DNA of 56,920 nucleotides, taken from the IMG/VR virus record IMGVR_UViG_3300039159_000083, positions 1-56,920 of that record. One strand, given 5' to 3'. Source of the DNA: a virus. Taxonomy: Duplodnaviria > Caudoviricetes. The notes below the pieces were generated by a model. It saw only the letters and a list, made by a program, of their open reading frames with translations. It did no database searches and was not told the origin of the DNA. Positions within the stretch are counted from its first letter, which is position 1, and every line of letters starts with the position of its first letter. Position numbers and translations under genes: made by a program. Positions 1 through 56,920 of this stretch are shown here, one piece after another.

Positions 1-644
1 AACTCATACACCCTAACACATTTGGGGAAGATCTGGACAAGGTCAGTTCTTCTGCTCTTACAACCATCAGCAGAGTCGTAAGGATTTAACATCCTAAGCT
101 CTGATATGAAGTGCATAGTGGAGTAAGAAGCATAGCTGATTAACTGGTCTTGGTAATCCTTCTCTGATTTAGTGGATATACTAGGTAACTCTAGAAGTCT
201 AGTAGTCTCCATTTCAATTGAGTTAGATCCTAGCTGTTGAAAGTCTTTGGCTGCGGCAGACTTACCCTGCACTAAATAGGAGTAAGCATGGAGCCAATCA
301 CCTACCCAAAGGGAGTTAATCCTACCCAAAGATTTACCCGTGGCTTCAAAGTATTTAACCTTAAACTTAGCCAGATTCTCTCCTTCAAACTTGTAACCCT
401 TACCAGCTAAGGATTCTGACGAGACGTTTTTTAGACGGGGCGTCAAACTACTTGACCAATTGTCTGTGTAGTCGCCAGCTTCTAATCCTTTAGCTACTGC
501 TAGCTCAGACATTACAACCCAAGCACCATCAGAGTTATAGACCCAATTAATATTATATTCATTAGTAAGTCTAACTAGTTCTTCTAATGTATTAATATCA
601 GCTGAGGAATCAATTGACAGAATAGAGTCTTTAAGTGTTATCAT
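1..644 (-). CDS. Putative DNA-binding (antirepressor/Bro-N/KilA-like) plus PD-(D/E)XK-like nuclease protein; 3'-truncated at the window edge
   Basis: Not in the ORF track. Manual translation from ATG 644 is open for 214 codons to the edge: MITLKDSILSIDSSADINTLEELVRLTNEYNINWVYNSDGAWVVMSELAVAKGL...SESLAGKGYKFEGENLAKFK...SEKDYQDQL...SRRTDLVQIFPKCVRVYE. The E..Q / R-x-D / YE pattern resembles PD-(D/E)XK motifs, but the expected Lys lies off-window. Confidence 0.6.
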   Translation of the reverse strand, partial: MITLKDSILSIDSSADINTLEELVRLTNEYNINWVYNSDGAWVVMSELAVAKGLEAGDYTDNWSSSLTPRLKNVSSESLAGKGYKFEGENLAKFKVKYFEATGKSLGRINSLWVGDWLHAYSYLVQGKSAAAKDFQQLGSNSIEMETTRLLELPSISTKSEKDYQDQLISYASYSTMHFISELRMLNPYDSADGCKSRRTDLVQIFPKCVRVYE

Positions 645-664
645 AGAAGTTGAGTGTTATCATA
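634..664. repeat. 12-bp direct repeat AGTGTTATCATA (two copies) at the start of the nuclease gene
   Basis: Perfect copies at 634-645 and 653-664; each contains a minus-strand ATG. Confidence 0.85.
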
Positions 665-670
665 TAGGAT

Positions 671-699
671 ATAGGTGCTCCTTTATTGGTAGCACCTAT
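671..699. promoter_or_regulatory. Hairpin overlapping a Shine-Dalgarno-like AAGGAG upstream of the nuclease gene (or a plus-strand terminator)
   Basis: ATAGGTGCT (671-679) and AGCACCTAT (691-699) form a perfect 9-bp inverted repeat. Minus-strand AAGGAG at 678-683 and minus-strand TATAAT at 703-708. Confidence 0.5.
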
Positions 700-771
700 T
701 TTATTATAACCTATGTATAGGGCTACTTACAGCTTTATTCTAGATTAAAGGAAGAGTTTTATTGGGGTGGG

Positions 772-967
772 GCTAGCTAAGGATTCTAACAAGGTGTTTG
801 ACTAGTCGGATCTGTTTCGACTAGTCAAACGCTCCGTCAAACTACTTGACCAATGGTCTGTGTAGTTGTCAGCTTCTAATCCTTTAGCTACTGCTAGCTA
901 AGGATTCTGATGAGGCCTTTGAATGGTCGGGACAGATCCGACCGTTCAAACGCTCCGTCGGATCTAG
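772..967 (+). ncRNA. Candidate structured RNA/ssDNA element (four hairpins, repeat-derived)
   Basis: Hairpins at 796-830, 840-867, 878-906 and 918-950. A 16-bp direct repeat GCTAGCTAAGGATTCT at 772-787 and 893-908. Core-stem mismatches are G-U on the plus strand. Transcription is not demonstrated. Confidence 0.45.
835..899. repeat. 65-bp direct repeat of 441-505 (inside the nuclease CDS)
   Basis: 62/65 identical; differences at 461/855, 473/867 and 475/869. Confidence 0.95.
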
Positions 968-1358
968 TTAAGGCTAGATGGCTTTTAGCTTCTTCTATAC
1001 TATCTACTACAAAGGTATCCCGACTTCCTACTACCCAGCAATAGAATATCTCTTTACCGCAGGAGAGTTCTCCTCTTTGACAGAGAGCTATCTTCTTACC
1101 GTTATCAAGAAGTACTCTAGATATATTCTCTTCTCTACTAATAAGGCCTTCTAATCTAACTCCTTTCCTAGCAGCATTAGATAGCGCCGCCTTAATACTG
1201 TCTGCATCATTGGGGCAATACCTAGCCACTTCTTCTACAGATTGTCTTAGTCTTTCTATGTCTAGATGTAATTGATGAGCCACCTCTTTAGATGTCAGTG
1301 GAGTGCCACCATCATAAGTTATTAAGGGATAACACTCACAGGAAGTATGGACCGACAT
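894..1358 (-). CDS. Hypothetical protein, possible N-terminal HTH/antirepressor-like segment
   Basis: 154-aa ORF; LTSKEVAHQLHLD is HTH-like. Its last ~25 codons run through the hairpin element. Confidence 0.5.
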   Translation of the reverse strand: MSVHTSCECYPLITYDGGTPLTSKEVAHQLHLDIERLRQSVEEVARYCPNDADSIKAALSNAARKGVRLEGLISREENISRVLLDNGKKIALCQRGELSCGKEIFYCWVVGSRDTFVVDSIEEAKSHLALTRSDGAFERSDLSRPFKGLIRILS

Positions 1359-2238
1359 TATTAAGTCTCCTATTATTATAAAGATTATCAGATCTATTAT
1401 TCTCTAAGAAGACCACATCACATAAGGTAAATGGTTTGATATATGTGAGGGTATATTTAGAGGCTGGTCTAGGTTGGGTTAATCCCCATTGAATACCTAT
1501 AGCTCTAGTTATATTCTCTCTTGTGATGTTTAATGTAAGGGTAATAGGAGTTATGGAATAATCAGTCCATTCTATTCCTTCCTCATCCATAATAGAGCAG
1601 ATATCAAAGGCCTCTAATTGCTGAGGTGGATAAAGATAATCCATGTCTATATCCTGAGGATTAGAATCATATCTTTCCATCTCTACCTTAATAATAGGAT
1701 TAGTATTAACCCTTCTATTTAGTAATAGATTTCCATAGGGGTAACCAGATACCTGACTGTTATAATCAAAGTTAAGAGAACCATCTGAGTTAGGTATATA
1801 CCAATACTCTTGTCTTATTAACTTATGTTTATTCTGAGCCTTATCTTTGGCTAGTCTATTCTTTCCAGGTACTCCAGATAGGGAATAACCCTTTGGTAAT
1901 AGAATCTTCTCCCATTGCCAGTATTCGATCCTATAACAGGAGTTAATACCATAACCTATAGAAGGTCTTAGTAATAGTTGAAGCTTGCCAGAGAGGATAC
2001 CAGACCTCTGTATGTGGATGATTTGCCCTTCAGTAGATAGAGAACCAGTAGTATTATGAGTAGCGGGCTTATATATCTTTATATAGAATCTAGGTGATAG
2101 ATATATAGGTTCATCTATATCAAGAGGATCTTCTGGTAATGGAGGGTCTTCTATATTAGTAATAACTAGTTCATCTAATTCTATAAGTAGAGGCGTGTAT
2201 CTTCTTTTAGTTAGATTAGGTAGATAGGGTGTTCTCAT
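1336..2238 (-). CDS. Hypothetical phage protein
   Basis: 300-aa ORF, co-oriented and directly downstream of the terminase; no motif recognised. Confidence 0.7.
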   Translation of the reverse strand: MRTPYLPNLTKRRYTPLLIELDELVITNIEDPPLPEDPLDIDEPIYLSPRFYIKIYKPATHNTTGSLSTEGQIIHIQRSGILSGKLQLLLRPSIGYGINSCYRIEYWQWEKILLPKGYSLSGVPGKNRLAKDKAQNKHKLIRQEYWYIPNSDGSLNFDYNSQVSGYPYGNLLLNRRVNTNPIIKVEMERYDSNPQDIDMDYLYPPQQLEAFDICSIMDEEGIEWTDYSITPITLTLNITRENITRAIGIQWGLTQPRPASKYTLTYIKPFTLCDVVFLENNRSDNLYNNRRLNNVGPYFL

Positions 2239-2247
2239 CTCTTCTTC

Positions 2248-5200
2248 TTATCTCTTCTTCTTATATAAAGTATTAATAGCTCTACCTATATTTAACTTGG
2301 TATTACTTGAATTAGGTATGTTCTTTAGGTTACCTGATTTAATACTAGCTATTTGTACTTGAGTACCAAGGGTAAGCCCAGAACTAATCATATCTAAGTA
2401 ACAGGCATAGACAGCGTTAACTACTGCATCTGCCATATCTTTACCTGCTAGATTATGAGTTACCTGACCATTAGGTTTAACTATAATTTCACTAAGTTCA
2501 GTTATAAGAGTAGATATATATACTGAATCCCTGGGTAGTTCTAATAAACCTTGGGATAAAAGATCTCTAAATGTAGTGTAATAAGTTAATTGTTGAACTC
2601 TAGCAGTAGACATCTGCTCAGTAGAGAAACCTAATGTATGTAACTTCTGTATAGAAGATTCAGAGTTAAAGGAGTCAAAGGTAATCTTAGAGGCGTGTCT
2701 AGCTTTACCTAATTCTATAATGCAATCCTCTACATTTTGATAGGAGACATATCTCTGATGACCTGTAGAATCTAAATAGGGTTTCCATCTGATTAGAGCA
2801 TCAAGTGATATACCCCATCTATCATCTGCCATCTTAATGGCATGACACATAGCAAGAGCAGTGGCATCTCTTTTAACTGAGAAGTCTACATGTATGAATG
2901 ACCGGATAGAAGTATTCTTTTCTAATCTAGTTATATCTACTTCTACATATCTCTTAGTCTCAGAAGATATTTCTAAGTTCTTATCTCTCTCTAATGTATC
3001 TATACAAGAGAAACCAGTACAAGCTTTATCACATAGCTGGGCACTTATAAAACCAGTGGATAACTTCCTTCTAATACCTTCATACTCTAACTCAGCCTTT
3101 ACCCTATTCTTAATATAATCAGAGTTACAATTGGCCCTTGATACAGCCTCTAGTTTGTTTAAGTCCCAAGTACGAAGACGGAAGAAGACAGTATCAGGGT
3201 CAGCTTGAGTATCATTAATAAGTCTCTCCATAGGGTCACCAGTACACCATGCAGAGGAGATGGCTACCTTATGTCCTAGAGCACCAAATCTATTGACACC
3301 AGCCCCTACGTTAGAGAAGAGATGATCACCAGCACTTGTAATGGTTCCATCATCTTCTATCTTATTCTCAAAGCGGGCAAACTCATCTAATATCATTGCC
3401 TTAAGGGTATAACCAACTAAAGCCGGTGAGTTAGTATGTTTGGCATAGATGGCAACATTCTTAGCAGGACACTTAATAGTCTCTGCTAGTATCTCTATCT
3501 TCCCAGAGTCTTGCATTGCCTTAAAGAAATAAGAATCTGCAGCATAACCCCTTATCTTAGCAAAGAGAGTATCTTTAACTTGCTCTAAGGTCTGTGCTAT
3601 TACAAAGAGTGCTATAGGGTCATTAGGTAGTAATTTGTAGTGACGGGCAGGATTAGGTAGGGTAATGAGGGAATAGAACTCATATAAGGCTATAATGGCG
3701 GCTATCGTCGAATTGTGAGAAATGATATCATTACCAATAATGTTGGTACCCTTAACCTCTAAAGCTATAGTGGAGGCCGTACCTTCTAAAGTAAGTGATG
3801 CTATAGGTTCCCATAAGATGGGGGCATCAATGAAACAGGAAAGGTCTATAATACCTAACTTGTGGGCGGCATCTTTGGCTTTAGCCTTTGATAATCTATC
3901 CTTCCTGATATAACTATTAGGGGTAAGGCCTAAAGAGGTCCAGCTAACCTTAGATTTATATTTAGCCTTCTCAATAAGATTCAGGGCCCCTTTAGGTAGA
4001 AGTTCTATTCTTTGGTCTCTATCTAATCTCTTACTGATTATTTCTATAGCTTGATTTAAAGCTTCGCCTTTACTATATATACCTATATCTTGAGAGAACT
4101 TAAGAATATCCCTTTTAGTTCTAATAGCTAGTTCCCAAGCATCAAAGTTTTTACTATTGCATGTAGCTATCTTATGGAAGGTGTGTGAGGTAATACCAAA
4201 TTTAAGTAGCTCTCTTTGTATGTCATCAATAAAGTCTTTAGAGGCTAGGGTTATGCCTAGTGTCACCCTAGTGGGAGTACTAGAACAATATCCATCACAA
4301 GAGAACAAACGTGATAGGAAGCTGGCCACCTCTTCTTTAGGGGCTTCTTTAATACATGTTGGTATTCTTTTATTCTTAGATAACTTATCCCACTCTCCTA
4401 AACTCTTTATCCAATTCATTAGAGGATTAGGCGTACCCCCAGTCATCCCAGCTTGGTGGGATATACGATATTGTATCTTGGTGCCACCTATGAGCTTTAT
4501 TCTGTAGCTAGGGAACTCTCTATTTAATATGTCCTGTATATCTTCTATTACCATAGACTGCTCATTGGTAAAAGTGATAGATTCACCTCTTACACTACCA
4601 TCTCCCCATATATAACCTAGGAGGGCAGCTTTATCTAAACCAATGGACTTTCCACCAAATAACTCTTGGGATTTAGCTACAGCTACATAATCCCCTACTT
4701 CTAAGTCTTTAACTTCCACCCATCTAGGTACATCCCAATCATCTCTCCAAACTAGGTAAGGATGTTCCGCAGTAACTTTATCAGCTCTCCCACTCTTAGT
4801 TCTAAGTTCATATACTTCTTTAACGCCATTAAACTCAGTAGCTATGTCGTAGCTAATATACTTTTCCCAGGTAGCAGGGTTATAAGTAAATATTCCTATT
4901 CTTTCTCCTCTAGATAATCTCTGATGTAAATCTCCATAGGAAAGGCTACCTACCGTAGTAGTAATAAAAGAGTCTTCTGAACAGCACTTACTGTTATGCG
5001 AGATTATGGAGTTCCCTATAATACTAGTATCTGTAACTTCTAATCCTACTATTCTTTTCATACCTACTTCGATGAGTTCTTCTACCCCATCCCATCTAAT
5101 ATTAGATTGGGCTAAAGTTTTAAGTTCCTCATCCTTTAGATTAGTAGCATAAGTAATAACCTTTGACTTAGAGGGAGCATATTGCTTTCTAAGTCTGGAA

Positions 5201-6588
5201 TGATCTGTGTTAATCCCTCCAGTAACTTGCCTATTACTAAATTTAAGAGTCTCTTGCTTATCGTTTATCCTATCCCAAACTGAGCAGGGTAGGGTGTCTA
5301 CCTTACATTGAGACCTTATATCTGGGTTAGATGTGATTGCTTCTATAGCCTTCAACTTATCTTCTTTGGAGAAGATGCCAATCTGATGAATGAAGTTAGA
5401 AAGGGATTGTTTATCACTAATAGTTAAGGCCCAGGCATCAAATAGCTTACCATTACACTTGGATGCTTTGTAGTTTACTCTACTAGCTATGCCAAACTTT
5501 ACCAGCTCTCTTTGTATATCTTCTATAAACTCTTTGGAGGCTAAGCATATACCAATAATACATTTAGGATTAGGATGTTTGTCTATTAGTTTACCTACAC
5601 ACGCATATCCATCACAGGCAAATAGTCTTGATAAGAAGGTAGCTATCTCTTCTTTAGGGGCTTGTTTAATACAAGGAGGTATCCTTTTATGAATAGCTAG
5701 TTTACCATGCTCTCCTATTTCTCTTAGCCAACATAAGAGAGGATTACCTTGACCAGGTTTAGCAGATAATGTGTAGCCATACTTTGCTGCCCCTTTTCTT
5801 ATACGTATAGTCGGAAAGGATTCATCTAATATAGATTGTATCTCTTCTATTATTCTAGAGTCCATATTAGTAAACCTAATAGAGGAGCGCTGAGATAAGC
5901 CTCCATCTCCTAATAGATAGCCTAATAGTTTAGCCTTAGCTACTCCTATAGAAGTAGTACCAAATAAGGGAAGGTTATCTAGTACTGCTATACGATCCCC
6001 TACTACTAAATCCTTTAGTTCTACCCATTCTGGTAGCCCCTTTCTCCATATAAGATAAGGGTGGTCATAAGTGCACTCTTCTTCTTTACCCGCCGCAGTC
6101 TTTATTCTTATGGCAGGTTCCTCCCCTTTATCCCAAGTCTTTATGTCATAAGTAGTATAGGATTCCCACGTGTCTGGATTAAGAGTAGTAATTCCTATGG
6201 TTTCTCCTAATAACTTTCTATCTCTTAGTTCTCCATATGTAATAGTTCCTACTGTAGTTATTACATAAGAATCTTCAGAAGGGCATCCACCACGCCCTAC
6301 TTCTAGTATTAAATTCTTATAGCTTCTACCTTCTACCCAATTAGTTCTACCCTCATATTTCCATTGAGCTAATACATTCTTCTCTATATCATTTAGGTCT
6401 TCACCATACATGGTTTTGAGAAGTGCTGTCTGCTGAGGGAATAACTGGGCACTACCATTAAATACAATATCCTCAGCAAACTCTATTATAGATATGGAGT
6501 TATTCTGATTAGACCCTATACCAGCAGCAGCAGAAGTAATAAAACCATCAAAGAGGTTATCTAAGTTAGTGGTTTTCTTATTAACCAT
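2248..6588 (-). CDS. terL: Terminase large subunit containing two inteins (about 590 aa after splicing)
   Basis: After intein removal: LFPQQ adenine-binding motif, Walker A LILEVGRGGSKST, Walker B AMILDEFARF, and RNase H-like nuclease motifs FIHVDFSVKRDATALA, ITFDSFNS and GKDMADAV. Confidence 0.93.
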   Translation of the reverse strand: MVNKKTTNLDNLFDGFITSAAAGIGSNQNNSISIIEFAEDIVFNGSAQLFPQQTALLKTMYGEDLNDIEKNVLAQWKYEGRTNWVEGRSYKNLILEVGRGGCPSEDSYVITTVGTITYGELRDRKLLGETIGITTLNPDTWESYTTYDIKTWDKGEEPAIRIKTAAGKEEECTYDHPYLIWRKGLPEWVELKDLVVGDRIAVLDNLPLFGTTSIGVAKAKLLGYLLGDGGLSQRSSIRFTNMDSRIIEEIQSILDESFPTIRIRKGAAKYGYTLSAKPGQGNPLLCWLREIGEHGKLAIHKRIPPCIKQAPKEEIATFLSRLFACDGYACVGKLIDKHPNPKCIIGICLASKEFIEDIQRELVKFGIASRVNYKASKCNGKLFDAWALTISDKQSLSNFIHQIGIFSKEDKLKAIEAITSNPDIRSQCKVDTLPCSVWDRINDKQETLKFSNRQVTGGINTDHSRLRKQYAPSKSKVITYATNLKDEELKTLAQSNIRWDGVEELIEVGMKRIVGLEVTDTSIIGNSIISHNSKCCSEDSFITTTVGSLSYGDLHQRLSRGERIGIFTYNPATWEKYISYDIATEFNGVKEVYELRTKSGRADKVTAEHPYLVWRDDWDVPRWVEVKDLEVGDYVAVAKSQELFGGKSIGLDKAALLGYIWGDGSVRGESITFTNEQSMVIEDIQDILNREFPSYRIKLIGGTKIQYRISHQAGMTGGTPNPLMNWIKSLGEWDKLSKNKRIPTCIKEAPKEEVASFLSRLFSCDGYCSSTPTRVTLGITLASKDFIDDIQRELLKFGITSHTFHKIATCNSKNFDAWELAIRTKRDILKFSQDIGIYSKGEALNQAIEIISKRLDRDQRIELLPKGALNLIEKAKYKSKVSWTSLGLTPNSYIRKDRLSKAKAKDAAHKLGIIDLSCFIDAPILWEPIASLTLEGTASTIALEVKGTNIIGNDIISHNSTIAAIIALYEFYSLITLPNPARHYKLLPNDPIALFVIAQTLEQVKDTLFAKIRGYAADSYFFKAMQDSGKIEILAETIKCPAKNVAIYAKHTNSPALVGYTLKAMILDEFARFENKIEDDGTITSAGDHLFSNVGAGVNRFGALGHKVAISSAWCTGDPMERLINDTQADPDTVFFRLRTWDLNKLEAVSRANCNSDYIKNRVKAELEYEGIRRKLSTGFISAQLCDKACTGFSCIDTLERDKNLEISSETKRYVEVDITRLEKNTSIRSFIHVDFSVKRDATALAMCHAIKMADDRWGISLDALIRWKPYLDSTGHQRYVSYQNVEDCIIELGKARHASKITFDSFNSESSIQKLHTLGFSTEQMSTARVQQLTYYTTFRDLLSQGLLELPRDSVYISTLITELSEIIVKPNGQVTHNLAGKDMADAVVNAVYACYLDMISSGLTLGTQVQIASIKSGNLKNIPNSSNTKLNIGRAINTLYKKKR
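3712..4986 (-). mobile_element. Intein 2 with LAGLIDADG homing endonuclease (425 aa)
   Basis: Starts CCSED, block B VTAEHPYL, LLGYIWGDGS and FLSRLFSCDGY motifs, ends IISHN followed by Ser+1. Confidence 0.93.
4993..6285 (-). mobile_element. Intein 1 with LAGLIDADG homing endonuclease (431 aa)
   Basis: Starts CPSED, block B CTYDHPYL, LLGYLLGDGG and FLSRLFACDGY motifs, ends IISHN followed by Ser+1. Confidence 0.93.
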
Positions 6589-7498
6589 TACTAGCCTCTA
6601 GAGTTAATCTAATAATGTTATCTCTAGAGAAGGCGGCAGGTCTCCTATTAATAAGACCCATACTCTGTCTGAGAAGACTGGTATTTAATTCCTCTCCTAA
6701 TGCTATATAGAATAGATACTCATTAGCTTGTATAAACCTATCATCTCCAGCACCTATTAGATTGATTAGTTCAAGGGGTGTTTGATTATTAAGCTGGATA
6801 AAGAACCAACCACTCTCTTTAGGGAAGTATATAAATAGAGAGTCATCACTTGATAAGTAATGCTCTTCTTTTATAGTTAGAGGATTAGAACTTACATACT
6901 CTAAGGTAGGAGGAGTATGACCTACTGACTTAAGGAATAAGGTAGTAATAGTAATAGAAGATGGCCCATTAAGAAGGACTTGAGAACATTCAATATTGAT
7001 ATAGTTATTGGATGGTTCTATAGAAGGAGGGGCAGGTACTCTAATAGCATCATCATCAGAGATGGGATTGGATAATCTTAATGCTAAGTTATTAATAATT
7101 AAGAGGGATTGCTGTATACCTTGGAAGGTGGTATAAGTCAGGTAGAACATATAACCAGTCATACTTTGAAGCACTAAAGCCTTATCTAAAAGGGACTCGC
7201 CCCAAATAGCCCCATGCTTAGTTACTCGATATAGAAGTCTGCCATCTATATCATTTATCTTATAACCATGGGAAGGAATAATAGAATCCTCTTCTGAGGC
7301 ACCCTTCATTTCAAATAGGAAATCCCAAGGGGATATTACTTTTATCTCTCCTGAGTGGGATAGAAGTCTAGATATTTTAAAGGTGGTTGAGAAATCATCA
7401 TCAGCTAGACTAATCTGTCTTATCATAGCTTCTGGCCCCCCAAACTTCTGAGAGGTATAGTAATATCTCTGTCTAAGTTCTTCTAGTATCTCTTCCAT
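6581..7498 (-). CDS. Hypothetical protein
   Basis: 305-aa ORF overlapping the terminase start by 8 nt; no motif recognised. Confidence 0.7.
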   Translation of the reverse strand: MEEILEELRQRYYYTSQKFGGPEAMIRQISLADDDFSTTFKISRLLSHSGEIKVISPWDFLFEMKGASEEDSIIPSHGYKINDIDGRLLYRVTKHGAIWGESLLDKALVLQSMTGYMFYLTYTTFQGIQQSLLIINNLALRLSNPISDDDAIRVPAPPSIEPSNNYINIECSQVLLNGPSSITITTLFLKSVGHTPPTLEYVSSNPLTIKEEHYLSSDDSLFIYFPKESGWFFIQLNNQTPLELINLIGAGDDRFIQANEYLFYIALGEELNTSLLRQSMGLINRRPAAFSRDNIIRLTLEASNG

Positions 7499-7547
7499 CT
7501 ATATCCTTTATATCTCCTATATTCCCTATATTCTCTATATTCTCTAT
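7499..7547. repeat. Degenerate 9-mer tandem repeat filling the intergenic gap
   Basis: Minus strand reads AGAGAATAT AGAGAATAT AGGGAATAT AGGAGATAT AAAGGATAT, then AG ATG. Confidence 0.7.
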
Positions 7548-8056
7548 GCCACAAAGCTATTAATATTAATTGGAACACTTAACTTATACTTCTCTGGGGC
7601 TTGTAGTATAAGGCCTCTATTACCTGCTGATAGGATACGTGAGGTAACTGGAATGACTGCAATTAAATCACCCTGAAAGTCTCCTCTATTATTACCATTA
7701 GAAGGAGACATATCAAAGATGTTGGCCCCTCTAGCTACACAGGCATGAGAGAAGGGGCCGATATCTCCAGCTATAGCTTGGAACTCAACTCTAATTAATA
7801 TAGATGAGTTAGAAGAGGTATGTCTTAACTCAGGTTCTTCTACATAGGATCTTTTATATCCATTAAGAGTGAGACCCCCTATCTCATGTAGGACTGCCTC
7901 ATTCATTGTTAGAGTTCTCCTTTTGTTATACTCCATTTCACTAGGAGTATCATCATAACCAAGGTCAACTTTATTAATGAGAAAGACTATTAAGCCATAA
8001 CCTAAATAGTCCTTAGCAATCTTTTCTCTTATTTGATTGGATATTGTAGGAAGCAT
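7544..8056 (-). CDS. Small virion protein, probably tail-fibre associated
   Basis: 170 aa following the fibre cluster. The GYKR...VEFQAIAGDIGPFSH pattern resembles small beta-rich tail proteins (weak). Confidence 0.4.
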   Translation of the reverse strand: MLPTISNQIREKIAKDYLGYGLIVFLINKVDLGYDDTPSEMEYNKRRTLTMNEAVLHEIGGLTLNGYKRSYVEEPELRHTSSNSSILIRVEFQAIAGDIGPFSHACVARGANIFDMSPSNGNNRGDFQGDLIAVIPVTSRILSAGNRGLILQAPEKYKLSVPININSFVA

Positions 8057-8079
8057 TGTAAAAGAACCTTTTATTTTTA

Positions 8080-8955
8080 TTAACCTATTACCACTACTCT
8101 ATATTGATTAGTAGTAGGAGCCACTGAGAATGTCAGGGTAATAGTATTTACAGTCGTATGATCTATATCAGTAATAATATAAGAGTAAGGAGATGCAGTA
8201 GTGTAAATATGGGCAACTACATCTCTAGTATTAAGGTTATGAGTGATGGTGATAGAGGTACTACTACCATCCCCTATAGAAGTATTATATTTACCAACTC
8301 CAGTAGGTCTTGAATCTACATATAATTTAGTTACTGCATCTGTATCCAGAGTAGGAGTAGCTAAGTTAGTTATCTTATTAGAGTTAAGGTTTAAGTTAAC
8401 TGTAGGGGCAGCTAGTTGATCTAATCTATTAGTACGTACCTGAGTATCAAAGTTACTAATAGTAGATGCTAACTGAGAGCCACTATGATTAGTTCTAGAT
8501 AGGTAATAAGTACCTACCTGACTTTCTAGTTGACTAGCATTACTGGCTAAGCCTGTTAAGGGGCCTATAAAACTAGTGGCAGTGATAGCACCACTACTAT
8601 CTCTTAGGGTAAGTGTAGAAGCTGTAGATAAGGCAGTAGCCCCATCTAATTTATCTTTATCACTTATAGATAGACTACCTGCAGTAATAGATGAAGCAGC
8701 GGGTATACCTATAATAGGTGCCTGACTAGTACCTGTATTGACTAAGGGGGCACTAATAGTTATAGAACTTATAGAGTTATCAGCTCCTACTAATGACTGC
8801 CATATTGTCCCATCAAAGTTACGTAAGGCTTTAGTAACAGTGTCATAATATAATTGCCCTTCTAAAGGTGTAGAAGGGGCAGTACTTAACCTATGTATTA
8901 CTGCCTGTCTTAATTCATTCTGATTAAGGTCTAGGTGGAATTGAACTTGTGGCAT
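8080..8955 (-). CDS. Short fibre protein
   Basis: APSTPLEGQLYYDT, RTNHSGSQLASTIS, DAVTKLYVD and C-terminal ITITHNLNTRDV module. AGGAGG RBS at 8960-8965. Confidence 0.75.
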   Translation of the reverse strand: MPQVQFHLDLNQNELRQAVIHRLSTAPSTPLEGQLYYDTVTKALRNFDGTIWQSLVGADNSISSITISAPLVNTGTSQAPIIGIPAASSITAGSLSISDKDKLDGATALSTASTLTLRDSSGAITATSFIGPLTGLASNASQLESQVGTYYLSRTNHSGSQLASTISNFDTQVRTNRLDQLAAPTVNLNLNSNKITNLATPTLDTDAVTKLYVDSRPTGVGKYNTSIGDGSSTSITITHNLNTRDVVAHIYTTASPYSYIITDIDHTTVNTITLTFSVAPTTNQYRVVVIG

Positions 8956-8974
8956 ATAACCTCCTAAGGAAATA

Positions 8975-9022
8975 AGTTAGAGTTAGAGTTAGAGTTAAAA
9001 TTGAAGCTAGAGTTAGAGTTAA
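8975..9022. repeat. Hexamer tandem repeat (AGTTAG), eight degenerate units
   Basis: AGTTAG AGTTAG AGTTAG AGTTAA AATTGA AGCTAG AGTTAG AGTTAA, in register. Confidence 0.85.
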
Positions 9023-11034
9023 CTTGTATAAGTAATTACTACCTTAAATTGATTTAAGGTAGGGGCAACTGTAAATACAAATTGTAAGGCGTTATTACTT
9101 ATTCTTCTTACAGTAGGAATAACATCTTCAAAGCTATTTCCATTCTCATATACCTGCCATATAACATTCTTAGAACCTAAGTTATGAGTGACAGTAATAG
9201 AATTATTAGTTCCATCTCCCACATCAGTAGTAAAAGCTGTAGTGTTAGAAGAACCACCGCCGCCCCCATCTAGAGATACCCAACTTGAGGTACTAGCTCT
9301 GTAATATTGGAAGTTATTAGAAGCCCATCTAAGGGTTCCTTTATCATTTCCTTGTCCTAAGACTAGATAACCCTGACTACCAGGTAAGGCAGCTATAGTA
9401 AGATTTCTATCTCCTACTACAGGAATAAGAGGTGAAGGTAATACAGGGGCTTGATCTCCATAACCTATTAATATGTTTCCTTCACTATTAATAGTGAGAG
9501 AATCTAATAAGAGATTGGAACCATCTGCTTTGACCTTAAATCTAAGGCCTCCACCTATATTAACTGCAACACCTTCAGCATAACCTTCTATAATACTCAC
9601 ACTCTTTAGAGGCTGAGTAGAAGAAGATAGGTTGAAACTGACTCTACCTGCCACATCCCCAGCAGTAATACTGGATTTAGGGTTATTAAGTAGAAGTAAT
9701 CCAGGTCTATCTACCTTACCTGATACAGTAAGAAGAGTATCATTAGGGTTAAATACAACACCTAAGGTGGGGTCACTTAATCCTATTCCTACATTACGTG
9801 TAGTTATAAGACTATTACCTATAGTATTCTGTATAGATAAGGGGCCGGTAAGCGTTCCTCCAGTAAGAGGTAGATAAAAACCAACTACTCCAATAGCAGT
9901 TAATAAATCATTACCTCTCCGACCTATAAAGGTTCCTGTGTTATCAATTATAGGTATTGTTCCTTCATCTCCTGTGAGAGAAGGTATAACACTTATCTCA
10001 TTTAGGTTAGAGGAGGGAACTAGGTAATCTGTGCCAGGTATAGCAGCAGTAAAGGCAGAAGTACCACTACCTTTAATTAGTCCTGTAAGGGTAGCTACTC
10101 CAGTACCTCCTCTATTAACAGGTAGGGTACCAGTTACATTAGAGGCTAAGTTAAGTAATCCCCAGCTAGCTTCAGTAGTGGGGCCTTGACTACTAAGTAC
10201 TTGTCCTGTAGTACCCCCAGCCACTTGTAAATAACCTAGGTTATTTATAAGGGTAATAGGGCTAAAGTCTAGACTAAAGACATCTCCAATCTTAGATATA
10301 GGTGCTGCTGCTTGATAAGAAGCAACACTAGAGAATTGGGTAAAGACTAAGTCTGTGCTATTAAGAGTGATGGGGGCATTAGTAATTAGTACCCAACCAG
10401 TATCTGCTTGAGTGATACCTTCTTGAATAAAGATGAAGGAACCAGGGGATACTTCAATTGAAGTATCATAATCGCCAGCTCTAATCCAAGTTCCAGTATC
10501 AACTATATAAATACCATTTTCAACAGGAAGCAGTTGGTCTTTAACTAAAATCCTATCTCCTGCAACTAAGAGGATTCCATCTATAGTCTGAACACCTGTT
10601 AAAGCTATATCACTAATAGTAGCTACCCTAGCAGAGTCTTTAATATCAAGCCCAGTAGCTATTGCATCAACATAGGCCTTATTTGTAGCATCATTGGGTA
10701 GGGTAGGTGAGGCTAGGTTTATTAACTTCTGTGAGTTAAAGGAGACTGATAAGTTAGGGGCAGTTAATTGATTTAATCTTTGCCCTTTAACATAAGCAGT
10801 TGTAGCTAGTCTCAAACTACTATCAGTTAGAGTAGGTGTAGGAGCAGTAGGAGTACCAGTAAATACTGGACTATTTCTAGGGGCAAATACTCCTAATCCT
10901 CCTACTGCAACTACTGATCCAGCCTTACCTATAAACAAGGTGTCTGATAGATCAGACCAGGCTAGTTCTCCATTAAATAATACGGTTGGTTCCGCAGAAC
11001 TAATACTTCTCTTTATAAGAATAGTATTGGTCAT
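9019..11034 (-). CDS. Tail/head fibre protein
   Basis: N-terminal ILIKRS...P..L..GELA motif, SPVFTGTPTAPTP repeat, DATNKAYVD, IDG..L..GDRILVKDQ...ENGIY domain, LPVNRGGTG, YLPLTGGTLTGPL and C-terminal ITVTHNLG. Confidence 0.85.
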   Translation of the reverse strand: MTNTILIKRSISSAEPTVLFNGELAWSDLSDTLFIGKAGSVVAVGGLGVFAPRNSPVFTGTPTAPTPTLTDSSLRLATTAYVKGQRLNQLTAPNLSVSFNSQKLINLASPTLPNDATNKAYVDAIATGLDIKDSARVATISDIALTGVQTIDGILLVAGDRILVKDQLLPVENGIYIVDTGTWIRAGDYDTSIEVSPGSFIFIQEGITQADTGWVLITNAPITLNSTDLVFTQFSSVASYQAAAPISKIGDVFSLDFSPITLINNLGYLQVAGGTTGQVLSSQGPTTEASWGLLNLASNVTGTLPVNRGGTGVATLTGLIKGSGTSAFTAAIPGTDYLVPSSNLNEISVIPSLTGDEGTIPIIDNTGTFIGRRGNDLLTAIGVVGFYLPLTGGTLTGPLSIQNTIGNSLITTRNVGIGLSDPTLGVVFNPNDTLLTVSGKVDRPGLLLLNNPKSSITAGDVAGRVSFNLSSSTQPLKSVSIIEGYAEGVAVNIGGGLRFKVKADGSNLLLDSLTINSEGNILIGYGDQAPVLPSPLIPVVGDRNLTIAALPGSQGYLVLGQGNDKGTLRWASNNFQYYRASTSSWVSLDGGGGGSSNTTAFTTDVGDGTNNSITVTHNLGSKNVIWQVYENGNSFEDVIPTVRRISNNALQFVFTVAPTLNQFKVVITYTS

Positions 11035-11540
11035 TAAAATGATCCTCCATCAACTGTTAAATTAGTTATGTATACATCTAAATCTTCTATAGCACTTTGA
11101 ACATTAGTAGCACTAATATTAGTAGTTGCTATAGAGGTAATGGTTGAGGCAGCATGAATATGCGCGGAGGTCGCAAAAGCAGAACTAGGTTGAGTAGCTG
11201 CCGAACCTAATCCTAGGTTTGTTCTAGCTTGAACTAAACTAGTTAGGTCTGATAAGTTATTAGTTCTTACTAAAGCATTAGGAGTTCCAGCACCACCACT
11301 AGTTTGTAAGCTAAGAAGACTAGCATTAGGATTAGTAAACCAATCTGTTTCTCCTGTAATAGTCTTTATTCTATTAAGAATCCAAGGTAGCCACTCATCA
11401 AGAGTGGCCGCTTGGTTTGATAAGGGTATAGTGCTACTAGGGTATGGACCAAATAACTCTGTTTTAGTGCCTGTTAATTGGTAAGTAGCATCACCTCTAT
11501 ATCTAATACCCCCTTGGGCTTCTATTCTTCCTGATCTCAT
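11034..11540 (-). CDS. Small fibre-related protein
   Basis: WILNRIKTITGETDW, NNLSDL...ARTNLGLGSAAT and ATNVQSAI are common fibre motifs; ends VDGGSF. Confidence 0.7.
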   Translation of the reverse strand: MRSGRIEAQGGIRYRGDATYQLTGTKTELFGPYPSSTIPLSNQAATLDEWLPWILNRIKTITGETDWFTNPNASLLSLQTSGGAGTPNALVRTNNLSDLTSLVQARTNLGLGSAATQPSSAFATSAHIHAASTITSIATTNISATNVQSAIEDLDVYITNLTVDGGSF

Positions 11541-11544
11541 TTGT

Positions 11545-14037
11545 TTACCTCACTAAGGCTAATGTCCATATACCTGGTATAGGCGTAGGAGTATTATATG
11601 AAATTAGACTAACGATTAGTGTGTTATCATCTATTACTTCTATTTCATCTGGGATTACTACTCTATTAGAGTTATTCCAAAGGGTAACACTAGATAATCT
11701 GAGTTTACCTAAGTTATGAACTACGGTAAGTGAATTACTAACTAGGTTAGATGCTTGGAAATCTATAGAGAAAGGTAACACTAAATCAGGTAGTTGAATT
11801 AGAGGAACCTTAGCATCAGAGCCTAGACTAGCCACACCGTTAGCTACAGCCTTCTGAGTAAGAGGTATAGCCCCTACTTGGACTGCAGTTACACTATGAG
11901 GGTTATTAGTAAGAGATGAGTGAAGACTTACTTCTTGTAGGGCTGCTTGAGCATTAGTACTAAGCAAAGTACCTACAGGGGTAAAGGTAATCTGTGATGC
12001 AGTATAATCACCAAGCATCGAAGTAACTATACCAGCTCTTCCATAGATTGAGGTTACTGTACCACTACCACTGGGAGTGAGAAGCTCTTGCCAATTAGCA
12101 ATATCAGTAGCAGGTAATCCTTTTAATATAAAGGAGACATTAATATCAGTTCTTACAGCTACATCACCTATGCTATCAGCACTTAATGCAAGCATGGATG
12201 GTTCACTACCAACTACATATACATCAGTAATGTTAAAGGCAGGTAGTTGATTAGTAGGAACCTTTCCATTACCATCTAGAGAGGCAATACCATTAAACTG
12301 AGCTATGCTATCTAATCTAGCAAAGGTAGAATCTATGGAACTCTTTAGATAAACAATAGGGTTAACACTATTAACATCAGATCTTACAGTACCTGATATG
12401 GTAATAGAGGCCACCTCTTCATCTCCAGTATTAACCCCTGATAGGTTAGATGCTGAGATAAGTCCATTGGCATTTACATTTCCACCAAAGACAGAGTTAC
12501 CACTAACAGAAAGAGATGTAAGAATAGCAGACCCATTTACATCTAAATTACTATTGGCTACTATAGAACCAGTAATAAAAGAGGCTGAAGATAAGTTACC
12601 TACTACAAGTCCATTACCAGATAATATTAAATCTCTACCATTAATATCACCAAGTACTACTAAGTCACCTTCTATTGATTGAGAACCTTCTACTATTAAA
12701 TCATTCTCAAAGGTAGCCTCACCTCTAGTAATAGAAGCTCCTCTAACATCTTGGTTACCAAGTATAAGAACATTAGTACCTACACTAAGATTAGTAGTTA
12801 TGACAGAGGAACCTGAGGTTAATACCCCAGTCACACTTGCCGTAGTTCCTACAGATAAGGCACCTGCTAATGTAGTAGCGCCTCCTATGGAGGTATCACC
12901 TACTATAATGGCTGTCTGTCCTCTAAGTGCTCCACCAGCTGTTATATCGCCAGCACTGCCTAGTATAGAAACAGTAGTAGGGCCTACAACATTAAGAGTA
13001 CCTGTTAAAGAAGTATTTCTACCAACAGATAGGTCTCTAATAACTGTAAGGTCATTACCTACAGATACATTACTACCAGCATTTACTTGGCCATTAAGAT
13101 TACTAATTCCTCCTATACTAAGAGAGGAAGGGCTAGTTATACTGCCTGTGATATTAATATCACCAGCTATAGATACATCATCTCCTACAGTTAAATCATC
13201 TTGTATAGTCAGGTCATTAGTAGTAAGAACACCTGTAACTGTTAGGTTATTACCAAATAGTGAGGCACCATTTACAGTTAATGAACCGTTAATTAAAGAG
13301 TTACCACCAATATTAGTAGCTCCTGTTACTGTCAAGGAAGTACCAACTAATAAGCTACTTGTAGTATTGACAACACCTATTAAACTAGTAGTACCTTGAA
13401 CTGATAGGGTAGAGCTAAGATTGGTAGCACCACCTACTGTTAATACACTGGCAAGAGTAGTAGCTTGGGCTACTGCAAGAGTAGCATTGGCTAATATAGG
13501 GGCTTGGAAGGTGGCTTGATTATCAACCCTTAAGGTTCCTAGTAATATCGTACCTGAGGTTACTGATAGAGTAGACCTTAGGTCAGTACCTTGATTAACT
13601 CTTAGAGTGCCATCTATTATGACATTTCCTGAGTTAATATCATTAGTAGTAAGAAGTCCTACTATACCTACCGCACCACTAGCTTGTAGAGTATTAACAG
13701 TGGTACTACCACTAAAGGATTTATTACCAAGCATTACTTGGTTAGAGTATAAATCTACTCTTTCCTCATAAGCTAAACCTCTAGGTGAAGCAGTAGCACT
13801 AATTAGACAATATTTATCAACACCAGGGGGTAATTGGCTTATAGCCTGAGCATTGGTCTTAGTAACTAGATAACCCTTATCTGCGGGCTCTACTCCATTA
13901 CTAGAGAGTTCTATAGCATCTATAAGACCATTGATCTTATTAACTACTGCAGTACCATTAGACCCTAAGATTGGGTCTTCATATATATAATCGTTATCGC
14001 TACCTATGATTATCTTATAGGTTTGTAAGTTAGGCAT
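11545..14037 (-). CDS. Fibre/spike protein with a long beta-helix-like repeat region
   Basis: Hundreds of residues of (L/V)-x-V-x-G hexad-like repeats, GIASLDGNGKVP twice, VTSIYGRAGIV and C-terminal LTVVHNLG. Confidence 0.8.
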   Translation of the reverse strand: MPNLQTYKIIIGSDNDYIYEDPILGSNGTAVVNKINGLIDAIELSSNGVEPADKGYLVTKTNAQAISQLPPGVDKYCLISATASPRGLAYEERVDLYSNQVMLGNKSFSGSTTVNTLQASGAVGIVGLLTTNDINSGNVIIDGTLRVNQGTDLRSTLSVTSGTILLGTLRVDNQATFQAPILANATLAVAQATTLASVLTVGGATNLSSTLSVQGTTSLIGVVNTTSSLLVGTSLTVTGATNIGGNSLINGSLTVNGASLFGNNLTVTGVLTTNDLTIQDDLTVGDDVSIAGDINITGSITSPSSLSIGGISNLNGQVNAGSNVSVGNDLTVIRDLSVGRNTSLTGTLNVVGPTTVSILGSAGDITAGGALRGQTAIIVGDTSIGGATTLAGALSVGTTASVTGVLTSGSSVITTNLSVGTNVLILGNQDVRGASITRGEATFENDLIVEGSQSIEGDLVVLGDINGRDLILSGNGLVVGNLSSASFITGSIVANSNLDVNGSAILTSLSVSGNSVFGGNVNANGLISASNLSGVNTGDEEVASITISGTVRSDVNSVNPIVYLKSSIDSTFARLDSIAQFNGIASLDGNGKVPTNQLPAFNITDVYVVGSEPSMLALSADSIGDVAVRTDINVSFILKGLPATDIANWQELLTPSGSGTVTSIYGRAGIVTSMLGDYTASQITFTPVGTLLSTNAQAALQEVSLHSSLTNNPHSVTAVQVGAIPLTQKAVANGVASLGSDAKVPLIQLPDLVLPFSIDFQASNLVSNSLTVVHNLGKLRLSSVTLWNNSNRVVIPDEIEVIDDNTLIVSLISYNTPTPIPGIWTLALVR

Positions 14038-15439
14038 TTATACAGTCCTCCATGACAAAAGATCCATCTATAAAGTTGATATCATTCACTAAACAATCCT
14101 CTAATAGATCCCTGAAAGGACTTTCTAGTTGCTCCTTACAGAAACCATTATCAAACATAAACTCATCGTTTATAAGGGCATCATCATCTACTAGTTCTAT
14201 TCCTTTATCTCTATTAAAATCATCACCAATAATATTACAGTCATTAAATATAGATAGAGATAGAGGAATATATCTACTACATAATCTATCTCTTACAGCT
14301 AAGTTGATTCCACAGCTATGACTATCTTCTATCTCTATAGAATCTATAGCTATATCAGTCTCCAGTAGTAGGCCACCTATATCTAAACCTAATAGTTCAA
14401 TACCTATATTAATTACTGTTTGAGCATAAGAAGAAGGTGGAGCTGGATGAAGAAATACACTACCATCCTTTCTCTTATATAAATAATAAGTCTGATAAGG
14501 ATTATAAGAAGAAGTGCTTATATAACCTGTGAACTGGCCTATATAAGGGATAGACCCATAAGAAGGATAGAAGCCTAATAGGGAATCTAAACACTGGTCA
14601 TAGATTATATCCCCTGGTTTAGGTTTACCTAAGGGGAAGTCTAATTCTATAGGTTGAAGTGGAGAGGTGTATAACTCATCCTTAATACCATAGATACCTT
14701 CTATGTCTGTATACTCATAAAGGATAGTTCCCTCAGCATTAAGAATCATTTTCCCTGTAAAGTAGAAACCCTTAACAAAGGGATGGGTCAAGTCATCTAC
14801 TACTGAGCTATAGAAACAAGGCCAGTCTTCAGCACTAGCATTAATAACATATTCTTTATATGGGTATTGATTCCATATAAGAGGTTTAATAGGTCTACTA
14901 TCCCAGTTATAAATGAAAGGTAATTGAGCCTTAAGTAAGAGAGCTAAGTTAGGTCTTATAGGAACATAAAGGAATCTTCTATATTCTTTATCTAACTCAG
15001 CACCATATAAAGAAGGGCTATAAAACTCCCAATATAAATTGTTACTCCCATACTCAGTCACTTCTGAATAGATGTAAGAATCCCCAGATATAAACCCATC
15101 ATTAATCTGATTTCTATTGTTATATAAGGTGTCTCTTTCTAATGAGAGGGAATCCTCATATATCTCATCCTCTATCTTCCTAACCCCTATATAAGTATAT
15201 TCACCTGTTTGTATCTGTCTAATTACCTCTGGCAGTTCTATATCTGTGTATACATGAGGTCTAATATCTACCTCATATTTAGGGTATTTCTTAGACCTTA
15301 TCTGCTGTTCTTTTATTTCATTGAAGTAGGTTAAATAGTTTAGACCATTACTAATCCTTTCTTCTCTATTAAGTAAAGCAGTATTAGAAATAGAGGTGGC
15401 ATATTTATTTAAGTATTCATAATAGTTTATTGCTTCCAA
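14030..15439 (-). CDS. Hypothetical virion-associated protein
   Basis: 469 aa, Tyr-rich, with an acidic Cys-containing C-terminus; inside the structural operon. Confidence 0.6.
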   Translation of the reverse strand: MEAINYYEYLNKYATSISNTALLNREERISNGLNYLTYFNEIKEQQIRSKKYPKYEVDIRPHVYTDIELPEVIRQIQTGEYTYIGVRKIEDEIYEDSLSLERDTLYNNRNQINDGFISGDSYIYSEVTEYGSNNLYWEFYSPSLYGAELDKEYRRFLYVPIRPNLALLLKAQLPFIYNWDSRPIKPLIWNQYPYKEYVINASAEDWPCFYSSVVDDLTHPFVKGFYFTGKMILNAEGTILYEYTDIEGIYGIKDELYTSPLQPIELDFPLGKPKPGDIIYDQCLDSLLGFYPSYGSIPYIGQFTGYISTSSYNPYQTYYLYKRKDGSVFLHPAPPSSYAQTVINIGIELLGLDIGGLLLETDIAIDSIEIEDSHSCGINLAVRDRLCSRYIPLSLSIFNDCNIIGDDFNRDKGIELVDDDALINDEFMFDNGFCKEQLESPFRDLLEDCLVNDINFIDGSFVMEDCINA

Positions 15440-15888
15440 TGGAGACCTCCTTCTAGTTCTAGCCTAGATATATTTGATACTTGATAATCATCTAGACCTA
15501 TTGGATAATCAGCATTAGTAATAAGCTGGCCTCCTTCTCTTCTACATTCCCTTCCTCCTTCTATTACATCCATGTAAAGAGTATCTCTCTTCACATATAA
15601 AGTTTTTACCTTTAGATGAATGATAGGTCTATTGCCAAAGCTAATACCTATACTCTTAATATAGGTCTGAGGCATGTTAGATTGAATGATAAAATCTTCT
15701 AGTGTTTCTGTTACTCCCTTATCTGTCTCACCATATATAAGAGAAGATGCAAGGAAGGGTAAATCACATCCTTGTAATAGTTCTTGTAGGGTAATTTTAT
15801 TAGAAGCGGCATAAAGAGGTTTGATCTTAGAGTAGATAGAGAAGGCTCCACTAGCCATTAGGGTTATTGGTTCTGTTCTAGTTATCAT
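15427..15888 (-). CDS. Hypothetical protein
   Basis: 153-aa ORF overlapping the next gene in the operon. Confidence 0.65.
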   Translation of the reverse strand: MITRTEPITLMASGAFSIYSKIKPLYAASNKITLQELLQGCDLPFLASSLIYGETDKGVTETLEDFIIQSNMPQTYIKSIGISFGNRPIIHLKVKTLYVKRDTLYMDVIEGGRECRREGGQLITNADYPIGLDDYQVSNISRLELEGGLHWKQ

Positions 15889-15899
15889 TTTGTAGGGGT

Positions 15900-18800
15900 T
15901 TAAGGGTTGAATAAACGTGAACCTAACTGACTTAAAGCGTCAGTAATAGGAGAGGGAAGGGCATCTGCTATCCCACCAAGCACAGCCCCCTCAAGTTGAG
16001 CATTAGCAGGTCTTCTACTATTGGCAGGGGAAGTAGATTCGCCTGGGGTAGGAGAGGTGGCTGAAGTTGTGGTAGCCGGATTAGTTGGTATACAAGGGTC
16101 AGTATTAGCTGATTCTATCTTTATAGTTCCACTAGATAGATAAGTCTTGATGTCATCTATGTTTCCTTTGTTGACTCCATATAAACTTAATAATAGGGCA
16201 GCACTACCTAACGGTGCTCCTAAGCCCAACGTTAGGGCCTCACTCCCACCTAATATGTAATTAACTGTTTGTATAGGTTCAAGTATAGTGACAGTAGCAT
16301 TAGTAAGAATATCTAGTGCAATACTACTAGTCTGTAAAATTACCCCATAACCAGAAGGATGAAAATACTTTCTATTATTAACTTGGAAGGTATTATCTCC
16401 TAATCCAGCTCCTACATCTGTAGCTTCTATGAGAGTTAATCCTAGTTCAGACACACTCTTAGATTTTATATCTCTCTCTGTGGGTTTACTACCTATAGGC
16501 TTTATTGATACCCAACTACCATTTAAGTATCTACTAACATCATTTATTTCCCATCTAAGAAGACCTGAGAACCAATTCCTAGGGGCATCAGCTAATATGG
16601 CAGCAGTCTGTAAAGGAGTATATATCCTATCCTCTGCTATTTCATCTCTCATGTAGAAACCTTCCCCAGTAATCTCTGAGTAGCAGAACTTCCTAGATGC
16701 TCCGGTATCTAATCTAGATATATCTTTACACCACACCTTACCAGTGTCATAGAGGCATTGGGCCTTCTTCTGACCTCCATCTATTAATGCAGCCGCCGCT
16801 TCTTGTGACGCTAATGCAACATTAGCTCTAGCTGTAATGTCATCAGTAAGGTTAATAGCCTTCTTACCTACAAGACCATGATCAGTAACTTCAAGTTCAA
16901 TCATGTACCAGGTTCTATCTGACCTTGCTTGATATACTTCTAACCTTCTGACATAACCCTTGAACTTAGGGTTACCTGTTTTACCATCACGTAATGGGTC
17001 ATCATCTAATCCCTGTGTAGGATACATTCCATCCTTATTCTTTCTAAGGTTTATCTCTACTTCTAGTTCATGTCCTTGTTGCATGGATAACTTATAGAAG
17101 GAGACAAACTCATGATAGGAATCAAGCTTAGAAGCTATTTCATATAAGGGTTTGAAAGTGCCTGAGTTAACTGGGCTGCTCTCTTTAGTAGAATTCCAAT
17201 GACCCTTCTCAAGTTTATCTATACCTGGCTTAGGACACTCACCTGGACACCCATCTGCTAGGAATTCATTATGTAAGTTATATGTGGTGACAGGGGAAGC
17301 TTGGCCTATAGCAGTAAGAGTAGATAAAGAGGAAGTATCTAAATTAACACCTGAGGAATTATTAGATATATTATTAGGATTGATCTCATAATATATTGCA
17401 CCATTCTGTATACTATTATTAATCTCAGCTTGAGCATTTAGAGAGGGGATTGGTAAGTAAGAAGTGGAGCTAAGTTCTTCTATTTGAGAGGCTGACCTAT
17501 AACTTTTAAGGTCATTAGAGTATTGAATATAGAATTGCCCAGTACCCTGTTTCAAAAGATAAGTATTACCTCCTTTTACATTATTACCATTTGATAAAAT
17601 AGCCCCTTGATTATCATTTCTAGATGATTGAAACACAGGGCCTTGCTGAGCTACTTGAGAACCAACTGTTAACCCATTGCTATTAATACCTGCTAAACGA
17701 GTCACCTTACCTAAGCCACCATCACCCGTAAAGGTTCCTACTAGTGTTATATAAAGAGCTTCTACTCCTAAGTTCTGATAGATAGGTTGGAAGCCGGGTA
17801 CCCTATGTTTAGCTATGTTAGACATCACTCTGAATTGAAGACCAGGCATAGCATTAGGAGTATCCATACCACCTTGTATAGGAAGTATTGACCTCATAGC
17901 AGGAAGGAGAGTAAGGAACCATTCCTTATCCTCTCTTATAAAGGGAAGAGAGTTACCAGAGTTATCAGTAGTAGAAAAGGATCTAGAAGCTACACAGTTA
18001 CCTTGATTAGAATTATCACTATACTTAAACCTAACACCCCATTTCTCTGCTTCTACTTCTGGACAGATGGGTACAGCAGGTTTCTGAGGGGGTTTAGGTT
18101 TTGGTTGACTTACTTCAGGAGGAGGGCATGAAGGTATCTTAGGTAGATCCTGCCATGCATTTAGGTAGCATTGAGCTACTAAGAGACAATCCCTATCATC
18201 AGGAGCTATGTTATTTATAGAATCTGAAGGTCGACGATTAGTAACAGGGCCATTATTAAGTAGGTCTCTAAGATTATCTCTAGGTACTCCTGTATATACA
18301 CCAAGAGAGAAGGCTTGATTAATAAAGTTGGCCATCTCTGCCACTTGTTTATAATAAGCTTGGGTGCCTCTCTTTTCATCCTTAATAGCTTTTAGATGAG
18401 ATTTTAAGGCCCGACTATTCTTCTTTAGAATGTTTAATGTTACCCTATTCTTAGTATTATCCCCATCAGTAGAGGTAGTATTAGCAGCTACTCTAACAGA
18501 TTCCTTTAATACATTAGATAGTCTTTGAGCACAAGCTATATTCTTATTAACTAAAGGGTCTAATCTTCTTGTATAGAATTCACTTCTAGCTTTAGTGGCG
18601 GCTTCTCTATCTACTTTGATGGAATCAGAGCAGGAAGAAGAACCTGTAGAGGTAGTAGTAGAATAAAGTCCTCCTGTTATAAGAGTCTGAAGGAAAACCT
18701 TAGCTGGCTCCCCCGTATATGTAACTGAATTATTCTTAGTAGGGGGATTGGATTCAGAATAAAATAAGCTTCCATCTGATTGTAGCTGAGCATAATATCT

Positions 18801-18902
18801 ATCGGCTTTATATACTAATCCAGGCTTTACTTCTGATGTATTAGATATCTTTGACCCAGTAATTCTTGATGTACTAGGTGTGGCTTGAATTGGTGCTGTC
18901 AT
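15900..18902 (-). CDS. Large baseplate protein with a tube-initiator (P2 gpU/Mu gpN N-terminal-like) domain
   Basis: IAKHRVPGFQPIYQNLGVEALYITLVGTF ... FKGYVRRLEV...WYMIELEV matches the tube-initiator fold pattern, interrupted by a large insertion. Confidence 0.5.
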   Translation of the reverse strand: MTAPIQATPSTSRITGSKISNTSEVKPGLVYKADRYYAQLQSDGSLFYSESNPPTKNNSVTYTGEPAKVFLQTLITGGLYSTTTSTGSSSCSDSIKVDREAATKARSEFYTRRLDPLVNKNIACAQRLSNVLKESVRVAANTTSTDGDNTKNRVTLNILKKNSRALKSHLKAIKDEKRGTQAYYKQVAEMANFINQAFSLGVYTGVPRDNLRDLLNNGPVTNRRPSDSINNIAPDDRDCLLVAQCYLNAWQDLPKIPSCPPPEVSQPKPKPPQKPAVPICPEVEAEKWGVRFKYSDNSNQGNCVASRSFSTTDNSGNSLPFIREDKEWFLTLLPAMRSILPIQGGMDTPNAMPGLQFRVMSNIAKHRVPGFQPIYQNLGVEALYITLVGTFTGDGGLGKVTRLAGINSNGLTVGSQVAQQGPVFQSSRNDNQGAILSNGNNVKGGNTYLLKQGTGQFYIQYSNDLKSYRSASQIEELSSTSYLPIPSLNAQAEINNSIQNGAIYYEINPNNISNNSSGVNLDTSSLSTLTAIGQASPVTTYNLHNEFLADGCPGECPKPGIDKLEKGHWNSTKESSPVNSGTFKPLYEIASKLDSYHEFVSFYKLSMQQGHELEVEINLRKNKDGMYPTQGLDDDPLRDGKTGNPKFKGYVRRLEVYQARSDRTWYMIELEVTDHGLVGKKAINLTDDITARANVALASQEAAAALIDGGQKKAQCLYDTGKVWCKDISRLDTGASRKFCYSEITGEGFYMRDEIAEDRIYTPLQTAAILADAPRNWFSGLLRWEINDVSRYLNGSWVSIKPIGSKPTERDIKSKSVSELGLTLIEATDVGAGLGDNTFQVNNRKYFHPSGYGVILQTSSIALDILTNATVTILEPIQTVNYILGGSEALTLGLGAPLGSAALLLSLYGVNKGNIDDIKTYLSSGTIKIESANTDPCIPTNPATTTSATSPTPGESTSPANSRRPANAQLEGAVLGGIADALPSPITDALSQLGSRLFNP

Positions 18903-18904
18903 TA

Positions 18905-19321
18905 TTAATTCTCTAGTATAGATAATAGGTCATAGTTATTCCTATTAGACCTTGCTGTTAAGTAATTGATTTGACTAGTAGATACTCCTCTTCTAGATAG
19001 AAGGCCCATTACCCTATAAGAACCCGTGTCTACTAATCCTGTCTCTGGTCTTATAGCAGTGGGTAAACATTCATTAGGATTACTACTAAGTAAATCTAAT
19101 CTCTTAGATGCTACGGCTAGTAACTCCTTATCATTAAATAAGGATAATTCTAAATGTTGTAGGAATATACCAAGAGCTATAAGATTATTAGGTTCTAAAT
19201 TGGGTAGCCGCTTATTTAATTCTTTAATCTTTCCTTCTACTTTCAATCCTCCTTGTCTAAATGGTGGAAGGGATTCAGTAGGGGGCAACTTATTAATAAA
19301 TGAGAGTATATCTTCTTCCAT
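18905..19321 (-). CDS. Hypothetical protein
   Basis: 138-aa ORF; first gene after the terminator at 19436-19462. Confidence 0.6.
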   Translation of the reverse strand: MEEDILSFINKLPPTESLPPFRQGGLKVEGKIKELNKRLPNLEPNNLIALGIFLQHLELSLFNDKELLAVASKRLDLLSSNPNECLPTAIRPETGLVDTGSYRVMGLLSRRGVSTSQINYLTARSNRNNYDLLSILEN

Positions 19322-19325
19322 GGTC

Positions 19326-19358
19326 TAGGATTAATATAGGATTAGTATAGGATTAATA
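19326..19358. repeat. 11-mer tandem repeat, three units
   Basis: TAGGATTAATA TAGGATTAGTA TAGGATTAATA, immediately upstream of ATG 19321. Confidence 0.8.
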
Positions 19359-19435
19359 GGGTATATAAGAGATTCTATAACCTGTATTAGGGCTAAGGTG
19401 TGTGCATATAAGTGAATGACATTAATATAAATAGG

Positions 19436-19462
19436 AAAAAGGGGGCCATTTCTAGCCCCCTT
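19436..19462 (-). terminator. Rho-independent terminator after the 1031-aa fibre gene
   Basis: Minus strand AAGGGGGC-TAGAAATG-GCCCCCTTTTT. Confidence 0.8.
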
Positions 19463-19496
19463 CATTAGGGTTTCCAACGTTTAAGTCTATTTAGGC

Positions 19497-22400
19497 TTAT
19501 GCACCAGCAGAGATTGCACTAACACTTAGAGGGCCAGTAGGTCCACCGAATGTAAGTGTAAAGCTGTTAGCTGATTGAGAAACATTAGAAGGAACTTCAA
19601 CTTCACCAGCGTTATCTACACAGAATACCAACACACGTTGAGTAGCTGTTAGACCCAAGTTATGGGTGATAGTAACCGCGTAGTTAGGGCCAGCACCAAC
19701 TATGGTTGGGGTAATAGGGGCACTGGTAGTAAAGCTCCTAGGAATACCTAAGTTAACCTGAGCCGCAGCTAATGTGGTAGCACCTGTACCACCTTTAGCT
19801 AGGGTTAGAACACCACCTAGGTTAGGAAGAAGGATGTTAGCTTCAACTACATCTAAGGTAACTGTAGAGGCGCCGCCTACTACAACTACTTTATTGGTGG
19901 CCGCTTCTAAACCTTTAAGATTTAGAGTGAAACCAGTTCCAGCTACGCCTGTTCTATCTCTGAAGATAGATACACCACCAGCAGAAGCTGCGGTAGTAAC
20001 ACCATTCAAGTTAAAGAGAGCAGCACCAGCAGTAATAGCATTGGTACCACCTTTAGCTATAGATAGCACACCACCTAAGGCATCTAGGTCTAGTTGAGCT
20101 TCATTAACTGAGAAGGTAACATCATTACCAGAGGAAGCAACAGCAACTTTAGGGCCACCAGTTATACCATCTAGAAGAGATGCAAGTCCTTTGAATTCAA
20201 GAAGGTTAGTAGCACCCGATGTATTCTTACTAAGGAAGATGGATTGTCCAGCACCCAAGTTAGAAGCATTGGCTACACCACCAAGATTCTTTAGACCTTG
20301 ATCAGCAGTAATAGCATTAGTACCACCTTTAGCAATGGTGAGAACACCACTCAAGTTATTGATGGGGATTTGAGTCTCATCAATATCAATAGCTAAATCA
20401 AAAGGTGTAGCGCTAGTAGTAACTTTAGGAGAACCAGCTAGAACTCCTTTCATGTACTGTCTACTAGAATCAGCCCCATCTCTAGCTCCTACTATGGTAG
20501 CTCCAGTGGAAGAAGGTTCTTTAAGAACTGTACCTATAGCACCAAGATTACGTAGTGCTTGAATAGCAGTAGCAGCATTAGTACCACCTTTAGCAATAGG
20601 AGTAATACCAGTAATCTTAGAAGTGGTTATATCAAGAGCGCCACCTAAGTTTTGTAGCAATAGGTTAGCTTCTACTACATCAAAAGTGATAGTAGTAGCA
20701 GTTTCTTGAACCGCAGCTCTGTTACCAGTAGCAGCTAGTAAAGTTCTTAAGTTTAGGTCGGTATTAGAATCCTTACTGATAAAGACTCTAGCAGCTCCAC
20801 CAACGTTAAGAGCAGTACGAGCGGCATCAATATTAACTCTTGCATCTATTGCAGTAGTAGCATTAGTACCACCCTGATCAATTCTCATTGGAGCAGTGAA
20901 GGGAGCACTTAGGCTAGTAATGTCAGCGTTAGCCCCAGACTTAGCAGTCTGTAGGTTAGTTCTAGCAGTAGAAGGGTCAGAAGCACCAGTACCACCTTGA
21001 GTAACACTGAGGGGTGTGGTTAGGCCAGTTAACTGAGTAATATCAGAGTTAACACCAGACTTAGCGGCTTGTAGGTTAATACGAGCATCAGCTATAGTAG
21101 AGGCTCCTGTACCACCTTGTGGGATGGAAAGAGGAGTAGTAAGACCTACTAGTTGGCTGATATCGCTATTGACTCCAGACTTAGCAGCTTGCAAGTTATT
21201 ACGAGCTTGAGCAGCTGTAGTAGCTCCAGTACCACCAAAGGTAAGGTCTACAGGAGTAGACTGCCATCTACCAGCGGTGACGGTACCAAGTGTATTAATA
21301 GATGTCTGACCAGGATAGATAGGGTCTATACCAATCTGATCAGGATAAGCAATTATCTCACCAGGTTTACCAATGGCATGGACAACATTACCAGTCTTGA
21401 TAAGACCATCGCCAGCACTAAACTGACCAGGTTGACCAAAGGTCAAGTTAGAGACACCTAAGACCACAGGGCCATTAGGACTAGTCATTAACCATTCAGT
21501 ATCAGAGAATGCTACGCCATCTTGAGCATATAGCATTACACCAGCAGATAGTTTATCACTAGTATCTGCATCAGGGGCTCTCATCCAAGCGCCAGCTTGA
21601 GCAACATAGATACCATTAGCTCTAGCATCTGATTGACCAGCAACCAAAACTCTATCGCCAATGTTAACAGTACGTCCATCAACTACCTGAGTACCAGCTA
21701 GAGATATACCAGATACTGCAACTACTCTAACAGGAGCTTTTACACTCACTTTAGATAGAAGCTCATCTACATACTGCTTGTTAGCTGCATCTTTAGGGGC
21801 AACGGGATCCTTTAGGTTACTAAACCCAAAGTTAACCATGCTGAAGTTATTGATGGGTGGTGTCAAGTCAGATAGAGAGATATTATCAATAGATGAATCT
21901 ACATATCTCTTGTTAGCTGCGTCTTGATCTAGAATAGGATTCTTAATATTAAGAAGTCTATTATTAGCTATATCTACATCACCAACAGGACTAGCCATCT
22001 GATCTAATCTATTGATTCTAACTGACTCATGAAAGTCAACAATAGTAGAGGCAGGTTGTACGCCTGTGTGATTCATCCTGTTAAGAGGATTTACTTCTAG
22101 CTTGGATAGCTTGATATTAGCAGAGGCTGAAATATCTCCATCTACAATAGCACCAGGAGCTATTGAAACTTCATTCGAGAAGCCACTAGAAACTAAGTCT
22201 CCAAATAGAGCAGGGATAATAACTGGAGAACCATTAGGAGCGCCACCAGGAACACCAGGAGCACCCACACCAGGAAACTCAACCCAACCAGTACCATTCC
22301 AGTAGTAAGCTCTCTTACTTAATAGGTTATAGTAAACATCACCTTCATTAGGGTTAGGAGGAGCCGCATTTCTAGCATTGAACTTCGACATTGAAAGAAT

Positions 22401-22592
22401 CTGTAGAAGAGCAGGACTCATCTCAATGGAGATAAAGTTCCTATAAGGGAAACTACCACTCATCATATAAATGAGCTCTTCCCTATCTTCTGACTTATCC
22501 ATATCAAGGTAATAGACACCACCTTGCTTTAAAGAAACTCTCTTACTGCCATATACATGGACAAAACTACGCAATACTGAGATCCGGATCAT
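19497..22592 (-). CDS. Long repeat-rich fibre protein (possibly head/neck fibre)
   Basis: PPNPNEGDVYYN, DAANKRYVD-type motif twice, GDRVLVAGQ...NGIY domain, eight GGTGA/GGTNA repeats and C-terminal VTITHNLG. AAGGAG RBS. Confidence 0.85.
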   Translation of the reverse strand: MIRISVLRSFVHVYGSKRVSLKQGGVYYLDMDKSEDREELIYMMSGSFPYRNFISIEMSPALLQILSMSKFNARNAAPPNPNEGDVYYNLLSKRAYYWNGTGWVEFPGVGAPGVPGGAPNGSPVIIPALFGDLVSSGFSNEVSIAPGAIVDGDISASANIKLSKLEVNPLNRMNHTGVQPASTIVDFHESVRINRLDQMASPVGDVDIANNRLLNIKNPILDQDAANKRYVDSSIDNISLSDLTPPINNFSMVNFGFSNLKDPVAPKDAANKQYVDELLSKVSVKAPVRVVAVSGISLAGTQVVDGRTVNIGDRVLVAGQSDARANGIYVAQAGAWMRAPDADTSDKLSAGVMLYAQDGVAFSDTEWLMTSPNGPVVLGVSNLTFGQPGQFSAGDGLIKTGNVVHAIGKPGEIIAYPDQIGIDPIYPGQTSINTLGTVTAGRWQSTPVDLTFGGTGATTAAQARNNLQAAKSGVNSDISQLVGLTTPLSIPQGGTGASTIADARINLQAAKSGVNSDITQLTGLTTPLSVTQGGTGASDPSTARTNLQTAKSGANADITSLSAPFTAPMRIDQGGTNATTAIDARVNIDAARTALNVGGAARVFISKDSNTDLNLRTLLAATGNRAAVQETATTITFDVVEANLLLQNLGGALDITTSKITGITPIAKGGTNAATAIQALRNLGAIGTVLKEPSSTGATIVGARDGADSSRQYMKGVLAGSPKVTTSATPFDLAIDIDETQIPINNLSGVLTIAKGGTNAITADQGLKNLGGVANASNLGAGQSIFLSKNTSGATNLLEFKGLASLLDGITGGPKVAVASSGNDVTFSVNEAQLDLDALGGVLSIAKGGTNAITAGAALFNLNGVTTAASAGGVSIFRDRTGVAGTGFTLNLKGLEAATNKVVVVGGASTVTLDVVEANILLPNLGGVLTLAKGGTGATTLAAAQVNLGIPRSFTTSAPITPTIVGAGPNYAVTITHNLGLTATQRVLVFCVDNAGEVEVPSNVSQSANSFTLTFGGPTGPLSVSAISAGA

Positions 22593-22660
22593 CTGTGCTC
22601 TACTCCTTTATTAATTAATGTTATACTTAAATTAGTTCTATATATAAGAAACCACAGAAC

Positions 22661-23893
22661 ATGCTTGATACAGTAGGCAAAAGGCAAGGTTATCTATCTG
22701 GCTCTATAGATGGAGATGGATATAGCATAAACTACGAATATGATAAGCCAGATAGGAGCAATACAGAGATAGTTAAAAGGGTGGGATTTACTAATACTGA
22801 CTTATCAATATTAGAAGCTTTTAAGTCCTGTCTTAATTCCTTGAACGTTAGCTATGGAATGAGTTCACAAAAGACCGTGACAAATAAGGATAGCTATAAC
22901 ATCTCCTGTTCTAATAAAGAAGGGCTATGTGTGTTATCTAGTAATACATACTTAAAGGTTTTATATAAGGAAGAGGCCCTAACTAAAACTTTAGAGTCTG
23001 TTTATCTTCATGGAGATAAACCTATAAAGTTATGTAGCTTTGAAGATATGGACTTCAAATTAGGCTGGCTGGCGGCTATGTTAGATTCTGAGGGTTGTAT
23101 CCTTTATAGCAAAACTAACTACTCAATAAGGATATGTAATACGGACTTAGAAGTTATTGAGTATTGTCAACAGATATTAGAAAGCTTGCATATAGCCTAT
23201 AAAACTTACTCTCATAATAAACAGAATAAAGATGGAATAGTTAGAAAGCCTACACATCAAGTTTGTATATTACAAGCCAAACATATATTAAGGTTTAGTA
23301 GCTTAGTGCCTATCCAATCTGAAAGGAAGATAGAGAAACTAAAAGATCTATGTACTTATTTAAGTAGAGATAAATATAGATTTTCCACAGAAGAACTTGC
23401 TAGGATGCATGTAGAAGAAGGTCTTAGCTTCTCAGAGATAGGTAGAAGATTAGGTGTTGGCGAGTGTAGGTCAGGAGGTTTGGCTAAGCAGGTAAGGGAA
23501 GGAGGGTATGTAGTCAACACTATAAAATCTAGAGGGCCTTATGCAGCTTTGGATGTTAATGACTCTCAGCTTAAGGAGGTCTATGATAGACTTCTGAAGG
23601 GTGAATCAATGAGCCAGATACTTATCTCTATGGGCTTTAAAGCTAATAGAGGTACTACTATATATAAACTATTAGACTCTAAAGGTTATAAAGTAGATAG
23701 CGGTCATGGAAAACTATATAAATTATTAGATACATTGGGAGCAGAAGAGATTATAAAAAGGTTGGACTTAGGAGTTACAGCTTCTAGAATACTTAGAGAT
23801 GCTGGAATTGAAACTAGGTCTACAACTTCTTTGTTTAACTATCTAGAAAAAGCTGGTCATGATGTAACTAAGTATAGAAGAAAGAAGAACTAA
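22661..23893 (+). CDS. Free-standing double-motif LAGLIDADG homing endonuclease with C-terminal HTH repeats
   Basis: GYLSGSIDGDG...FTNTD and GWLAAMLDSEGC...ICNTD; C-terminal GLSFSEIGRRLGV HTH. Confidence 0.85.
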   Translation: MLDTVGKRQGYLSGSIDGDGYSINYEYDKPDRSNTEIVKRVGFTNTDLSILEAFKSCLNSLNVSYGMSSQKTVTNKDSYNISCSNKEGLCVLSSNTYLKVLYKEEALTKTLESVYLHGDKPIKLCSFEDMDFKLGWLAAMLDSEGCILYSKTNYSIRICNTDLEVIEYCQQILESLHIAYKTYSHNKQNKDGIVRKPTHQVCILQAKHILRFSSLVPIQSERKIEKLKDLCTYLSRDKYRFSTEELARMHVEEGLSFSEIGRRLGVGECRSGGLAKQVREGGYVVNTIKSRGPYAALDVNDSQLKEVYDRLLKGESMSQILISMGFKANRGTTIYKLLDSKGYKVDSGHGKLYKLLDTLGAEEIIKRLDLGVTASRILRDAGIETRSTTSLFNYLEKAGHDVTKYRRKKN

Positions 23894-23908
23894 TTATATT
23901 AGATAACT

Positions 23909-23934
23909 GGGGGCACTATTTCAAGTGTCTTTTT
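23909..23934 (+). terminator. Possible weak intrinsic terminator after the endonuclease gene
   Basis: GGGGGCACT-ATTTCA-AGTGTCTTTTT, a stem with G-U pairs. Confidence 0.45.
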
Positions 23935-23949
23935 ATATAAGGAGTACAA

Positions 23950-24327
23950 ATGGTAAAAATAGATAACTTAAGAAATACTAAGATAGGAATCAGAGTTGAT
24001 AGAAGTTCTGCCCTTGGTAATCCTTTTGATCTAGTTAATACTAGAGATGTGGTTATGAGACTTAGAGTATGCAATGCTTATCAAGAATACTTTGACTTAA
24101 TAGAAAAGGGGGCCGAACCTATTAATATAGTAAAGCTTCTTTGTACTAAGTACTTTGTCAGTATTCATTCCACATGGAAAGCACCAAATAGAAGAATGTT
24201 CTTGGAAGCTCTTAGTGATATAGGAGCTAATGACACTCTTCTGTGCTGGTGCACTCCAGAGTTGTGTCATGCCTTAACTATAAAGGAATGGAAGGATTCT
24301 AATAAGTCCTTAGAAACAGATTCCTAA
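23950..24327 (+). CDS. DUF4326-family protein
   Basis: VDRSSALGNPF ... LLCWCTPELCHALTI signature. AAGGAG RBS at 23939-23944. Confidence 0.8.
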   Translation: MVKIDNLRNTKIGIRVDRSSALGNPFDLVNTRDVVMRLRVCNAYQEYFDLIEKGAEPINIVKLLCTKYFVSIHSTWKAPNRRMFLEALSDIGANDTLLCWCTPELCHALTIKEWKDSNKSLETDS

Positions 24328-27016
24328 AGAAGGAAGACTTATTAGTAGCGGTAGACATGTCTACCCTAATTACTATAGAGGTTCTATAGGAAAGTATCTC
24401 CTCTCCTGTATTATCATTTATGGTTGTTTCATAATTACTTAATCCTTCTATATACCAAGATCCCGTATATAGAAGAGAAGCGGCATCTAATAATAGAAGG
24501 GGCGACCTTTTTAATAACTTAGTCCATGTCTGAGTATTATTAGAACTGATATAGATATCTAAGTAATCTAACTTAGATATTGAATAATCCAGAGAGACTT
24601 CTACATTTCTATAAGAAGTATGGAAGTCTCTACTTTTTGATACCCAAGTACATAAAGGATTAGAACTAGAGCCGATAAATATAGAGGAACCTATATCTAT
24701 TACAGGTAAAGAATATAAAGGGTTATTAACAGATAGGGTTATCTGTTTACTTTTAGTCTTATCAAAGTTGCCAGCTAGAGTCTCTCCTAAATTATCCATA
24801 AGGGTAATGTCAGTCTCTACTGATATCTGGGCAGGGATATGATAATCAATATGAGAGAAATCTTTATCTGAAGATAACTCAATCTCCAAAGAGGATTCAT
24901 TACTATCTGAAGTATTGGTATCTATATTAATACAGAGTAACTTAGTATTATCTATTTCCCAACTAGAGGTAATTCCCTTAGTATGAAAAGAATTAAGACT
25001 AGGATTAAGCTGGGCTACATCATAAACACCTAATCTAACGTTATTAACATAACTATAAACTAGTAGACTATACTCATTATTTGTAAGGGTTATAGGATAA
25101 TCTAATGAAATACTAGAGACTCCAATGTTTAGATAATCCCTTAATAATAAATCTCCACTATATAAGACTTTATCCTCACAAGGAACACCTAATCTATTCT
25201 CTACTATGTTTAGACATAGAAGGGGTTTAGTGGGGTCTTGAATACTTATAGGTATAGAAGTAATTCTAACCCCTAACCTAGAAATGATACTACTTCCATT
25301 TATATAAAAAGATTGGGCCACCAACTTATTACTAGATATATAAGGTCTTATAGCTAGATTAGTATTACTAACCCCAGAAAAATTAGATACTAAATTAAGT
25401 CTTTCTGAATGTAGAATATCATTCGATCTTTTCAAGTAGATATGATAATTATCTGATATCTCTATATCAGGAGTTATAAAACTAACTTCTAATGTTCCAT
25501 TAACATCTGATCTAAGTTGTGAGGGATATATAAAAGTAGAGATTAATATCTGGTTTATATATAGGGAATAGGATGTAGAAGCTGACAATCCTTTATATCT
25601 TATAAATAAATTGGTAGGTCTAAGTTTATTAGTATCATCTTTATATATTGCTATTGGATAAATAGATGCTGTTATAGATGTAGCTAATAGGTTAATTGAA
25701 GAAGTTGCCCGCTCTTCTTTAATAGAAGAAACCCTAGATATAGATGGGTATAAATAAGAAGGGGAACCATTACTATTTATAACTCTAATGAAATTTACTC
25801 CTTTAATACTTGGCTTAAGTATTGAAGAGCTTAATGCACTCTGTACTCCTTTACTAGATATTAGAGCATTGAAAAGCGGATGATAGACATTGGAGTATTC
25901 TGGAGTAAGTAAAGGGTCTGAGTGTATATTTATTAATGAGTATTGGTTATCTTTATTCTGAGCTATAACTTGAGAGTATATGCTGGCTAGATTACTCCTA
26001 TTATTATTACTGGCCTCATCTAATAGGGATAAATCTTTATTAGATAAGGCCCTAGAAGTAGAAGGATTTATTTCTATTCCTTCTACTCCTTCTATTCCTA
26101 TAATTACTTGTGCCAATTCTATATAGGGCTTATATACTAATTCTCTAGATATGGTAGAAGTAACTTCTGATAATTCTAAGATAGGATCTTCATTAGTATT
26201 AGTAATAGTCACACCTTCACTATTACTAATATAGGTTAACTCCTGAGCTATATACGCCCCCACAAGACAGATAGATAGTATAGGTGTAGTATTTATCCTT
26301 ATAGAATAAGTACCTGCTATAGAGGGGATAGAGATTAGATGTGGATAATTTAGAGATACTCTTATTCCTTCTATATAGGCATGACCTGGAGTAATAGTTA
26401 AGGAAGTGGAATTAAGAGTATAAACTTGTAAACCTTTATCTATATAATTATCAGTTTCTTCTTTCCAACTGAGACTTAGTAAATCCTGTAGTTTAGATGT
26501 AATAGATGCAGATACTTCTAGCTTATCTTTTACTTTAGATATGTAAGCTATTGGATAACTATTAGCATTATTTATGGTTAACTTAGATTTGATATAACTA
26601 CGTTTAGCACCAATAGCTCCAGCAATAGGGCCAGCTATACTTGGGTCTAATAATATAGTTGAGTTATCTAATTCTAATAGATTAGATTCAATACCAATAT
26701 GGGAATCACCAAAGGGTAATGTGAGATAAGTGGCATTAATCTCTGATATATAGAATTGATCTTCTATCTCTAAGTAAAACTTACCTCCATTAATAAAGAT
26801 GGTTCTATTAGCTTGAGAAGTTATGGTAATATCTAATCCTTCTATTATATGAAAGGAATCATAAAAGTTAGATATTAATGCACGTGTATTATTATTAGCT
26901 ATTGATTGTAAGTCTAATAGGTCTTCTAACTGAGCCTTCTTATCAGCTCTAGGTAATAATCTAATCCAATCCTTATCTTTATTCCATCTATTACCTAACT
27001 CTTTATTAATAGACAT
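24299..27016 (-). CDS. DUF4815-like baseplate/receptor-binding protein, diverged paralogue
   Basis: Collinear with the upstream gene: WIRLLPRADKKAQLEDLLDLQS, LLDPSIAG, ITPGHAYIEG, LRSDVNG, VAQSFYI. Confidence 0.7.
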   Translation of the reverse strand: MSINKELGNRWNKDKDWIRLLPRADKKAQLEDLLDLQSIANNNTRALISNFYDSFHIIEGLDITITSQANRTIFINGGKFYLEIEDQFYISEINATYLTLPFGDSHIGIESNLLELDNSTILLDPSIAGPIAGAIGAKRSYIKSKLTINNANSYPIAYISKVKDKLEVSASITSKLQDLLSLSWKEETDNYIDKGLQVYTLNSTSLTITPGHAYIEGIRVSLNYPHLISIPSIAGTYSIRINTTPILSICLVGAYIAQELTYISNSEGVTITNTNEDPILELSEVTSTISRELVYKPYIELAQVIIGIEGVEGIEINPSTSRALSNKDLSLLDEASNNNRSNLASIYSQVIAQNKDNQYSLINIHSDPLLTPEYSNVYHPLFNALISSKGVQSALSSSILKPSIKGVNFIRVINSNGSPSYLYPSISRVSSIKEERATSSINLLATSITASIYPIAIYKDDTNKLRPTNLFIRYKGLSASTSYSLYINQILISTFIYPSQLRSDVNGTLEVSFITPDIEISDNYHIYLKRSNDILHSERLNLVSNFSGVSNTNLAIRPYISSNKLVAQSFYINGSSIISRLGVRITSIPISIQDPTKPLLCLNIVENRLGVPCEDKVLYSGDLLLRDYLNIGVSSISLDYPITLTNNEYSLLVYSYVNNVRLGVYDVAQLNPSLNSFHTKGITSSWEIDNTKLLCINIDTNTSDSNESSLEIELSSDKDFSHIDYHIPAQISVETDITLMDNLGETLAGNFDKTKSKQITLSVNNPLYSLPVIDIGSSIFIGSSSNPLCTWVSKSRDFHTSYRNVEVSLDYSISKLDYLDIYISSNNTQTWTKLLKRSPLLLLDAASLLYTGSWYIEGLSNYETTINDNTGEEILSYRTSIVIRVDMSTATNKSSFFRNLFLRTY

Positions 27017-30000
27017 AAGTAGTGATATTCCTTATAACCGGGGGTCTAGTACTTCCAAGAATAGGACTATTAAGTTCTATCTTATAAAACATCTGTCTTC
27101 TATTAATAGAAGGGGATAATCCTTCTACTCTATAAGTCAATTCTTCTAAAAGGAGGGCAGGATCTATTACCTTAGTCATACTAGGTCTAGGTATAAGAGC
27201 TATCCAAATTATCCCATCTTGGGAGGTATAACATCTAATTGGGAAAGAAAGTGGATTAAATACTTCTATGCTAAGAGATACATTATGATAAGGCTGGGAA
27301 TACTCTTTCAGATTAGATATTACTACTCCAGATTGGGAGTAACTATATAAACTAATAGAGGTTCCTTCCAAACTTAATAGAGGGCTGATTCTATTATTAG
27401 AACTCCCTATTCTAGCTCTAACCTTAATCAGGTTAGTAGATTCTATTAATGGTGTACATACATTAGGAAGGAAGTCTATCCAAATATCATCTACTAGATA
27501 TTGATATTGAACATAAGTGTTATAAGGACTTATATCCCTAGTGTTGAGACAGAAATGAGTAGTATTAGCAAAGGATTGATTAATCCCATATTCTCCTAAT
27601 AATATAGTTTCTTCTTCTTGGTTAAATACCAAGCTATTAAATCTATAGGATAAATCCTCATTAGTTTGGGGTATAAGGTCATAACCATTAGGACTAATCC
27701 ATAAATGTCCTTTTCTCAATGGTTGTAATCCTATAGTTTTACCATTAAGTAAATCAGGTTTACCAATGACTGAGGTAAAGATTGAATAACCTTTAGGGGC
27801 GCATATTCCAATACAATACTCTTTACCTGGCAATAGTAATAAGGGGTTATCTAAGAAGAAGGTAGTGTAAGTAGAAGCATCATTAGAATAAGCTAGGCTA
27901 GTATTATGAGCATAGGCAAGTATATAATGCTGCGGTAAGTTATCTACTGATCTAATTACTAAATATATATCTTTATCTAAAGCTATCTCTTTAAGTTTGA
28001 TATCTATTGAGGATAGGTAATTAGCCTCATCTACTGAGAATGTCTGCATTAGATATTCAAAGGGAGGAATAGAACCTGTCTCAGCTATATCCGGATAACT
28101 AAGTGCTAACATTTCATTAGAGCTAGTAAGTATAGTATCTCTAGACCAAAGATGACTAGAAGTAATAGAGGTCTGATTTAATATGTTATTAAATATGGAT
28201 ACTCTTCCTTTTGCACTATTACTAATGAGAGAGTTGATAGACTTAACTTCTATTAAATGAACCCCTGCAGAAATGTTATTTGGTATAGGAAACTTTAGTT
28301 CTATCTGGCCATCTATATCAGACCTAATACCTGCTGTAGTCCTAGATGTATTCTTAATAGTTATATATGAAGTAACTTCTATTCCAGATATATAAAGTCT
28401 AAATCCATTTAATCTAGCTGGAAGATTGGTCACCTTAATATATAATTCACCTCTAGCTAAATCTATATTATTAGTCATTAGATCTATATAGCCATTAGAA
28501 TCTATATAAGAACTATTCACTACAGCATTACCATCTTTAATAGATGAGGCTATTAAATCAGCCGAGGCTCCTAATAAATTATTAACAGAAGACCTTAAAG
28601 AATTAACTATTATTGAATTAGATTTGAGTCTACCCTCACTACCAATGAATGAGCTAATAGGGTCTATTGGAGAAACTTTATTAGCTATATTATTATTAGT
28701 AAATAGAGTAGAAGGATAAACCTGCATTACTCCTTGAGTTGTAATATTAACCTTAGGTATAGCCCTAGACCTTGTTACTCTATCTTGCTCATATAGGTTT
28801 AAAGGAAAAGAAGGTAAAGAAACATAGGAGTCTTGATCTAATCTATTATAAAGAGTTCCTCCCCCATCATATTTGATAGGTATATCCTTACTATTAATAC
28901 TGAGACTAAGAGCTAGTAAGGAGGGAAGTATAGAGGCTGTAGAGAGCGTTAGGTTAATAGATGAAGGATTTATCAAGGGATCATTATAAAGCCCTATAGG
29001 AGAATGTAATGGGTCAATAGAAGACCTTAATAAAGAAGATAGAATCTCATTATTAATTGCATTCTCTCTTATCTTTTTAGATAGGGCATTAATATCACTG
29101 AAAGTCCATCTCTTAGAATTAGATGGGTTAATATCTATAGAGTTATGTCTAAGTATAAATTGGGATAGGATTAATAAGTTATCAGGAGCCGCAGGATAAT
29201 AAGGATTACTACTATTAGGGCTGAGTACATAAGATATTTGACCTTCTTTATCTATAGTTAATATCCCTGCTTGAGAGAGGTAATAAGTATAGTCTATAGA
29301 AAAGGTATAACCAGAAGCGGGTTTCTTACCTATAAAGGTGAGTGAGTCGGTCTGTGGATTAAAAATATAATCAGTACCTAACTCTAATTCTTGAGTATAG
29401 ACATAAGTAATAAGATAGCTGGAACCTATTTCAGGTTCTATACTATTTACTAGATTAATGCCCCAATCAATCTGATGTTGATTAATAAGATGATAGTCTC
29501 TACCTTCAATAAAAGAAGTGCCGCCTTGTTCTATAGATAATACTCTAACTATGGAATCTTCCATTAGAGTATCAATACCATTTAGTATTGGACTCCTATT
29601 AACTATTACTTGATTAGCTATCCTTTCAGCAGTTAGTCTTTTTATCTCTTTGACTGGCTTAAAACCTAGTTGGTATGAATTAAGAGAGGGATTAGTATTA
29701 AGTCCTGTTTCATATAAGTCCCATCTAAGAGTACGATTATTAACACTACTCTTAATTACTACACCTTCATTATTAGAAGAGAAAAGTAAAGAGTTAGTGC
29801 TAGATTTAGATATCTCTACATTAGCTCTAAGCAATTGTCTTAACGTGTATTGATTTATATCTAGATTAGACCTAGTAGAAAAGATTAGATTAGCTGGGAT
29901 AACTGAGTTTGACTTAAGGTCAGTTACTAAAGCATTTAGTAGAGAATCAATGGATTGAATATTAGACGTAGGGCTAATACTATAAAAGACTCTTATTGGT

Positions 30001-31202
30001 ATAGATATGGAATCATAAGATACGCCTTCTATTACTAACTCAATAACAGTGCTGGAGCTTTTTACTTGATTAAAGTTAGCTGCGGTATTAAATATTAGAA
30101 GTCTAGAAGTATTAGGTTTAGTACCAGAGTATAAGAACTTAACACCTTTAACTTCTTTAGCTTCTAATCTCTTAGGTATTTCTATTAGTAAGGGTTGAGT
30201 TTTTATTACTCGATAACCTTCTACATAAGCTATGCCAGGATTAATAGATAGGACTTCCCTTTTGGGTGCAGTAGTTTCTATATTTACTAAGGTTAATAGT
30301 ATAGAAGATAACTCAGTCTGCTTAACTATTAAACTTGCCTTCCTATTTATAATCTCTGCTTTTAATAATTCTATTCTAGATGATAAGTTTTCTATGAATA
30401 GCTGAGTATAAGAATCTGATTCTAATAAATCCCTTTCTAAATTTATTAGATTAGTTTCTAGTTGGCTTATCTCTCTTTGTATATCTCTTATATTTAAGAG
30501 TGTATTATCCCTTTGAGTATTACTATTGGAGAGTTTAGTATTAAGTGAATCATCTTCTATACGTGATGAGTATATGACCTCAAAGCCTTTAACTCTAAAG
30601 TTACCTGATCTTTCATAGGTATAAAGGGCCTGTTGATCTAGAAGCTTAGAATTAATACTGGTAGACTTTTGAAGTACCTGGCCTGACCTAATCTTACCTA
30701 TAGGGAAAGCATCAGCATCATTTACTACTATGGATGCTTTCCATACTAATCTAGAGCTACCTTCCATACCATAGAGGGCCCCACCTTTAATTGGGTCTCT
30801 AAGACTTGGGTCATCTATTTCAGTAATAACTCTTTCTAGTATGGATACTCCAATGATATGTTCATTTGTATTAGGAATGATCAATACTTGAGCGGGAACC
30901 TCTAATACTATTCCTTCCACATATATCTGACCAAATGAAATGGAATAAGAAGAATCATTATTAGATATTGATAGTCTGTCTATTACTAAGCCAGAAACTA
31001 TAGACCCAGAACTAAATAGACTGCTAAGGGCGCGGGATTGATTGGATAATAGGATAGACTGCATCTCTATTAGTTCAGCAGTCTGTATAGGTCTTCCTGG
31101 TACTGGGAGTATCTTTACCCAACCATCAGCTTCTTTATATCTATCAGGGTAAATAGATCTGTCATAGTTAAATAGATTCTTCATATAATTCTTATAGGTC
31201 AA
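27006..31202 (-). CDS. DUF4815-like large baseplate/receptor-binding protein
   Basis: YPDRY...KILPVPGRPIQTAELIEMQSIL, LRDP, YTYERSGNF, INPGIAYVEGY and LMQTF motifs typical of this family in large myoviruses. Confidence 0.8.
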   Translation of the reverse strand: MTYKNYMKNLFNYDRSIYPDRYKEADGWVKILPVPGRPIQTAELIEMQSILLSNQSRALSSLFSSGSIVSGLVIDRLSISNNDSSYSISFGQIYVEGIVLEVPAQVLIIPNTNEHIIGVSILERVITEIDDPSLRDPIKGGALYGMEGSSRLVWKASIVVNDADAFPIGKIRSGQVLQKSTSINSKLLDQQALYTYERSGNFRVKGFEVIYSSRIEDDSLNTKLSNSNTQRDNTLLNIRDIQREISQLETNLINLERDLLESDSYTQLFIENLSSRIELLKAEIINRKASLIVKQTELSSILLTLVNIETTAPKREVLSINPGIAYVEGYRVIKTQPLLIEIPKRLEAKEVKGVKFLYSGTKPNTSRLLIFNTAANFNQVKSSSTVIELVIEGVSYDSISIPIRVFYSISPTSNIQSIDSLLNALVTDLKSNSVIPANLIFSTRSNLDINQYTLRQLLRANVEISKSSTNSLLFSSNNEGVVIKSSVNNRTLRWDLYETGLNTNPSLNSYQLGFKPVKEIKRLTAERIANQVIVNRSPILNGIDTLMEDSIVRVLSIEQGGTSFIEGRDYHLINQHQIDWGINLVNSIEPEIGSSYLITYVYTQELELGTDYIFNPQTDSLTFIGKKPASGYTFSIDYTYYLSQAGILTIDKEGQISYVLSPNSSNPYYPAAPDNLLILSQFILRHNSIDINPSNSKRWTFSDINALSKKIRENAINNEILSSLLRSSIDPLHSPIGLYNDPLINPSSINLTLSTASILPSLLALSLSINSKDIPIKYDGGGTLYNRLDQDSYVSLPSFPLNLYEQDRVTRSRAIPKVNITTQGVMQVYPSTLFTNNNIANKVSPIDPISSFIGSEGRLKSNSIIVNSLRSSVNNLLGASADLIASSIKDGNAVVNSSYIDSNGYIDLMTNNIDLARGELYIKVTNLPARLNGFRLYISGIEVTSYITIKNTSRTTAGIRSDIDGQIELKFPIPNNISAGVHLIEVKSINSLISNSAKGRVSIFNNILNQTSITSSHLWSRDTILTSSNEMLALSYPDIAETGSIPPFEYLMQTFSVDEANYLSSIDIKLKEIALDKDIYLVIRSVDNLPQHYILAYAHNTSLAYSNDASTYTTFFLDNPLLLLPGKEYCIGICAPKGYSIFTSVIGKPDLLNGKTIGLQPLRKGHLWISPNGYDLIPQTNEDLSYRFNSLVFNQEEETILLGEYGINQSFANTTHFCLNTRDISPYNTYVQYQYLVDDIWIDFLPNVCTPLIESTNLIKVRARIGSSNNRISPLLSLEGTSISLYSYSQSGVVISNLKEYSQPYHNVSLSIEVFNPLSFPIRCYTSQDGIIWIALIPRPSMTKVIDPALLLEELTYRVEGLSPSINRRQMFYKIELNSPILGSTRPPVIRNITTYVY

Positions 31203-31755
31203 TCATTAGTTCTATCTTCTGTTTCTTATTTACTAATCTATCTATGGGTGTAGAGTAAGCAACCCAATGAAGTATACCTTGATCTTCTACATAAGAAGAA
31301 GGATAACTAATTAAATTAGGGTTATGTTCTTCTATTAAGGAGACATCAGTATGTAACCCTAGTATTCTAATAGAGGAGGCTAGATAGTAATCAGGTTCGA
31401 TTAGACAAGAAATATATAAATGAGTAGGGCTAGGTAAATACATGCCCTTCTCTAAAGTTATATCTGTTAAATCTCTAATCACATGCCATTGCTTATTTCT
31501 AAATAGGAACTCACCACAAGGAGAGATAAGAGCCGGTAAACACTCATATAACCTAACTATAGATATAAGTTCTGTCACCTCTGTAAGAGAGGAGGAGGGA
31601 TTAGGAGGATTAGTATCATTGATGTTAGTATCAAATACATCTAACCATGCAGAGTCCTTAGATAAGGACATATACTTATTAGAAGGGTCTCTAACAAAGG
31701 ATAGAATCCTATTAGCCTTATTAGATAAAGTAAGTGAATTATGTATGATAGACAT
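31192..31755 (-). CDS. Baseplate wedge protein (small, gp8-like position)
   Basis: YMSLSKDSAW...PPNP motif; lies directly upstream of the DUF4815 gene, as in other large myoviruses. Confidence 0.65.
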   Translation of the reverse strand: MSIIHNSLTLSNKANRILSFVRDPSNKYMSLSKDSAWLDVFDTNINDTNPPNPSSSLTEVTELISIVRLYECLPALISPCGEFLFRNKQWHVIRDLTDITLEKGMYLPSPTHLYISCLIEPDYYLASSIRILGLHTDVSLIEEHNPNLISYPSSYVEDQGILHWVAYSTPIDRLVNKKQKIELMIDL

Positions 31756-32864
31756 TAACTATTTATACTCTCCATTATTTCCATAGCTGTAATACCTGAG
31801 GATAGTATTGAGGCTTGTCTAGGCCCATCATATCTAAGAGATAGAATACCTGTAAAGTATATATTACTATTTGGGGACTTAAATCCTTTTATTAATAGAG
31901 GAAAGTTTTTATCACTAGGAAGCCTTTCTACATTATTAAACATAGGACTGCTATTTAAAGAAGGTGTGGTGCCAGTACAGATAACAATGTAATCCACTTC
32001 TTCAACTATAGGTTCCATTTCTCTAGTTGAGGTAGGATTAATTATGTCTACATCAGATAGCTGATTAGATACCTCTTCTGTAATAGAAGGTTGCCAAGCC
32101 TTTACCTGTTTCAAATAACTTTCTTGGAGTGAGTTATCTCCATGGAAAGATCTATAAAAAGATCCTAAAGCACTTCTTGGTCCCCAGTCCTGATAAACAG
32201 GTGAGGGATAACGAGTTATCTTATGTTCTTTACTAATAGCCCAATGTACCTGGTTAGTCAAAGATAAATGAGCAACATACTCAGCACTTGCTTGACCAGA
32301 ACCTACAACTAAAATAGTCTTCCCTTGTACAGCAGTTCTTAGACATTCCGCTCTACTGATTATCTTAGAATAAAGATGAGTCTTATTTATCCATACAGGC
32401 ACCTTAGATAAAGAGTTAGAACCTGTGGCAATAATTACTTCATCTACTCTTAAGATATCCCTATCATCTAATCGGATCCAACCTTCTCCCATATCAATAG
32501 CATTCTTAGGTATATGAATTACACCTCTAGATATCAACTTATCAAAAGTATGTTCTAAATAAGAAAGAAACTCAGTTCTATTTACAGAGCAAGGACATTC
32601 TTCTGCTTCTTGTTGAGTAACATAAGAATAGGGAGTTCCCAAATAATTATCTAATCTCCATTCATCATAACTAGAATCTAAGAAGGAAACTAAATCAAAG
32701 GAGACAGGACTTCTCATGATAATGTCTGGAATTATATTAGGGTGTTTCCATGCAGATAGAGGTGTCCTATCTATAAGATATACCTTATTACCCTCTCTGA
32801 TAGCACATATAGCTATGGATAAGGCTCTGGGGCCTGACCCTATTATTCCTATAACACTCTTCAT
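31755..32864 (-). CDS. FAD/NAD(P)H-dependent oxidoreductase, class B flavin monooxygenase (Lys/Orn N-hydroxylase-like)
   Basis: FAD motif IGIIGSGPRAL, W...MRSP, VIIATG, NADPH motif LVVGSGQASAE, ICTG and IYFTG. Confidence 0.8.
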   Translation of the reverse strand: MKSVIGIIGSGPRALSIAICAIREGNKVYLIDRTPLSAWKHPNIIPDIIMRSPVSFDLVSFLDSSYDEWRLDNYLGTPYSYVTQQEAEECPCSVNRTEFLSYLEHTFDKLISRGVIHIPKNAIDMGEGWIRLDDRDILRVDEVIIATGSNSLSKVPVWINKTHLYSKIISRAECLRTAVQGKTILVVGSGQASAEYVAHLSLTNQVHWAISKEHKITRYPSPVYQDWGPRSALGSFYRSFHGDNSLQESYLKQVKAWQPSITEEVSNQLSDVDIINPTSTREMEPIVEEVDYIVICTGTTPSLNSSPMFNNVERLPSDKNFPLLIKGFKSPNSNIYFTGILSLRYDGPRQASILSSGITAMEIMESINS

Positions 32865-32905
32865 ATAACTCCCATATTGTAATTGTAAGATTAATCTAAC
32901 TCACT

Positions 32906-35900
32906 CTAAAAGAAGTGGGTGGGTATTATAAACATCTTCTCTGCTAACCCTGACCTAATAATACCTATTAAATTATTAGAAGGTGGGGTTTCTAGAAGGG
33001 TTACTTCTATAACATCTCCGACTAAGAAAGCTTGTACATAAATAGGCCCTTCATAAATAGCATCTAAGTTTACTAGTAAGGGGTAAGGTCTAAAAGGGTC
33101 ATACTTAGTTACACAACAAATGGATGTATATTGAGAGGTAATAATACCTGAGGAGATATTTATATAAGTATCTCCAGAGTCTAAATCCTTATCACAACTT
33201 TCTATTTGTATATGTTCTTCTATTAATACATTAGTAGCTATAGGTTTAGCATCTTCTATTATCTTGGCTATATCAGCATTAAATGCTGAACCTATAGTTT
33301 CTATTATTATAGAGCTAGTATTAGCATAGGTCTGACCTGAGTAATATGCAGAAGAAGAATCGCTATCTACATTATTCTCCATAAAGGAACTATAACCATA
33401 TATAGGTACTTCTTTTATCTTGGCGCTAATACCTTGGTTATTTAACAAGGTTATAAAATCATTAGATGAACTAGGCTTATCAGCTATTAAAGTCCTAATA
33501 CGTTCTTTAATACTAGAGTCAGTCTCTCCTATCTTTCTAGTTAGGGAAAAGTCATTAGCCCATCTATTAGTAAGAGAATCAGAAGAAAGGGATAGAGATA
33601 TACCATCTTTAGTTCTTCTATTAAGCACCCACCAAGTAGAAAGAGATTTAGAGAAAGACATTAATATTCTTCCTATATTTCCATTAGGACTAATAGCTCT
33701 TTCACTAGGCCAAGTATAATTCTTAGGTATAAGAGAAATTAACTTCTTATAGGTTGAGGTTCTATTAAATAAGAGAGTCTCCACATCATAATAACTATGA
33801 GAAGGAAACAATTCTTTATTGGAGAAGCCTTCAGATAAGCAGGTACTAAGATTAACGGCTGAGTTTATCATCCTATTAGTTATCTGTTCCTTATCTATAT
33901 TTCCCCTATTAACATCTAAGACTGGTTCAAAGTCTAAGACGTAATCTCTATCCCTACTTAAATATAAAGAAGCCTCTAGAAGATTAAGGGTAGTTAAAGC
34001 CTTTTCTATAGAAGAAGGAACTTTTAAATCATGTATGGGGATTATAGAATAACTAGACTTATAAATGGAACTTGATAAGCTTTGATCCTTATTACTTCTA
34101 TATCTACCCCCAGTAATAGATCTAACAGAAACTCCTGTGCTATTTGTTATTATTCTATCTACTTGAGAACCATTAATACTTTTAGTCTTAGTCTTTAAGT
34201 CTTTAATAATTACTTCTATGGCTTCAGACCTTATAGTTTCATTAGCAAATAATAAACCATATATTGATGATTCTAAAGAAGGGGTGGGGTCATCATAAGA
34301 TTGGAAGAATAACTTCTCATTTGAAGAGTATAAATAATCATATATAGATGTATATAAGTCTGTAGCTACATCTATATATTTAGAATTAAGGGTAATATCA
34401 TGTACTTTCATCAGACTTAAACAAACCATTATAGAGGTGGATGTTTGATATTCCTTATCTATAATTGATTGAGTATAAATATCTGAGTGGTTCCATCCTT
34501 TATAAACTAAGTTAGATTTAGAATCTACCTGTCTTATTAAGTATTCACTAACCTCTTTAATATCTATGTCATATTTAGTGGAAGAGGTAACTAATTTATA
34601 TATGGCAAGTAGATATAAATACCAGGCTATAGCTCTATTATCTATCTTTCTAGAACAGAGAGTGTCATTAGTCCAAGTACTAAAACATTCCTCACTAAAT
34701 AGATCTGGTTCAAAGGGGCTTATTTCCCTATCAAGGTAAAGCCTATCATTATATATATCTTGGGCTGATGAGTAAGTATTGATAATGGCCGGGATAGAAC
34801 CAGACCTAGCTAAACTATTCCTATCTATAAGAAGGGAAAGAGTAGATAAATTAGATTCTACTAATGCTAATAACTTAGGGTCTAAATAAATACCCTCATA
34901 AGTACCAAAGCAATCATCTGTAATAGTGTATTTAGATAAGAGTATGTTAATGAGGGAGATAGATAGATTCTCTAGGTCTACTGATTGATCCTCATTATTA
35001 TAATTAAGTAAGGGTTTAGTATATGTACGAGTTAATCCATTAGTATATTGGTAACCTGTCATATGATGCAGGATAGTAGTAGATACCTGAGAGTTAACTC
35101 TTTTTAATATAACTATTTTTACTCCTTCACTAATTGGTATGGTAGAAGAGAAAGATAGGTCAGACCTAATAGGAATATTACTCTGTTCTATTATTGGCTC
35201 ATAAGTAAGGGGATGCAGATAACCAATATCAACTACATAAACATGATCATTACTAGTAACCCCATTCAACCATATCTCTGAGTTATTACCATTACTTCTA
35301 TATCTAGTAACTCTATTGTCAGGCCCAGTCAGCTTAGTTTCTGAGCATAAGTAATCACAACTACCTATAGAGGAAGGGAGGGCCACATAAGTCCCTAGAA
35401 GAGCCTGTACGGGGCTTCCTCCTATTTGAGTTAGATAGATATGAATATCAATAGCTAAACTTGCATATCCTTGTATCTGGCTGAGAGATAAGTTGGGGTC
35501 GGATAATAGGAACTGATAATTATTACTAGGTAGAGATATTAAAGAGGGCGCTATCCCATTACCAGATAGGAAAAGATCATTAATCTGATTAGGGTCATTA
35601 TATAAACTATTAGGTAGCTGACTTATTAAGCTTCCCTCACTATTATAAATACCAATAAGAGTAGTGCAATCCATTGAGCATTGATCAAAACAAGGATCTT
35701 CTATGTCTAGTTCTGCGTATAGGAAATAGGTCTTATCAAAACAATCATCTGTACAACCTAATTCACTATAAGAAGATTCCTCTATTGAAATAATTAGATT
35801 ATCTATTCTATAGGTGGAATATAATCTGGTTCCATTTACTTTATATCCAGTAATAAAAGGTTCTGTAGTAATCCCTACATAAGGGATGGGATCAATAGGA

Positions 35901-36352
35901 ATACAATCAGAAGGAGTTAAATCTCTAATAGTATATTTACCTATATCATCTTCATATACACTCTCACCCTGTGCAGTAAAAGGGAGTCTAACTTTACATA
36001 AGGGATTAAAATCTCCTATACATCCATCTGATACACATCCTTCTTGAAAGGTACCTGTAGGCTGGTATGGAGAGCCTACATTAGATTCTAATGTCCATAT
36101 ACCTTGGGAGTTAAAGCAGCCTTCCTCAAAGCAACCAGTAGTAAATGGGGAGTCATCTTTAGCTGGGGCTATACCTATAACTCTTCCATCTATAAAGGAG
36201 TTAGTGTATGTATTACCTCTCAGTATTTCTAGATAGATGGAAGACCTTAAAGGGTCTTTACTATCTTCTCTTAGATATGAACACTCTCCCCCTTTCCTAT
36301 CAAGGGATAAGAAGGATTCATAACAGAATTGTTTCTTACTAATAATTGCCAT
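32906..36352 (-). CDS. Large baseplate wedge protein (P2 gpI-like C-terminus) with an internal helical six-hairpin-glycosidase-like region
   Basis: Follows baseplate J. C-terminal LISLIP...W and RWANDFSLTRKIGETDSSIKERI are wedge motifs. Internal helical repeats AWYLYLLAIYKLVT..KY and LSLMKVHDITLNSKYIDVA. Confidence 0.6.
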   Translation of the reverse strand: MAIISKKQFCYESFLSLDRKGGECSYLREDSKDPLRSSIYLEILRGNTYTNSFIDGRVIGIAPAKDDSPFTTGCFEEGCFNSQGIWTLESNVGSPYQPTGTFQEGCVSDGCIGDFNPLCKVRLPFTAQGESVYEDDIGKYTIRDLTPSDCIPIDPIPYVGITTEPFITGYKVNGTRLYSTYRIDNLIISIEESSYSELGCTDDCFDKTYFLYAELDIEDPCFDQCSMDCTTLIGIYNSEGSLISQLPNSLYNDPNQINDLFLSGNGIAPSLISLPSNNYQFLLSDPNLSLSQIQGYASLAIDIHIYLTQIGGSPVQALLGTYVALPSSIGSCDYLCSETKLTGPDNRVTRYRSNGNNSEIWLNGVTSNDHVYVVDIGYLHPLTYEPIIEQSNIPIRSDLSFSSTIPISEGVKIVILKRVNSQVSTTILHHMTGYQYTNGLTRTYTKPLLNYNNEDQSVDLENLSISLINILLSKYTITDDCFGTYEGIYLDPKLLALVESNLSTLSLLIDRNSLARSGSIPAIINTYSSAQDIYNDRLYLDREISPFEPDLFSEECFSTWTNDTLCSRKIDNRAIAWYLYLLAIYKLVTSSTKYDIDIKEVSEYLIRQVDSKSNLVYKGWNHSDIYTQSIIDKEYQTSTSIMVCLSLMKVHDITLNSKYIDVATDLYTSIYDYLYSSNEKLFFQSYDDPTPSLESSIYGLLFANETIRSEAIEVIIKDLKTKTKSINGSQVDRIITNSTGVSVRSITGGRYRSNKDQSLSSSIYKSSYSIIPIHDLKVPSSIEKALTTLNLLEASLYLSRDRDYVLDFEPVLDVNRGNIDKEQITNRMINSAVNLSTCLSEGFSNKELFPSHSYYDVETLLFNRTSTYKKLISLIPKNYTWPSERAISPNGNIGRILMSFSKSLSTWWVLNRRTKDGISLSLSSDSLTNRWANDFSLTRKIGETDSSIKERIRTLIADKPSSSNDFITLLNNQGISAKIKEVPIYGYSSFMENNVDSDSSSAYYSGQTYANTSSIIIETIGSAFNADIAKIIEDAKPIATNVLIEEHIQIESCDKDLDSGDTYINISSGIITSQYTSICCVTKYDPFRPYPLLVNLDAIYEGPIYVQAFLVGDVIEVTLLETPPSNNLIGIIRSGLAEKMFIIPTHFF

Positions 36353-36356
36353 GTTC

Positions 36357-37427
36357 TTATACCACTCTTATGGAAATATCTAAAGTACCCATATCGCTAA
36401 TTAAAGAGCTGGTAGGAAAGATAGGTAGAGCAGGACTTAATACTTTTACTTTATTAACCCCAAGCACCTTTCTAGCAGCATTATTAATATCGGAAGGATC
36501 TACAGTATCATCTAAACCTAGGTTAGAAAAGTAGTTAGATAATGATTCTCTAATAGAGGCAGAGATAGTAGAGGCATAAGAAGAGGAGACTACTATTTCT
36601 AAAGATACGTCTATAGGTTTAGTTCTTATAGGTCTGACTAGAAAAGCAGTACCTATGGGTTTGATTTCTCTTATAAGATTAGTAATTACTTTAATAGATT
36701 CACTATCAGTAATATCTACAAATACTGAGAAGTAACCCGTGACTGGTTGATGCTCCTTAATATAGACTCTACTAATAAATGGGAGCTTCCTTACTTCTTC
36801 TCTAATATAAGAAAGAGTACCTTTCTGAGTTAGATTACCTGAAAAGGTAGCCTTAATCCTATTCCTAAAATCATCATCTGATTCTATAGAAGAGCCATTA
36901 GAAAGAGAGCCTATAGCTACTCTACTTATTGGGTCTCTATATTTACCTATAGTAAAGGTATGAGAAGGAAAGAGATTACTATATAGAACAGACCCTTGAC
37001 TTAAGTTATAAGCTTCGCCAGTAGTAAGGGCCTCTATAACTATAGGAGTTTCTATAGCAGCAGGTAAAGATATAGTATTAGATATCTTAAATTGTAGTAA
37101 CTGGTCTGAGGATTGCAGAATAGTGCCCGTAGGAAGATTAGTACTAGGCCCTTTACAAAGACATGTACCTATAGCATATGTTCCTCTTAATCTAGATATA
37201 CCAAAGTCTCTAGCCTTATCATCTAAACGGGAACCCTTTGCAGTAGATATAAAAGAGCTATTTATTATTTCTTCTATCCTAGTGTCTTGTTCTGCTATGA
37301 CAGTTGATACAGCTCTAAACAAGATATATAAATTACTAAAATTAGAAAACTTAGCCATAGGAGAACCTAAGGTATCCAAGCTTTTCCTTATGGACTCTAT
37401 GATATATTGGATAGTTCTAGATTGCAT
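36357..37427 (-). CDS. Baseplate J-like wedge protein
   Basis: FISTAKGSRLDDKARDFGISR..G..A.G, ALTTGEAYN, ESDDDFRNRI and KGT. Confidence 0.92.
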   Translation of the reverse strand: MQSRTIQYIIESIRKSLDTLGSPMAKFSNFSNLYILFRAVSTVIAEQDTRIEEIINSSFISTAKGSRLDDKARDFGISRLRGTYAIGTCLCKGPSTNLPTGTILQSSDQLLQFKISNTISLPAAIETPIVIEALTTGEAYNLSQGSVLYSNLFPSHTFTIGKYRDPISRVAIGSLSNGSSIESDDDFRNRIKATFSGNLTQKGTLSYIREEVRKLPFISRVYIKEHQPVTGYFSVFVDITDSESIKVITNLIREIKPIGTAFLVRPIRTKPIDVSLEIVVSSSYASTISASIRESLSNYFSNLGLDDTVDPSDINNAARKVLGVNKVKVLSPALPIFPTSSLISDMGTLDISIRVV

Positions 37428-37866
37428 GGGTCTCTCCTATTACTAAGTTCTCTACAATATCTTCTCCATCTACTGAATAGTTAATAAGAACATTTACCGT
37501 ACTAGAAGAAGTATCTCCATCTGGCACTGCTACTGTAATAGAATTAACTTGTATATTATTGTCATCTACATAAGAAGTAGCTTCTTTAACATTGGCGTAA
37601 GCATCACTTATCCATTGATAAGTAAGGGGGTCAGATAATTGATTATAAAGTTTATCCCCATAAGAACTATCTAAATGAACTATTCCGCCTCTTTCAATAG
37701 CCCATTTAGCTATCCATTTAGGTGGAGTAACCACAGATCTTCTAAGAAGATTAGTAGAACTAGCTGGAGCATCTTCAAGAATAATGTCATAAGTATTACC
37801 TTGTTCTCCTAGACCAGTCTTAATGATGGCTATATCTTCGTTATATAAACTAATATCTACACTCAT
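37417..37866 (-). CDS. gp25/GPW-like sheath-initiator baseplate protein
   Basis: 149 aa, HLDSSYGDKLYNQL motif, directly upstream of baseplate J. Confidence 0.65.
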   Translation of the reverse strand: MSVDISLYNEDIAIIKTGLGEQGNTYDIILEDAPASSTNLLRRSVVTPPKWIAKWAIERGGIVHLDSSYGDKLYNQLSDPLTYQWISDAYANVKEATSYVDDNNIQVNSITVAVPDGDTSSSTVNVLINYSVDGEDIVENLVIGETHAI

Positions 37867-37879
37867 GTATCCCCTCCCC

Positions 37880-38251
37880 TTAACTCATATTTATATGGCT
37901 ATATATAGAGTAAGGTAAACCAATAATAATCTTATTAGTAGGCCTCAATACTCCTATAGTTAATTGACCTGACTTATCAGAAGGTATCGTAGATAATCTC
38001 AATGTATAAAAACCTAGCTCTAATTGATTTGATTGATAGAGAAATAAAGCCCCTGTTCTTGATTGGGTAGAGGTTATCTCCCATATCTTTATTTCACTAT
38101 TACTACAATTAATAATATTCATGGCAGGGTTCTTAAGAGAATAAATTATCTCAAGTTTGAGCAACTCATCCTCTTTACTATAAGAACTATTAAAAGGAGC
38201 ATATAAAGCTATTCCTTTATCTATAATTTGGGGTGGGTCAATTATATTCAT
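37880..38251 (-). CDS. Hypothetical protein
   Basis: 123-aa ORF in the operon. Confidence 0.55.
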   Translation of the reverse strand: MNIIDPPQIIDKGIALYAPFNSSYSKEDELLKLEIIYSLKNPAMNIINCSNSEIKIWEITSTQSRTGALFLYQSNQLELGFYTLRLSTIPSDKSGQLTIGVLRPTNKIIIGLPYSIYSHINMS

Positions 38252-38253
38252 TA

Positions 38254-41200
38254 TTATGCCATTAGGTTAAGTCTATGTACTTTAGGTATGATCTTGTCTC
38301 CCACATCCTCTATAGAGTATTGATAAAGGACTCCTGAGTTATCTTCTAGTACTAAGAAAGAGGAGGGCCCTATTATCCTAGCTAAACCTTCATTACTCTC
38401 CTGGTTATAACTGAGTATGGAATAGTTAAGAACACAAGGTGTGTATTGTCTATCATCCTGAAATACTTCTAGAAGATTACCATTATTAGACCTAATAAAG
38501 GTTCTAGCACAAAGCTGAATAATACTACCAATGCCTGTATTAGTTGCAAGGTTACTTATTGAGAAGTTAATTACTCCTTTAGTGATAGATAGAAGATTAA
38601 CCTCTGATTCTTCTATATCTAATTTAGGTATGACATAACAAGAAGATGTAGAAGCTGGAAGTTGAGTAATACTCTTAGTAACAATTAACTCATCTATAGT
38701 AGATGAACTGATTCCTACTATAGCTAATCTCTCAATATCTTCTATAGAAGCCTTTTCTAATACTCTAATGTATTGAATGAGATAAGGAAGATTCTCATAT
38801 ATATAAGCAGCCTTACTATTAAATTCATCATTATTAGATAACGGAAGCTTATCATCTATAGAAAGGAGCCTATCATCAATATTAATTGGTTGTAGATTAG
38901 GGTAAGGATTAGTCCATATCATCTGACTTCCCTTCCATATCTCTTTGATATCAAGGCTAGTTAGTATAGGTTCTCCCCCATCAATTACTATCTTTATAGG
39001 TGTAGATACTCTATCTGGATAGAATCTTATGTCTCTTTCCATTACATTATCTATTAATCCAATTACTAATGTAGAAGGTATAAGTATATACTTCTCATTC
39101 TTATCATCTATCTCTATAACCATATCCTTAGTAAAAGTATTCATAGCTAAGGATAAGGATAAGTCTATTTGTTTCCTTATGGGGATAGGTAAAGGAGTAG
39201 TTATATTAATAGATGCTTGTTTCTTTAGGCTAGATCTAGCCTTAACTCTACTAAGGGCTTCTTCTACTTTTGGGTTATTAGATGAGTTAGACTTAAATAA
39301 GTCTGAGGCATTATCAATAATGCTATCTACTGAGCCAGCTATTTGTTTCAGTCTATTAAAAACATCTAAGCAACTAAGCATTAAAGTCATCTGAGCTAAT
39401 AAAGGTACATCTTGTTTATTCATCATTTCTAATAACTTAGGAATGGAAGAAAGAGCTGTTATGTTACCTATAATAGATTTAACTTCGTTATAACCTTTGA
39501 GTAGCTTAGAAGCTATATCAGTACCTAGAAAAGCGTCAATAGCTGAGGCTAACCTAGGGTCTTGTAAATCTATGTCTCCACTTTCTATAACATCTAGGAT
39601 AGGGTTTATCCTAGAATAAATAGAAGTAATCTTTGAGCTTATATTATTAAGACCCAAAACTTGAAGAGTCTCTTGTAATCTTTGGGTTAGTGCATCTTTA
39701 TCTATAGGTTCACTAGATTTAAGCTGACAGATTATCTCTTTTATTGGTTCTATAGCATTCAGATAATCAGGGCCAAGTATATCTTCTAAGGGGTCAGAAC
39801 CAAGAATATCCTCAACAAGATTCTTAACTGCTGTCTGTCTTATAAGATCTAATAATTCAGGGTTAGGGTTAGCCCTTAAGTAATCAGCTATAGAACCAGC
39901 ATTAGATAATGCAGAGGATACATTACCTGGTAAGGGTATACCTAATTCTTTAACAGCTTTTGATCCTATAGAAAGAACCTCCCCTAAATCTAAAGGCCCT
40001 TCCTGTGTAGCTATACTTTCTGTTAGGGCGGCTAGACCTAATCCTCGGCTAACTATAGATCCAATAGACCCTATACCTGGTATAGATATATTTATACCCA
40101 TAGTAGATAGGGCTTTCTGACCTAGACCTAGATAACCAGTAGCATCCTTAGCTACTGCTGCTATGCTTTGCATAGTACTAAGAGGGCCTGCAGCTAAGGA
40201 ACTTGCAATAACACCAAAGTCTTCTATATAAGCTTTAATAAATAGTTCTATTAAGGTAAAGCCTCCCTTATTTATTACTTCTCCATATAGAATAGAGTCT
40301 TCTAATTTAATATTAGAGAGTATTAAATCTAGCGGCGCTTCATCTTTTTCTTCTTTAATAAGTCTATTATATAAAACCTTTAATGTGTCTTGATGTAACT
40401 CGTCTAGAAAGAAACTTCTATAAGTATCAAATAAGGAACAAACATTAAGGTCTAGATTGGATAACTTACACCCATTCTTTATATCTTCTATAAGCTCTCT
40501 AAATTTATTACCCTTAGCTGTAAGAGTTAATAAGTTATCCTCTGTTAATATGTCTGGTATTGAAGATGAGGAGGTGGGTTTAACTTCTTTATTGGAGTAT
40601 CTATCAGGGTATATACCTAAGGGGCCTCCTGCACCTCCCACTGCTAGTGACATATCATTAATGGAAGATCCTAAGGAAGGGCTAACTTCAGCTGTTGCAG
40701 AGGCATTGTTAGCTTGATCCTGAGCGGTAGCAGATATACCAGGAGTAGTATTAGCAAGACCTTCTCTATTAGTTAAAGAACCTGCTTGTTCTTGAATAGC
40801 CTCTGGATTTATACCTAATACAGACAAGGCTTCCGCATCTTCCTTCTTCTTTTTATCCTTAGGTATATCAGTGCCTGGATTATCTAAGATAACCCCATCA
40901 GTACTCTTCTTATCTTTCTTATCTTTTTTAGGAATACACTTCTTTAAGTCTTGTACTGAGTAACCATTAGGTTTAGGAGGAAGAGCAGGTACTGTAGGAA
41001 ATTCTATTAGGTCTGTGTTTATAGAAGGAAAACCATGAACAAACCTACCACTAATAATTATCTTTCCTTGTTGATAAACATGGGACTTGGTCTGACCAAA
41101 CATACCAGTTACTCCATTCATTAACTGTTGTCCAGCTACCTGTACTGCTGAGGTAGTGGCAGTTATATAACTATTGGAACTCATATTCATTGAGCTACCT

Positions 41201-42306
41201 TTAGAGACTGTAGAAGTGGAGCCACTTGTTACTGAGGTAATACCTGCTGATTCACCATTAGCTATCATTCTTATAAAGGAAGAATCAGGTATTATATTCT
41301 CTATAGTTCCTGCTATGTCTTTAGCATCTTTTAATGATGCTGGTTCTATGGTAGGTGGGGCTGCAGGAGAACCCGCGCCCATAGTTATATGATCCTTAGC
41401 TAAGGTAACTACACCAGCCTCAGTAAAGTTATTAATACCTCCAGTAGCATGGGTAGTATGACCTCCAGACCCTGCTGTAGCTTGCATGGTCTCACCAGTA
41501 GCTGAGTGAAGCTCGGCCCCATGACTGAATACTCTAGTACTTATAGTCTGACTAGTCTCAGTGGCTCTAGTAATATCATTACGAGTGGATAACTGATTAC
41601 TATCTTCTACATGAGTAAACTTACTACCATTAACCCTAGCAATAGTAGTGTCAGACATATTAACTATAGTCTCAGAGGAAATAGTAGTTACTTGGTTATT
41701 CATAGTAACTGTACCAGTCCCTATGTAAGTACTAGAACCTGATATGTTTACACCCTCCATTGAAGTTAATCTAATACCATTATTAGAGGATATGGTTAGG
41801 TTACCTTGCTTCTGTAAATGAAGGGCAGTACTTTCCATAGAGTCTTGTGTAGCCTTTTCAGCTTTATCAAGACCTTCTTTAAGAGAGAGAGGTAAGGCTT
41901 GATCTACCTTTTCAGTTAAAGCTTGTTGATTATCTATCCTCTTTTTTATATCTCTAATACCAGATTCTATAGTTCTAGCTTTAGCAACTACCTCTTTATT
42001 CTGAGGAGAGATACCCGCAGTCATCTTTAAGGCTTCTGCTAAGGGTTGGAGTGAGGTAGTCTTTGGGGTGGGTGTAGAACTAGGCTGAGTATTGTCTCCT
42101 TGTTCTACTACTGCAAAGATATCCTTAGTAAGGGTTATGGTGCCTATCTCACCTAGTTCTATATTAGAATTCATCATTGCATCTATTTCCTCTTTAGATG
42201 CAGAGGGCACTGAACTAGCTGGAAGAGTATCTAAAGTTAAAGAAGAAGCATCTAAGGTAGATGGGTCTTGGAATACAAATAATTCTGTGGGGCTTTTATC
42301 ATTCAT
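38254..42306 (-). CDS. Large virion protein with a spike-like beta-repeat N-terminal third and a helical C-terminal region
   Basis: Thr/Ser/Gly beta-repeats (GNLTISSNNGIRLTSMEGVNISG...) followed by amphipathic helical segments; lies in the baseplate module. Confidence 0.5.
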   Translation of the reverse strand: MNDKSPTELFVFQDPSTLDASSLTLDTLPASSVPSASKEEIDAMMNSNIELGEIGTITLTKDIFAVVEQGDNTQPSSTPTPKTTSLQPLAEALKMTAGISPQNKEVVAKARTIESGIRDIKKRIDNQQALTEKVDQALPLSLKEGLDKAEKATQDSMESTALHLQKQGNLTISSNNGIRLTSMEGVNISGSSTYIGTGTVTMNNQVTTISSETIVNMSDTTIARVNGSKFTHVEDSNQLSTRNDITRATETSQTISTRVFSHGAELHSATGETMQATAGSGGHTTHATGGINNFTEAGVVTLAKDHITMGAGSPAAPPTIEPASLKDAKDIAGTIENIIPDSSFIRMIANGESAGITSVTSGSTSTVSKGSSMNMSSNSYITATTSAVQVAGQQLMNGVTGMFGQTKSHVYQQGKIIISGRFVHGFPSINTDLIEFPTVPALPPKPNGYSVQDLKKCIPKKDKKDKKSTDGVILDNPGTDIPKDKKKKEDAEALSVLGINPEAIQEQAGSLTNREGLANTTPGISATAQDQANNASATAEVSPSLGSSINDMSLAVGGAGGPLGIYPDRYSNKEVKPTSSSSIPDILTEDNLLTLTAKGNKFRELIEDIKNGCKLSNLDLNVCSLFDTYRSFFLDELHQDTLKVLYNRLIKEEKDEAPLDLILSNIKLEDSILYGEVINKGGFTLIELFIKAYIEDFGVIASSLAAGPLSTMQSIAAVAKDATGYLGLGQKALSTMGINISIPGIGSIGSIVSRGLGLAALTESIATQEGPLDLGEVLSIGSKAVKELGIPLPGNVSSALSNAGSIADYLRANPNPELLDLIRQTAVKNLVEDILGSDPLEDILGPDYLNAIEPIKEIICQLKSSEPIDKDALTQRLQETLQVLGLNNISSKITSIYSRINPILDVIESGDIDLQDPRLASAIDAFLGTDIASKLLKGYNEVKSIIGNITALSSIPKLLEMMNKQDVPLLAQMTLMLSCLDVFNRLKQIAGSVDSIIDNASDLFKSNSSNNPKVEEALSRVKARSSLKKQASINITTPLPIPIRKQIDLSLSLAMNTFTKDMVIEIDDKNEKYILIPSTLVIGLIDNVMERDIRFYPDRVSTPIKIVIDGGEPILTSLDIKEIWKGSQMIWTNPYPNLQPINIDDRLLSIDDKLPLSNNDEFNSKAAYIYENLPYLIQYIRVLEKASIEDIERLAIVGISSSTIDELIVTKSITQLPASTSSCYVIPKLDIEESEVNLLSITKGVINFSISNLATNTGIGSIIQLCARTFIRSNNGNLLEVFQDDRQYTPCVLNYSILSYNQESNEGLARIIGPSSFLVLEDNSGVLYQYSIEDVGDKIIPKVHRLNLMA

Positions 42307-43583
42307 AGTAATAAGTTCTTAGAGGTAGCTCTATTTGGTAAGGTCTGTTTAGTTAAAAGTATAAGATTACCTCCCAATATTCTTATATGCTGAAGACTAC
42401 TTTTCTTTAGGCAGTATCCAGCTAGATACATTAACTTAAATAATCTCTTAGTTAATACTTGTTGTTCTATAACTAAGGGGCCCACTAATTCTTTATCCTC
42501 TTTTATAACTAAGGGATTAGAAGTATGGCTTAGTATATAAGCTCTATGAAGAAGACTAGAGGCTATAAGAACTAAGAAGGAATTATAACCTCCTGGAGGA
42601 AGATTATTTATTAATAAGTCTGAGGCTTTATATAATAGTTCTCTATCTATATATGCTGGTATGCCTTGATAAAGCTCTTTAACTAATTGACCTTCATATG
42701 AATCATCCCAGGTAGGAATAATATTTCTATAAGAGATAAGTAGTGGAATCACATCATACCAATTACTATTAAGTCCTTGATGGATAAATAGATAAGCTAG
42801 ATCCTTTGAGTTACTTTCATCTAAGGCATGAGATAAACAAGTCTTTGCTATATTAATTAGAAAGGGCTTTAAAGGGGAATTGCTTTCTTCTGATTGGTCT
42901 ATATACCAACTAATAATCTTGGGTACCCAGTTAGATAAAAAGTCTAAGACCTCATAAGTAGATAATAAGGTAGGGTTAGAGTTTATTAATCCTATAGATG
43001 CTAGATATATATTCTCATCATGTATAATTTCATCTCTATATTTAATAGAAAGAATGTCATTCTTTAATAAGTTAATATACTCATCAGAACCTTTACCTAA
43101 ATAGTATCTAGAAGATTTATCTTCTATCTGAGATATAGATAGATAAGGTTCATACTCTTCTATCATATGCAAGGCATACATTAAAGAACCATATTCAGTA
43201 CCCCAAGTCTTGTTATAACCAATAGAAGTTATATCTATATAATCTTGAGAGGGTAAATCTTTAGTCTTTCCTCTGGCTAAGAAAGTAGAAAAGTGAGTAG
43301 ATAACTGAGATTTATTCGGGGTTAATATAATACTAGAAGATAGGAGAGTATATAAGTTACTTTCTATTACTAAGTGCAGCTTTATCAAACTGCTGGTAAC
43401 TAAACTTATATTTTCTACTCCTTTCTTTAATAAGTAGTTAATCCTTTCTTTAGTCCCTATTACTTGATAACAAAGATTAAGGTATTTACTATAATTAAGA
43501 TTGGCCTCAATAGACTCTTGAGAGTATTCTATTATCTCAGAGGTAATAGGAAGGGAATGAGAATACTTAAGGTTTCCAGTCAT
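42303..43583 (-). CDS. Hypothetical helical protein
   Basis: 426-aa ORF overlapping both neighbours. Confidence 0.65.
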   Translation of the reverse strand: MTGNLKYSHSLPITSEIIEYSQESIEANLNYSKYLNLCYQVIGTKERINYLLKKGVENISLVTSSLIKLHLVIESNLYTLLSSSIILTPNKSQLSTHFSTFLARGKTKDLPSQDYIDITSIGYNKTWGTEYGSLMYALHMIEEYEPYLSISQIEDKSSRYYLGKGSDEYINLLKNDILSIKYRDEIIHDENIYLASIGLINSNPTLLSTYEVLDFLSNWVPKIISWYIDQSEESNSPLKPFLINIAKTCLSHALDESNSKDLAYLFIHQGLNSNWYDVIPLLISYRNIIPTWDDSYEGQLVKELYQGIPAYIDRELLYKASDLLINNLPPGGYNSFLVLIASSLLHRAYILSHTSNPLVIKEDKELVGPLVIEQQVLTKRLFKLMYLAGYCLKKSSLQHIRILGGNLILLTKQTLPNRATSKNLLL

Positions 43584-44202
43584 TTAACATACCTCTTAGT
43601 TCATATATAGAATGTTGTGAGAATTGCCAGTCAGCAGTAAGTAAATCTAAAGCCTTAGATTTATTCCTAAAGCAGACAAGCTCCATTAGAATAACTTGTT
43701 CTCTTTCTGATATACCAAGAGATATAAATGCTTCTTCTAGTCTAGAGTTAACATGACCTATTCTATTAGGAACATAATCAATATCTAATAATAAGGCTAG
43801 TTCTCTATGCATATCTAATCTAGCTCTACTAGTAAGAATACTAGATATTCTATTACCAATAGACCTATTACATAAATTAGAACTAAGTTCTAATACCTTT
43901 ATGGGTGCCCATACCTCTTTAATATAACTTTCATCTAGTCTATCACTGAGTAACTCTTCTTCATATTGAAGAAGGAATGAAAGGTATATAGACAACCTCA
44001 TAGGGAGTAAATGTAATAGACAAGAGACACATCTAAGATCAACATAAGTAGACCCTTCTTTAATATAAGAACTAGAGAATAAGTATTTGATAATATTATA
44101 TTTATCTAAGCTGGCTCCTTCTCTAGCTATAAGAGCTTTGAGGAAGTAAGTCTGGGTATCTCCTCTGTAATAATCAAGCTTATCTTCTAGATGTCCTTTC
44201 AT
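43567..44202 (-). CDS. Hypothetical helical protein
   Basis: 211-aa ORF abutting the lysin stop. Confidence 0.65.
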   Translation of the reverse strand: MKGHLEDKLDYYRGDTQTYFLKALIAREGASLDKYNIIKYLFSSSYIKEGSTYVDLRCVSCLLHLLPMRLSIYLSFLLQYEEELLSDRLDESYIKEVWAPIKVLELSSNLCNRSIGNRISSILTSRARLDMHRELALLLDIDYVPNRIGHVNSRLEEAFISLGISEREQVILMELVCFRNKSKALDLLTADWQFSQHSIYELRGMLNDWKP

Positions 44203-45489
44203 TTATGGCCTTCCTATCTCTGCTCTGTATTCTGCTGTCTCCTCGTTCTTCTCATATGATAGTTGTTCTTTACTATCCTCAAATTGAAGTACTCCTGCTG
44301 GATTAATATTGGAACTATTCTCATTAGAACCTACTCTCACTTCAAAGTGAAGATGGACTCCGGTACTACCTCCAGTGGTTCCTTCTATACCCAATACAGT
44401 ACCAGCTTTAACCTCTTGTCCTTCTGCTACAAGTACCTTAAAGAAGTGCATATACCTAGTCCATATCTTATTAGGGTGTTCTACTTCAATAAAATTACCT
44501 GCCCCACCAGCCTGATAACTTACTAATATTACTTTCCCATCTAAAGGACTAACTATATTAGCTCCACTCACCCCATCAGGGCTAACTGAAGCCAGGTCTA
44601 CCCCATTATGATTAGGCCTTCTTACAGATCTATAAGTACCTCTAAGTGAAAATAGTACTCCTACACCATTACTAGCATCATCTCTAAGAGGCCAAGCAAG
44701 AAGACCATTAGGTAGATTAACTGGCACCTTAAGTAAGGTAGCCTGACCACTGGCCCCTGGTTTAGTAAGTGTCCCTCCAGAAGTAAGGGATGTGCCAGCA
44801 CCAAAGCCTGCTACTGCTTTCATATTACATCCAGTAGTTATCTTAGCAAAGGAAAATGTATAATCAAACTTAGGGCAATCACTTCTAGTAGCAGAGAAAG
44901 AAGAGTTACCAGCTACTAGGTCAGCATTACTAGATAATGAGGATGGGCTACCATTAGATACTTTAGAAGAGCCTGGTAAGGGTTTACCATTAAACTTCTG
45001 GAAGGTAGCTACTACCTCTTGAGTGGTCTTAGTTCCTTGACCTTTATATCTATATGGAGGTAAAGAAGCCCATTCCCAAGCTAATCCTGCTGGTAAGGCT
45101 CCAGATTTATTAGCACCATCTCCTGATAATGCCCCTACCACATCTCCTTCTATTACTCTATTAAGAACCCCTCTTTGTTCCATACGGATTACAGCAGCTA
45201 GGTCTTGGTCTCTAGGGTTAGAGAAGTCTAAACCACCACCAGCGGCTCTATTAAGGTCATCCCATGTATTGCCACAGTATTGGTATCTACCTACGGCTCT
45301 AGGCCCATTAACATCAAAGCTGCAATCTGATCCTGGAAAGGGATGAGACTTACTATTAAGGGGAAGAGTAGAACCCCCAAAGGAACAACCATAGTTATCG
45401 TCACACCCTTCTGCTTCTGCTATGGTATTAAGCATAGCTATTACATTAGGATTCTTTAGTAAGGATTCATAATACTCTCTATTAGCCAT
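44203..45489 (-). CDS. Tail-associated lysin: lambda-R/GH104-like lysozyme plus M23 peptidase
   Basis: MLNTIAEAEG, AVGRYQY...TW, DFS.P..QD..A and EWASLP; M23 motifs HNGVDL, TRYMH and STGVHLHFEV. Confidence 0.9.
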   Translation of the reverse strand: MANREYYESLLKNPNVIAMLNTIAEAEGCDDNYGCSFGGSTLPLNSKSHPFPGSDCSFDVNGPRAVGRYQYCGNTWDDLNRAAGGGLDFSNPRDQDLAAVIRMEQRGVLNRVIEGDVVGALSGDGANKSGALPAGLAWEWASLPPYRYKGQGTKTTQEVVATFQKFNGKPLPGSSKVSNGSPSSLSSNADLVAGNSSFSATRSDCPKFDYTFSFAKITTGCNMKAVAGFGAGTSLTSGGTLTKPGASGQATLLKVPVNLPNGLLAWPLRDDASNGVGVLFSLRGTYRSVRRPNHNGVDLASVSPDGVSGANIVSPLDGKVILVSYQAGGAGNFIEVEHPNKIWTRYMHFFKVLVAEGQEVKAGTVLGIEGTTGGSTGVHLHFEVRVGSNENSSNINPAGVLQFEDSKEQLSYEKNEETAEYRAEIGRP

Positions 45490-45490
45490 A

Positions 45491-47338
45491 TTACTTATTC
45501 TCCTTAAATGGGTTGGGGGAAGTAGTTCCAGGTAACTCTTTAATATCTTCTTGAGTAAGCCCTATTTCACCTTTAGCACCTTGTCTACTAAGTTCTTTAG
45601 TAAGTGCCTCTATAGAGAGAGAACGCGGGTCTCTTCTACTACCAGAGTTATCTATTAGGTAATGAGTAGTAATACGGGATAGGTCTACCTTACTATTAAT
45701 AATGAGATGAGCTAAAGATACATATTGTTCTTTAGTATATCCAGCATGACCATCTGCTTCTGTATAAGGTTCTGGACTCTCTAAAGAGTAATGGATGGCA
45801 AAGTTATTAACAGAACACTTAACACTATTACTAGTAGAACAACCCTTATTAGCCAAGGTCTTTCTAATATCTATAGGTATACAATCTGTCTCTTCATTTC
45901 CTAGAGGAGAACTATAAGAGTCACAAAATGAGTCGGGCCCTTTACTTATAGAAGGATAAGAAGAACATCCTGCACCATAAGCATTATCTTTCTCATCTAC
46001 TAATCTAACTATAGTGCCTTCCCTTTTGATAAGGGCATGATAAGCAACATAAGAATCAGAAGCTGCTATATGAGCTAGGGCAGAAGCACCTGTAGATGCA
46101 GTTTCATGGAGAACTAATAAAGGTTTAAACTTACTAGGTGTTCTCTTAGCATAATTACAAGTTCCTACTTGACCTTTTTCTTCTTTAGGTTTACCTGTTA
46201 TAGAGGTTGTCTCTGAGGGATTATCTTTCATGGAGGAAGCTATCTGGGTACTAACCATAGTTCCTTTATTACATTGTTCTGCAGCTTCTCTATAAATGGT
46301 AGCTAGTTTCTTAGCTTGGTCTAGGTGATACCCAGTAGGGGCCCACTCGTTATAATCAATTGATATAACATCTGTGTTACTTACCTTGTTTATATCAGAG
46401 CTAGTAGGAGAAGGAGCCGGAGGTTTCTTAGTAGCTGGAGAGGCTATAAAAGAAGGGTCTTCCATATCCATATTCTCCTCCTTAGGTATAACTCCTTTCT
46501 TATCACTTCTTACATCTTTAATAATAGGATTATCCATAGACTCTTCTTTAGGTGAAGCACTTGGATTATCTATCCCTAAGTAATCTAATGATTTATCTAT
46601 GAGACAGAGATAGTAATGACAGGCTTCATTAAGAGATTGACATCTACTACTACCATTAGCATTAGTAATAATGATTAACTCTTTATCAGCATAATAAACT
46701 TGAGAACCAGAAGAGTATTGAACTATATCTCCATTCTTATTCTTTATTTCTATAGAGGCTACTTGAGGGCTGGCTTGTCTTTGAGCTATTAAGTCTTTAT
46801 GGTATTTAGGGTCATCAAATGGAGTGGCTAGGTTCTTACCTCCCACTATATGAATCCATGAGTCTGGCTGTGCTATACGTGAAGGATGTATAGAAGCTTG
46901 TGCAGCAGCTTTAGTAGTAGATATGGTATCAGCATAAGTCTTGAAGGGTTTATCACCATTACCATCACGAAGGAAATCATTATAGATTCCATTGGTATAG
47001 AAAGAACCTATAATAACTGAATCTTCTATCTTGCCATTCTTAGACATTAGAAAAATGGGGTCACCTTCTTCTAATGGTGAGTATACTCCTACCCCATCAA
47101 AGGAAGCACCTACTACTAATCTTTTACATGCACGAAGAATAATTCCATTACCAGAGACATCCTTATAATCATTAAGCTGTACATCATAATGTTGGCTAAT
47201 ATGATGATGATCAGTAACATTAACTATCTTTCCAGATAGTAATCTATTATCACCACGGATAACTCTTTGGTCAGTCCTTACATTATTCTCAGTCCAAGAT
47301 AGATAGGTACTACCTGCTAAACCAAATGCATTATTCAT
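45491..47338 (-). CDS. Baseplate spike (gp5/VgrG OB-fold-like N-terminus) fused to an N-acetylmuramoyl-L-alanine amidase (Amidase_2)
   Basis: GVYSPLEEGDPIFL...IIGSFY is the gp5/gpV OB pattern. Amidase motifs LVLHET, YHALIKREGTI, SLES, ITTH and RRDP. Confidence 0.8.
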   Translation of the reverse strand: MNNAFGLAGSTYLSWTENNVRTDQRVIRGDNRLLSGKIVNVTDHHHISQHYDVQLNDYKDVSGNGIILRACKRLVVGASFDGVGVYSPLEEGDPIFLMSKNGKIEDSVIIGSFYTNGIYNDFLRDGNGDKPFKTYADTISTTKAAAQASIHPSRIAQPDSWIHIVGGKNLATPFDDPKYHKDLIAQRQASPQVASIEIKNKNGDIVQYSSGSQVYYADKELIIITNANGSSRCQSLNEACHYYLCLIDKSLDYLGIDNPSASPKEESMDNPIIKDVRSDKKGVIPKEENMDMEDPSFIASPATKKPPAPSPTSSDINKVSNTDVISIDYNEWAPTGYHLDQAKKLATIYREAAEQCNKGTMVSTQIASSMKDNPSETTSITGKPKEEKGQVGTCNYAKRTPSKFKPLLVLHETASTGASALAHIAASDSYVAYHALIKREGTIVRLVDEKDNAYGAGCSSYPSISKGPDSFCDSYSSPLGNEETDCIPIDIRKTLANKGCSTSNSVKCSVNNFAIHYSLESPEPYTEADGHAGYTKEQYVSLAHLIINSKVDLSRITTHYLIDNSGSRRDPRSLSIEALTKELSRQGAKGEIGLTQEDIKELPGTTSPNPFKENK

Positions 47339-47340
47339 TA

Positions 47341-49263
47341 TTAATAATCCGCTATCATTTCTACTTTAGTTGTGTAGCCACTCTCATTACCCTGAGCAAA
47401 GATGTTATGTTGTATTGACCTTATCTTATAAACAGGTAATACTAAATCTCCAGTAGGTAATCTACCTATTTGCAACTTCTTTATTTCTTCTCTAGCTATT
47501 TCATTAGAAGCAGGATTCTTTAGAGAGGTGCCCGCAGCATCAAAGATTGTTTTATTAGATTCATCACTAAGAGATTCCCATCTTCTTTGTTGTTCCTCTA
47601 AAAGTTCTATAGACTTTTTAGTACCAGGATTAACTGAGGTAGCAAAGTCATGAAGTATAGAGTTATATATTCTAACCGCCTCACCTGGATAGAAGGTTGG
47701 GTCTCCTAATACAGTCATCTGAATAGCCGCCAATTCTCTACTAAATCTTCTAGCTTGGGCAAGACCTACTATAAGAGCGGCTCCTGCTGGATTACCTTCA
47801 TAACTAGATAAGTTTCCATCATAAAGAACATTATTCCTACATGGTGGAGTAACCTTTCTACCTTCTAGATTCCAATTATTAGCCTCAATAGCCATCTGTA
47901 TATTATCCATAAAGTCTCCATAAGTACCTCCAGATTGAGAATCTACTACTACATACCTATTAAAGGTACCTAGAGAAGATGAGGCTACTCTCATATCTAT
48001 AATCATCTGATTACTTAAAGGGGGACTATCTGATTGATCTTTAGGATAAGTCTTAAAGAAGTAGGTTCTATACATTCTATTGGGGTCATAGAAACCTGAG
48101 GTATCTATACTAGAAGGAGCAAATATAAAGTCTCCATTTACATGTGAGGCATAGAAATCAGTAAATCTCTCTTCTGTATCTCCTAAATATCTAATAATTT
48201 CTATAGGAGACTTATCTAGTATCTGGAAGACTGCACTACCATTACCTTTTCTATAAGGAGGTCTCTGCACCCACATATGGAATCTAGGAGCAGCCTCAGG
48301 ATGCATTATCTTAAACATGGCAGCTCTCACCCAACCAGCAGGGTCAGCAGGTGGTGTATTCTTAACTGCGGCACTAGTACCTATATTGGAATAACCTGTA
48401 AACTTCTTAGCTCCCTTTTTAGGGTCTCCTATTACTCGCCTCCAACAACTCTTATTATCTTGCTCAATTAATGTAGCTCCAGTAGCAGCCTGGGCTACTT
48501 GTAGGAGTATCTGATCTCTATTACCAGTAGCTAGTCCTCCTGACCCTTCATCACTTGGTTTCTGACTTTTATCAAAGAGTTGTGAACCTTGTAGAGAAGG
48601 AATAGAAATGATTTTAGTATCAGAGAAGATACGGGCTCTATCTCTACAATGAAGGATACATTGAACGCCCTTATCTACTATTACATTTACCGTATCTATG
48701 AATCCCCAGAAGATAGGAGCTAAGGGTCTGGTATGGTCTGTCTTAAATATGTATTCACCCTCAGGAGCACATATAGGATTACCATTACTATCATTACCTA
48801 AACCCTCAGGACATAAATCTATAGGGTATTGATCTAATAGGTCAGCACATATAGGAGTAGTAGGCCCATCAATCCATCCTGCATATATTCTTATTTCATC
48901 TTCATAGGTTAAATAAGGATAATTACCTCCTCTATAACTAGATAGATCTGGTAAGTTAGGTACTCTATCTGATACTTCAGGTAAGTTAATAGTAAGAATT
49001 ATCTGAGCAGTAGATACACTCCAATCTCTAACTGTAGTGACCTTAACTGATTTTATTACCCAGCATAAAGGTCTATCAATCATGCTATCTATATTAGTCC
49101 AATCACTTTTAGGATATAACTTACTAAGTCTATCCATATCCCAGAAGTTATCCTTATAACCATATTGGGTGGTAAATAATATGGGTTGAATAGCATTATT
49201 CATCCCTGCATATGTGATAGCGGCTGCTGGTAATCTAGTCTGGTCACTATAGTATTTAGTCAT
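47341..49263 (-). CDS. Baseplate hub protein (gp27/gpD-like)
   Basis: EIRIYAGW, IFWGFID, LHCRDR, VLGDPTFYPGEAVRI and YKIRSIQHNI...GYTTKVEM. Confidence 0.8.
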   Translation of the reverse strand: MTKYYSDQTRLPAAAITYAGMNNAIQPILFTTQYGYKDNFWDMDRLSKLYPKSDWTNIDSMIDRPLCWVIKSVKVTTVRDWSVSTAQIILTINLPEVSDRVPNLPDLSSYRGGNYPYLTYEDEIRIYAGWIDGPTTPICADLLDQYPIDLCPEGLGNDSNGNPICAPEGEYIFKTDHTRPLAPIFWGFIDTVNVIVDKGVQCILHCRDRARIFSDTKIISIPSLQGSQLFDKSQKPSDEGSGGLATGNRDQILLQVAQAATGATLIEQDNKSCWRRVIGDPKKGAKKFTGYSNIGTSAAVKNTPPADPAGWVRAAMFKIMHPEAAPRFHMWVQRPPYRKGNGSAVFQILDKSPIEIIRYLGDTEERFTDFYASHVNGDFIFAPSSIDTSGFYDPNRMYRTYFFKTYPKDQSDSPPLSNQMIIDMRVASSSLGTFNRYVVVDSQSGGTYGDFMDNIQMAIEANNWNLEGRKVTPPCRNNVLYDGNLSSYEGNPAGAALIVGLAQARRFSRELAAIQMTVLGDPTFYPGEAVRIYNSILHDFATSVNPGTKKSIELLEEQQRRWESLSDESNKTIFDAAGTSLKNPASNEIAREEIKKLQIGRLPTGDLVLPVYKIRSIQHNIFAQGNESGYTTKVEMIADY

Positions 49264-49306
49264 GTTTCAATTTTATAAGCCTTATCTATTATAAGAGACT
49301 AGATAT

Positions 49307-49334
49307 AAAAACACCTGCCTATGTGGGCAGGTGT
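49307..49334 (-). terminator. Rho-independent terminator after the tail tube gene
   Basis: Minus strand ACACCTGCC-CACATA-GGCAGGTGT-TTTT. A minus-strand TATAAT follows at 49288-49293, upstream of the hub gene. Confidence 0.8.
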
Positions 49335-49372
49335 ATAGTTAATCATATTAAATTAGCCTTATGTATTTAGTC

Positions 49373-50128
49373 TTATGTACTTAAACCAGGAACTCCACTC
49401 TGAGAGTTTACAGTATTAAGATTAACACTACCAGCACCATCAGGTCCAAAGAATTGGCCATAACCAGTATCTCCTCTTTGTTCCTTAAACTTCTGGATGG
49501 TGGCGGGCACATAAGTAATACCCTCAGCTACACCTTCCCAACGAAGAGCGGCTACACGTCTACCAGGCATGATACCAAGAGAGACAGAGTCAACCTTACA
49601 TCTCATTAAGTCATATCTACCTTTAGCAGTAGCTTTCTCTCCTTGGTAGTAAGACTGTTGATCGAATAGGGAATACTCTTCAGCACCTCTTCTATAAGCT
49701 ACATCACCTTGTCTGTCTACCTTACCAAAGGTTTTATCTTCGTTCTGTATACTATTCTCAATTTCATGAGCATTAGCATCAAAGGAGATTTGGAAGCGAG
49801 GGCCTCTAGTAATAAATTGGTCTCTACGTAGAGCCTTAACTCCAAATGTCCTATAGATAAACTTCATATCTACCATCCCTTGCTCTAGAACCCAGGCTAC
49901 TTGAATCTCACCATTAAGGTGGATAGGTATTCTTTGTCCTAGTTCCAAGTAGGTCTCCGTAGCATCTCTAATGGAGATGGTGAGTGATTGAAACTTACCA
50001 AACCAGGCTACCTTACCAGTACAGACATCTTGTACCCATACTTCAAAGTCAAAACCTTGAAGTGGGTCAATACCTGCGTTATTAACTGGACTACAATAAA
50101 GCGTATCTTGTACTTGTTGATCGGGCAT
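49373..50128 (-). CDS. Tail tube protein
   Basis: Directly after the sheath gene; DPLQGFDFEV, FQSLT, YLELG and GEIQVAW. Confidence 0.8.
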   Translation of the reverse strand: MPDQQVQDTLYCSPVNNAGIDPLQGFDFEVWVQDVCTGKVAWFGKFQSLTISIRDATETYLELGQRIPIHLNGEIQVAWVLEQGMVDMKFIYRTFGVKALRRDQFITRGPRFQISFDANAHEIENSIQNEDKTFGKVDRQGDVAYRRGAEEYSLFDQQSYYQGEKATAKGRYDLMRCKVDSVSLGIMPGRRVAALRWEGVAEGITYVPATIQKFKEQRGDTGYGQFFGPDGAGSVNLNTVNSQSGVPGLST

Positions 50129-50191
50129 ATCTTCTATCTATCCTTATATATATCCTTTACTTAATTAGTTATACTTCCTACTTAGTAGTTA

Positions 50192-52765
50192 TTACTGTGT
50201 AGGTCTTACCCCACCCTCAGCAGACCTTTGTAGATATACGTTAATATAATCTGCAGCATATAAAGGTAAGAAGCTTACAAATATATCAACTACCCCGGTA
50301 GTAACATCAGGAGATGAAACACCAGTAGGCAAGAAGTTACTAATCTCTCCATTCCTAGCTCTAGTAGACATATAAGCATCTATAGAAGTTGCTATTTGCC
50401 TACGTAGGAGGGATGTATTAGGCTCACTCTTATATTGTTGTAAGGATTGAAATAAGTCCATCCTAATCATGTCATAGGTACGTCTAATAGTAACTTTATC
50501 AAAGGCTGTATTAGAACTTAGGGTTCTACCATTAATAAAGTTATAAGAGAGTAATGAAGGGTCAAGGGCTATAATTTCTAACTTAGCATCTGTATAAATC
50601 TGTAGATGGCTCATAGCAGAATAAGCAAGAGTATCTATTTCAGATAAGCCATAAATAGGCCCTGCACTAGACCTAGCATTAGGCCCTACAAAGAAGGGTA
50701 TAGTAGCCAGCTTACCAGCATATACAGCATCAGGCGATAGACCAAACCTAGGAGCATTAGGTTGACCAGCATAAGTAGACCAACCAGCAATCATAACAGC
50801 ACGGGTTGATTCATAACCAATAGTTTCTAGCTTAGCTTGCTCAGGAGTAAGTCCTGGCTTAGCATTAAGAATGGCTATTCTCAATCCTTCTAGTTCAGTA
50901 GAAGATTCAGCCTGAGCTATAAGAGCAGATCTAACTACATTAGATTCATACTGACCAGGAGCTAAGACTATATGTACTGGCTGAGATCTGAGGATCTTAA
51001 GGGATCTTAGATAATCTTCTTCATCAGGTCTAGGGCCATCATAACCATCCTCTAAGGATACATTCTTAAGTCTCTCAGGACCAAAGTAATTAGTATGTCT
51101 TACATCCTCTGCATCATAGATAGATCTATCAGCAGGGGCCAATCTCATAGGACTCTTAGTTAAGAGATTAACATTAAAACTAATTCTATTAAGGGCTTTA
51201 GGTAAGAAGATTCCTCTTACATGCTTAGAACCATTAAGGGCTCTGATAATACCACTATCATCTGTATCAGAGAATGAGATCATGTATGACTCATCAGTGA
51301 TTGGTGGGTCATAATTATCTTTATTGAGGTCAACTATAGTAAGACGGAATCTAGTTCTATCTACAGGATACAGTGTTGCCCTAATAGAGTTACCCCAAGC
51401 ACCTTCTGAGGTAGCTATGAGACGAAGCATTGGAATTCCACCTAGGGAATAGAAGTCTCTAAAAGCTCTTCTAGGGCCGTCCTCACCGCCTCTCATAAAG
51501 GAAGTATTATAGAAACTATAATTACTAATAGAAAGACCTTCAGGGTTAGCAAAGTGGAAGACACTAATAGAATCAAAGCTTGATTGAATTGGTTTATTTA
51601 ACCAAACAACAGCTAGGGTTCCACCAAACTGAGGAACTTCTACTCTATCAACTTTAGTACCAGGTTGTACTAAGTTAAGATTAGGGTCAAGACCTGGAGC
51701 TTCTGGATCAAAAGGATTACTAATATTAGTAACAGTATAAAGACCGCTACCCTCAATCATTCTTACATCAGCACCTGGTTGAATATAATTAGCAAACTCA
51801 ATAGGTATTTGTATATACTTTTCTCCAGCAAAGAAGGCACACTCAGCCAATACTTCACCATCAGGTTCTTGAAGATCTACATAGTATGTATAGTTATTAC
51901 CTATCTTACCTTGTAGTTCTTCTTGTAACTCAAATACAATTCCACTATCAAATTCATTACTTTCTATTAGACCTAAAGGATCTACACCTTGAAGTGATTC
52001 TATAAAGGAAGTAACAACTTGGTTAGGTGTAGCTTCTTCATAAATAGGTATCTTGAAAGAATTAGAGTTAACCCTAATACTCCAGGTATCTTCAGGGCCC
52101 ACTTCAACTGGGTCATCTTGATTTAGAGTACCAAAGCTAATATAAAGACCATGATCTACGGCTAAGGGTAATCCAGAATCCTCATTAGTATTAAAGATTA
52201 TATGTCCATAAGGAAGCATATAGTTATTGCCATCTATAGGAGTAGGTTCTGTTTCATCCCACCATATAAGAGCTTCTACACCTAAGGGTATAAATACATA
52301 CTTAATAATAGCAAAACCTTCTTCATCTACTTCTGATACCTTAAACCAAAATCTACCAGAGTTAGCGCCAATATAAGAGCCACTGGTAAAGATATCAGTC
52401 TTTAGAACTTTACTTCCTTGGTTAACAATATTACCAATAAACTTAAGAGTAAGTAAGGCCGTATTATTCTTAGAGGAAATACCTGAGAAGCTAACATCTC
52501 CTTTAGCAGGTTTACCTCTACCTAATACTCTTACACAACCAAACTCTTTAGCTCCTTGATCCCAGGCAGCTTGGAAGGCCATTGAACCTACAGAAGTATC
52601 ACTCCCATAAGTATTAGCAAAGTCTGTATAGCCGCCAACATATTTAAAGGAGTTGGAAGGGCCTCTAGTAAAAGGTCCAACTATTCCTATTCTATTTCTA
52701 ACGTTAGGTCTGATAGGTGCGGTTGCTACTGGCAACTCAAAGAACTTAATTCTAGGTACTAGCAT
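50192..52765 (-). CDS. Contractile tail sheath protein (857 aa, with insertions)
   Basis: IGIVGPFTRGP, F...YG, VRVLG, GAWGNSI, LEDGYDG, YAGKLA, TIRRTYD and LPLYAADYINV. Confidence 0.92.
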   Translation of the reverse strand: MLVPRIKFFELPVATAPIRPNVRNRIGIVGPFTRGPSNSFKYVGGYTDFANTYGSDTSVGSMAFQAAWDQGAKEFGCVRVLGRGKPAKGDVSFSGISSKNNTALLTLKFIGNIVNQGSKVLKTDIFTSGSYIGANSGRFWFKVSEVDEEGFAIIKYVFIPLGVEALIWWDETEPTPIDGNNYMLPYGHIIFNTNEDSGLPLAVDHGLYISFGTLNQDDPVEVGPEDTWSIRVNSNSFKIPIYEEATPNQVVTSFIESLQGVDPLGLIESNEFDSGIVFELQEELQGKIGNNYTYYVDLQEPDGEVLAECAFFAGEKYIQIPIEFANYIQPGADVRMIEGSGLYTVTNISNPFDPEAPGLDPNLNLVQPGTKVDRVEVPQFGGTLAVVWLNKPIQSSFDSISVFHFANPEGLSISNYSFYNTSFMRGGEDGPRRAFRDFYSLGGIPMLRLIATSEGAWGNSIRATLYPVDRTRFRLTIVDLNKDNYDPPITDESYMISFSDTDDSGIIRALNGSKHVRGIFLPKALNRISFNVNLLTKSPMRLAPADRSIYDAEDVRHTNYFGPERLKNVSLEDGYDGPRPDEEDYLRSLKILRSQPVHIVLAPGQYESNVVRSALIAQAESSTELEGLRIAILNAKPGLTPEQAKLETIGYESTRAVMIAGWSTYAGQPNAPRFGLSPDAVYAGKLATIPFFVGPNARSSAGPIYGLSEIDTLAYSAMSHLQIYTDAKLEIIALDPSLLSYNFINGRTLSSNTAFDKVTIRRTYDMIRMDLFQSLQQYKSEPNTSLLRRQIATSIDAYMSTRARNGEISNFLPTGVSSPDVTTGVVDIFVSFLPLYAADYINVYLQRSAEGGVRPTQ

Positions 52766-53535
52766 TTGGCATGTCTCTCTGGTACTTGTGTGTATGGTTT
52801 AGGTGCTTCATCTGGCATTACATGAAGATTAATATCTTTGATCTTATGGAGGAATTTATCTCTCCAGCCTCTAGATACATAAGAATCTATTCTTATTAAT
52901 GCTTCTCCTTCATGAAAATAGATCTCTTTCTTTTTCTCCCAGGGCACAGACCTTAGGTTAATAAGGAGTAATTCGATAGAATCTACTTCTATAAAGGGTT
53001 GATATACTGCCTTATGAATGGGATCTTCTATTACTAATCTTAGTATCTCTAAGTAGTTACCTATAATGTCAGCACCTGGATTTATCTGTAACTCTACATT
53101 CTTCTTAGAGAAAGAGGTAAGCAGTATTTGATTTGGATGAGTTGCTGCTTCCCTATTAACTAATGTAATATCATCTCCTTCTACTTGATTACCTAGTATT
53201 AAATTAGAGTAATGAAACTTTATTACGAAGTGATAAACAGCTTGATCATTTCCATCAGGGCCTAAATTATGTGGTGAGAATAAGGCACTCACATTATGAC
53301 TGGAAGGGTCTGGAGCTGTAGGAGGATCTTGATAATGAGGAAATATAGAACATGCTAAACCAGATTCTAGCTCTATCCCATTGAATAACTTATACCTTTC
53401 TATCTCTACCCTTTCTTTAGTAATAGGATGAAATACTGGGGGATTAATAATAAGAGGATGATTAGCTATATATTTAAATAGAGCTTTATTCAAATAGCTA
53501 AGTGAAGGTACTGGAGAGGTAATAAGATCTATCAT
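52759..53535 (-). CDS. Putative tail completion/terminator protein
   Basis: Size and position immediately upstream of the sheath gene; positional inference only. Confidence 0.45.
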   Translation of the reverse strand: MIDLITSPVPSLSYLNKALFKYIANHPLIINPPVFHPITKERVEIERYKLFNGIELESGLACSIFPHYQDPPTAPDPSSHNVSALFSPHNLGPDGNDQAVYHFVIKFHYSNLILGNQVEGDDITLVNREAATHPNQILLTSFSKKNVELQINPGADIIGNYLEILRLVIEDPIHKAVYQPFIEVDSIELLLINLRSVPWEKKKEIYFHEGEALIRIDSYVSRGWRDKFLHKIKDINLHVMPDEAPKPYTQVPERHAKC

Positions 53536-55239
53536 CTAAAACTGTCTCCTATTATTTCTATTAACTGAACTGAGAAAGTCTATCTTATCAAATACAGATT
53601 GTAACCTTTTACTTTTATTAATAGGGGCAGTAACTGTAGCCCCATGTGGAGAAGCTGTAGAGGCCTCATTACCACCACTAAAAGGGTTAACTATAGTCTT
53701 TACTGTTATAGATCTAGGTTGGCTTTTAAACTGTGTGAGGGGTTGAAATGATGTGCCTGTAGCTATCTCTAAACACTCTGGTATAGCAGTTATATCTAAT
53801 ACCATATTTGTTACCTCATCAGTCCTTAAGAAAGGGATAATTTGTACTGCATTAGAATGAGGCATACTACCTAATAACTTAGAGAATACATGTCTCTCAT
53901 ATAATGAAGATAATAAGGTAAAAGATACTTCTTCAGGGCTAGAACCTTCCTCTATATTTATATCCCAATCTGTATACTCTCCAAGAGGAGGAGAGGCTAT
54001 TCTAATTCCTAGGTTACCCTTCACTTCAGATGAGTCACAACCCTCCTTTAATCTGAAATAGACAGTATCTATCTGATCCTTCTGCATACTAAGGTCAGAG
54101 GCCGCAGCACCTTTCTCTACATCTATAAGAAGAGAGTGAGGGCCTTGATCATCTAAAGAGTAATAACTATTCTTAGTACCATAAACAACACCTTCAATAG
54201 GTTCAGATAAGGGACTATACCTATTAGATATAGCCTCATCTATATCTCTAGCTTGTTCTATAGGTAATTGATATAACTTGACTGATATCAACTCTTTATT
54301 ATAAGAACTAGATAATAATCTTGATGAGAAGGTAATGTAATGAATACGGGTAGATATAGTAAAGCTAAGTTCTTTATTAGGTTCTGATTCTGTAGAAGGG
54401 TATATTTCAATCTTCTTATAACTGAGAGTTTCTCTAGTTATCTCACCTCTATTAGGAGAAGAGATAAGAGTAGAACTTTTCTCTATACAAGATTCATTAA
54501 TTGATTGACTTAATACTTGTACTACTTCTTCTACTGAACTCATATCTTCTATAAAGAAGCCTGATTCAACCTGCCTGGTAACTGAAGTGCCTGTAATGTA
54601 ATACCAACAGAAAGCTTTATATCCTGGTTTAACAGTTATATATTGGTTCAGTTGAACATTATCTAATGAGGCCGACTTACCTTTTACCTTATTAAAAATA
54701 TCCTCAGATAAATAACTTTTATCTATAGAACTAGCAAAGTAAAAGCTTAGGTTAGCTAAAGAGGTGGCCGTATTATCTATAGCCTCTGCACCGGTAACTT
54801 CTATAAGACCTATGATTCTATCAAGGTCAGCTAAGGCTTGTTCTTCTAAGTGCTTACCTAGATTAAATAGTTCTATATCAGAGTTAAGTGGTATATGTTT
54901 AATACATACAGCAGAAGTAAGAGCGGCAACTACCCTTTGTATCCCTTCACTATAAACAGAAGAAAACACTACCCTTCTTACTTCTCTATATTGAGTATCA
55001 TAATCACTGTTAGGCCCTAATCCACCTAGTACAGGTCTAACATCACTTCCTTTCTTACTCTTAGTAGCAGCTAATACTAGAAAGACTCTAGGAAAAGACT
55101 CTTCTATAGCTATATCTATTATGTCTTCATTAGATATAAGGCCAGTATTACTTAGAGTAACGCTGGCCCTTCTAACTCTCCTAATAAAAGAATCAGATGT
55201 AACTAAGGCTAATAGATCCTCATCTACAGATAGGGTCAT
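53536..55239 (-). CDS. Putative head-tail adaptor (Mu gp36-like helical N-terminus) with a long C-terminal extension
   Basis: IQRVVAALTSAV...LEEQALADLDRI resembles adaptor helices; consistent with its position. Confidence 0.4.
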   Translation of the reverse strand: MTLSVDEDLLALVTSDSFIRRVRRASVTLSNTGLISNEDIIDIAIEESFPRVFLVLAATKSKKGSDVRPVLGGLGPNSDYDTQYREVRRVVFSSVYSEGIQRVVAALTSAVCIKHIPLNSDIELFNLGKHLEEQALADLDRIIGLIEVTGAEAIDNTATSLANLSFYFASSIDKSYLSEDIFNKVKGKSASLDNVQLNQYITVKPGYKAFCWYYITGTSVTRQVESGFFIEDMSSVEEVVQVLSQSINESCIEKSSTLISSPNRGEITRETLSYKKIEIYPSTESEPNKELSFTISTRIHYITFSSRLLSSSYNKELISVKLYQLPIEQARDIDEAISNRYSPLSEPIEGVVYGTKNSYYSLDDQGPHSLLIDVEKGAAASDLSMQKDQIDTVYFRLKEGCDSSEVKGNLGIRIASPPLGEYTDWDINIEEGSSPEEVSFTLLSSLYERHVFSKLLGSMPHSNAVQIIPFLRTDEVTNMVLDITAIPECLEIATGTSFQPLTQFKSQPRSITVKTIVNPFSGGNEASTASPHGATVTAPINKSKRLQSVFDKIDFLSSVNRNNRRQF

Positions 55240-55247
55240 TAAATCAT

Positions 55248-55835
55248 TTACTCCTGCTCAAACTCTATATCAAGTATCTTTTCTATAGCTTCATTCTTGT
55301 TAGTATATTCAATACCATACTTATCTGATATACCTCTAACCTTACGTGCTGAGGTATAAGTAAGTTCTTTACTTCTAGATATTCTATTGGCTTCTTTATC
55401 ACTAAGAGGCTCAAGACAAGTAATATCTATTGGTAAAGCTGTCTGTTCTACAATACCTTTATTAGAGGTATCTATAGGTTGAGACATGATACTGGTGATT
55501 ATTGGATTTAAGTAAGGACTATCAATAGGTTCTTGATAAGGAGCAGTAAAGGAAGCAGGTACTATAGGACAAACTTCCTCTGGAAGAGGATAGTAAGTTT
55601 CTATAGGATAGAAACCATCCTCTTCATTCATCTCTTGTCTAAGCTCTGAATCAACAGAGCTTAGATCAATATAAACATACTCCTTATATGTAAACCTACT
55701 AGATAGAATAAACTTAAGCTCTTCCTTTTGACTAGCATTGGAAGGGTTTAGATACATACACTCACCAGAAGTTAGCCAGACTATCTTCTGTTGGTATTGA
55801 TATCTAAATGGAGCTATTGCTTGTATTCTTATCAT
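55248..55835 (-). CDS. Small virion-associated protein; N-terminus shared with the 1031-aa fibre, C-terminal Rho-N/HeH-like motif
   Basis: See findings. C-terminus KVRGISDKYGIEYTNKNEAIEKIL. Confidence 0.6.
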   Translation of the reverse strand: MIRIQAIAPFRYQYQQKIVWLTSGECMYLNPSNASQKEELKFILSSRFTYKEYVYIDLSSVDSELRQEMNEEDGFYPIETYYPLPEEVCPIVPASFTAPYQEPIDSPYLNPIITSIMSQPIDTSNKGIVEQTALPIDITCLEPLSDKEANRISRSKELTYTSARKVRGISDKYGIEYTNKNEAIEKILDIEFEQE

Positions 55836-55876
55836 AGTATTTATATTAGGTATACCTCTAAGTTATTAACTAGCTA

Positions 55877-56920
55877 TTAACCAGTAATTTCATCATCTCT
55901 AACAACTACAGCACCAAATACTGTATCAATGTCAGCAGTAGTAGGAGTACAGGCGCCAGTCTTAATCTTGACTAGGGCGGCTGGGTCTGCATACCACATT
56001 AGAGCAGACTTAGGTTTAGCTGAGATACCACCAACCCTTGCAGGATGGAAGGTGTCATCTAGATAGACAGGGTTAACTCTACCATAAGGTCTAACCTGTT
56101 CTTTAGTAATGAATCTTACAACTCCGTCCTCACGGCCTTCATGACCTAGAGCGGTATAAGAACTCATGTAGTATTCAAAGGCCGCAGCATGAACTGTAGC
56201 TGGCCAGCCCAAACCATCAGGACTAGGAGCAGTAACATAATCATAAGCCTCAATCAAGTCATTAAGACTGACACCTGATAGAGGGAAAGGATTGATGTTA
56301 GCAGCTGCAGAAGGAGCATCTCTATAAAGAGCCACACTAGAAAACCTATACATCTTAGATGCAGGAGTGCCTGGTAGACCAGTAGTAGTAGCTGCAGTAA
56401 AGAAGGTGCCAGTAGCTAATACTGGGTCAGTAATGGTATAGGTAGCAGGTAGTCTAGAACTAGGAACAAAACCCTGTGAGGATAGGAAGTAAGTAAACTC
56501 ACTCTCAGTCATTCTCAAAGTTCTATCAGGACTAGAGGTATTATCCTGAGGATAAACTTGAGCTAGGATAAGCTCAACACCATTAGGAGCTAGTAGTCTA
56601 CCAGTATATCTAGGGTCAGACATACGCTCTAGTTCTTCTGAGTAAGCATCAAAAACTAGCTTCTCAGCACCAGAGATACCTACTGTAAAGGCTTTCTTCT
56701 GCATGGCATCATAACCACCATAGACTACAGCAGAGGCTTCAATAGCTGGGTTCATAAAGTAACCAGCAAAGAACTCTTTAGTAGTAGGGTTCTGATAGAC
56801 ATAATAACGGAGACCAGCAGCAACTGCGGTACTCTTATCAATAGGTTCTGCATACCTAGGAACCGCAGCAACTACATACTCAGTATTAGATACCAAGAAG
56901 GGAGAGGCTAAGTCTAGGTC
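55877..56920 (-). CDS. Putative virion structural protein, 5'-truncated at the window edge
   Basis: The frame stays open past the TTG at 56896 to 56920 (DLDLASPF-LVSNTEY). Ala/Thr/Pro-rich like abundant structural proteins. Confidence 0.6.
   Translation of the reverse strand, partial: DLDLASPFLVSNTEYVVAAVPRYAEPIDKSTAVAAGLRYYVYQNPTTKEFFAGYFMNPAIEASAVVYGGYDAMQKKAFTVGISGAEKLVFDAYSEELERMSDPRYTGRLLAPNGVELILAQVYPQDNTSSPDRTLRMTESEFTYFLSSQGFVPSSRLPATYTITDPVLATGTFFTAATTTGLPGTPASKMYRFSSVALYRDAPSAAANINPFPLSGVSLNDLIEAYDYVTAPSPDGLGWPATVHAAAFEYYMSSYTALGHEGREDGVVRFITKEQVRPYGRVNPVYLDDTFHPARVGGISAKPKSALMWYADPAALVKIKTGACTPTTADIDTVFGAVVVRDDEITG

Follow-up and report, generated by a model that had tools for sequence, protein, structure and literature searches.

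Introduction

Among the described systems that bear on the locus studied here, ColE1 RNAI/RNAII, R1 CopA/CopT and phi29 pRNA are defined transcripts in which loop complementarity is conserved. Replication origins can also be embedded in genes: the lambda ori lies in the linker-coding part of gene O and the SPP1 oriL in gene 38, and the lambda iterons within the gene have one common sequence and are bound as duplex DNA. Phage nuclease genes can be under hairpin control, as in the T4-type homing endonucleases. Quasi-palindrome correction is an established mutational process, and correction by template switching predicts arms that change together, perfect palindromes where the DNA is unconstrained, flipped spacers and duplications nearby. 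The Nostoc SDRs treated by Elhai in 2008 are reportedly 21-27 nt long, with nested insertions and a common hairpin carrying compensatory changes, and are said to occur in many copies per genome, with eight consensus sequences. Palindromes of the RPE and REP-like kind within ORFs form an in-frame hairpin in a tolerant region, encode a variable peptide and may be present in several copies, and the CGTC-tagged REP has an unpaired CGTC tag, an 8-9-bp stem, a 4-5-nt loop and a CCA-like tail, according to PMC3733652.

In the present study, we analysed a 56,920-nt stretch of DNA from a virus of the Caudoviricetes (IMG/VR record IMGVR_UViG_3300039159_000083), called the window below, which represents about one third of a genome and shares an overlap of 148 nt with a neighbouring contig. 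An initial annotation had described in it two hairpins, B and C, with mutually complementary loops. We found that B and C are paralogous non-coding copies of a palindrome of the adjacent gene, rather than a free-standing element; we do not read the twins as a new riboregulator. Through them we came upon a covarying stem-loop, conserved within the linker codons of an uncharacterised family of probable nucleases, for which there is no Rfam family.

Results

Direct reading of the window confirmed the positions, sequences, 13-7-13 geometry and 121-nt spacing reported for B and C (Table 1), together with their shared 16-mer, which precedes B at 772-787 and C at 893-908 in identical form. On the minus strand, the sense of the adjacent gene, B has the form TTTGAC-N7-loop7-N7'-GTCAAA and C is of like form. 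The compensatory changes noticed earlier were read in the same way: of the changes that separate the two stems, two are double (compensatory) and two are single, the non-Watson-Crick pairs, two in all, are G-T on the plus strand, and the loops can pair with each other through 6 Watson-Crick pairs and 1 G-U. The alternative pairing once suggested for GTCGGATCT was borne out as well, its copy at 957-965 being complementary to 934-942. This 9-mer also lies within the B apex and, as its reverse complement, within the C apex, and a contig of a relative begins at the CGTC of the 957-965 copy.

Table 1. Features of the locus (positions in the window)
Feature	Position	Strand	Remarks
Hairpin B	797..829 (arms 797-809 / 817-829, loop 810-816)		13-7-13
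Hairpin C	918..950 (arms 918-930 / 938-950, loop 931-937)		13-7-13; apex (loop and closing pair) inverted relative to B
9-mer GTCGGATCT, third copy	957..965	+	at the outer breakpoint of repeat copy 3
Separate 10-bp hairpin	671..699		between repeat copy 2 and the gene start
Hairpin-owning gene, first 214 codons	3..644	-	about 122 further codons on the neighbouring contig
Repeat copy 1 (original coding segment)	402..508	-	nested hairpin absent
Repeat copy 2 (full 121-nt unit, non-coding, holds B)	772..892	-	copy of codons ~46-82
Repeat copy 3 (67-nt partial unit, holds C)	893..959	-	outer-stem remnants 909-917 and 951-959
Upstream ORF, 154 aa	894..1358	-	3' end enters repeat copy 3

These palindromes are real and non-random, as the initial annotation held. 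For the 16-mer, 3 matches were counted with up to 2 mismatches allowed, where 0.20 were expected (at least 3 in 0 of 100 shuffles), the apex pattern GTCGG-N7-YCGAC occurs in B and C only (4 strand matches against 0.15 expected; at least 4 in 0 of 100 shuffles), and B and C make up two of the three hairpins in the window with at least 12 paired bases and at most 1 mismatch. The RNA fold of 760-975 reached -90.4 kcal/mol on the plus strand (z -7.0) and -73.4 kcal/mol on the minus strand (z -6.2), and each value was matched by 0 of 200 shuffles. The plus-strand fold has a local hairpin at about 840-866, and the 16-mer pairs with 877-889, so that the two further hairpins formerly placed between B and C were recovered in part. 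The patch is CG-rich in a CG-starved genome, as had been stated: 772-967 holds 10 CpG, with an observed/expected ratio of 0.93 vs 0.175 for the entire window, and the six most CpG-rich 300-nt segments all lie inside 701-1250. In the separate 10-bp hairpin, the minus-strand 3' arm contains GGAG, 14 nt ahead of an ATG.

All local genes, the hairpin-owning gene included, are on the minus strand. The protein of this gene is modelled with a poorly predicted N-terminal domain, then a variable linker, and at the C-terminal end a PD-(D/E)xK nuclease fold, the last 160 residues reaching high confidence (mean pLDDT of 10-residue blocks mostly 83-95). The top Foldseek matches, which were weak, were NucS/EndoMS, AF1548, R2 endonuclease and further PD-(D/E)xK enzymes (best E 1.1e-3, none at or below 0.001). 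The alignment conserves RRFDL...YELKK, which by our own reading may be equated with the D...(D/E)xK motif. A Pfam search with the protein gave no match, and no NCBIfam family was assigned either. Its neighbours in the ESM Atlas were KilA-N/Bro-N-like and Mrr-like at scores of up to 0.84, under the 0.9 bar, so these likenesses are leads only, KilA-N/Bro-N being the one for the N-terminal domain. The homologues are 38-47% identical and their linkers vary in length; clustering gave roughly 40 full-length representatives.

For the upstream ORF of 154 aa, no relatives were found in IMG/VR and no similarity to the locus of Microcoleus phage My-WqHQDG; the idea that it is a diverged paralogue of the nuclease N-terminus was dropped, as no similarity was detected between them. 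A search for phage DNA similar to 600-1400 gave no match, and the window contains neither tRNA nor tmRNA.

A repeat search revealed a direct repeat of 67 nt (772-838 and 893-959, 78% identity, spacing 121). A third, coding copy lies at 402-508, which is absent from the initial annotation and whose finding changes the reading of B and C; 835-902 and 441-508 are 94% identical (E 2.8e-25). By these alignments, 772-892 and the partial unit 893-959 are out-of-frame, non-coding duplicates of codons ~46-82 of the gene running from 644 to 3. The proposal of a self-standing kissing-loop RNA or ssDNA element found no support: both twins derive by partial duplication from coding sequence of the neighbouring gene.

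In the alignment of the copies, the coding copy is gapped by 24 columns precisely at B and C, and in the covariance-model alignment of copy 2, B is treated as 29 nt inserted into the family hairpin's loop. B is a family-type hairpin nested in the loop of the ancestral hairpin. Copy 2, read on the minus strand, gives the protein segment around a stop-containing insert, with the stop inside B; its outer stem (788-796 and 830-838) is decayed, and copies 2 and 3 have outer-stem remnants in common that are unlike copy 1. The degenerate family hairpin of copy 1, at about 415-447, retains 7 of 10 pairs (manual count). With the covariance model, copy 1 scored 48.7 bits at 405-452, its sequence having been in the training set, copy 2 scored 25.8 bits (775-846, minus strand, E 4.8e-5) and copy 3 scored 17.9 bits (896-928). 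Copy 3 overlaps the final 22 codons of the upstream ORF in a different frame, and a unique 127-nt spacer lies between copy 2 and the start codon. The contig of run X1 that covers 435-667 has a loose end, inside the coding copy, that resembles the B apex and right arm (14/20, manual count); to judge by this end, a close relative has a B-like nested hairpin inside its coding copy. Extra hairpin copies outside the gene were seen in the window only (0 of 18 other full-length loci).

Some further candidates were tried and rejected. A diversity-generating retroelement was discarded on finding no RT domain by Pfam in the 37 ORFs of the window; by manual reading, moreover, 441-508 and 835-902 differ at other bases as well as at adenines. 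A ToxIN-like type III toxin-antitoxin system was set aside, as there are 1.5 units, these are from the gene's own codons, no terminator was found and the protein has a PD-(D/E)xK-like fold. An origin inside an initiator gene was likewise rejected, on the basis of no homology to known initiators in Pfam and NCBIfam and an unsupportive GC skew.

The hairpin in the linker DNA was found in all 6 of the first loci and then across the family set, which comprises 19 full-length members with DNA, namely Nostocales prophages and this phage. In all 19 genes it occupies the same inter-domain site, with a stem of about 9-13 bp and a loop of about 7 nt, and its position, stem length and loop size are kept across 38-66% protein identity. 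Fold z-scores reached -2 or lower on at least one strand in 11 of the 19 genes. The covariation test was made for an 11-bp helix on alignment A4, with 500 shuffles and slid partners as controls. Paired cells amounted to 78.0%, against 59.4±2.2% in the shuffles (0/500) and 29.7-40.3% for slid partners; 48 cells were changed on both sides where 22.9 were expected (0/500); the covariation score was 0.514 against 0.215 (0/500); and 9 of the 11 pairs had double changes. Independently, RNAalifold predicted the inner 5 pairs, each with compensatory changes. As judged on this alignment, the linker stems differ in sequence, yet covary in every full-length member with DNA. Covariation among relatives, which the initial annotation had named as the check on its palindromes, is thus present, and it is the kind of palindrome that is conserved.

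The annotation had also called the element undescribed, and no Rfam family was matched, pRNA, RNAI and CopA included: the whole window gave 0 matches at the gathering threshold, 600-1100 gave four chance-level matches at E up to 10 (10.6-18.6 bits against gathering thresholds of 70-80), and nine homologous loci gave tRNAs only. A literature search found no description of the family hairpin or of these phage palindromes. Covariance-model matches at E < 1e-3 in 148.9 kb of loci fell in the linker only, among them extra hairpins outside the training set; there were none in three N-terminal-only paralogues, four C-terminal-only loci and locus L004. Scanning metagenome contigs with the family alignment gave no confirmed locus, and a long-range AKGL/ESLA codon pairing around the hairpin had no convincing covariation in the homologues.

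Regarding the strand, the folding energy was better on the sense strand in 10 genes and on the antisense strand in 9, and the A4 helix on the sense strand has 26 A.C cells vs 11 G.T, thus leaning to antisense. Since these cells are not independent and the energies split 10 to 9, no conclusion on the folding strand is drawn. A symmetric duplex or cruciform would not predict the 26 to 11 imbalance. Decayed members occur, namely L008 (z +0.23/-0.85), and the coding copy of the window is itself weak. Tandem linker hairpins occur in L005, L009 (two) and L010 (three), and the hairpins within one gene have unrelated arms.

The C apex on the minus strand is identical to the B apex on the plus strand at 15 of 17 positions, as compared with 12 of 17 in direct orientation (manual count). 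By this comparison C is B with its apex inverted, and the complementarity of the two loops then arises by construction. Flips recur elsewhere. The hairpin of L027 has a stem common to L009#1 and L028 but a T-rich loop, and is a single flipped hairpin with no partner; L005#2 has a T-rich loop, and the linker hairpin loops of L005 are complementary (manual pairing). Homologues that lack loop complementarity were found in L009 and L010, whose loops are A-rich in the same sense, whereas L005 and Microcystis phage MaMV-DC possess it. Opposite orientation was counted manually in 3 of 6 neighbouring hairpin pairs, which is the chance level. The flip accounts for all cases of complementary loops (window, L005 and MaMV-DC), and a loop flipped by inversion is the alternative offered by the initial annotation itself.

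A short way upstream of ORF48R, the MaMV-DC homologue, there are two genome-unique hairpins (13-6-13 and 15-6-15). Each loop is the exact reverse complement of the other (6/6), their stems differ by one compensated pair, and a hairpin with a 32-bp stem is situated 3' of ORF48R. The 169 kb contain 17 hairpins whose stems reach 12 bp or more, and these three are among them, clustered in 1.45 kb; any Poisson estimate for the cluster is post hoc. The twins are in inverted orientation and flank a small ORF, each about 28-30 nt after a stop codon by our own reading. They have no sequence in common with the B/C pair, are located 3' of two small genes and are accompanied by extra unpaired half-site copies; a role as operators or as intercistronic stem-loops is therefore possible, as is a merely coincidental parallel. 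The cumulative GC skew of MaMV-DC has no extremum at the hairpin locus, and an origin there was rejected for this reason. In three Fukuivirus isolates the region is nearly identical, with both hairpins and the intervening segment in one orientation, so nothing shows active flipping. The closest phage homologue, from My-WqHQDG, has a short linker without the hairpin; no twin hairpins were found near this gene, and one 9-bp hairpin lies in its N-terminal extension.

Discussion

Our tentative preference, held with less than even confidence, is for a palindromic cis element at the DNA level that belongs with the nuclease gene; slippage would have duplicated it, and switching within the palindrome would have flipped it. 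It would form a hairpin or cruciform in the DNA, serve as a cis site coupled to that gene, and probably be bound or processed by the encoded nuclease of structure-specific type. The palindromes may provoke slippage and template switching, which we propose would lead to the tandem duplication at AGCT(A/G)G microhomology, to nesting and to the loop flip, and the complementary loops would be a by-product of that flip. In the phage lineage, the sites would now be located upstream of the gene, as in MaMV-DC, instead of inside it. Against this preference stand the weak structural matches and poorly modelled N-terminal domain of the protein, the missing linker hairpin of My-WqHQDG, the doubtful MaMV-DC parallel, the uniform loop orientation in the Fukuivirus isolates, the A.C excess on the sense strand and the GC skew of MaMV-DC. 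A more far-reaching version, which we consider unlikely, is that a cyanophage and prophage nuclease family carries its own structured DNA target in its linker codons, that this target was moved upstream in lytic phages as twin flipped hairpins by partial gene duplication, and that gene and hairpin make up a self-contained recombination, replication or homing module of an undescribed kind, with the window as an intermediate stage.

It is possible, though doubtful, that the palindrome is neutral and perpetuates itself as a quasi-palindrome. Template switching would then copy one arm onto the other, so that the "compensatory" changes would be single mutational events, B and C would be scars of recombination or slippage, and the flip would likewise be a template-switch product. 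The linker does accept almost any peptide at many lengths, and the tandem (L005, L009, L010), nested (window) and flipped (L027, L005#2 and C) hairpins behave as unstable palindromes would. The lack of a strand preference in folding energy, the decay of L008 and of the window's coding copy, the restriction of extra copies to the window and the missing hairpin of My-WqHQDG fit equally. Against neutrality stand a position, stem length and loop of about 7 nt kept in all 19 genes at such protein divergence, non-coding copies that are the most perfect hairpins and have kept their CpGs despite the low ratio in the genome, and a second phage lineage that has unique twin hairpins at the same gene.

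The preferred DNA-level site was also weighed against stem-loops acting in a polycistronic minus-strand mRNA, in intercistronic processing, stability or translation insulation, or as a translational operator for the nuclease. As every local gene lies on the minus strand, any transcription of the operon would take in B and C. On this reading the stem-loops would lie inside the linker codons in prophages and in the 5' spacer in phages. The strong folding of the minus strand and the stop codons shortly ahead of the MaMV-DC hairpins are in agreement with such a role, and the T4-type endonucleases offer a precedent for it. We nevertheless regard it as decidedly unlikely, because A.C exceeds G.U on the sense strand (26 to 11), the reverse of usual functional RNA helices, because loop orientation is not conserved, and because the position differs by lineage, 200 nt into the CDS vs the 5' spacer. 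In addition, neither strand has a T-run after B or C, and a terminator scan of 300-1500 gave 0 sites.

Pairing between B and C, or between sense and antisense copies, as RNA or ssDNA, in a switch, a dimerisation signal or antisense control, is very unlikely, though it keeps some weight in that two phages possess twin upstream hairpins with complementary loops. The loops of B and C do pair, as do those of L005 and of the MaMV-DC twins, folding favours the plus strand, which is antisense to the genes, over the minus strand by 17 kcal/mol, and on the antisense strand the G.U cells outnumber A.C by 26 to 11. Yet the inverted apex of C makes the complementarity automatic, the same-sense loops of L009 and L010 and the partnerless flip of L027 are at odds with pairing, and opposite orientation does not exceed chance. 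By consensus scan, which is a weak test, 2 of 19 genes have a suitably placed sigma-70-like antisense promoter that would read across the hairpin, and none was seen near B and C; Rfam pRNA and RNAI were unmatched.

A tiny mobile palindromic element of the Nostoc SDR, REP/CGTC or Rickettsia RPE type, having entered an earlier copy in frame at its loop, would explain the net insertion of 24 nt, its nesting in a like hairpin, its presence in the coding copy of the relative and absence from that of the window, and the occurrence of both orientations. RPEs do insert palindromes in frame, as reported in PMC3733652. We hold such an element to be very unlikely indeed. No dispersal of REP or RPE type was seen: the apex pattern was present in 0 of 389 Nostocaceae-family genomes (1 control match), and in the window it is limited to B and C. 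A looser hairpin pattern was found once in 5 genomes, where the control likewise gave one site, and IMG/VR had 2 sites that are unrelated. No further copy exists in the window, every copy has a different stem, the geometry is not that of a CGTC-tagged REP, and no IS200/RAYT-type gene was found in the window.

The 13-7-13 form with reverse-complemented spacers, and the 13-6-13 and 15-6-15 hairpins inverted around a small ORF in MaMV-DC, would suit core sites of a lox-, FRT- or dif-like recombinase in inverted orientation, with 830-917 as an invertible segment upstream of the nuclease gene. This is extremely unlikely: B and C have arms that disagree at 3-4 of 13 positions, the arms within a gene of the family are unrelated, the intervening segment has one orientation in the three Fukuivirus isolates, and no recombinase was found in the window, a fragment of about one third of a genome. 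Contigs from two DNA sequencing runs, which contained small shares and matched the window outside 697-957, showed no joints. Least probable of all is an assembly artefact in which strain variants of the linker region were threaded in tandem near the contig end; the element does lie less than 1 kb from the end of a fragment that overlaps another contig, and allelic variation exists at exactly this hairpin, but copies 2 and 3 have common outer-stem remnants unlike copy 1 and the contigs of a relative break at the same repeat boundaries.

The nuclease family spans Nostocales prophages and Ma-LMM01-like cyanophages, and its tandem, nested and flipped hairpin stages are visible side by side. It offers a natural case in which to ask whether the "compensatory" evolution of a hairpin is due to structural selection or to a palindrome mending itself through template switching. 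Should the nuclease prove to recognise the palindrome, the two would form a new protein-DNA structure pair in cyanophages, for which cultured Microcystis phages could provide the test. The locus is also a caution for covariation-based RNA discovery, as paralogous palindromes with flipped spacers mimic kissing loops.

Compared with known systems, the hairpins share with RNAI/RNAII and CopA/CopT stem-loops that have mutually complementary loops of 6-7 nt; unlike in those systems, the complementarity comes from inversion and is missing in L009 and L010, and there is no conserved antisense promoter. With lox, FRT and dif they have in common 13-bp inverted arms, an asymmetric spacer of 6-8 bp and two sites with reverse-complemented spacers, but the arms are not conserved among the sites within a gene, the window yielded no recombinase, and inversion was not observed. 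Quasi-palindrome correction is a process and not a functional class, and alone it does not explain the persistence of the palindrome at one gene family and, in two phage lineages, beside that gene. As described in PMC3733652, RPE and REP elements are multi-copy and dispersed, with a family consensus and an unpaired GTAG or CGTC tag; the linker hairpin resembles the RPEs treated there in sitting in frame in a tolerant coding region, sometimes several per ORF, and is unlike both in having one locus per genome, a gene-specific stem and GACG/CGTC paired at the foot of the stem. The stems differ within a gene, in contrast to the lambda O-type origin, and the inner non-conserved positions stay complementary; as in that origin, there are dyad sites of varying number with an A-rich centre in the variable-linker codons of a DNA-binding protein. 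Finally, unlike an SDR, the B/C apex occurs in 0 of the 389 Nostocaceae-family genomes, while the locus and the SDRs, compared by description only, share Nostocales hosts, a 24-nt net insertion, nesting and a compensated hairpin.

Results

The twin hairpins B and C, which the initial annotation had described, were confirmed. They are carried by a 67-nt direct repeat (78% identity, spacing 121), and both the 16-mer common to the two repeats (three matches, 0.20 expected) and the B/C apex pattern (four strand matches, 0.15 expected) occur far over chance. Hairpins of 12 or more paired bases number only three in the 56.9-kb window, and B and C are two of them. The folding energy of the region was -90.4 kcal/mol on the plus strand (z -7.0 vs shuffles) and -73.4 kcal/mol on the minus strand (z -6.2). 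The CpG-rich patch was also borne out, as the observed/expected ratio is 0.93 in 772-967 vs 0.175 (327 CpGs) in the strongly depleted window. In 300-nt windows across the full sequence, the highest CpG content is confined to 701-1250. The Rfam search matched no family and the tRNA search gave no match. The dinucleotide profile of the window is unusual: with CpG at 0.18, TG (0.75) and CA (0.86) are not raised, so the depletion is not a deamination pattern; AG (1.55), CT (1.46) and TA (1.28) are over-represented, and AA and TT stand at 0.66. The ratio for CpG in the relative MaMV-DC is 0.82, vs 0.18 in the window.

Features of the window and of the related loci (L-numbers denote fetched genomic loci)
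Feature	Position	Strand	Description
Nuclease gene	644->3	-	open at the window start
Coding copy	405-452		covariance model match; training sequence
Copy 2	775-846	-	covariance model match, 25.8 bits, E 4.8e-5; B read as a 29-nt loop insertion
Copy 3			weak covariance model match, 17.9 bits
16-mer in coding copy	402-417		two mismatches
Third repeat copy	441-508		94% identity to 835-902
67-nt direct repeat	772-838, 893-959
Hairpin B; outer arms	797-829; 788-796/830-838
Hairpin C; outer arms	918-950; 909-917/951-959
Upstream ORF	894-1358	-	154 aa
terL	2248-6588	-	1446 codons; two apparent LAGLIDADG inteins; four LAGLIDADG_3 and two intein-splicing stretches
Start-region repeat	631-664		15-nt direct repeat, spacing 19
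Start-region hairpin	671-699		10 bp; minus-strand 3' arm with GGAG
Plus-strand genes	22661-24327	+	free-standing LAGLIDADG endonuclease-like ORF, then DUF4326 ORF
Short ORF	31442-31786	+	overlaps minus-strand gene
Flavoprotein gene	31755-32864	-	lysine/ornithine N-monooxygenase-like; amid baseplate and tail-fibre genes
MaMV-DC ORF48R	37269-38210		nuclease homologue
MaMV-DC twin hairpins	36845-36876, 37193-37228		precede ORF48R
MaMV-DC small ORF	L042 3586-3828 (MaMV-DC 36923-37165)		about 80 codons
My-WqHQDG extension	L041 1715-2010		about 100 residues; 9-bp hairpin at 1825-1853
ORF downstream of nuclease gene	L004 582-4148		>1189 aa
tRNA genes	L009 5611-5682, L027 3154-3226		divergent from homologues
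tRNA gene	L010 1182-1250		adjoins integrase
Non-training hairpins	L009 6193-6240, L010 4385-4430		recovered by covariance model

When 772-967 was searched against the window, a third copy of the repeat was found within the nuclease ORF, where the 16-mer also recurs. Alignment left 24 columns of the coding copy empty, precisely where B and C lie in the other copies. On the minus strand, copy 2 reads as …LAVAKGLEA.DYTD.WSSSLT…ESLA…, which is the protein segment interrupted by an insert of eight codons that include a stop. The repeat unit of 121 nt is no multiple of three, and by our own reading of the sequence the junctions of successive units have AGCT(A/G)G microhomology. Copy 3 is truncated at 959, and the upstream ORF draws its final 22 codons from it in a different frame. 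A search for relatives of this ORF detected none, and its candidacy as a paralogue of the downstream nuclease gene was rejected as the two have no similarity. Extra linker-segment copies were found in the fetched flanks of none of the 18 other full-length loci. The local genes are all on the minus strand, in the order terL, a 300-aa ORF, the 154-aa ORF and the nuclease gene. On the plus strand of the window, genes of 110 codons or more are confined to 22661-24327, barring one short ORF.

Compared over 17 nt, the apices of B and C agree at 15 positions when that of C is taken from the minus strand, vs 12 when it is read directly. Hence, the apex of C is an inverted apex of B, and the loop complementarity follows automatically. 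B and C are paralogues flipped relative to each other, and the tandem repeat in which they lie is a partial, non-coding duplicate of the linker segment that bears the hairpin. Such an inversion has recurred in homologues: L027 has the stem common to L028 and the first hairpin of L009 but a T-rich loop vs their purine-rich ones, and L005 carries a T-rich loop on its second hairpin, which makes its two loops complementary. Opposed loops occur in three of six neighbouring hairpin pairs, which is the chance level. Homologues lacking loop complementarity, named in the initial annotation as evidence against its kissing-loop proposal, were found in part: the two hairpins of L009 and the three of L010 have same-sense loops that cannot pair.

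The protein alignment showed that the linker between the conserved DYxxNW and ESLxGK motifs, the spot which carries B and C in the window's copies, is very variable in length and sequence. One to three linker DNA hairpins were found in each of the six first-fetched loci, built as (TT)GAC(G)-stem / loop of ~7 nt, A-rich in most / stem'-(C)GTCA. From 19 different full-length genes (duplicates L012-L018 and L032 dropped), the 48 nt up to and including the ESL codons were cut out and aligned by MAFFT without structure, and an 11-bp helix was tested against 500 shuffles and against partners slid by 1-3 columns. Paired cells amounted to 78.0% (shuffles 59.4 +- 2.2%, 0/500 as high; slid 29.7-40.3%), cells changed on both sides to 48 (shuffles 22.9, 0/500; slid 8-17) and the covariation score to 0.514 (shuffles 0.215, 0/500; slid 0.086-0.191). 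Double changes affect nine of the 11 pairs, and RNAalifold independently predicted the inner five pairs, with compensatory changes in all. These results show a linker hairpin conserved with covariation. Among the pairs, the outer ones (ACG/CGT) keep their sequence, whereas the inner ones vary freely yet remain complementary, which points to a structure and not to a mere duplex operator. Linker folding beats shuffles by 2 sd or more on at least one strand in 11 of the 19 genes, and the three N-terminal-only paralogues have no such excess.

A covariance model built from this alignment gave its own training sequences as the 19 best matches; in the 148.9 kb of fetched loci, every match with E < 1e-3 was inside the linker, and no match was obtained in N-only relatives, C-only relatives or the neighbouring contig. 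Since the model aligns B as a loop insertion in copy 2, B is nested in an ancestral hairpin, whose outer arms survive around both B and C. By our reading, CGTC lost its CpG in the outer arm at the plus-strand 5' side of each hairpin, becoming TGTT in copy 2 and CATC in copy 3 on the sense strand of the gene. B shows the family form TTTGAC-N7-loop-N7'-GTCAAA, and the window's own coding hairpin is degenerate (7/10 pairs by our count). In a relative of ~91% identity, seen only as short contigs of the DNA sequencing run X1, the coding flank at 435 is followed by 20 letters, 14 of which agree with the apex and right arm of B when compared in one fixed register (our count), indicating a nested hairpin inside the coding copy of a close relative, polymorphic in presence.

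The nuclease ORF runs on into another contig, L004, which overlaps the window start by 148 nt, giving ~336 residues. Pfam and NCBIfam searches with the protein gave no match, and 161 cluster representatives matched it at E <= 1e-3 among 1.84 billion proteins. Confidence in the structure model, which used 11 sequences, is confined to the C-terminal ~160 residues, of which the best structural neighbours are PD-(D/E)xK enzymes (NucS/EndoMS, AF1548, R2 endonuclease) with weak E-values (best 1.1e-3); the N-terminal domain gave only sub-threshold KilA-N/Bro-N-like leads. The closest relatives are hypothetical proteins of Nostoc and Calothrix (38-47% identity) in prophage-like surroundings with integrases, antirepressor and HTH genes, a ParM-like gene, a tail-collar gene and adjacent tRNA genes, those of L009 and L027 being 0.3-0.7 kb upstream. 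The gene is sporadic, being found in 19 of 389 Nostocaceae-family genomes (E <= 1e-20) and in five of 401 in an order-wide sample (E <= 1e-10; two full-length). The start-region repeat duplicates the start region of the gene, and by our reading the first ATG, at 664, begins a 10-codon ORF overlapping the real start at 644. The adjacent hairpin has its GGAG shortly before the start region and could mask a ribosome-binding site. The long downstream ORF has a weak phospholipase-D-like stretch and resembles cardiolipin synthase and DISARM DrmC models, with scores well below their cut-offs.

The phage is a myovirus with relatives in Microcoleus phage My-WqHQDG (50% sheath identity) and the Ma-LMM01/MaMV-DC group (41%); distant nuclease homologues are present in My-WqHQDG (29%) and MaMV-DC (24%). 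A parallel was seen in the cultured Microcystis phage MaMV-DC. The stems of its twin hairpins (13 and 15 bp) are one compensated pair apart and their 6-nt loops are exact reverse complements. This palindrome type occurs only at these two sites in the 169-kb genome (control 0). The hairpin following ORF48R has a 32-bp stem, the longest of the genome, and of the 17 hairpins whose stems reach 12 bp, three lie within 1.45 kb (Poisson ~5e-4, our own post hoc arithmetic). The small ORF lying exactly between the twins has no annotation in the MaMV-DC record but has one in those of MaMV-DH01 and MaMV-CH01. Several points qualify the parallel. The twins are unrelated in sequence to B and C, and each lies ~28-30 nt past a stop codon. 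Extra unpaired half-site copies follow each of them, which fits protein-binding sites. Loop orientation was identical across three isolates. In My-WqHQDG, the closest phage, the linker is short and has no hairpin; one modest hairpin lies in an N-terminal extension, whose likeness to a further, partial copy of the N-terminal domain is weak (i-E 0.007; E 1.8).

Discussion

The mechanisms inferred are taken here in falling order of probability. We tentatively prefer a cis site that would act as DNA, in hairpin or cruciform form, and be coupled to the nuclease gene. Its position matters little, as the palindromes lie within the gene in prophages but ahead of it in two phages, and this favours action at the DNA level. 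The free loop orientation, the lack of strand preference in folding (10 genes vs 9) and an encoded protein of predicted structure-specific nuclease type count for the same reading, and the local history of slippage, nesting and inversion fits it. A functionless self-repairing quasi-palindrome with recombination scars is a somewhat less probable account. Stem-loops acting in the mRNA are rather unlikely, since A.C oppositions outnumber G.U on the sense strand (26 vs 11) and terminator features were absent from the scan around B and C. The kissing-loop reading of B and C was not supported, as inversion gives the complementarity and the loops of L009 and L010 do not pair; such loops or antisense control are improbable. 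A mobile mini-palindrome is slightly more doubtful still, with the B/C apex in none of 389 genomes. Inverted recombinase sites are very improbable, and an assembly artefact is the least credible of all.

Literature searches found no description of the linker hairpin or of the MaMV-DC twin hairpins, and Rfam holds no family for the linker hairpin. Two features stand out, namely a conserved hairpin within the gene and its apparent shift into the spacer upstream. Against a mobile element of the CGTC-REP kind, the hairpin geometry of those repeats differs from that of B and C. The kinds of element involved are already known, namely in-frame palindromes in genes, cis sites in linker codons and quasi-palindromes.

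What the first reader, a model, noticed from the sequence alone, without database searches (positions are those of the whole stretch)
3712..6285. Two full-length inteins separated by only two extein residues inside the terminase Walker A motif
Seen: LEVGRGG-[C...HN, 431 aa]-SK-[C...HN, 425 aa]-STIAA. The middle extein is 6 bp (4987-4992) and encodes the catalytic P-loop Lys. The Ser at the usual Gly position (GRGGSKS) provides the +1 nucleophile for intein 1. Established: inteins favour P-loops and phage terminases, and LAGLIDADG sites span roughly 14-40 bp. Inference: each intein destroys the other's homing site, so they must move as a unit or be retargeted. Each also forms the other's near extein context, so splicing may be ordered, and DNA packaging depends on both events.
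Basis: partly seen in the sequence, partly recalled or inferred. Interest (0 to 1): 0.8.

Follow-up and report, generated by a model that had tools for sequence, protein, structure and literature searches.

The report
Two inteins splitting a terminase P-loop
A cyanophage-like DNA-packaging gene carries two complete self-splicing, mobile protein inserts only two amino acids apart inside its ATP-binding loop, so the enzyme can work only after both cut themselves out; this is a rare variant of a known kind of element, and relatives show similar stacked inserts.

Summary
One minus-strand ORF (2248-6588, 1446 aa) reads N-extein ...LEVGRGG | intein 1 (431 aa, C...HN) | SK | intein 2 (425 aa, C...HN) | STIAA... 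C-extein.

Both inserts carry the class 1 intein residues and two LAGLIDADG motifs. Both fold confidently (pLDDT 91) like solved endonuclease-bearing inteins.

Intein-less homologues, up to 70% identical, have a contiguous GRG[GS][SGT]KS. Removing both inserts therefore restores the Walker A loop.

The two inteins are 44% identical members of one family. They are not recent duplicates.

Relatives carry alleles occupied at only one of the two sites. No other allele occupied at both was found in 108 family proteins, 64 loci, two collection-wide pattern scans and a profile search of 1.8 billion representatives.

The Ser before Lys is the family's commonest residue even in empty alleles, so it is not an adaptation to intein 1.

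The arrangement has company. Fourteen relatives carry two inteins back to back with no extein residue between them. Five T4-like terminases carry pairs split by TGK or SGK.

Splicing order, nuclease activity and movement as a unit remain inferences. Read-level support could not be obtained.

Verdict: real; a new variant of a known kind.

The parts
2248..6588 (-). Large terminase (TerL) precursor gene, 1446 codons plus stop
   Evidence: The C-extein matches PHROG phrog_2, terminase large subunit (E 2.3e-10). It is 46% identical to the annotated terminase of Microcystis phage Ma-LMM01.
6286..6588 (-). N-extein, 101 aa, ending LEVGRGG (first half of Walker A)
   Evidence: It covers profile positions 1-103 of the intein-less family profile.
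4993..6285 (-). Intein 1 at site a (GRGG|SK), 431 aa: Cys1 ... His-Asn, with Ser at +1
   Evidence: AF2 pLDDT 91.2. Best solved match is 7qss, the TliVMA endonuclease-bearing intein, E 7e-21.
6052..6072 (-). Intein 1 block B (TYDHPYL; T-x-x-H)
   Evidence: His-Pro-Tyr is invariant in 13 full-length family members.
5899..5928 (-). Intein 1 LAGLIDADG motif 1 (LLGYLLGDGG)
   Evidence: The acidic residue is kept.
5605..5637 (-). Intein 1 LAGLIDADG motif 2 (FLSRLFACDGY)
4987..4992 (-). Middle extein, AGT AAG = Ser-Lys (the Walker A Lys)
3712..4986 (-). Intein 2 at site b (SK|ST), 425 aa: Cys1 ... His-Asn, with Ser at +1
   Evidence: AF2 pLDDT 91.1. Best solved match is 7qss, E 1e-22.
4753..4773 (-). 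Intein 2 block B (TAEHPYL)
4594..4623 (-). Intein 2 LAGLIDADG motif 1 (LLGYIWGDGS)
4288..4320 (-). Intein 2 LAGLIDADG motif 2 (FLSRLFSCDGY)
2248..3711 (-). C-extein, 487 aa plus stop, starting STIAAIIALYEF. It holds the rest of the ATPase domain (the conserved ILDE motif is at 3370-3396) and the C-terminal domain.
   Evidence: The window keeps all 55 columns that are invariant among 25 aligned family sequences.

Best explanation
The gene encodes a large-terminase precursor of a Ma-LMM01-like tailed phage. Two separate class 1 inteins have invaded its Walker A loop, and each carries its own LAGLIDADG homing endonuclease. The two insertion points are two codons apart: site a (GRGG|SK) and site b (SK|ST).

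Shown:
- the architecture;
- the presence of every canonical splicing and endonuclease residue in both inteins;
- the confident intein-plus-endonuclease folds;
- restoration of the family's conserved GRGGSKST loop only if both inteins are removed and SK is kept;
- the existence of empty, a-only and b-only alleles in relatives;
- membership of both inteins in one family, at about 44-48% identity to each other and to inteins at either site in other phages.

Inferred:
1. Two independent protein-splicing reactions are needed before the ATPase can bind ATP, so packaging depends on both.
2. Intein 1 is translated about 430 residues ahead of the end of intein 2. It therefore probably splices first, which leaves intein 2 in the same N-extein context as in b-only alleles.
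3. The pair arose by successive invasion of neighbouring sites by two lineages of one intein family, not by a recent duplication.
4. The insertion points are only 6 bp apart, so the two endonuclease targets in an empty allele must overlap. A cut by either enzyme would be repaired from the doubly occupied donor with both inteins copied together. The 2.57-kb block therefore behaves as one mobile unit towards empty alleles and is inert towards singly occupied ones.
For: Architecture and coordinates.

Domain matches: Pfam LAGLIDADG_3 matches twice in each intein, and Intein_splicing matches each.

Conserved residues: an alignment of 13 full-length family inteins has invariant Cys1, HPY (block B), GDG and CDG (the LAGLIDADG acidic residues) and SHN. 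Both window inteins keep all of these.

Folds: AF2 gives pLDDT 91.2 and 91.1 with pTM 0.91 for both. Foldseek's best matches for both are the TliVMA intein, PI-PfuI, PI-TkoII and PI-SceI.

Host protein: the intein-less homologue P0001 (590 aa) is 70% identical and reads GRGSSKST. The family profile is fully covered by the exteins. The window keeps all 55 invariant columns of 25 aligned sequences.

P-loop occupancy in 108 family proteins: 42 empty, 48 occupied at site b, 13 occupied at site a (including this one), and 5 too truncated to classify.

Relatedness of the two inteins: they are 44% identical over full length and 56% in DNA. Intein 1 is 45-48% identical to P0056 (site a) and P0098 (site b). 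Intein 2 is 44-46% identical to P0098 and P0100.

Composition: G+C is 0.374 for intein 1 and 0.381 for intein 2, against 0.363 and 0.372 for the exteins. Neither intein looks compositionally foreign.
Against: There is no experimental or read-level evidence. The only public run that held any of the stretch gave two 151-base pieces inside intein 2 and nothing across the junctions.

The allele is a singleton: one cluster member on one contig.

Intein 1 alone scores 29.3 bits on Pfam Intein_splicing, below the curated cut-off of 35.8. Intein 2 (39.7) and the whole protein (61.6) pass.

The record is a fragment, estimated 34% complete, so a second, uninterrupted terminase gene elsewhere in the genome cannot be excluded.

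The trees do not resolve the origin. In one search the centre of the tree is unresolved. A clade of intein 1 plus intein 2 is not in the best tree, but it is not rejected either (AU p = 0.115).

Splicing order, overlapping targets and co-homing are inferences only.
Confidence: 0.82

Rival explanations
1. The two inteins arose in place. An ancestral site-a (or site-b) intein was copied into the neighbouring site of the same gene, shifted by 6 bp, and the copies have since diverged. On this view the pair is a set of old in-gene paralogues rather than two separate invasions.
For: Both inteins belong to one family and are full-length homologues (44% identity, E 9e-111). In one search intein 2 branches right at the boundary between site-a and site-b inteins. 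Holding intein 1 and intein 2 together as a clade is not rejected (AU p = 0.115).
Against: The best tree does not join them; forcing the clade costs 16.5 log-likelihood units. Intein 1 is at least as similar to inteins in other phages (48% to P0098 at site b, 45% to P0056 at site a) as to intein 2 (44%). Intein 2 is closest to P0098 and P0100. Both site lineages exist on their own in many other terminases. No second doubly occupied allele that would mark an old in-gene pair was found.
Confidence: 0.15
2. The gene is decaying. One or both inteins no longer splice, so the ORF is a dead terminase on a defective phage or on a fragment whose working terminase lies elsewhere.
For: The allele is a singleton on a metagenomic fragment estimated 34% complete. 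There are no expression or splicing data. Intein 1 alone is below the Pfam Intein_splicing cut-off.
Against: The ORF runs 4341 bases without a stop or frameshift. All splicing residues and both LAGLIDADG acidic residues are kept in both inteins. The exteins keep all 55 invariant family columns. Many relatives have clearly degenerate endonuclease domains (inteins of 270-380 aa), whereas these two are full length and fold with pLDDT 91.
Confidence: 0.07
3. The arrangement is an assembly chimera of an a-only allele and a b-only allele from two co-occurring strains.
For: The sequence is a metagenome assembly, and no reads across the junction could be obtained. Both kinds of single-site allele exist in nature.
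Against: The two parental forms would share only the 6 bp AGTAAG at the required join. The inteins are 56% identical in DNA with a longest exact run of 17 nt, shorter than the word lengths assemblers normally use (the word-length figure is recalled, not from a call). The join is exactly in frame and exactly at HN|SK|C. Comparable close pairs occur independently in other terminases, with 0-residue and 3-residue spacers.
Confidence: 0.03

Closest known systems
Mycobacteriophage TerL1-a and TerL1-b P-loop inteins (Kelley et al. 2016, PMC5050341; passages read)
   Same: These are inteins inside the Walker A loop of a phage large terminase. One site lies between the invariant Lys and the following Thr or Ser, like site b here. 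A second site lies one residue away. The inteins were shown to splice and to have active endonucleases.
   Different: In the passages read, the two sites are described as alternative sites in different phages, not as occupied together. The terminase family differs (Terminase_1). The supplements were closed, so a doubly occupied allele listed only there cannot be excluded.
Haloarchaeal MCM-a / MCM-d 'double inteins' (Turgeman-Grott et al. 2023, PMC10643990; abstract and passages read)
   Same: Two LAGLIDADG-bearing inteins sit in the ATPase domain of one essential gene, which raises the question of how neighbouring inteins affect each other's homing.
   Different: [quoted passage not shown] The pair invades singly occupied alleles well and empty alleles poorly. 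Here the sites are 6 bp apart, so the targets must overlap. A singly occupied allele lacks an intact target for the other enzyme, and a single cut should carry both inteins into an empty allele. The predicted behaviour is therefore the reverse of the MCM case; this is inference.
DnaB insertion sites a and c (Novikova et al. 2016, PMC4760082; passages read)
   Same: Two intein insertion points lie only two residues apart in a conserved motif of a P-loop ATPase.
   Different: The passage reports simultaneous occupancy for DnaB sites b and a, which are far apart, not for a and c. The motif is H4, not the P-loop.
Microcystis phage Mic1 terminase with two inteins (PMC7156551; passages read) and a crAss-like terminase with two inteins (bioRxiv 10.1101/2020.07.20.212944; passages read)
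   Same: A phage large terminase interrupted by two inteins.
   Different: In Mic1 the two inteins lie in different domains (ATPase and nuclease). Neither text describes two inteins inside one Walker A loop.
Unnamed database terminases with stacked P-loop inteins, found here. Same family: K|intein X|intein Y|ST with no residue between the inteins (14 proteins, e.g. P0066, P0070, P0090). T4-like Terminase_6N family: GRR|intein|TGK or SGK|intein|T (P0237, P0144, P0154, P0177, P0122).
   Same: Two complete inteins sit inside one terminase Walker A loop, 0 or 3 residues apart. The downstream intein is related to intein 2.
   Different: The spacing and site combination differ. No other allele combines sites a and b with SK between them. 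In the zero-spacer pairs the upstream intein uses Cys1 of the downstream intein as its +1 residue. I found no paper describing any of these.
Solved endonuclease-bearing inteins: TliVMA (7qss), PI-PfuI (1dq3), PI-TkoII (2cw7), PI-SceI (1vde)
   Same: The predicted fold of both window inteins matches these structures: a HINT splicing domain plus a two-motif LAGLIDADG endonuclease (TM 0.60-0.66 to the first three).
   Different: Sequence identity is only 10-18%. The hosts are archaeal or yeast, and the host proteins are different.

Membership tests
Class 1 intein (HINT splicing domain) | N-terminal Cys, Ser or Thr nucleophile, and C-terminal His-Asn followed by Cys, Ser or Thr at +1 | tested here: met
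   Intein 1 runs from Cys102 to His531-Asn532, with Ser533 at +1. Intein 2 runs from Cys535 to His958-Asn959, with Ser960 at +1.
Class 1 intein (HINT splicing domain) | Block B T-x-x-H and the conserved C-terminal blocks F and G | tested here: met
   Block B is TYDH in intein 1 and TAEH in intein 2. The LEV..T.IIGN.IISHN tail is conserved across 13 full-length family members. Block names are recalled from the intein literature.
Class 1 intein (HINT splicing domain) | Profile match to the intein splicing domain | tested here: inconclusive
   Pfam Intein_splicing has a cut-off of 35.8 bits. The whole protein scores 61.6 and intein 2 scores 39.7, which pass. Intein 1 alone scores 29.3, which does not.
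Class 1 intein (HINT splicing domain) | In-frame insertion in a conserved host motif, such that removal restores the contiguous motif seen in intein-less homologues | tested here: met
   All 42 P-loop-empty family proteins read GR[GR]x[SGT]K[ST] contiguously. The exteins cover the whole family profile.
Class 1 intein (HINT splicing domain) | HINT fold | tested here: met
   The AF2 models have pLDDT 91. Foldseek matches solved inteins, including the mini-inteins Ssp DnaB and RecA, on the splicing part.
Class 1 intein (HINT splicing domain) | Autocatalytic protein splicing | not testable with these tools
   This needs expression of the precursor or of a reporter.
LAGLIDADG homing endonuclease (single-chain, two-motif) | Two LAGLIDADG motifs, each with its acidic residue | tested here: met
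   Intein 1 has LLGYLLGDGG and FLSRLFACDGY. Intein 2 has LLGYIWGDGS and FLSRLFSCDGY. Pfam LAGLIDADG_3 matches two stretches in each intein.
LAGLIDADG homing endonuclease (single-chain, two-motif) | Endonuclease fold | tested here: met
   Foldseek matches I-DmoI, I-OnuI and I-Tsp061I on the middle domain, in addition to whole endonuclease-bearing inteins.
LAGLIDADG homing endonuclease (single-chain, two-motif) | Site-specific cleavage of the empty allele | not testable with these tools
   This needs a cleavage assay on empty, a-only and b-only targets.
Phage large terminase (PHROG phrog_2; PF27249 as precomputed for homologues) | Profile match of the exteins and homology to annotated terminases | tested here: met
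   The C-extein matches phrog_2 at E 2.3e-10. It is 46% identical to the annotated terminase of Microcystis phage Ma-LMM01. Homologues carry PF27249. The Pfam copy used here gave no hit for the C-extein alone.
Phage large terminase (PHROG phrog_2; PF27249 as precomputed for homologues) | Walker A Lys and the conserved acidic ATPase motif are present | tested here: met
   The Lys lies in the middle extein. The D and E of the ILDE motif are invariant columns that the window keeps. The name 'Walker B' for that motif is my reading, not a tool result.
'Double inteins' in the sense of MCM-a/MCM-d (independent neighbouring homing sites) | Each endonuclease recognises a distinct, separately intact part of the gene, so one site stays cleavable when the other is occupied | tested here: not met
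The insertion points are 6 bp apart. The upstream 12 nt that site b would see in an a-occupied allele match the empty allele at 1 of 12 positions (my own count from the sequences printed).

The most novel reading that the evidence does not exclude
Terminase Walker A loops host an undescribed class of stacked inteins, with spacers of 0, 2 and 3 residues seen here. In these stacks, related endonucleases share one overlapping DNA target. The stack is then a single composite mobile element with a redundant nuclease. It spreads into empty alleles in one conversion event and is immune to both single-intein lineages. The protein must be matured by an obligatorily ordered, N-to-C splicing cascade that could act as a two-step delay on packaging.
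Probability: 0.25. Interest if true: 0.75.

Novelty: new variant of a known kind. Interest (0 to 1): 0.62.

Why it matters
Inteins in terminase P-loops, genes with several inteins, and alternative insertion sites one or two residues apart are all in print. Simultaneous occupancy of two such sites by two endonuclease-bearing inteins is not in any paper my five relevant searches turned up.

The pair is a natural test case for three open questions in intein biology:
- How do neighbouring selfish elements compete or cooperate when their homing targets overlap? This is the reverse geometry of the haloarchaeal MCM case.
- How does an intein family shift its insertion point by a few bases?
- How much native extein context does an intein need? 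Here each intein's near context is the other intein.

The 0-residue and 3-residue pairs found in relatives turn a single oddity into a graded natural series that could be assayed.

On the practical side, two related but distinct inteins that each tolerate a foreign neighbour two residues away could be useful for multi-fragment protein ligation.

Tried and rejected
Reads. Only one public run held any of 3500-6500 (share 0.09). Laying it gave two 151-base contig pieces at 4003-4153 and 4223-4373, both inside intein 2 and neither across a junction. The chimera question therefore stays untested by reads.

Folding the whole double-intein precursor. MAFFT placed the homologues' C-exteins on intein 2 (A2). 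With longer extein anchors it instead split every homologous intein, putting its first ~390 residues on intein 1 and its last 38 on intein 2. Such an alignment would bias the model, so I folded the two inteins separately. Steric feasibility of both domains folded at once was not modelled.

The search for related loci with the single C-extein found no relative in viral contigs. The alignment query was needed.

Genome contigs gave only one relative, with an empty P-loop.

Pfam on the C-extein alone gave no family, and the N-extein gave only chance-level hits.

Search for another a+b junction. The pattern G-N-x-I-[IV]-S-H-N-S-K-C had no match in viral contigs or metagenome contigs. The window's own record may be left out of these scans. 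The pattern would also miss site-a inteins with other C-terminal residues, such as VNSFISHN.

Trees. The 38-row tree has long branches from degenerate inteins, and the tool warned about long-branch joins. The 21-row tree is unresolved at its centre. I rejected any claim about which site is ancestral.

Tandem duplication of 'intein plus SK' is rejected as the origin. It would leave a second SK after intein 2, and the C-extein starts directly with ST.

Excision of the whole 858-aa block as one unit is rejected as the productive route. The product would lack the Lys, a nearly invariant column of the family alignment.

Supplementary files of papers were closed. A doubly occupied allele listed only in a supplement of PMC5050341, PMC4760082 or the 2025 actinobacteriophage preprint could have been missed.

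Full report
WHAT IS THERE

The window is a 56,920-base virus record, linear and estimated 34% complete. The finding lies in one minus-strand ORF, 2248..6588, of 1446 codons without a stop.

A script located the boundaries:
- N-extein: aa 1-101 (window 6286-6588), ending LEVGRGG.
- Intein 1: aa 102-532 (4993-6285, 431 aa), from Cys to His-Asn.
- Middle extein: aa 533-534 (4987-4992, AGT AAG), Ser-Lys.
- Intein 2: aa 535-959 (3712-4986, 425 aa), from Cys to His-Asn.
- C-extein: aa 960-1446 (2251-3711), starting STIAAIIALYEF.

THE HOST PROTEIN

The C-extein matches PHROG phrog_2, terminase large subunit (E 2.3e-10). It is 46% identical to the annotated terminases of Microcystis phages of the Ma-LMM01 group. 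Neighbouring ORFs match tail sheath, tail fibre or head decoration families and DUF4815. The window is therefore a structural and packaging block of a large contractile-tailed phage. Eight other large ORFs showed no intein domain.

A profile built from 36 intein-less homologues is matched by aa 1-105 (profile positions 1-103) and aa 959-1445 (positions 101-584). The two inserts interrupt the protein at one point and nothing is missing. In an alignment of 25 family sequences the window keeps all 55 invariant columns.

THE TWO INSERTS ARE COMPLETE INTEINS WITH ENDONUCLEASES

Each insert matches Pfam LAGLIDADG_3 in two stretches and Intein_splicing in one. Intein 1 alone is below the curated cut-off for the latter (29.3 against 35.8 bits), while intein 2 and the whole protein pass.

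An alignment of 13 full-length members of this intein family has these invariant features:
- Cys1;
- His-Pro-Tyr of block B (T-x-x-H in both window inteins);
- the GDG and CDG of the two LAGLIDADG motifs;
- the C-terminal IIG..IISHN.

Both window inteins keep all of them (coordinates).

With 19-row alignments, AlphaFold2 gives mean pLDDT 91.2 and 91.1, with pTM 0.91 for both. Foldseek's best solved matches for both are endonuclease-bearing inteins: TliVMA 7qss (E 7e-21 and 1e-22, TM 0.64 and 0.66), PI-PfuI, PI-TkoII and PI-SceI. Free-standing LAGLIDADG enzymes match the middle domain, and mini-inteins match the splicing domain. By sequence alone the nearest solved chains are the same VMA inteins, weakly.

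THE P-LOOP IN RELATIVES

I collected 108 proteins of this terminase family: 49 of near length, 47 longer including the window's own, and 12 more from a search with the junction region. A 13th new hit was a DnaB helicase and was dropped.

Classified by script:
- 42 have an empty P-loop reading GR[GR]x[SGT]K[ST];
- 48 carry an insert after the Lys (site b);
- 13 carry an insert before [S]K (site a), including the window;
- 5 are too truncated to classify.

The closest homologue, P0001 (70% identical, 590 aa), reads GRGSSKST.

The residue before Lys in the 42 empty alleles is S in 22, G in 11 and T in 9. All 13 site-a alleles have Ser at +1. The Ser is thus a family trait that makes site a available. 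It is not a change special to this allele.

RELATION OF THE TWO INTEINS

The two inteins are homologous over their full length (44% identity, E 9e-111). Identity is 56% in codon-aligned DNA, with a longest exact run of 17 nt. By region, identity is highest in the endonuclease core (53%) and lowest in the segment after it (32%).

Intein 1 is 45% identical to P0056 (site a) and 46-48% identical to P0097, P0098 and P0100 (site b). Intein 2 is 44-46% identical to the same site-b inteins.

In a tree of 38 family inteins, the ten site-a inteins lie on one side of a branch (support 96/88), and intein 2 is the first site-b branch next to them. The tool warned of long branches.

In a tree of 21 rows enriched for full-length members, the centre is unresolved: 9 of 18 inner branches are open. 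Intein 1 joins the degenerate site-a inteins P0011 and P0052 (84/96). Forcing intein 1 and intein 2 together costs 16.5 log-likelihood units but is not rejected (AU p = 0.115).

I read this as two old lineages of one family, each also found alone in other phages. I cannot say which site is ancestral. G+C of the inteins (0.374 and 0.381) equals that of the exteins (0.363 and 0.372). No deposited phage genome has a close relative of either intein; the best tblastn identity is 30% or less.

IS THE DOUBLE ALLELE FOUND ELSEWHERE?

No. The evidence is as follows:
- Among the 108 proteins, only the window's own has both sites occupied.
- None of 64 loci has both: 48 viral, 1 genome and 15 metagenome. 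Most are empty, a few carry one P-loop intein, and L023 carries a zero-spacer pair at site b.
- A degenerate DNA pattern for the junction peptide found nothing in viral contigs or metagenome contigs. The window's own record may be left out of those scans.
- A word-indexed search with aa 433-634 found 15 proteins. Apart from the window's own, 13 covered at most 58% of the junction segment. The 14th, P0067 (70%), is a zero-spacer pair.
- A full HMMER pass over 1.84 billion representatives found 287 proteins at E <= 0.001, of which 150 were listed. Only the window's own protein matched across all 202 residues.

CLOSE PAIRS OF OTHER KINDS DO EXIST

Within the same terminase family, 14 of the 108 proteins have a site-b insert of 515-880 aa. 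Each resolves into two complete inteins with no residue between them: K | X...[TS]HN | C(Y)...SHN | ST.
- Y belongs to the same family as intein 2.
- X is a LAGLIDADG intein that starts with Cys in P0070, P0077 and P0092.
- In the other eleven, X starts with A, F, M, L or S. It shows HLW, PVKC and PTHN in the nine short inteins aligned, and PVKC and THN in the C-terminal ends printed for the longer ones.
- That fits the class 3 signature: a non-nucleophilic first residue plus a Trp-Cys-Thr triplet (PMC2807308, abstract and passages).
- The same X and Y also occur alone at site b, for example in P0002 and P0060.
- Locus L023 and protein P0128 are further cases.

The representative search also brought up T4-like (Terminase_6N) terminases with two inteins in the Walker A loop separated by three residues:
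- GRR | intein | TGK | intein | T in P0237, P0144, P0154 and P0177;
- SGK in P0122.

Pairs separated by six or seven residues were also seen in P0200, P0212 and P0125. I inspected 23 of the 150 listed hits, namely those whose best matched stretch reached across or near the junction. The rest were not examined for pairs.

HOW IT MOST LIKELY WORKS

Shown: the functional loop GRGGSKST can form only if intein 1 and intein 2 are each excised and Ser-Lys is retained.

Established knowledge (recalled): the Walker A Lys is needed for ATP binding and hydrolysis in P-loop ATPases, including terminases.

Inferred:
- Two separate class 1 splicing reactions are required, each using its own Cys1, terminal Asn and a Ser at +1.
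- Excision of the whole block by intein 1's N-terminus and intein 2's C-terminus would delete the Lys. It can only be an unproductive side reaction.
- Intein 1 with its +1 Ser emerges from the ribosome about 430 residues before intein 2 is complete. N-to-C order is therefore the likely kinetic order, and it would leave intein 2 in the context seen in b-only alleles.

On mobility, the insertion points are 6 bp apart. LAGLIDADG targets are longer than that (general knowledge). In an empty allele the two targets must therefore overlap, and a break made by either enzyme would be repaired from a doubly occupied donor with both inteins copied together.

In a singly occupied allele, most of one half-site of the other enzyme is replaced. 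For site b in an a-occupied allele, the upstream 12 nt match the empty sequence at 1 of 12 positions (my count). This is the reverse of the haloarchaeal MCM-a/MCM-d pair. [quoted passage not shown]

How the double allele first formed is open. A join at the 6-7 bp microhomology during repair or recombination between an a-only and a b-only allele is possible but untested.

COMPARISON WITH WHAT IS KNOWN

In print:
- P-loop inteins in terminases, including two sites one residue apart in mycobacteriophage TerL1 (PMC5050341).
- Insertion sites two residues apart in DnaB (PMC4760082).
- Terminases with two inteins in different places (PMC7156551 and a crAss-like phage preprint).
- Interference between neighbouring inteins (PMC10643990).

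Five full-text searches found no paper that describes two inteins within one Walker A loop, or inteins with zero to three residues between them. The terms 'tandem inteins', 'back-to-back inteins', 'consecutive inteins', 'stacked inteins', 'twin inteins' and 'nested intein' had no occurrence in any paper listed. Supplements were closed and subscription journals are not covered, so this is not proof of absence.

WHAT REMAINS UNTESTED

- Read support for the junction (searches were uninformative).
- Splicing itself and its order.
- Endonuclease activity and targets.
- Whether the full phage genome has another terminase gene.

VERDICT

It is a new variant of a known kind: a doubly invaded terminase Walker A loop with a two-residue middle extein. 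It is unique in its site combination as far as I could search. It is also one member of a wider, apparently undescribed set of stacked P-loop inteins.

Noticed in passing
Proteins P0066, P0067, P0068, P0070, P0072, P0077, P0078, P0082, P0083, P0084, P0087, P0088, P0090, P0092 and P0128; locus L023:2523-7544: Relatives of this terminase carry two complete inteins at site b with no extein residue between them (K|X..HN|C(Y)..HN|ST). The upstream intein would have to use Cys1 of the downstream intein as its +1 nucleophile. Both X and Y also occur alone at the same site in other alleles.
   Followed up: partly
Proteins P0237, P0144, P0154, P0177, P0122 (3-residue spacers) and P0200, P0212, P0125 (6-7 residues): P0237, P0154 and P0125 match the T4-like terminase family Terminase_6N. 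P0237, P0144, P0154, P0177 and P0122 hold two inteins in the Walker A loop separated by TGK or SGK (GRR|intein|TGK|intein|T). P0200, P0212 and P0125 have spacers of 6-7 residues. P0144, P0122 and P0200 gave only intein-type Pfam families, P0177 also a weak DEAD-helicase match below its cut-off, and P0212 was not scanned.
   Followed up: partly
Proteins P0002, P0010, P0019, P0051 (site b); P0003, P0007, P0008 (site a): Short inteins (145-270 aa) in the same P-loop start with Ala or Pro. The seven aligned (all but P0051) show HLW, PV[KQM]C and PT[HC]N, the signature of class 3 inteins. P0051, seen only at its ends, shows PVKC and PTHN. The site-a ones start Pro-Leu and end Cys-Asn.
   Followed up: partly
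Proteins P0040, P0053-P0055, P0074-P0077, P0081, P0082, P0086, P0088-P0091, P0094, P0095: The same terminase family has further insertion points at about profile positions 234-237, 447-454 and 513-520. Some alleles carry three inserts (for example P0077 at 1829 aa and P0090 at 1672 aa).
   Followed up: no
window 24299-27016 and 27006-31202 (minus strand): Two adjacent large ORFs (905 and 1398 aa) both begin with a DUF4815 domain (E 1e-13 and 7.5e-81). They look like paralogous structural genes.
   Followed up: no
window 8080-8955, 9019-11034 and 19497-22592 (minus strand): Three ORFs share the same head-decoration / tail-fibre-like PHROG families (phrog_2647 and others). This suggests a repeated module in fibre-like proteins.
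   Followed up: no
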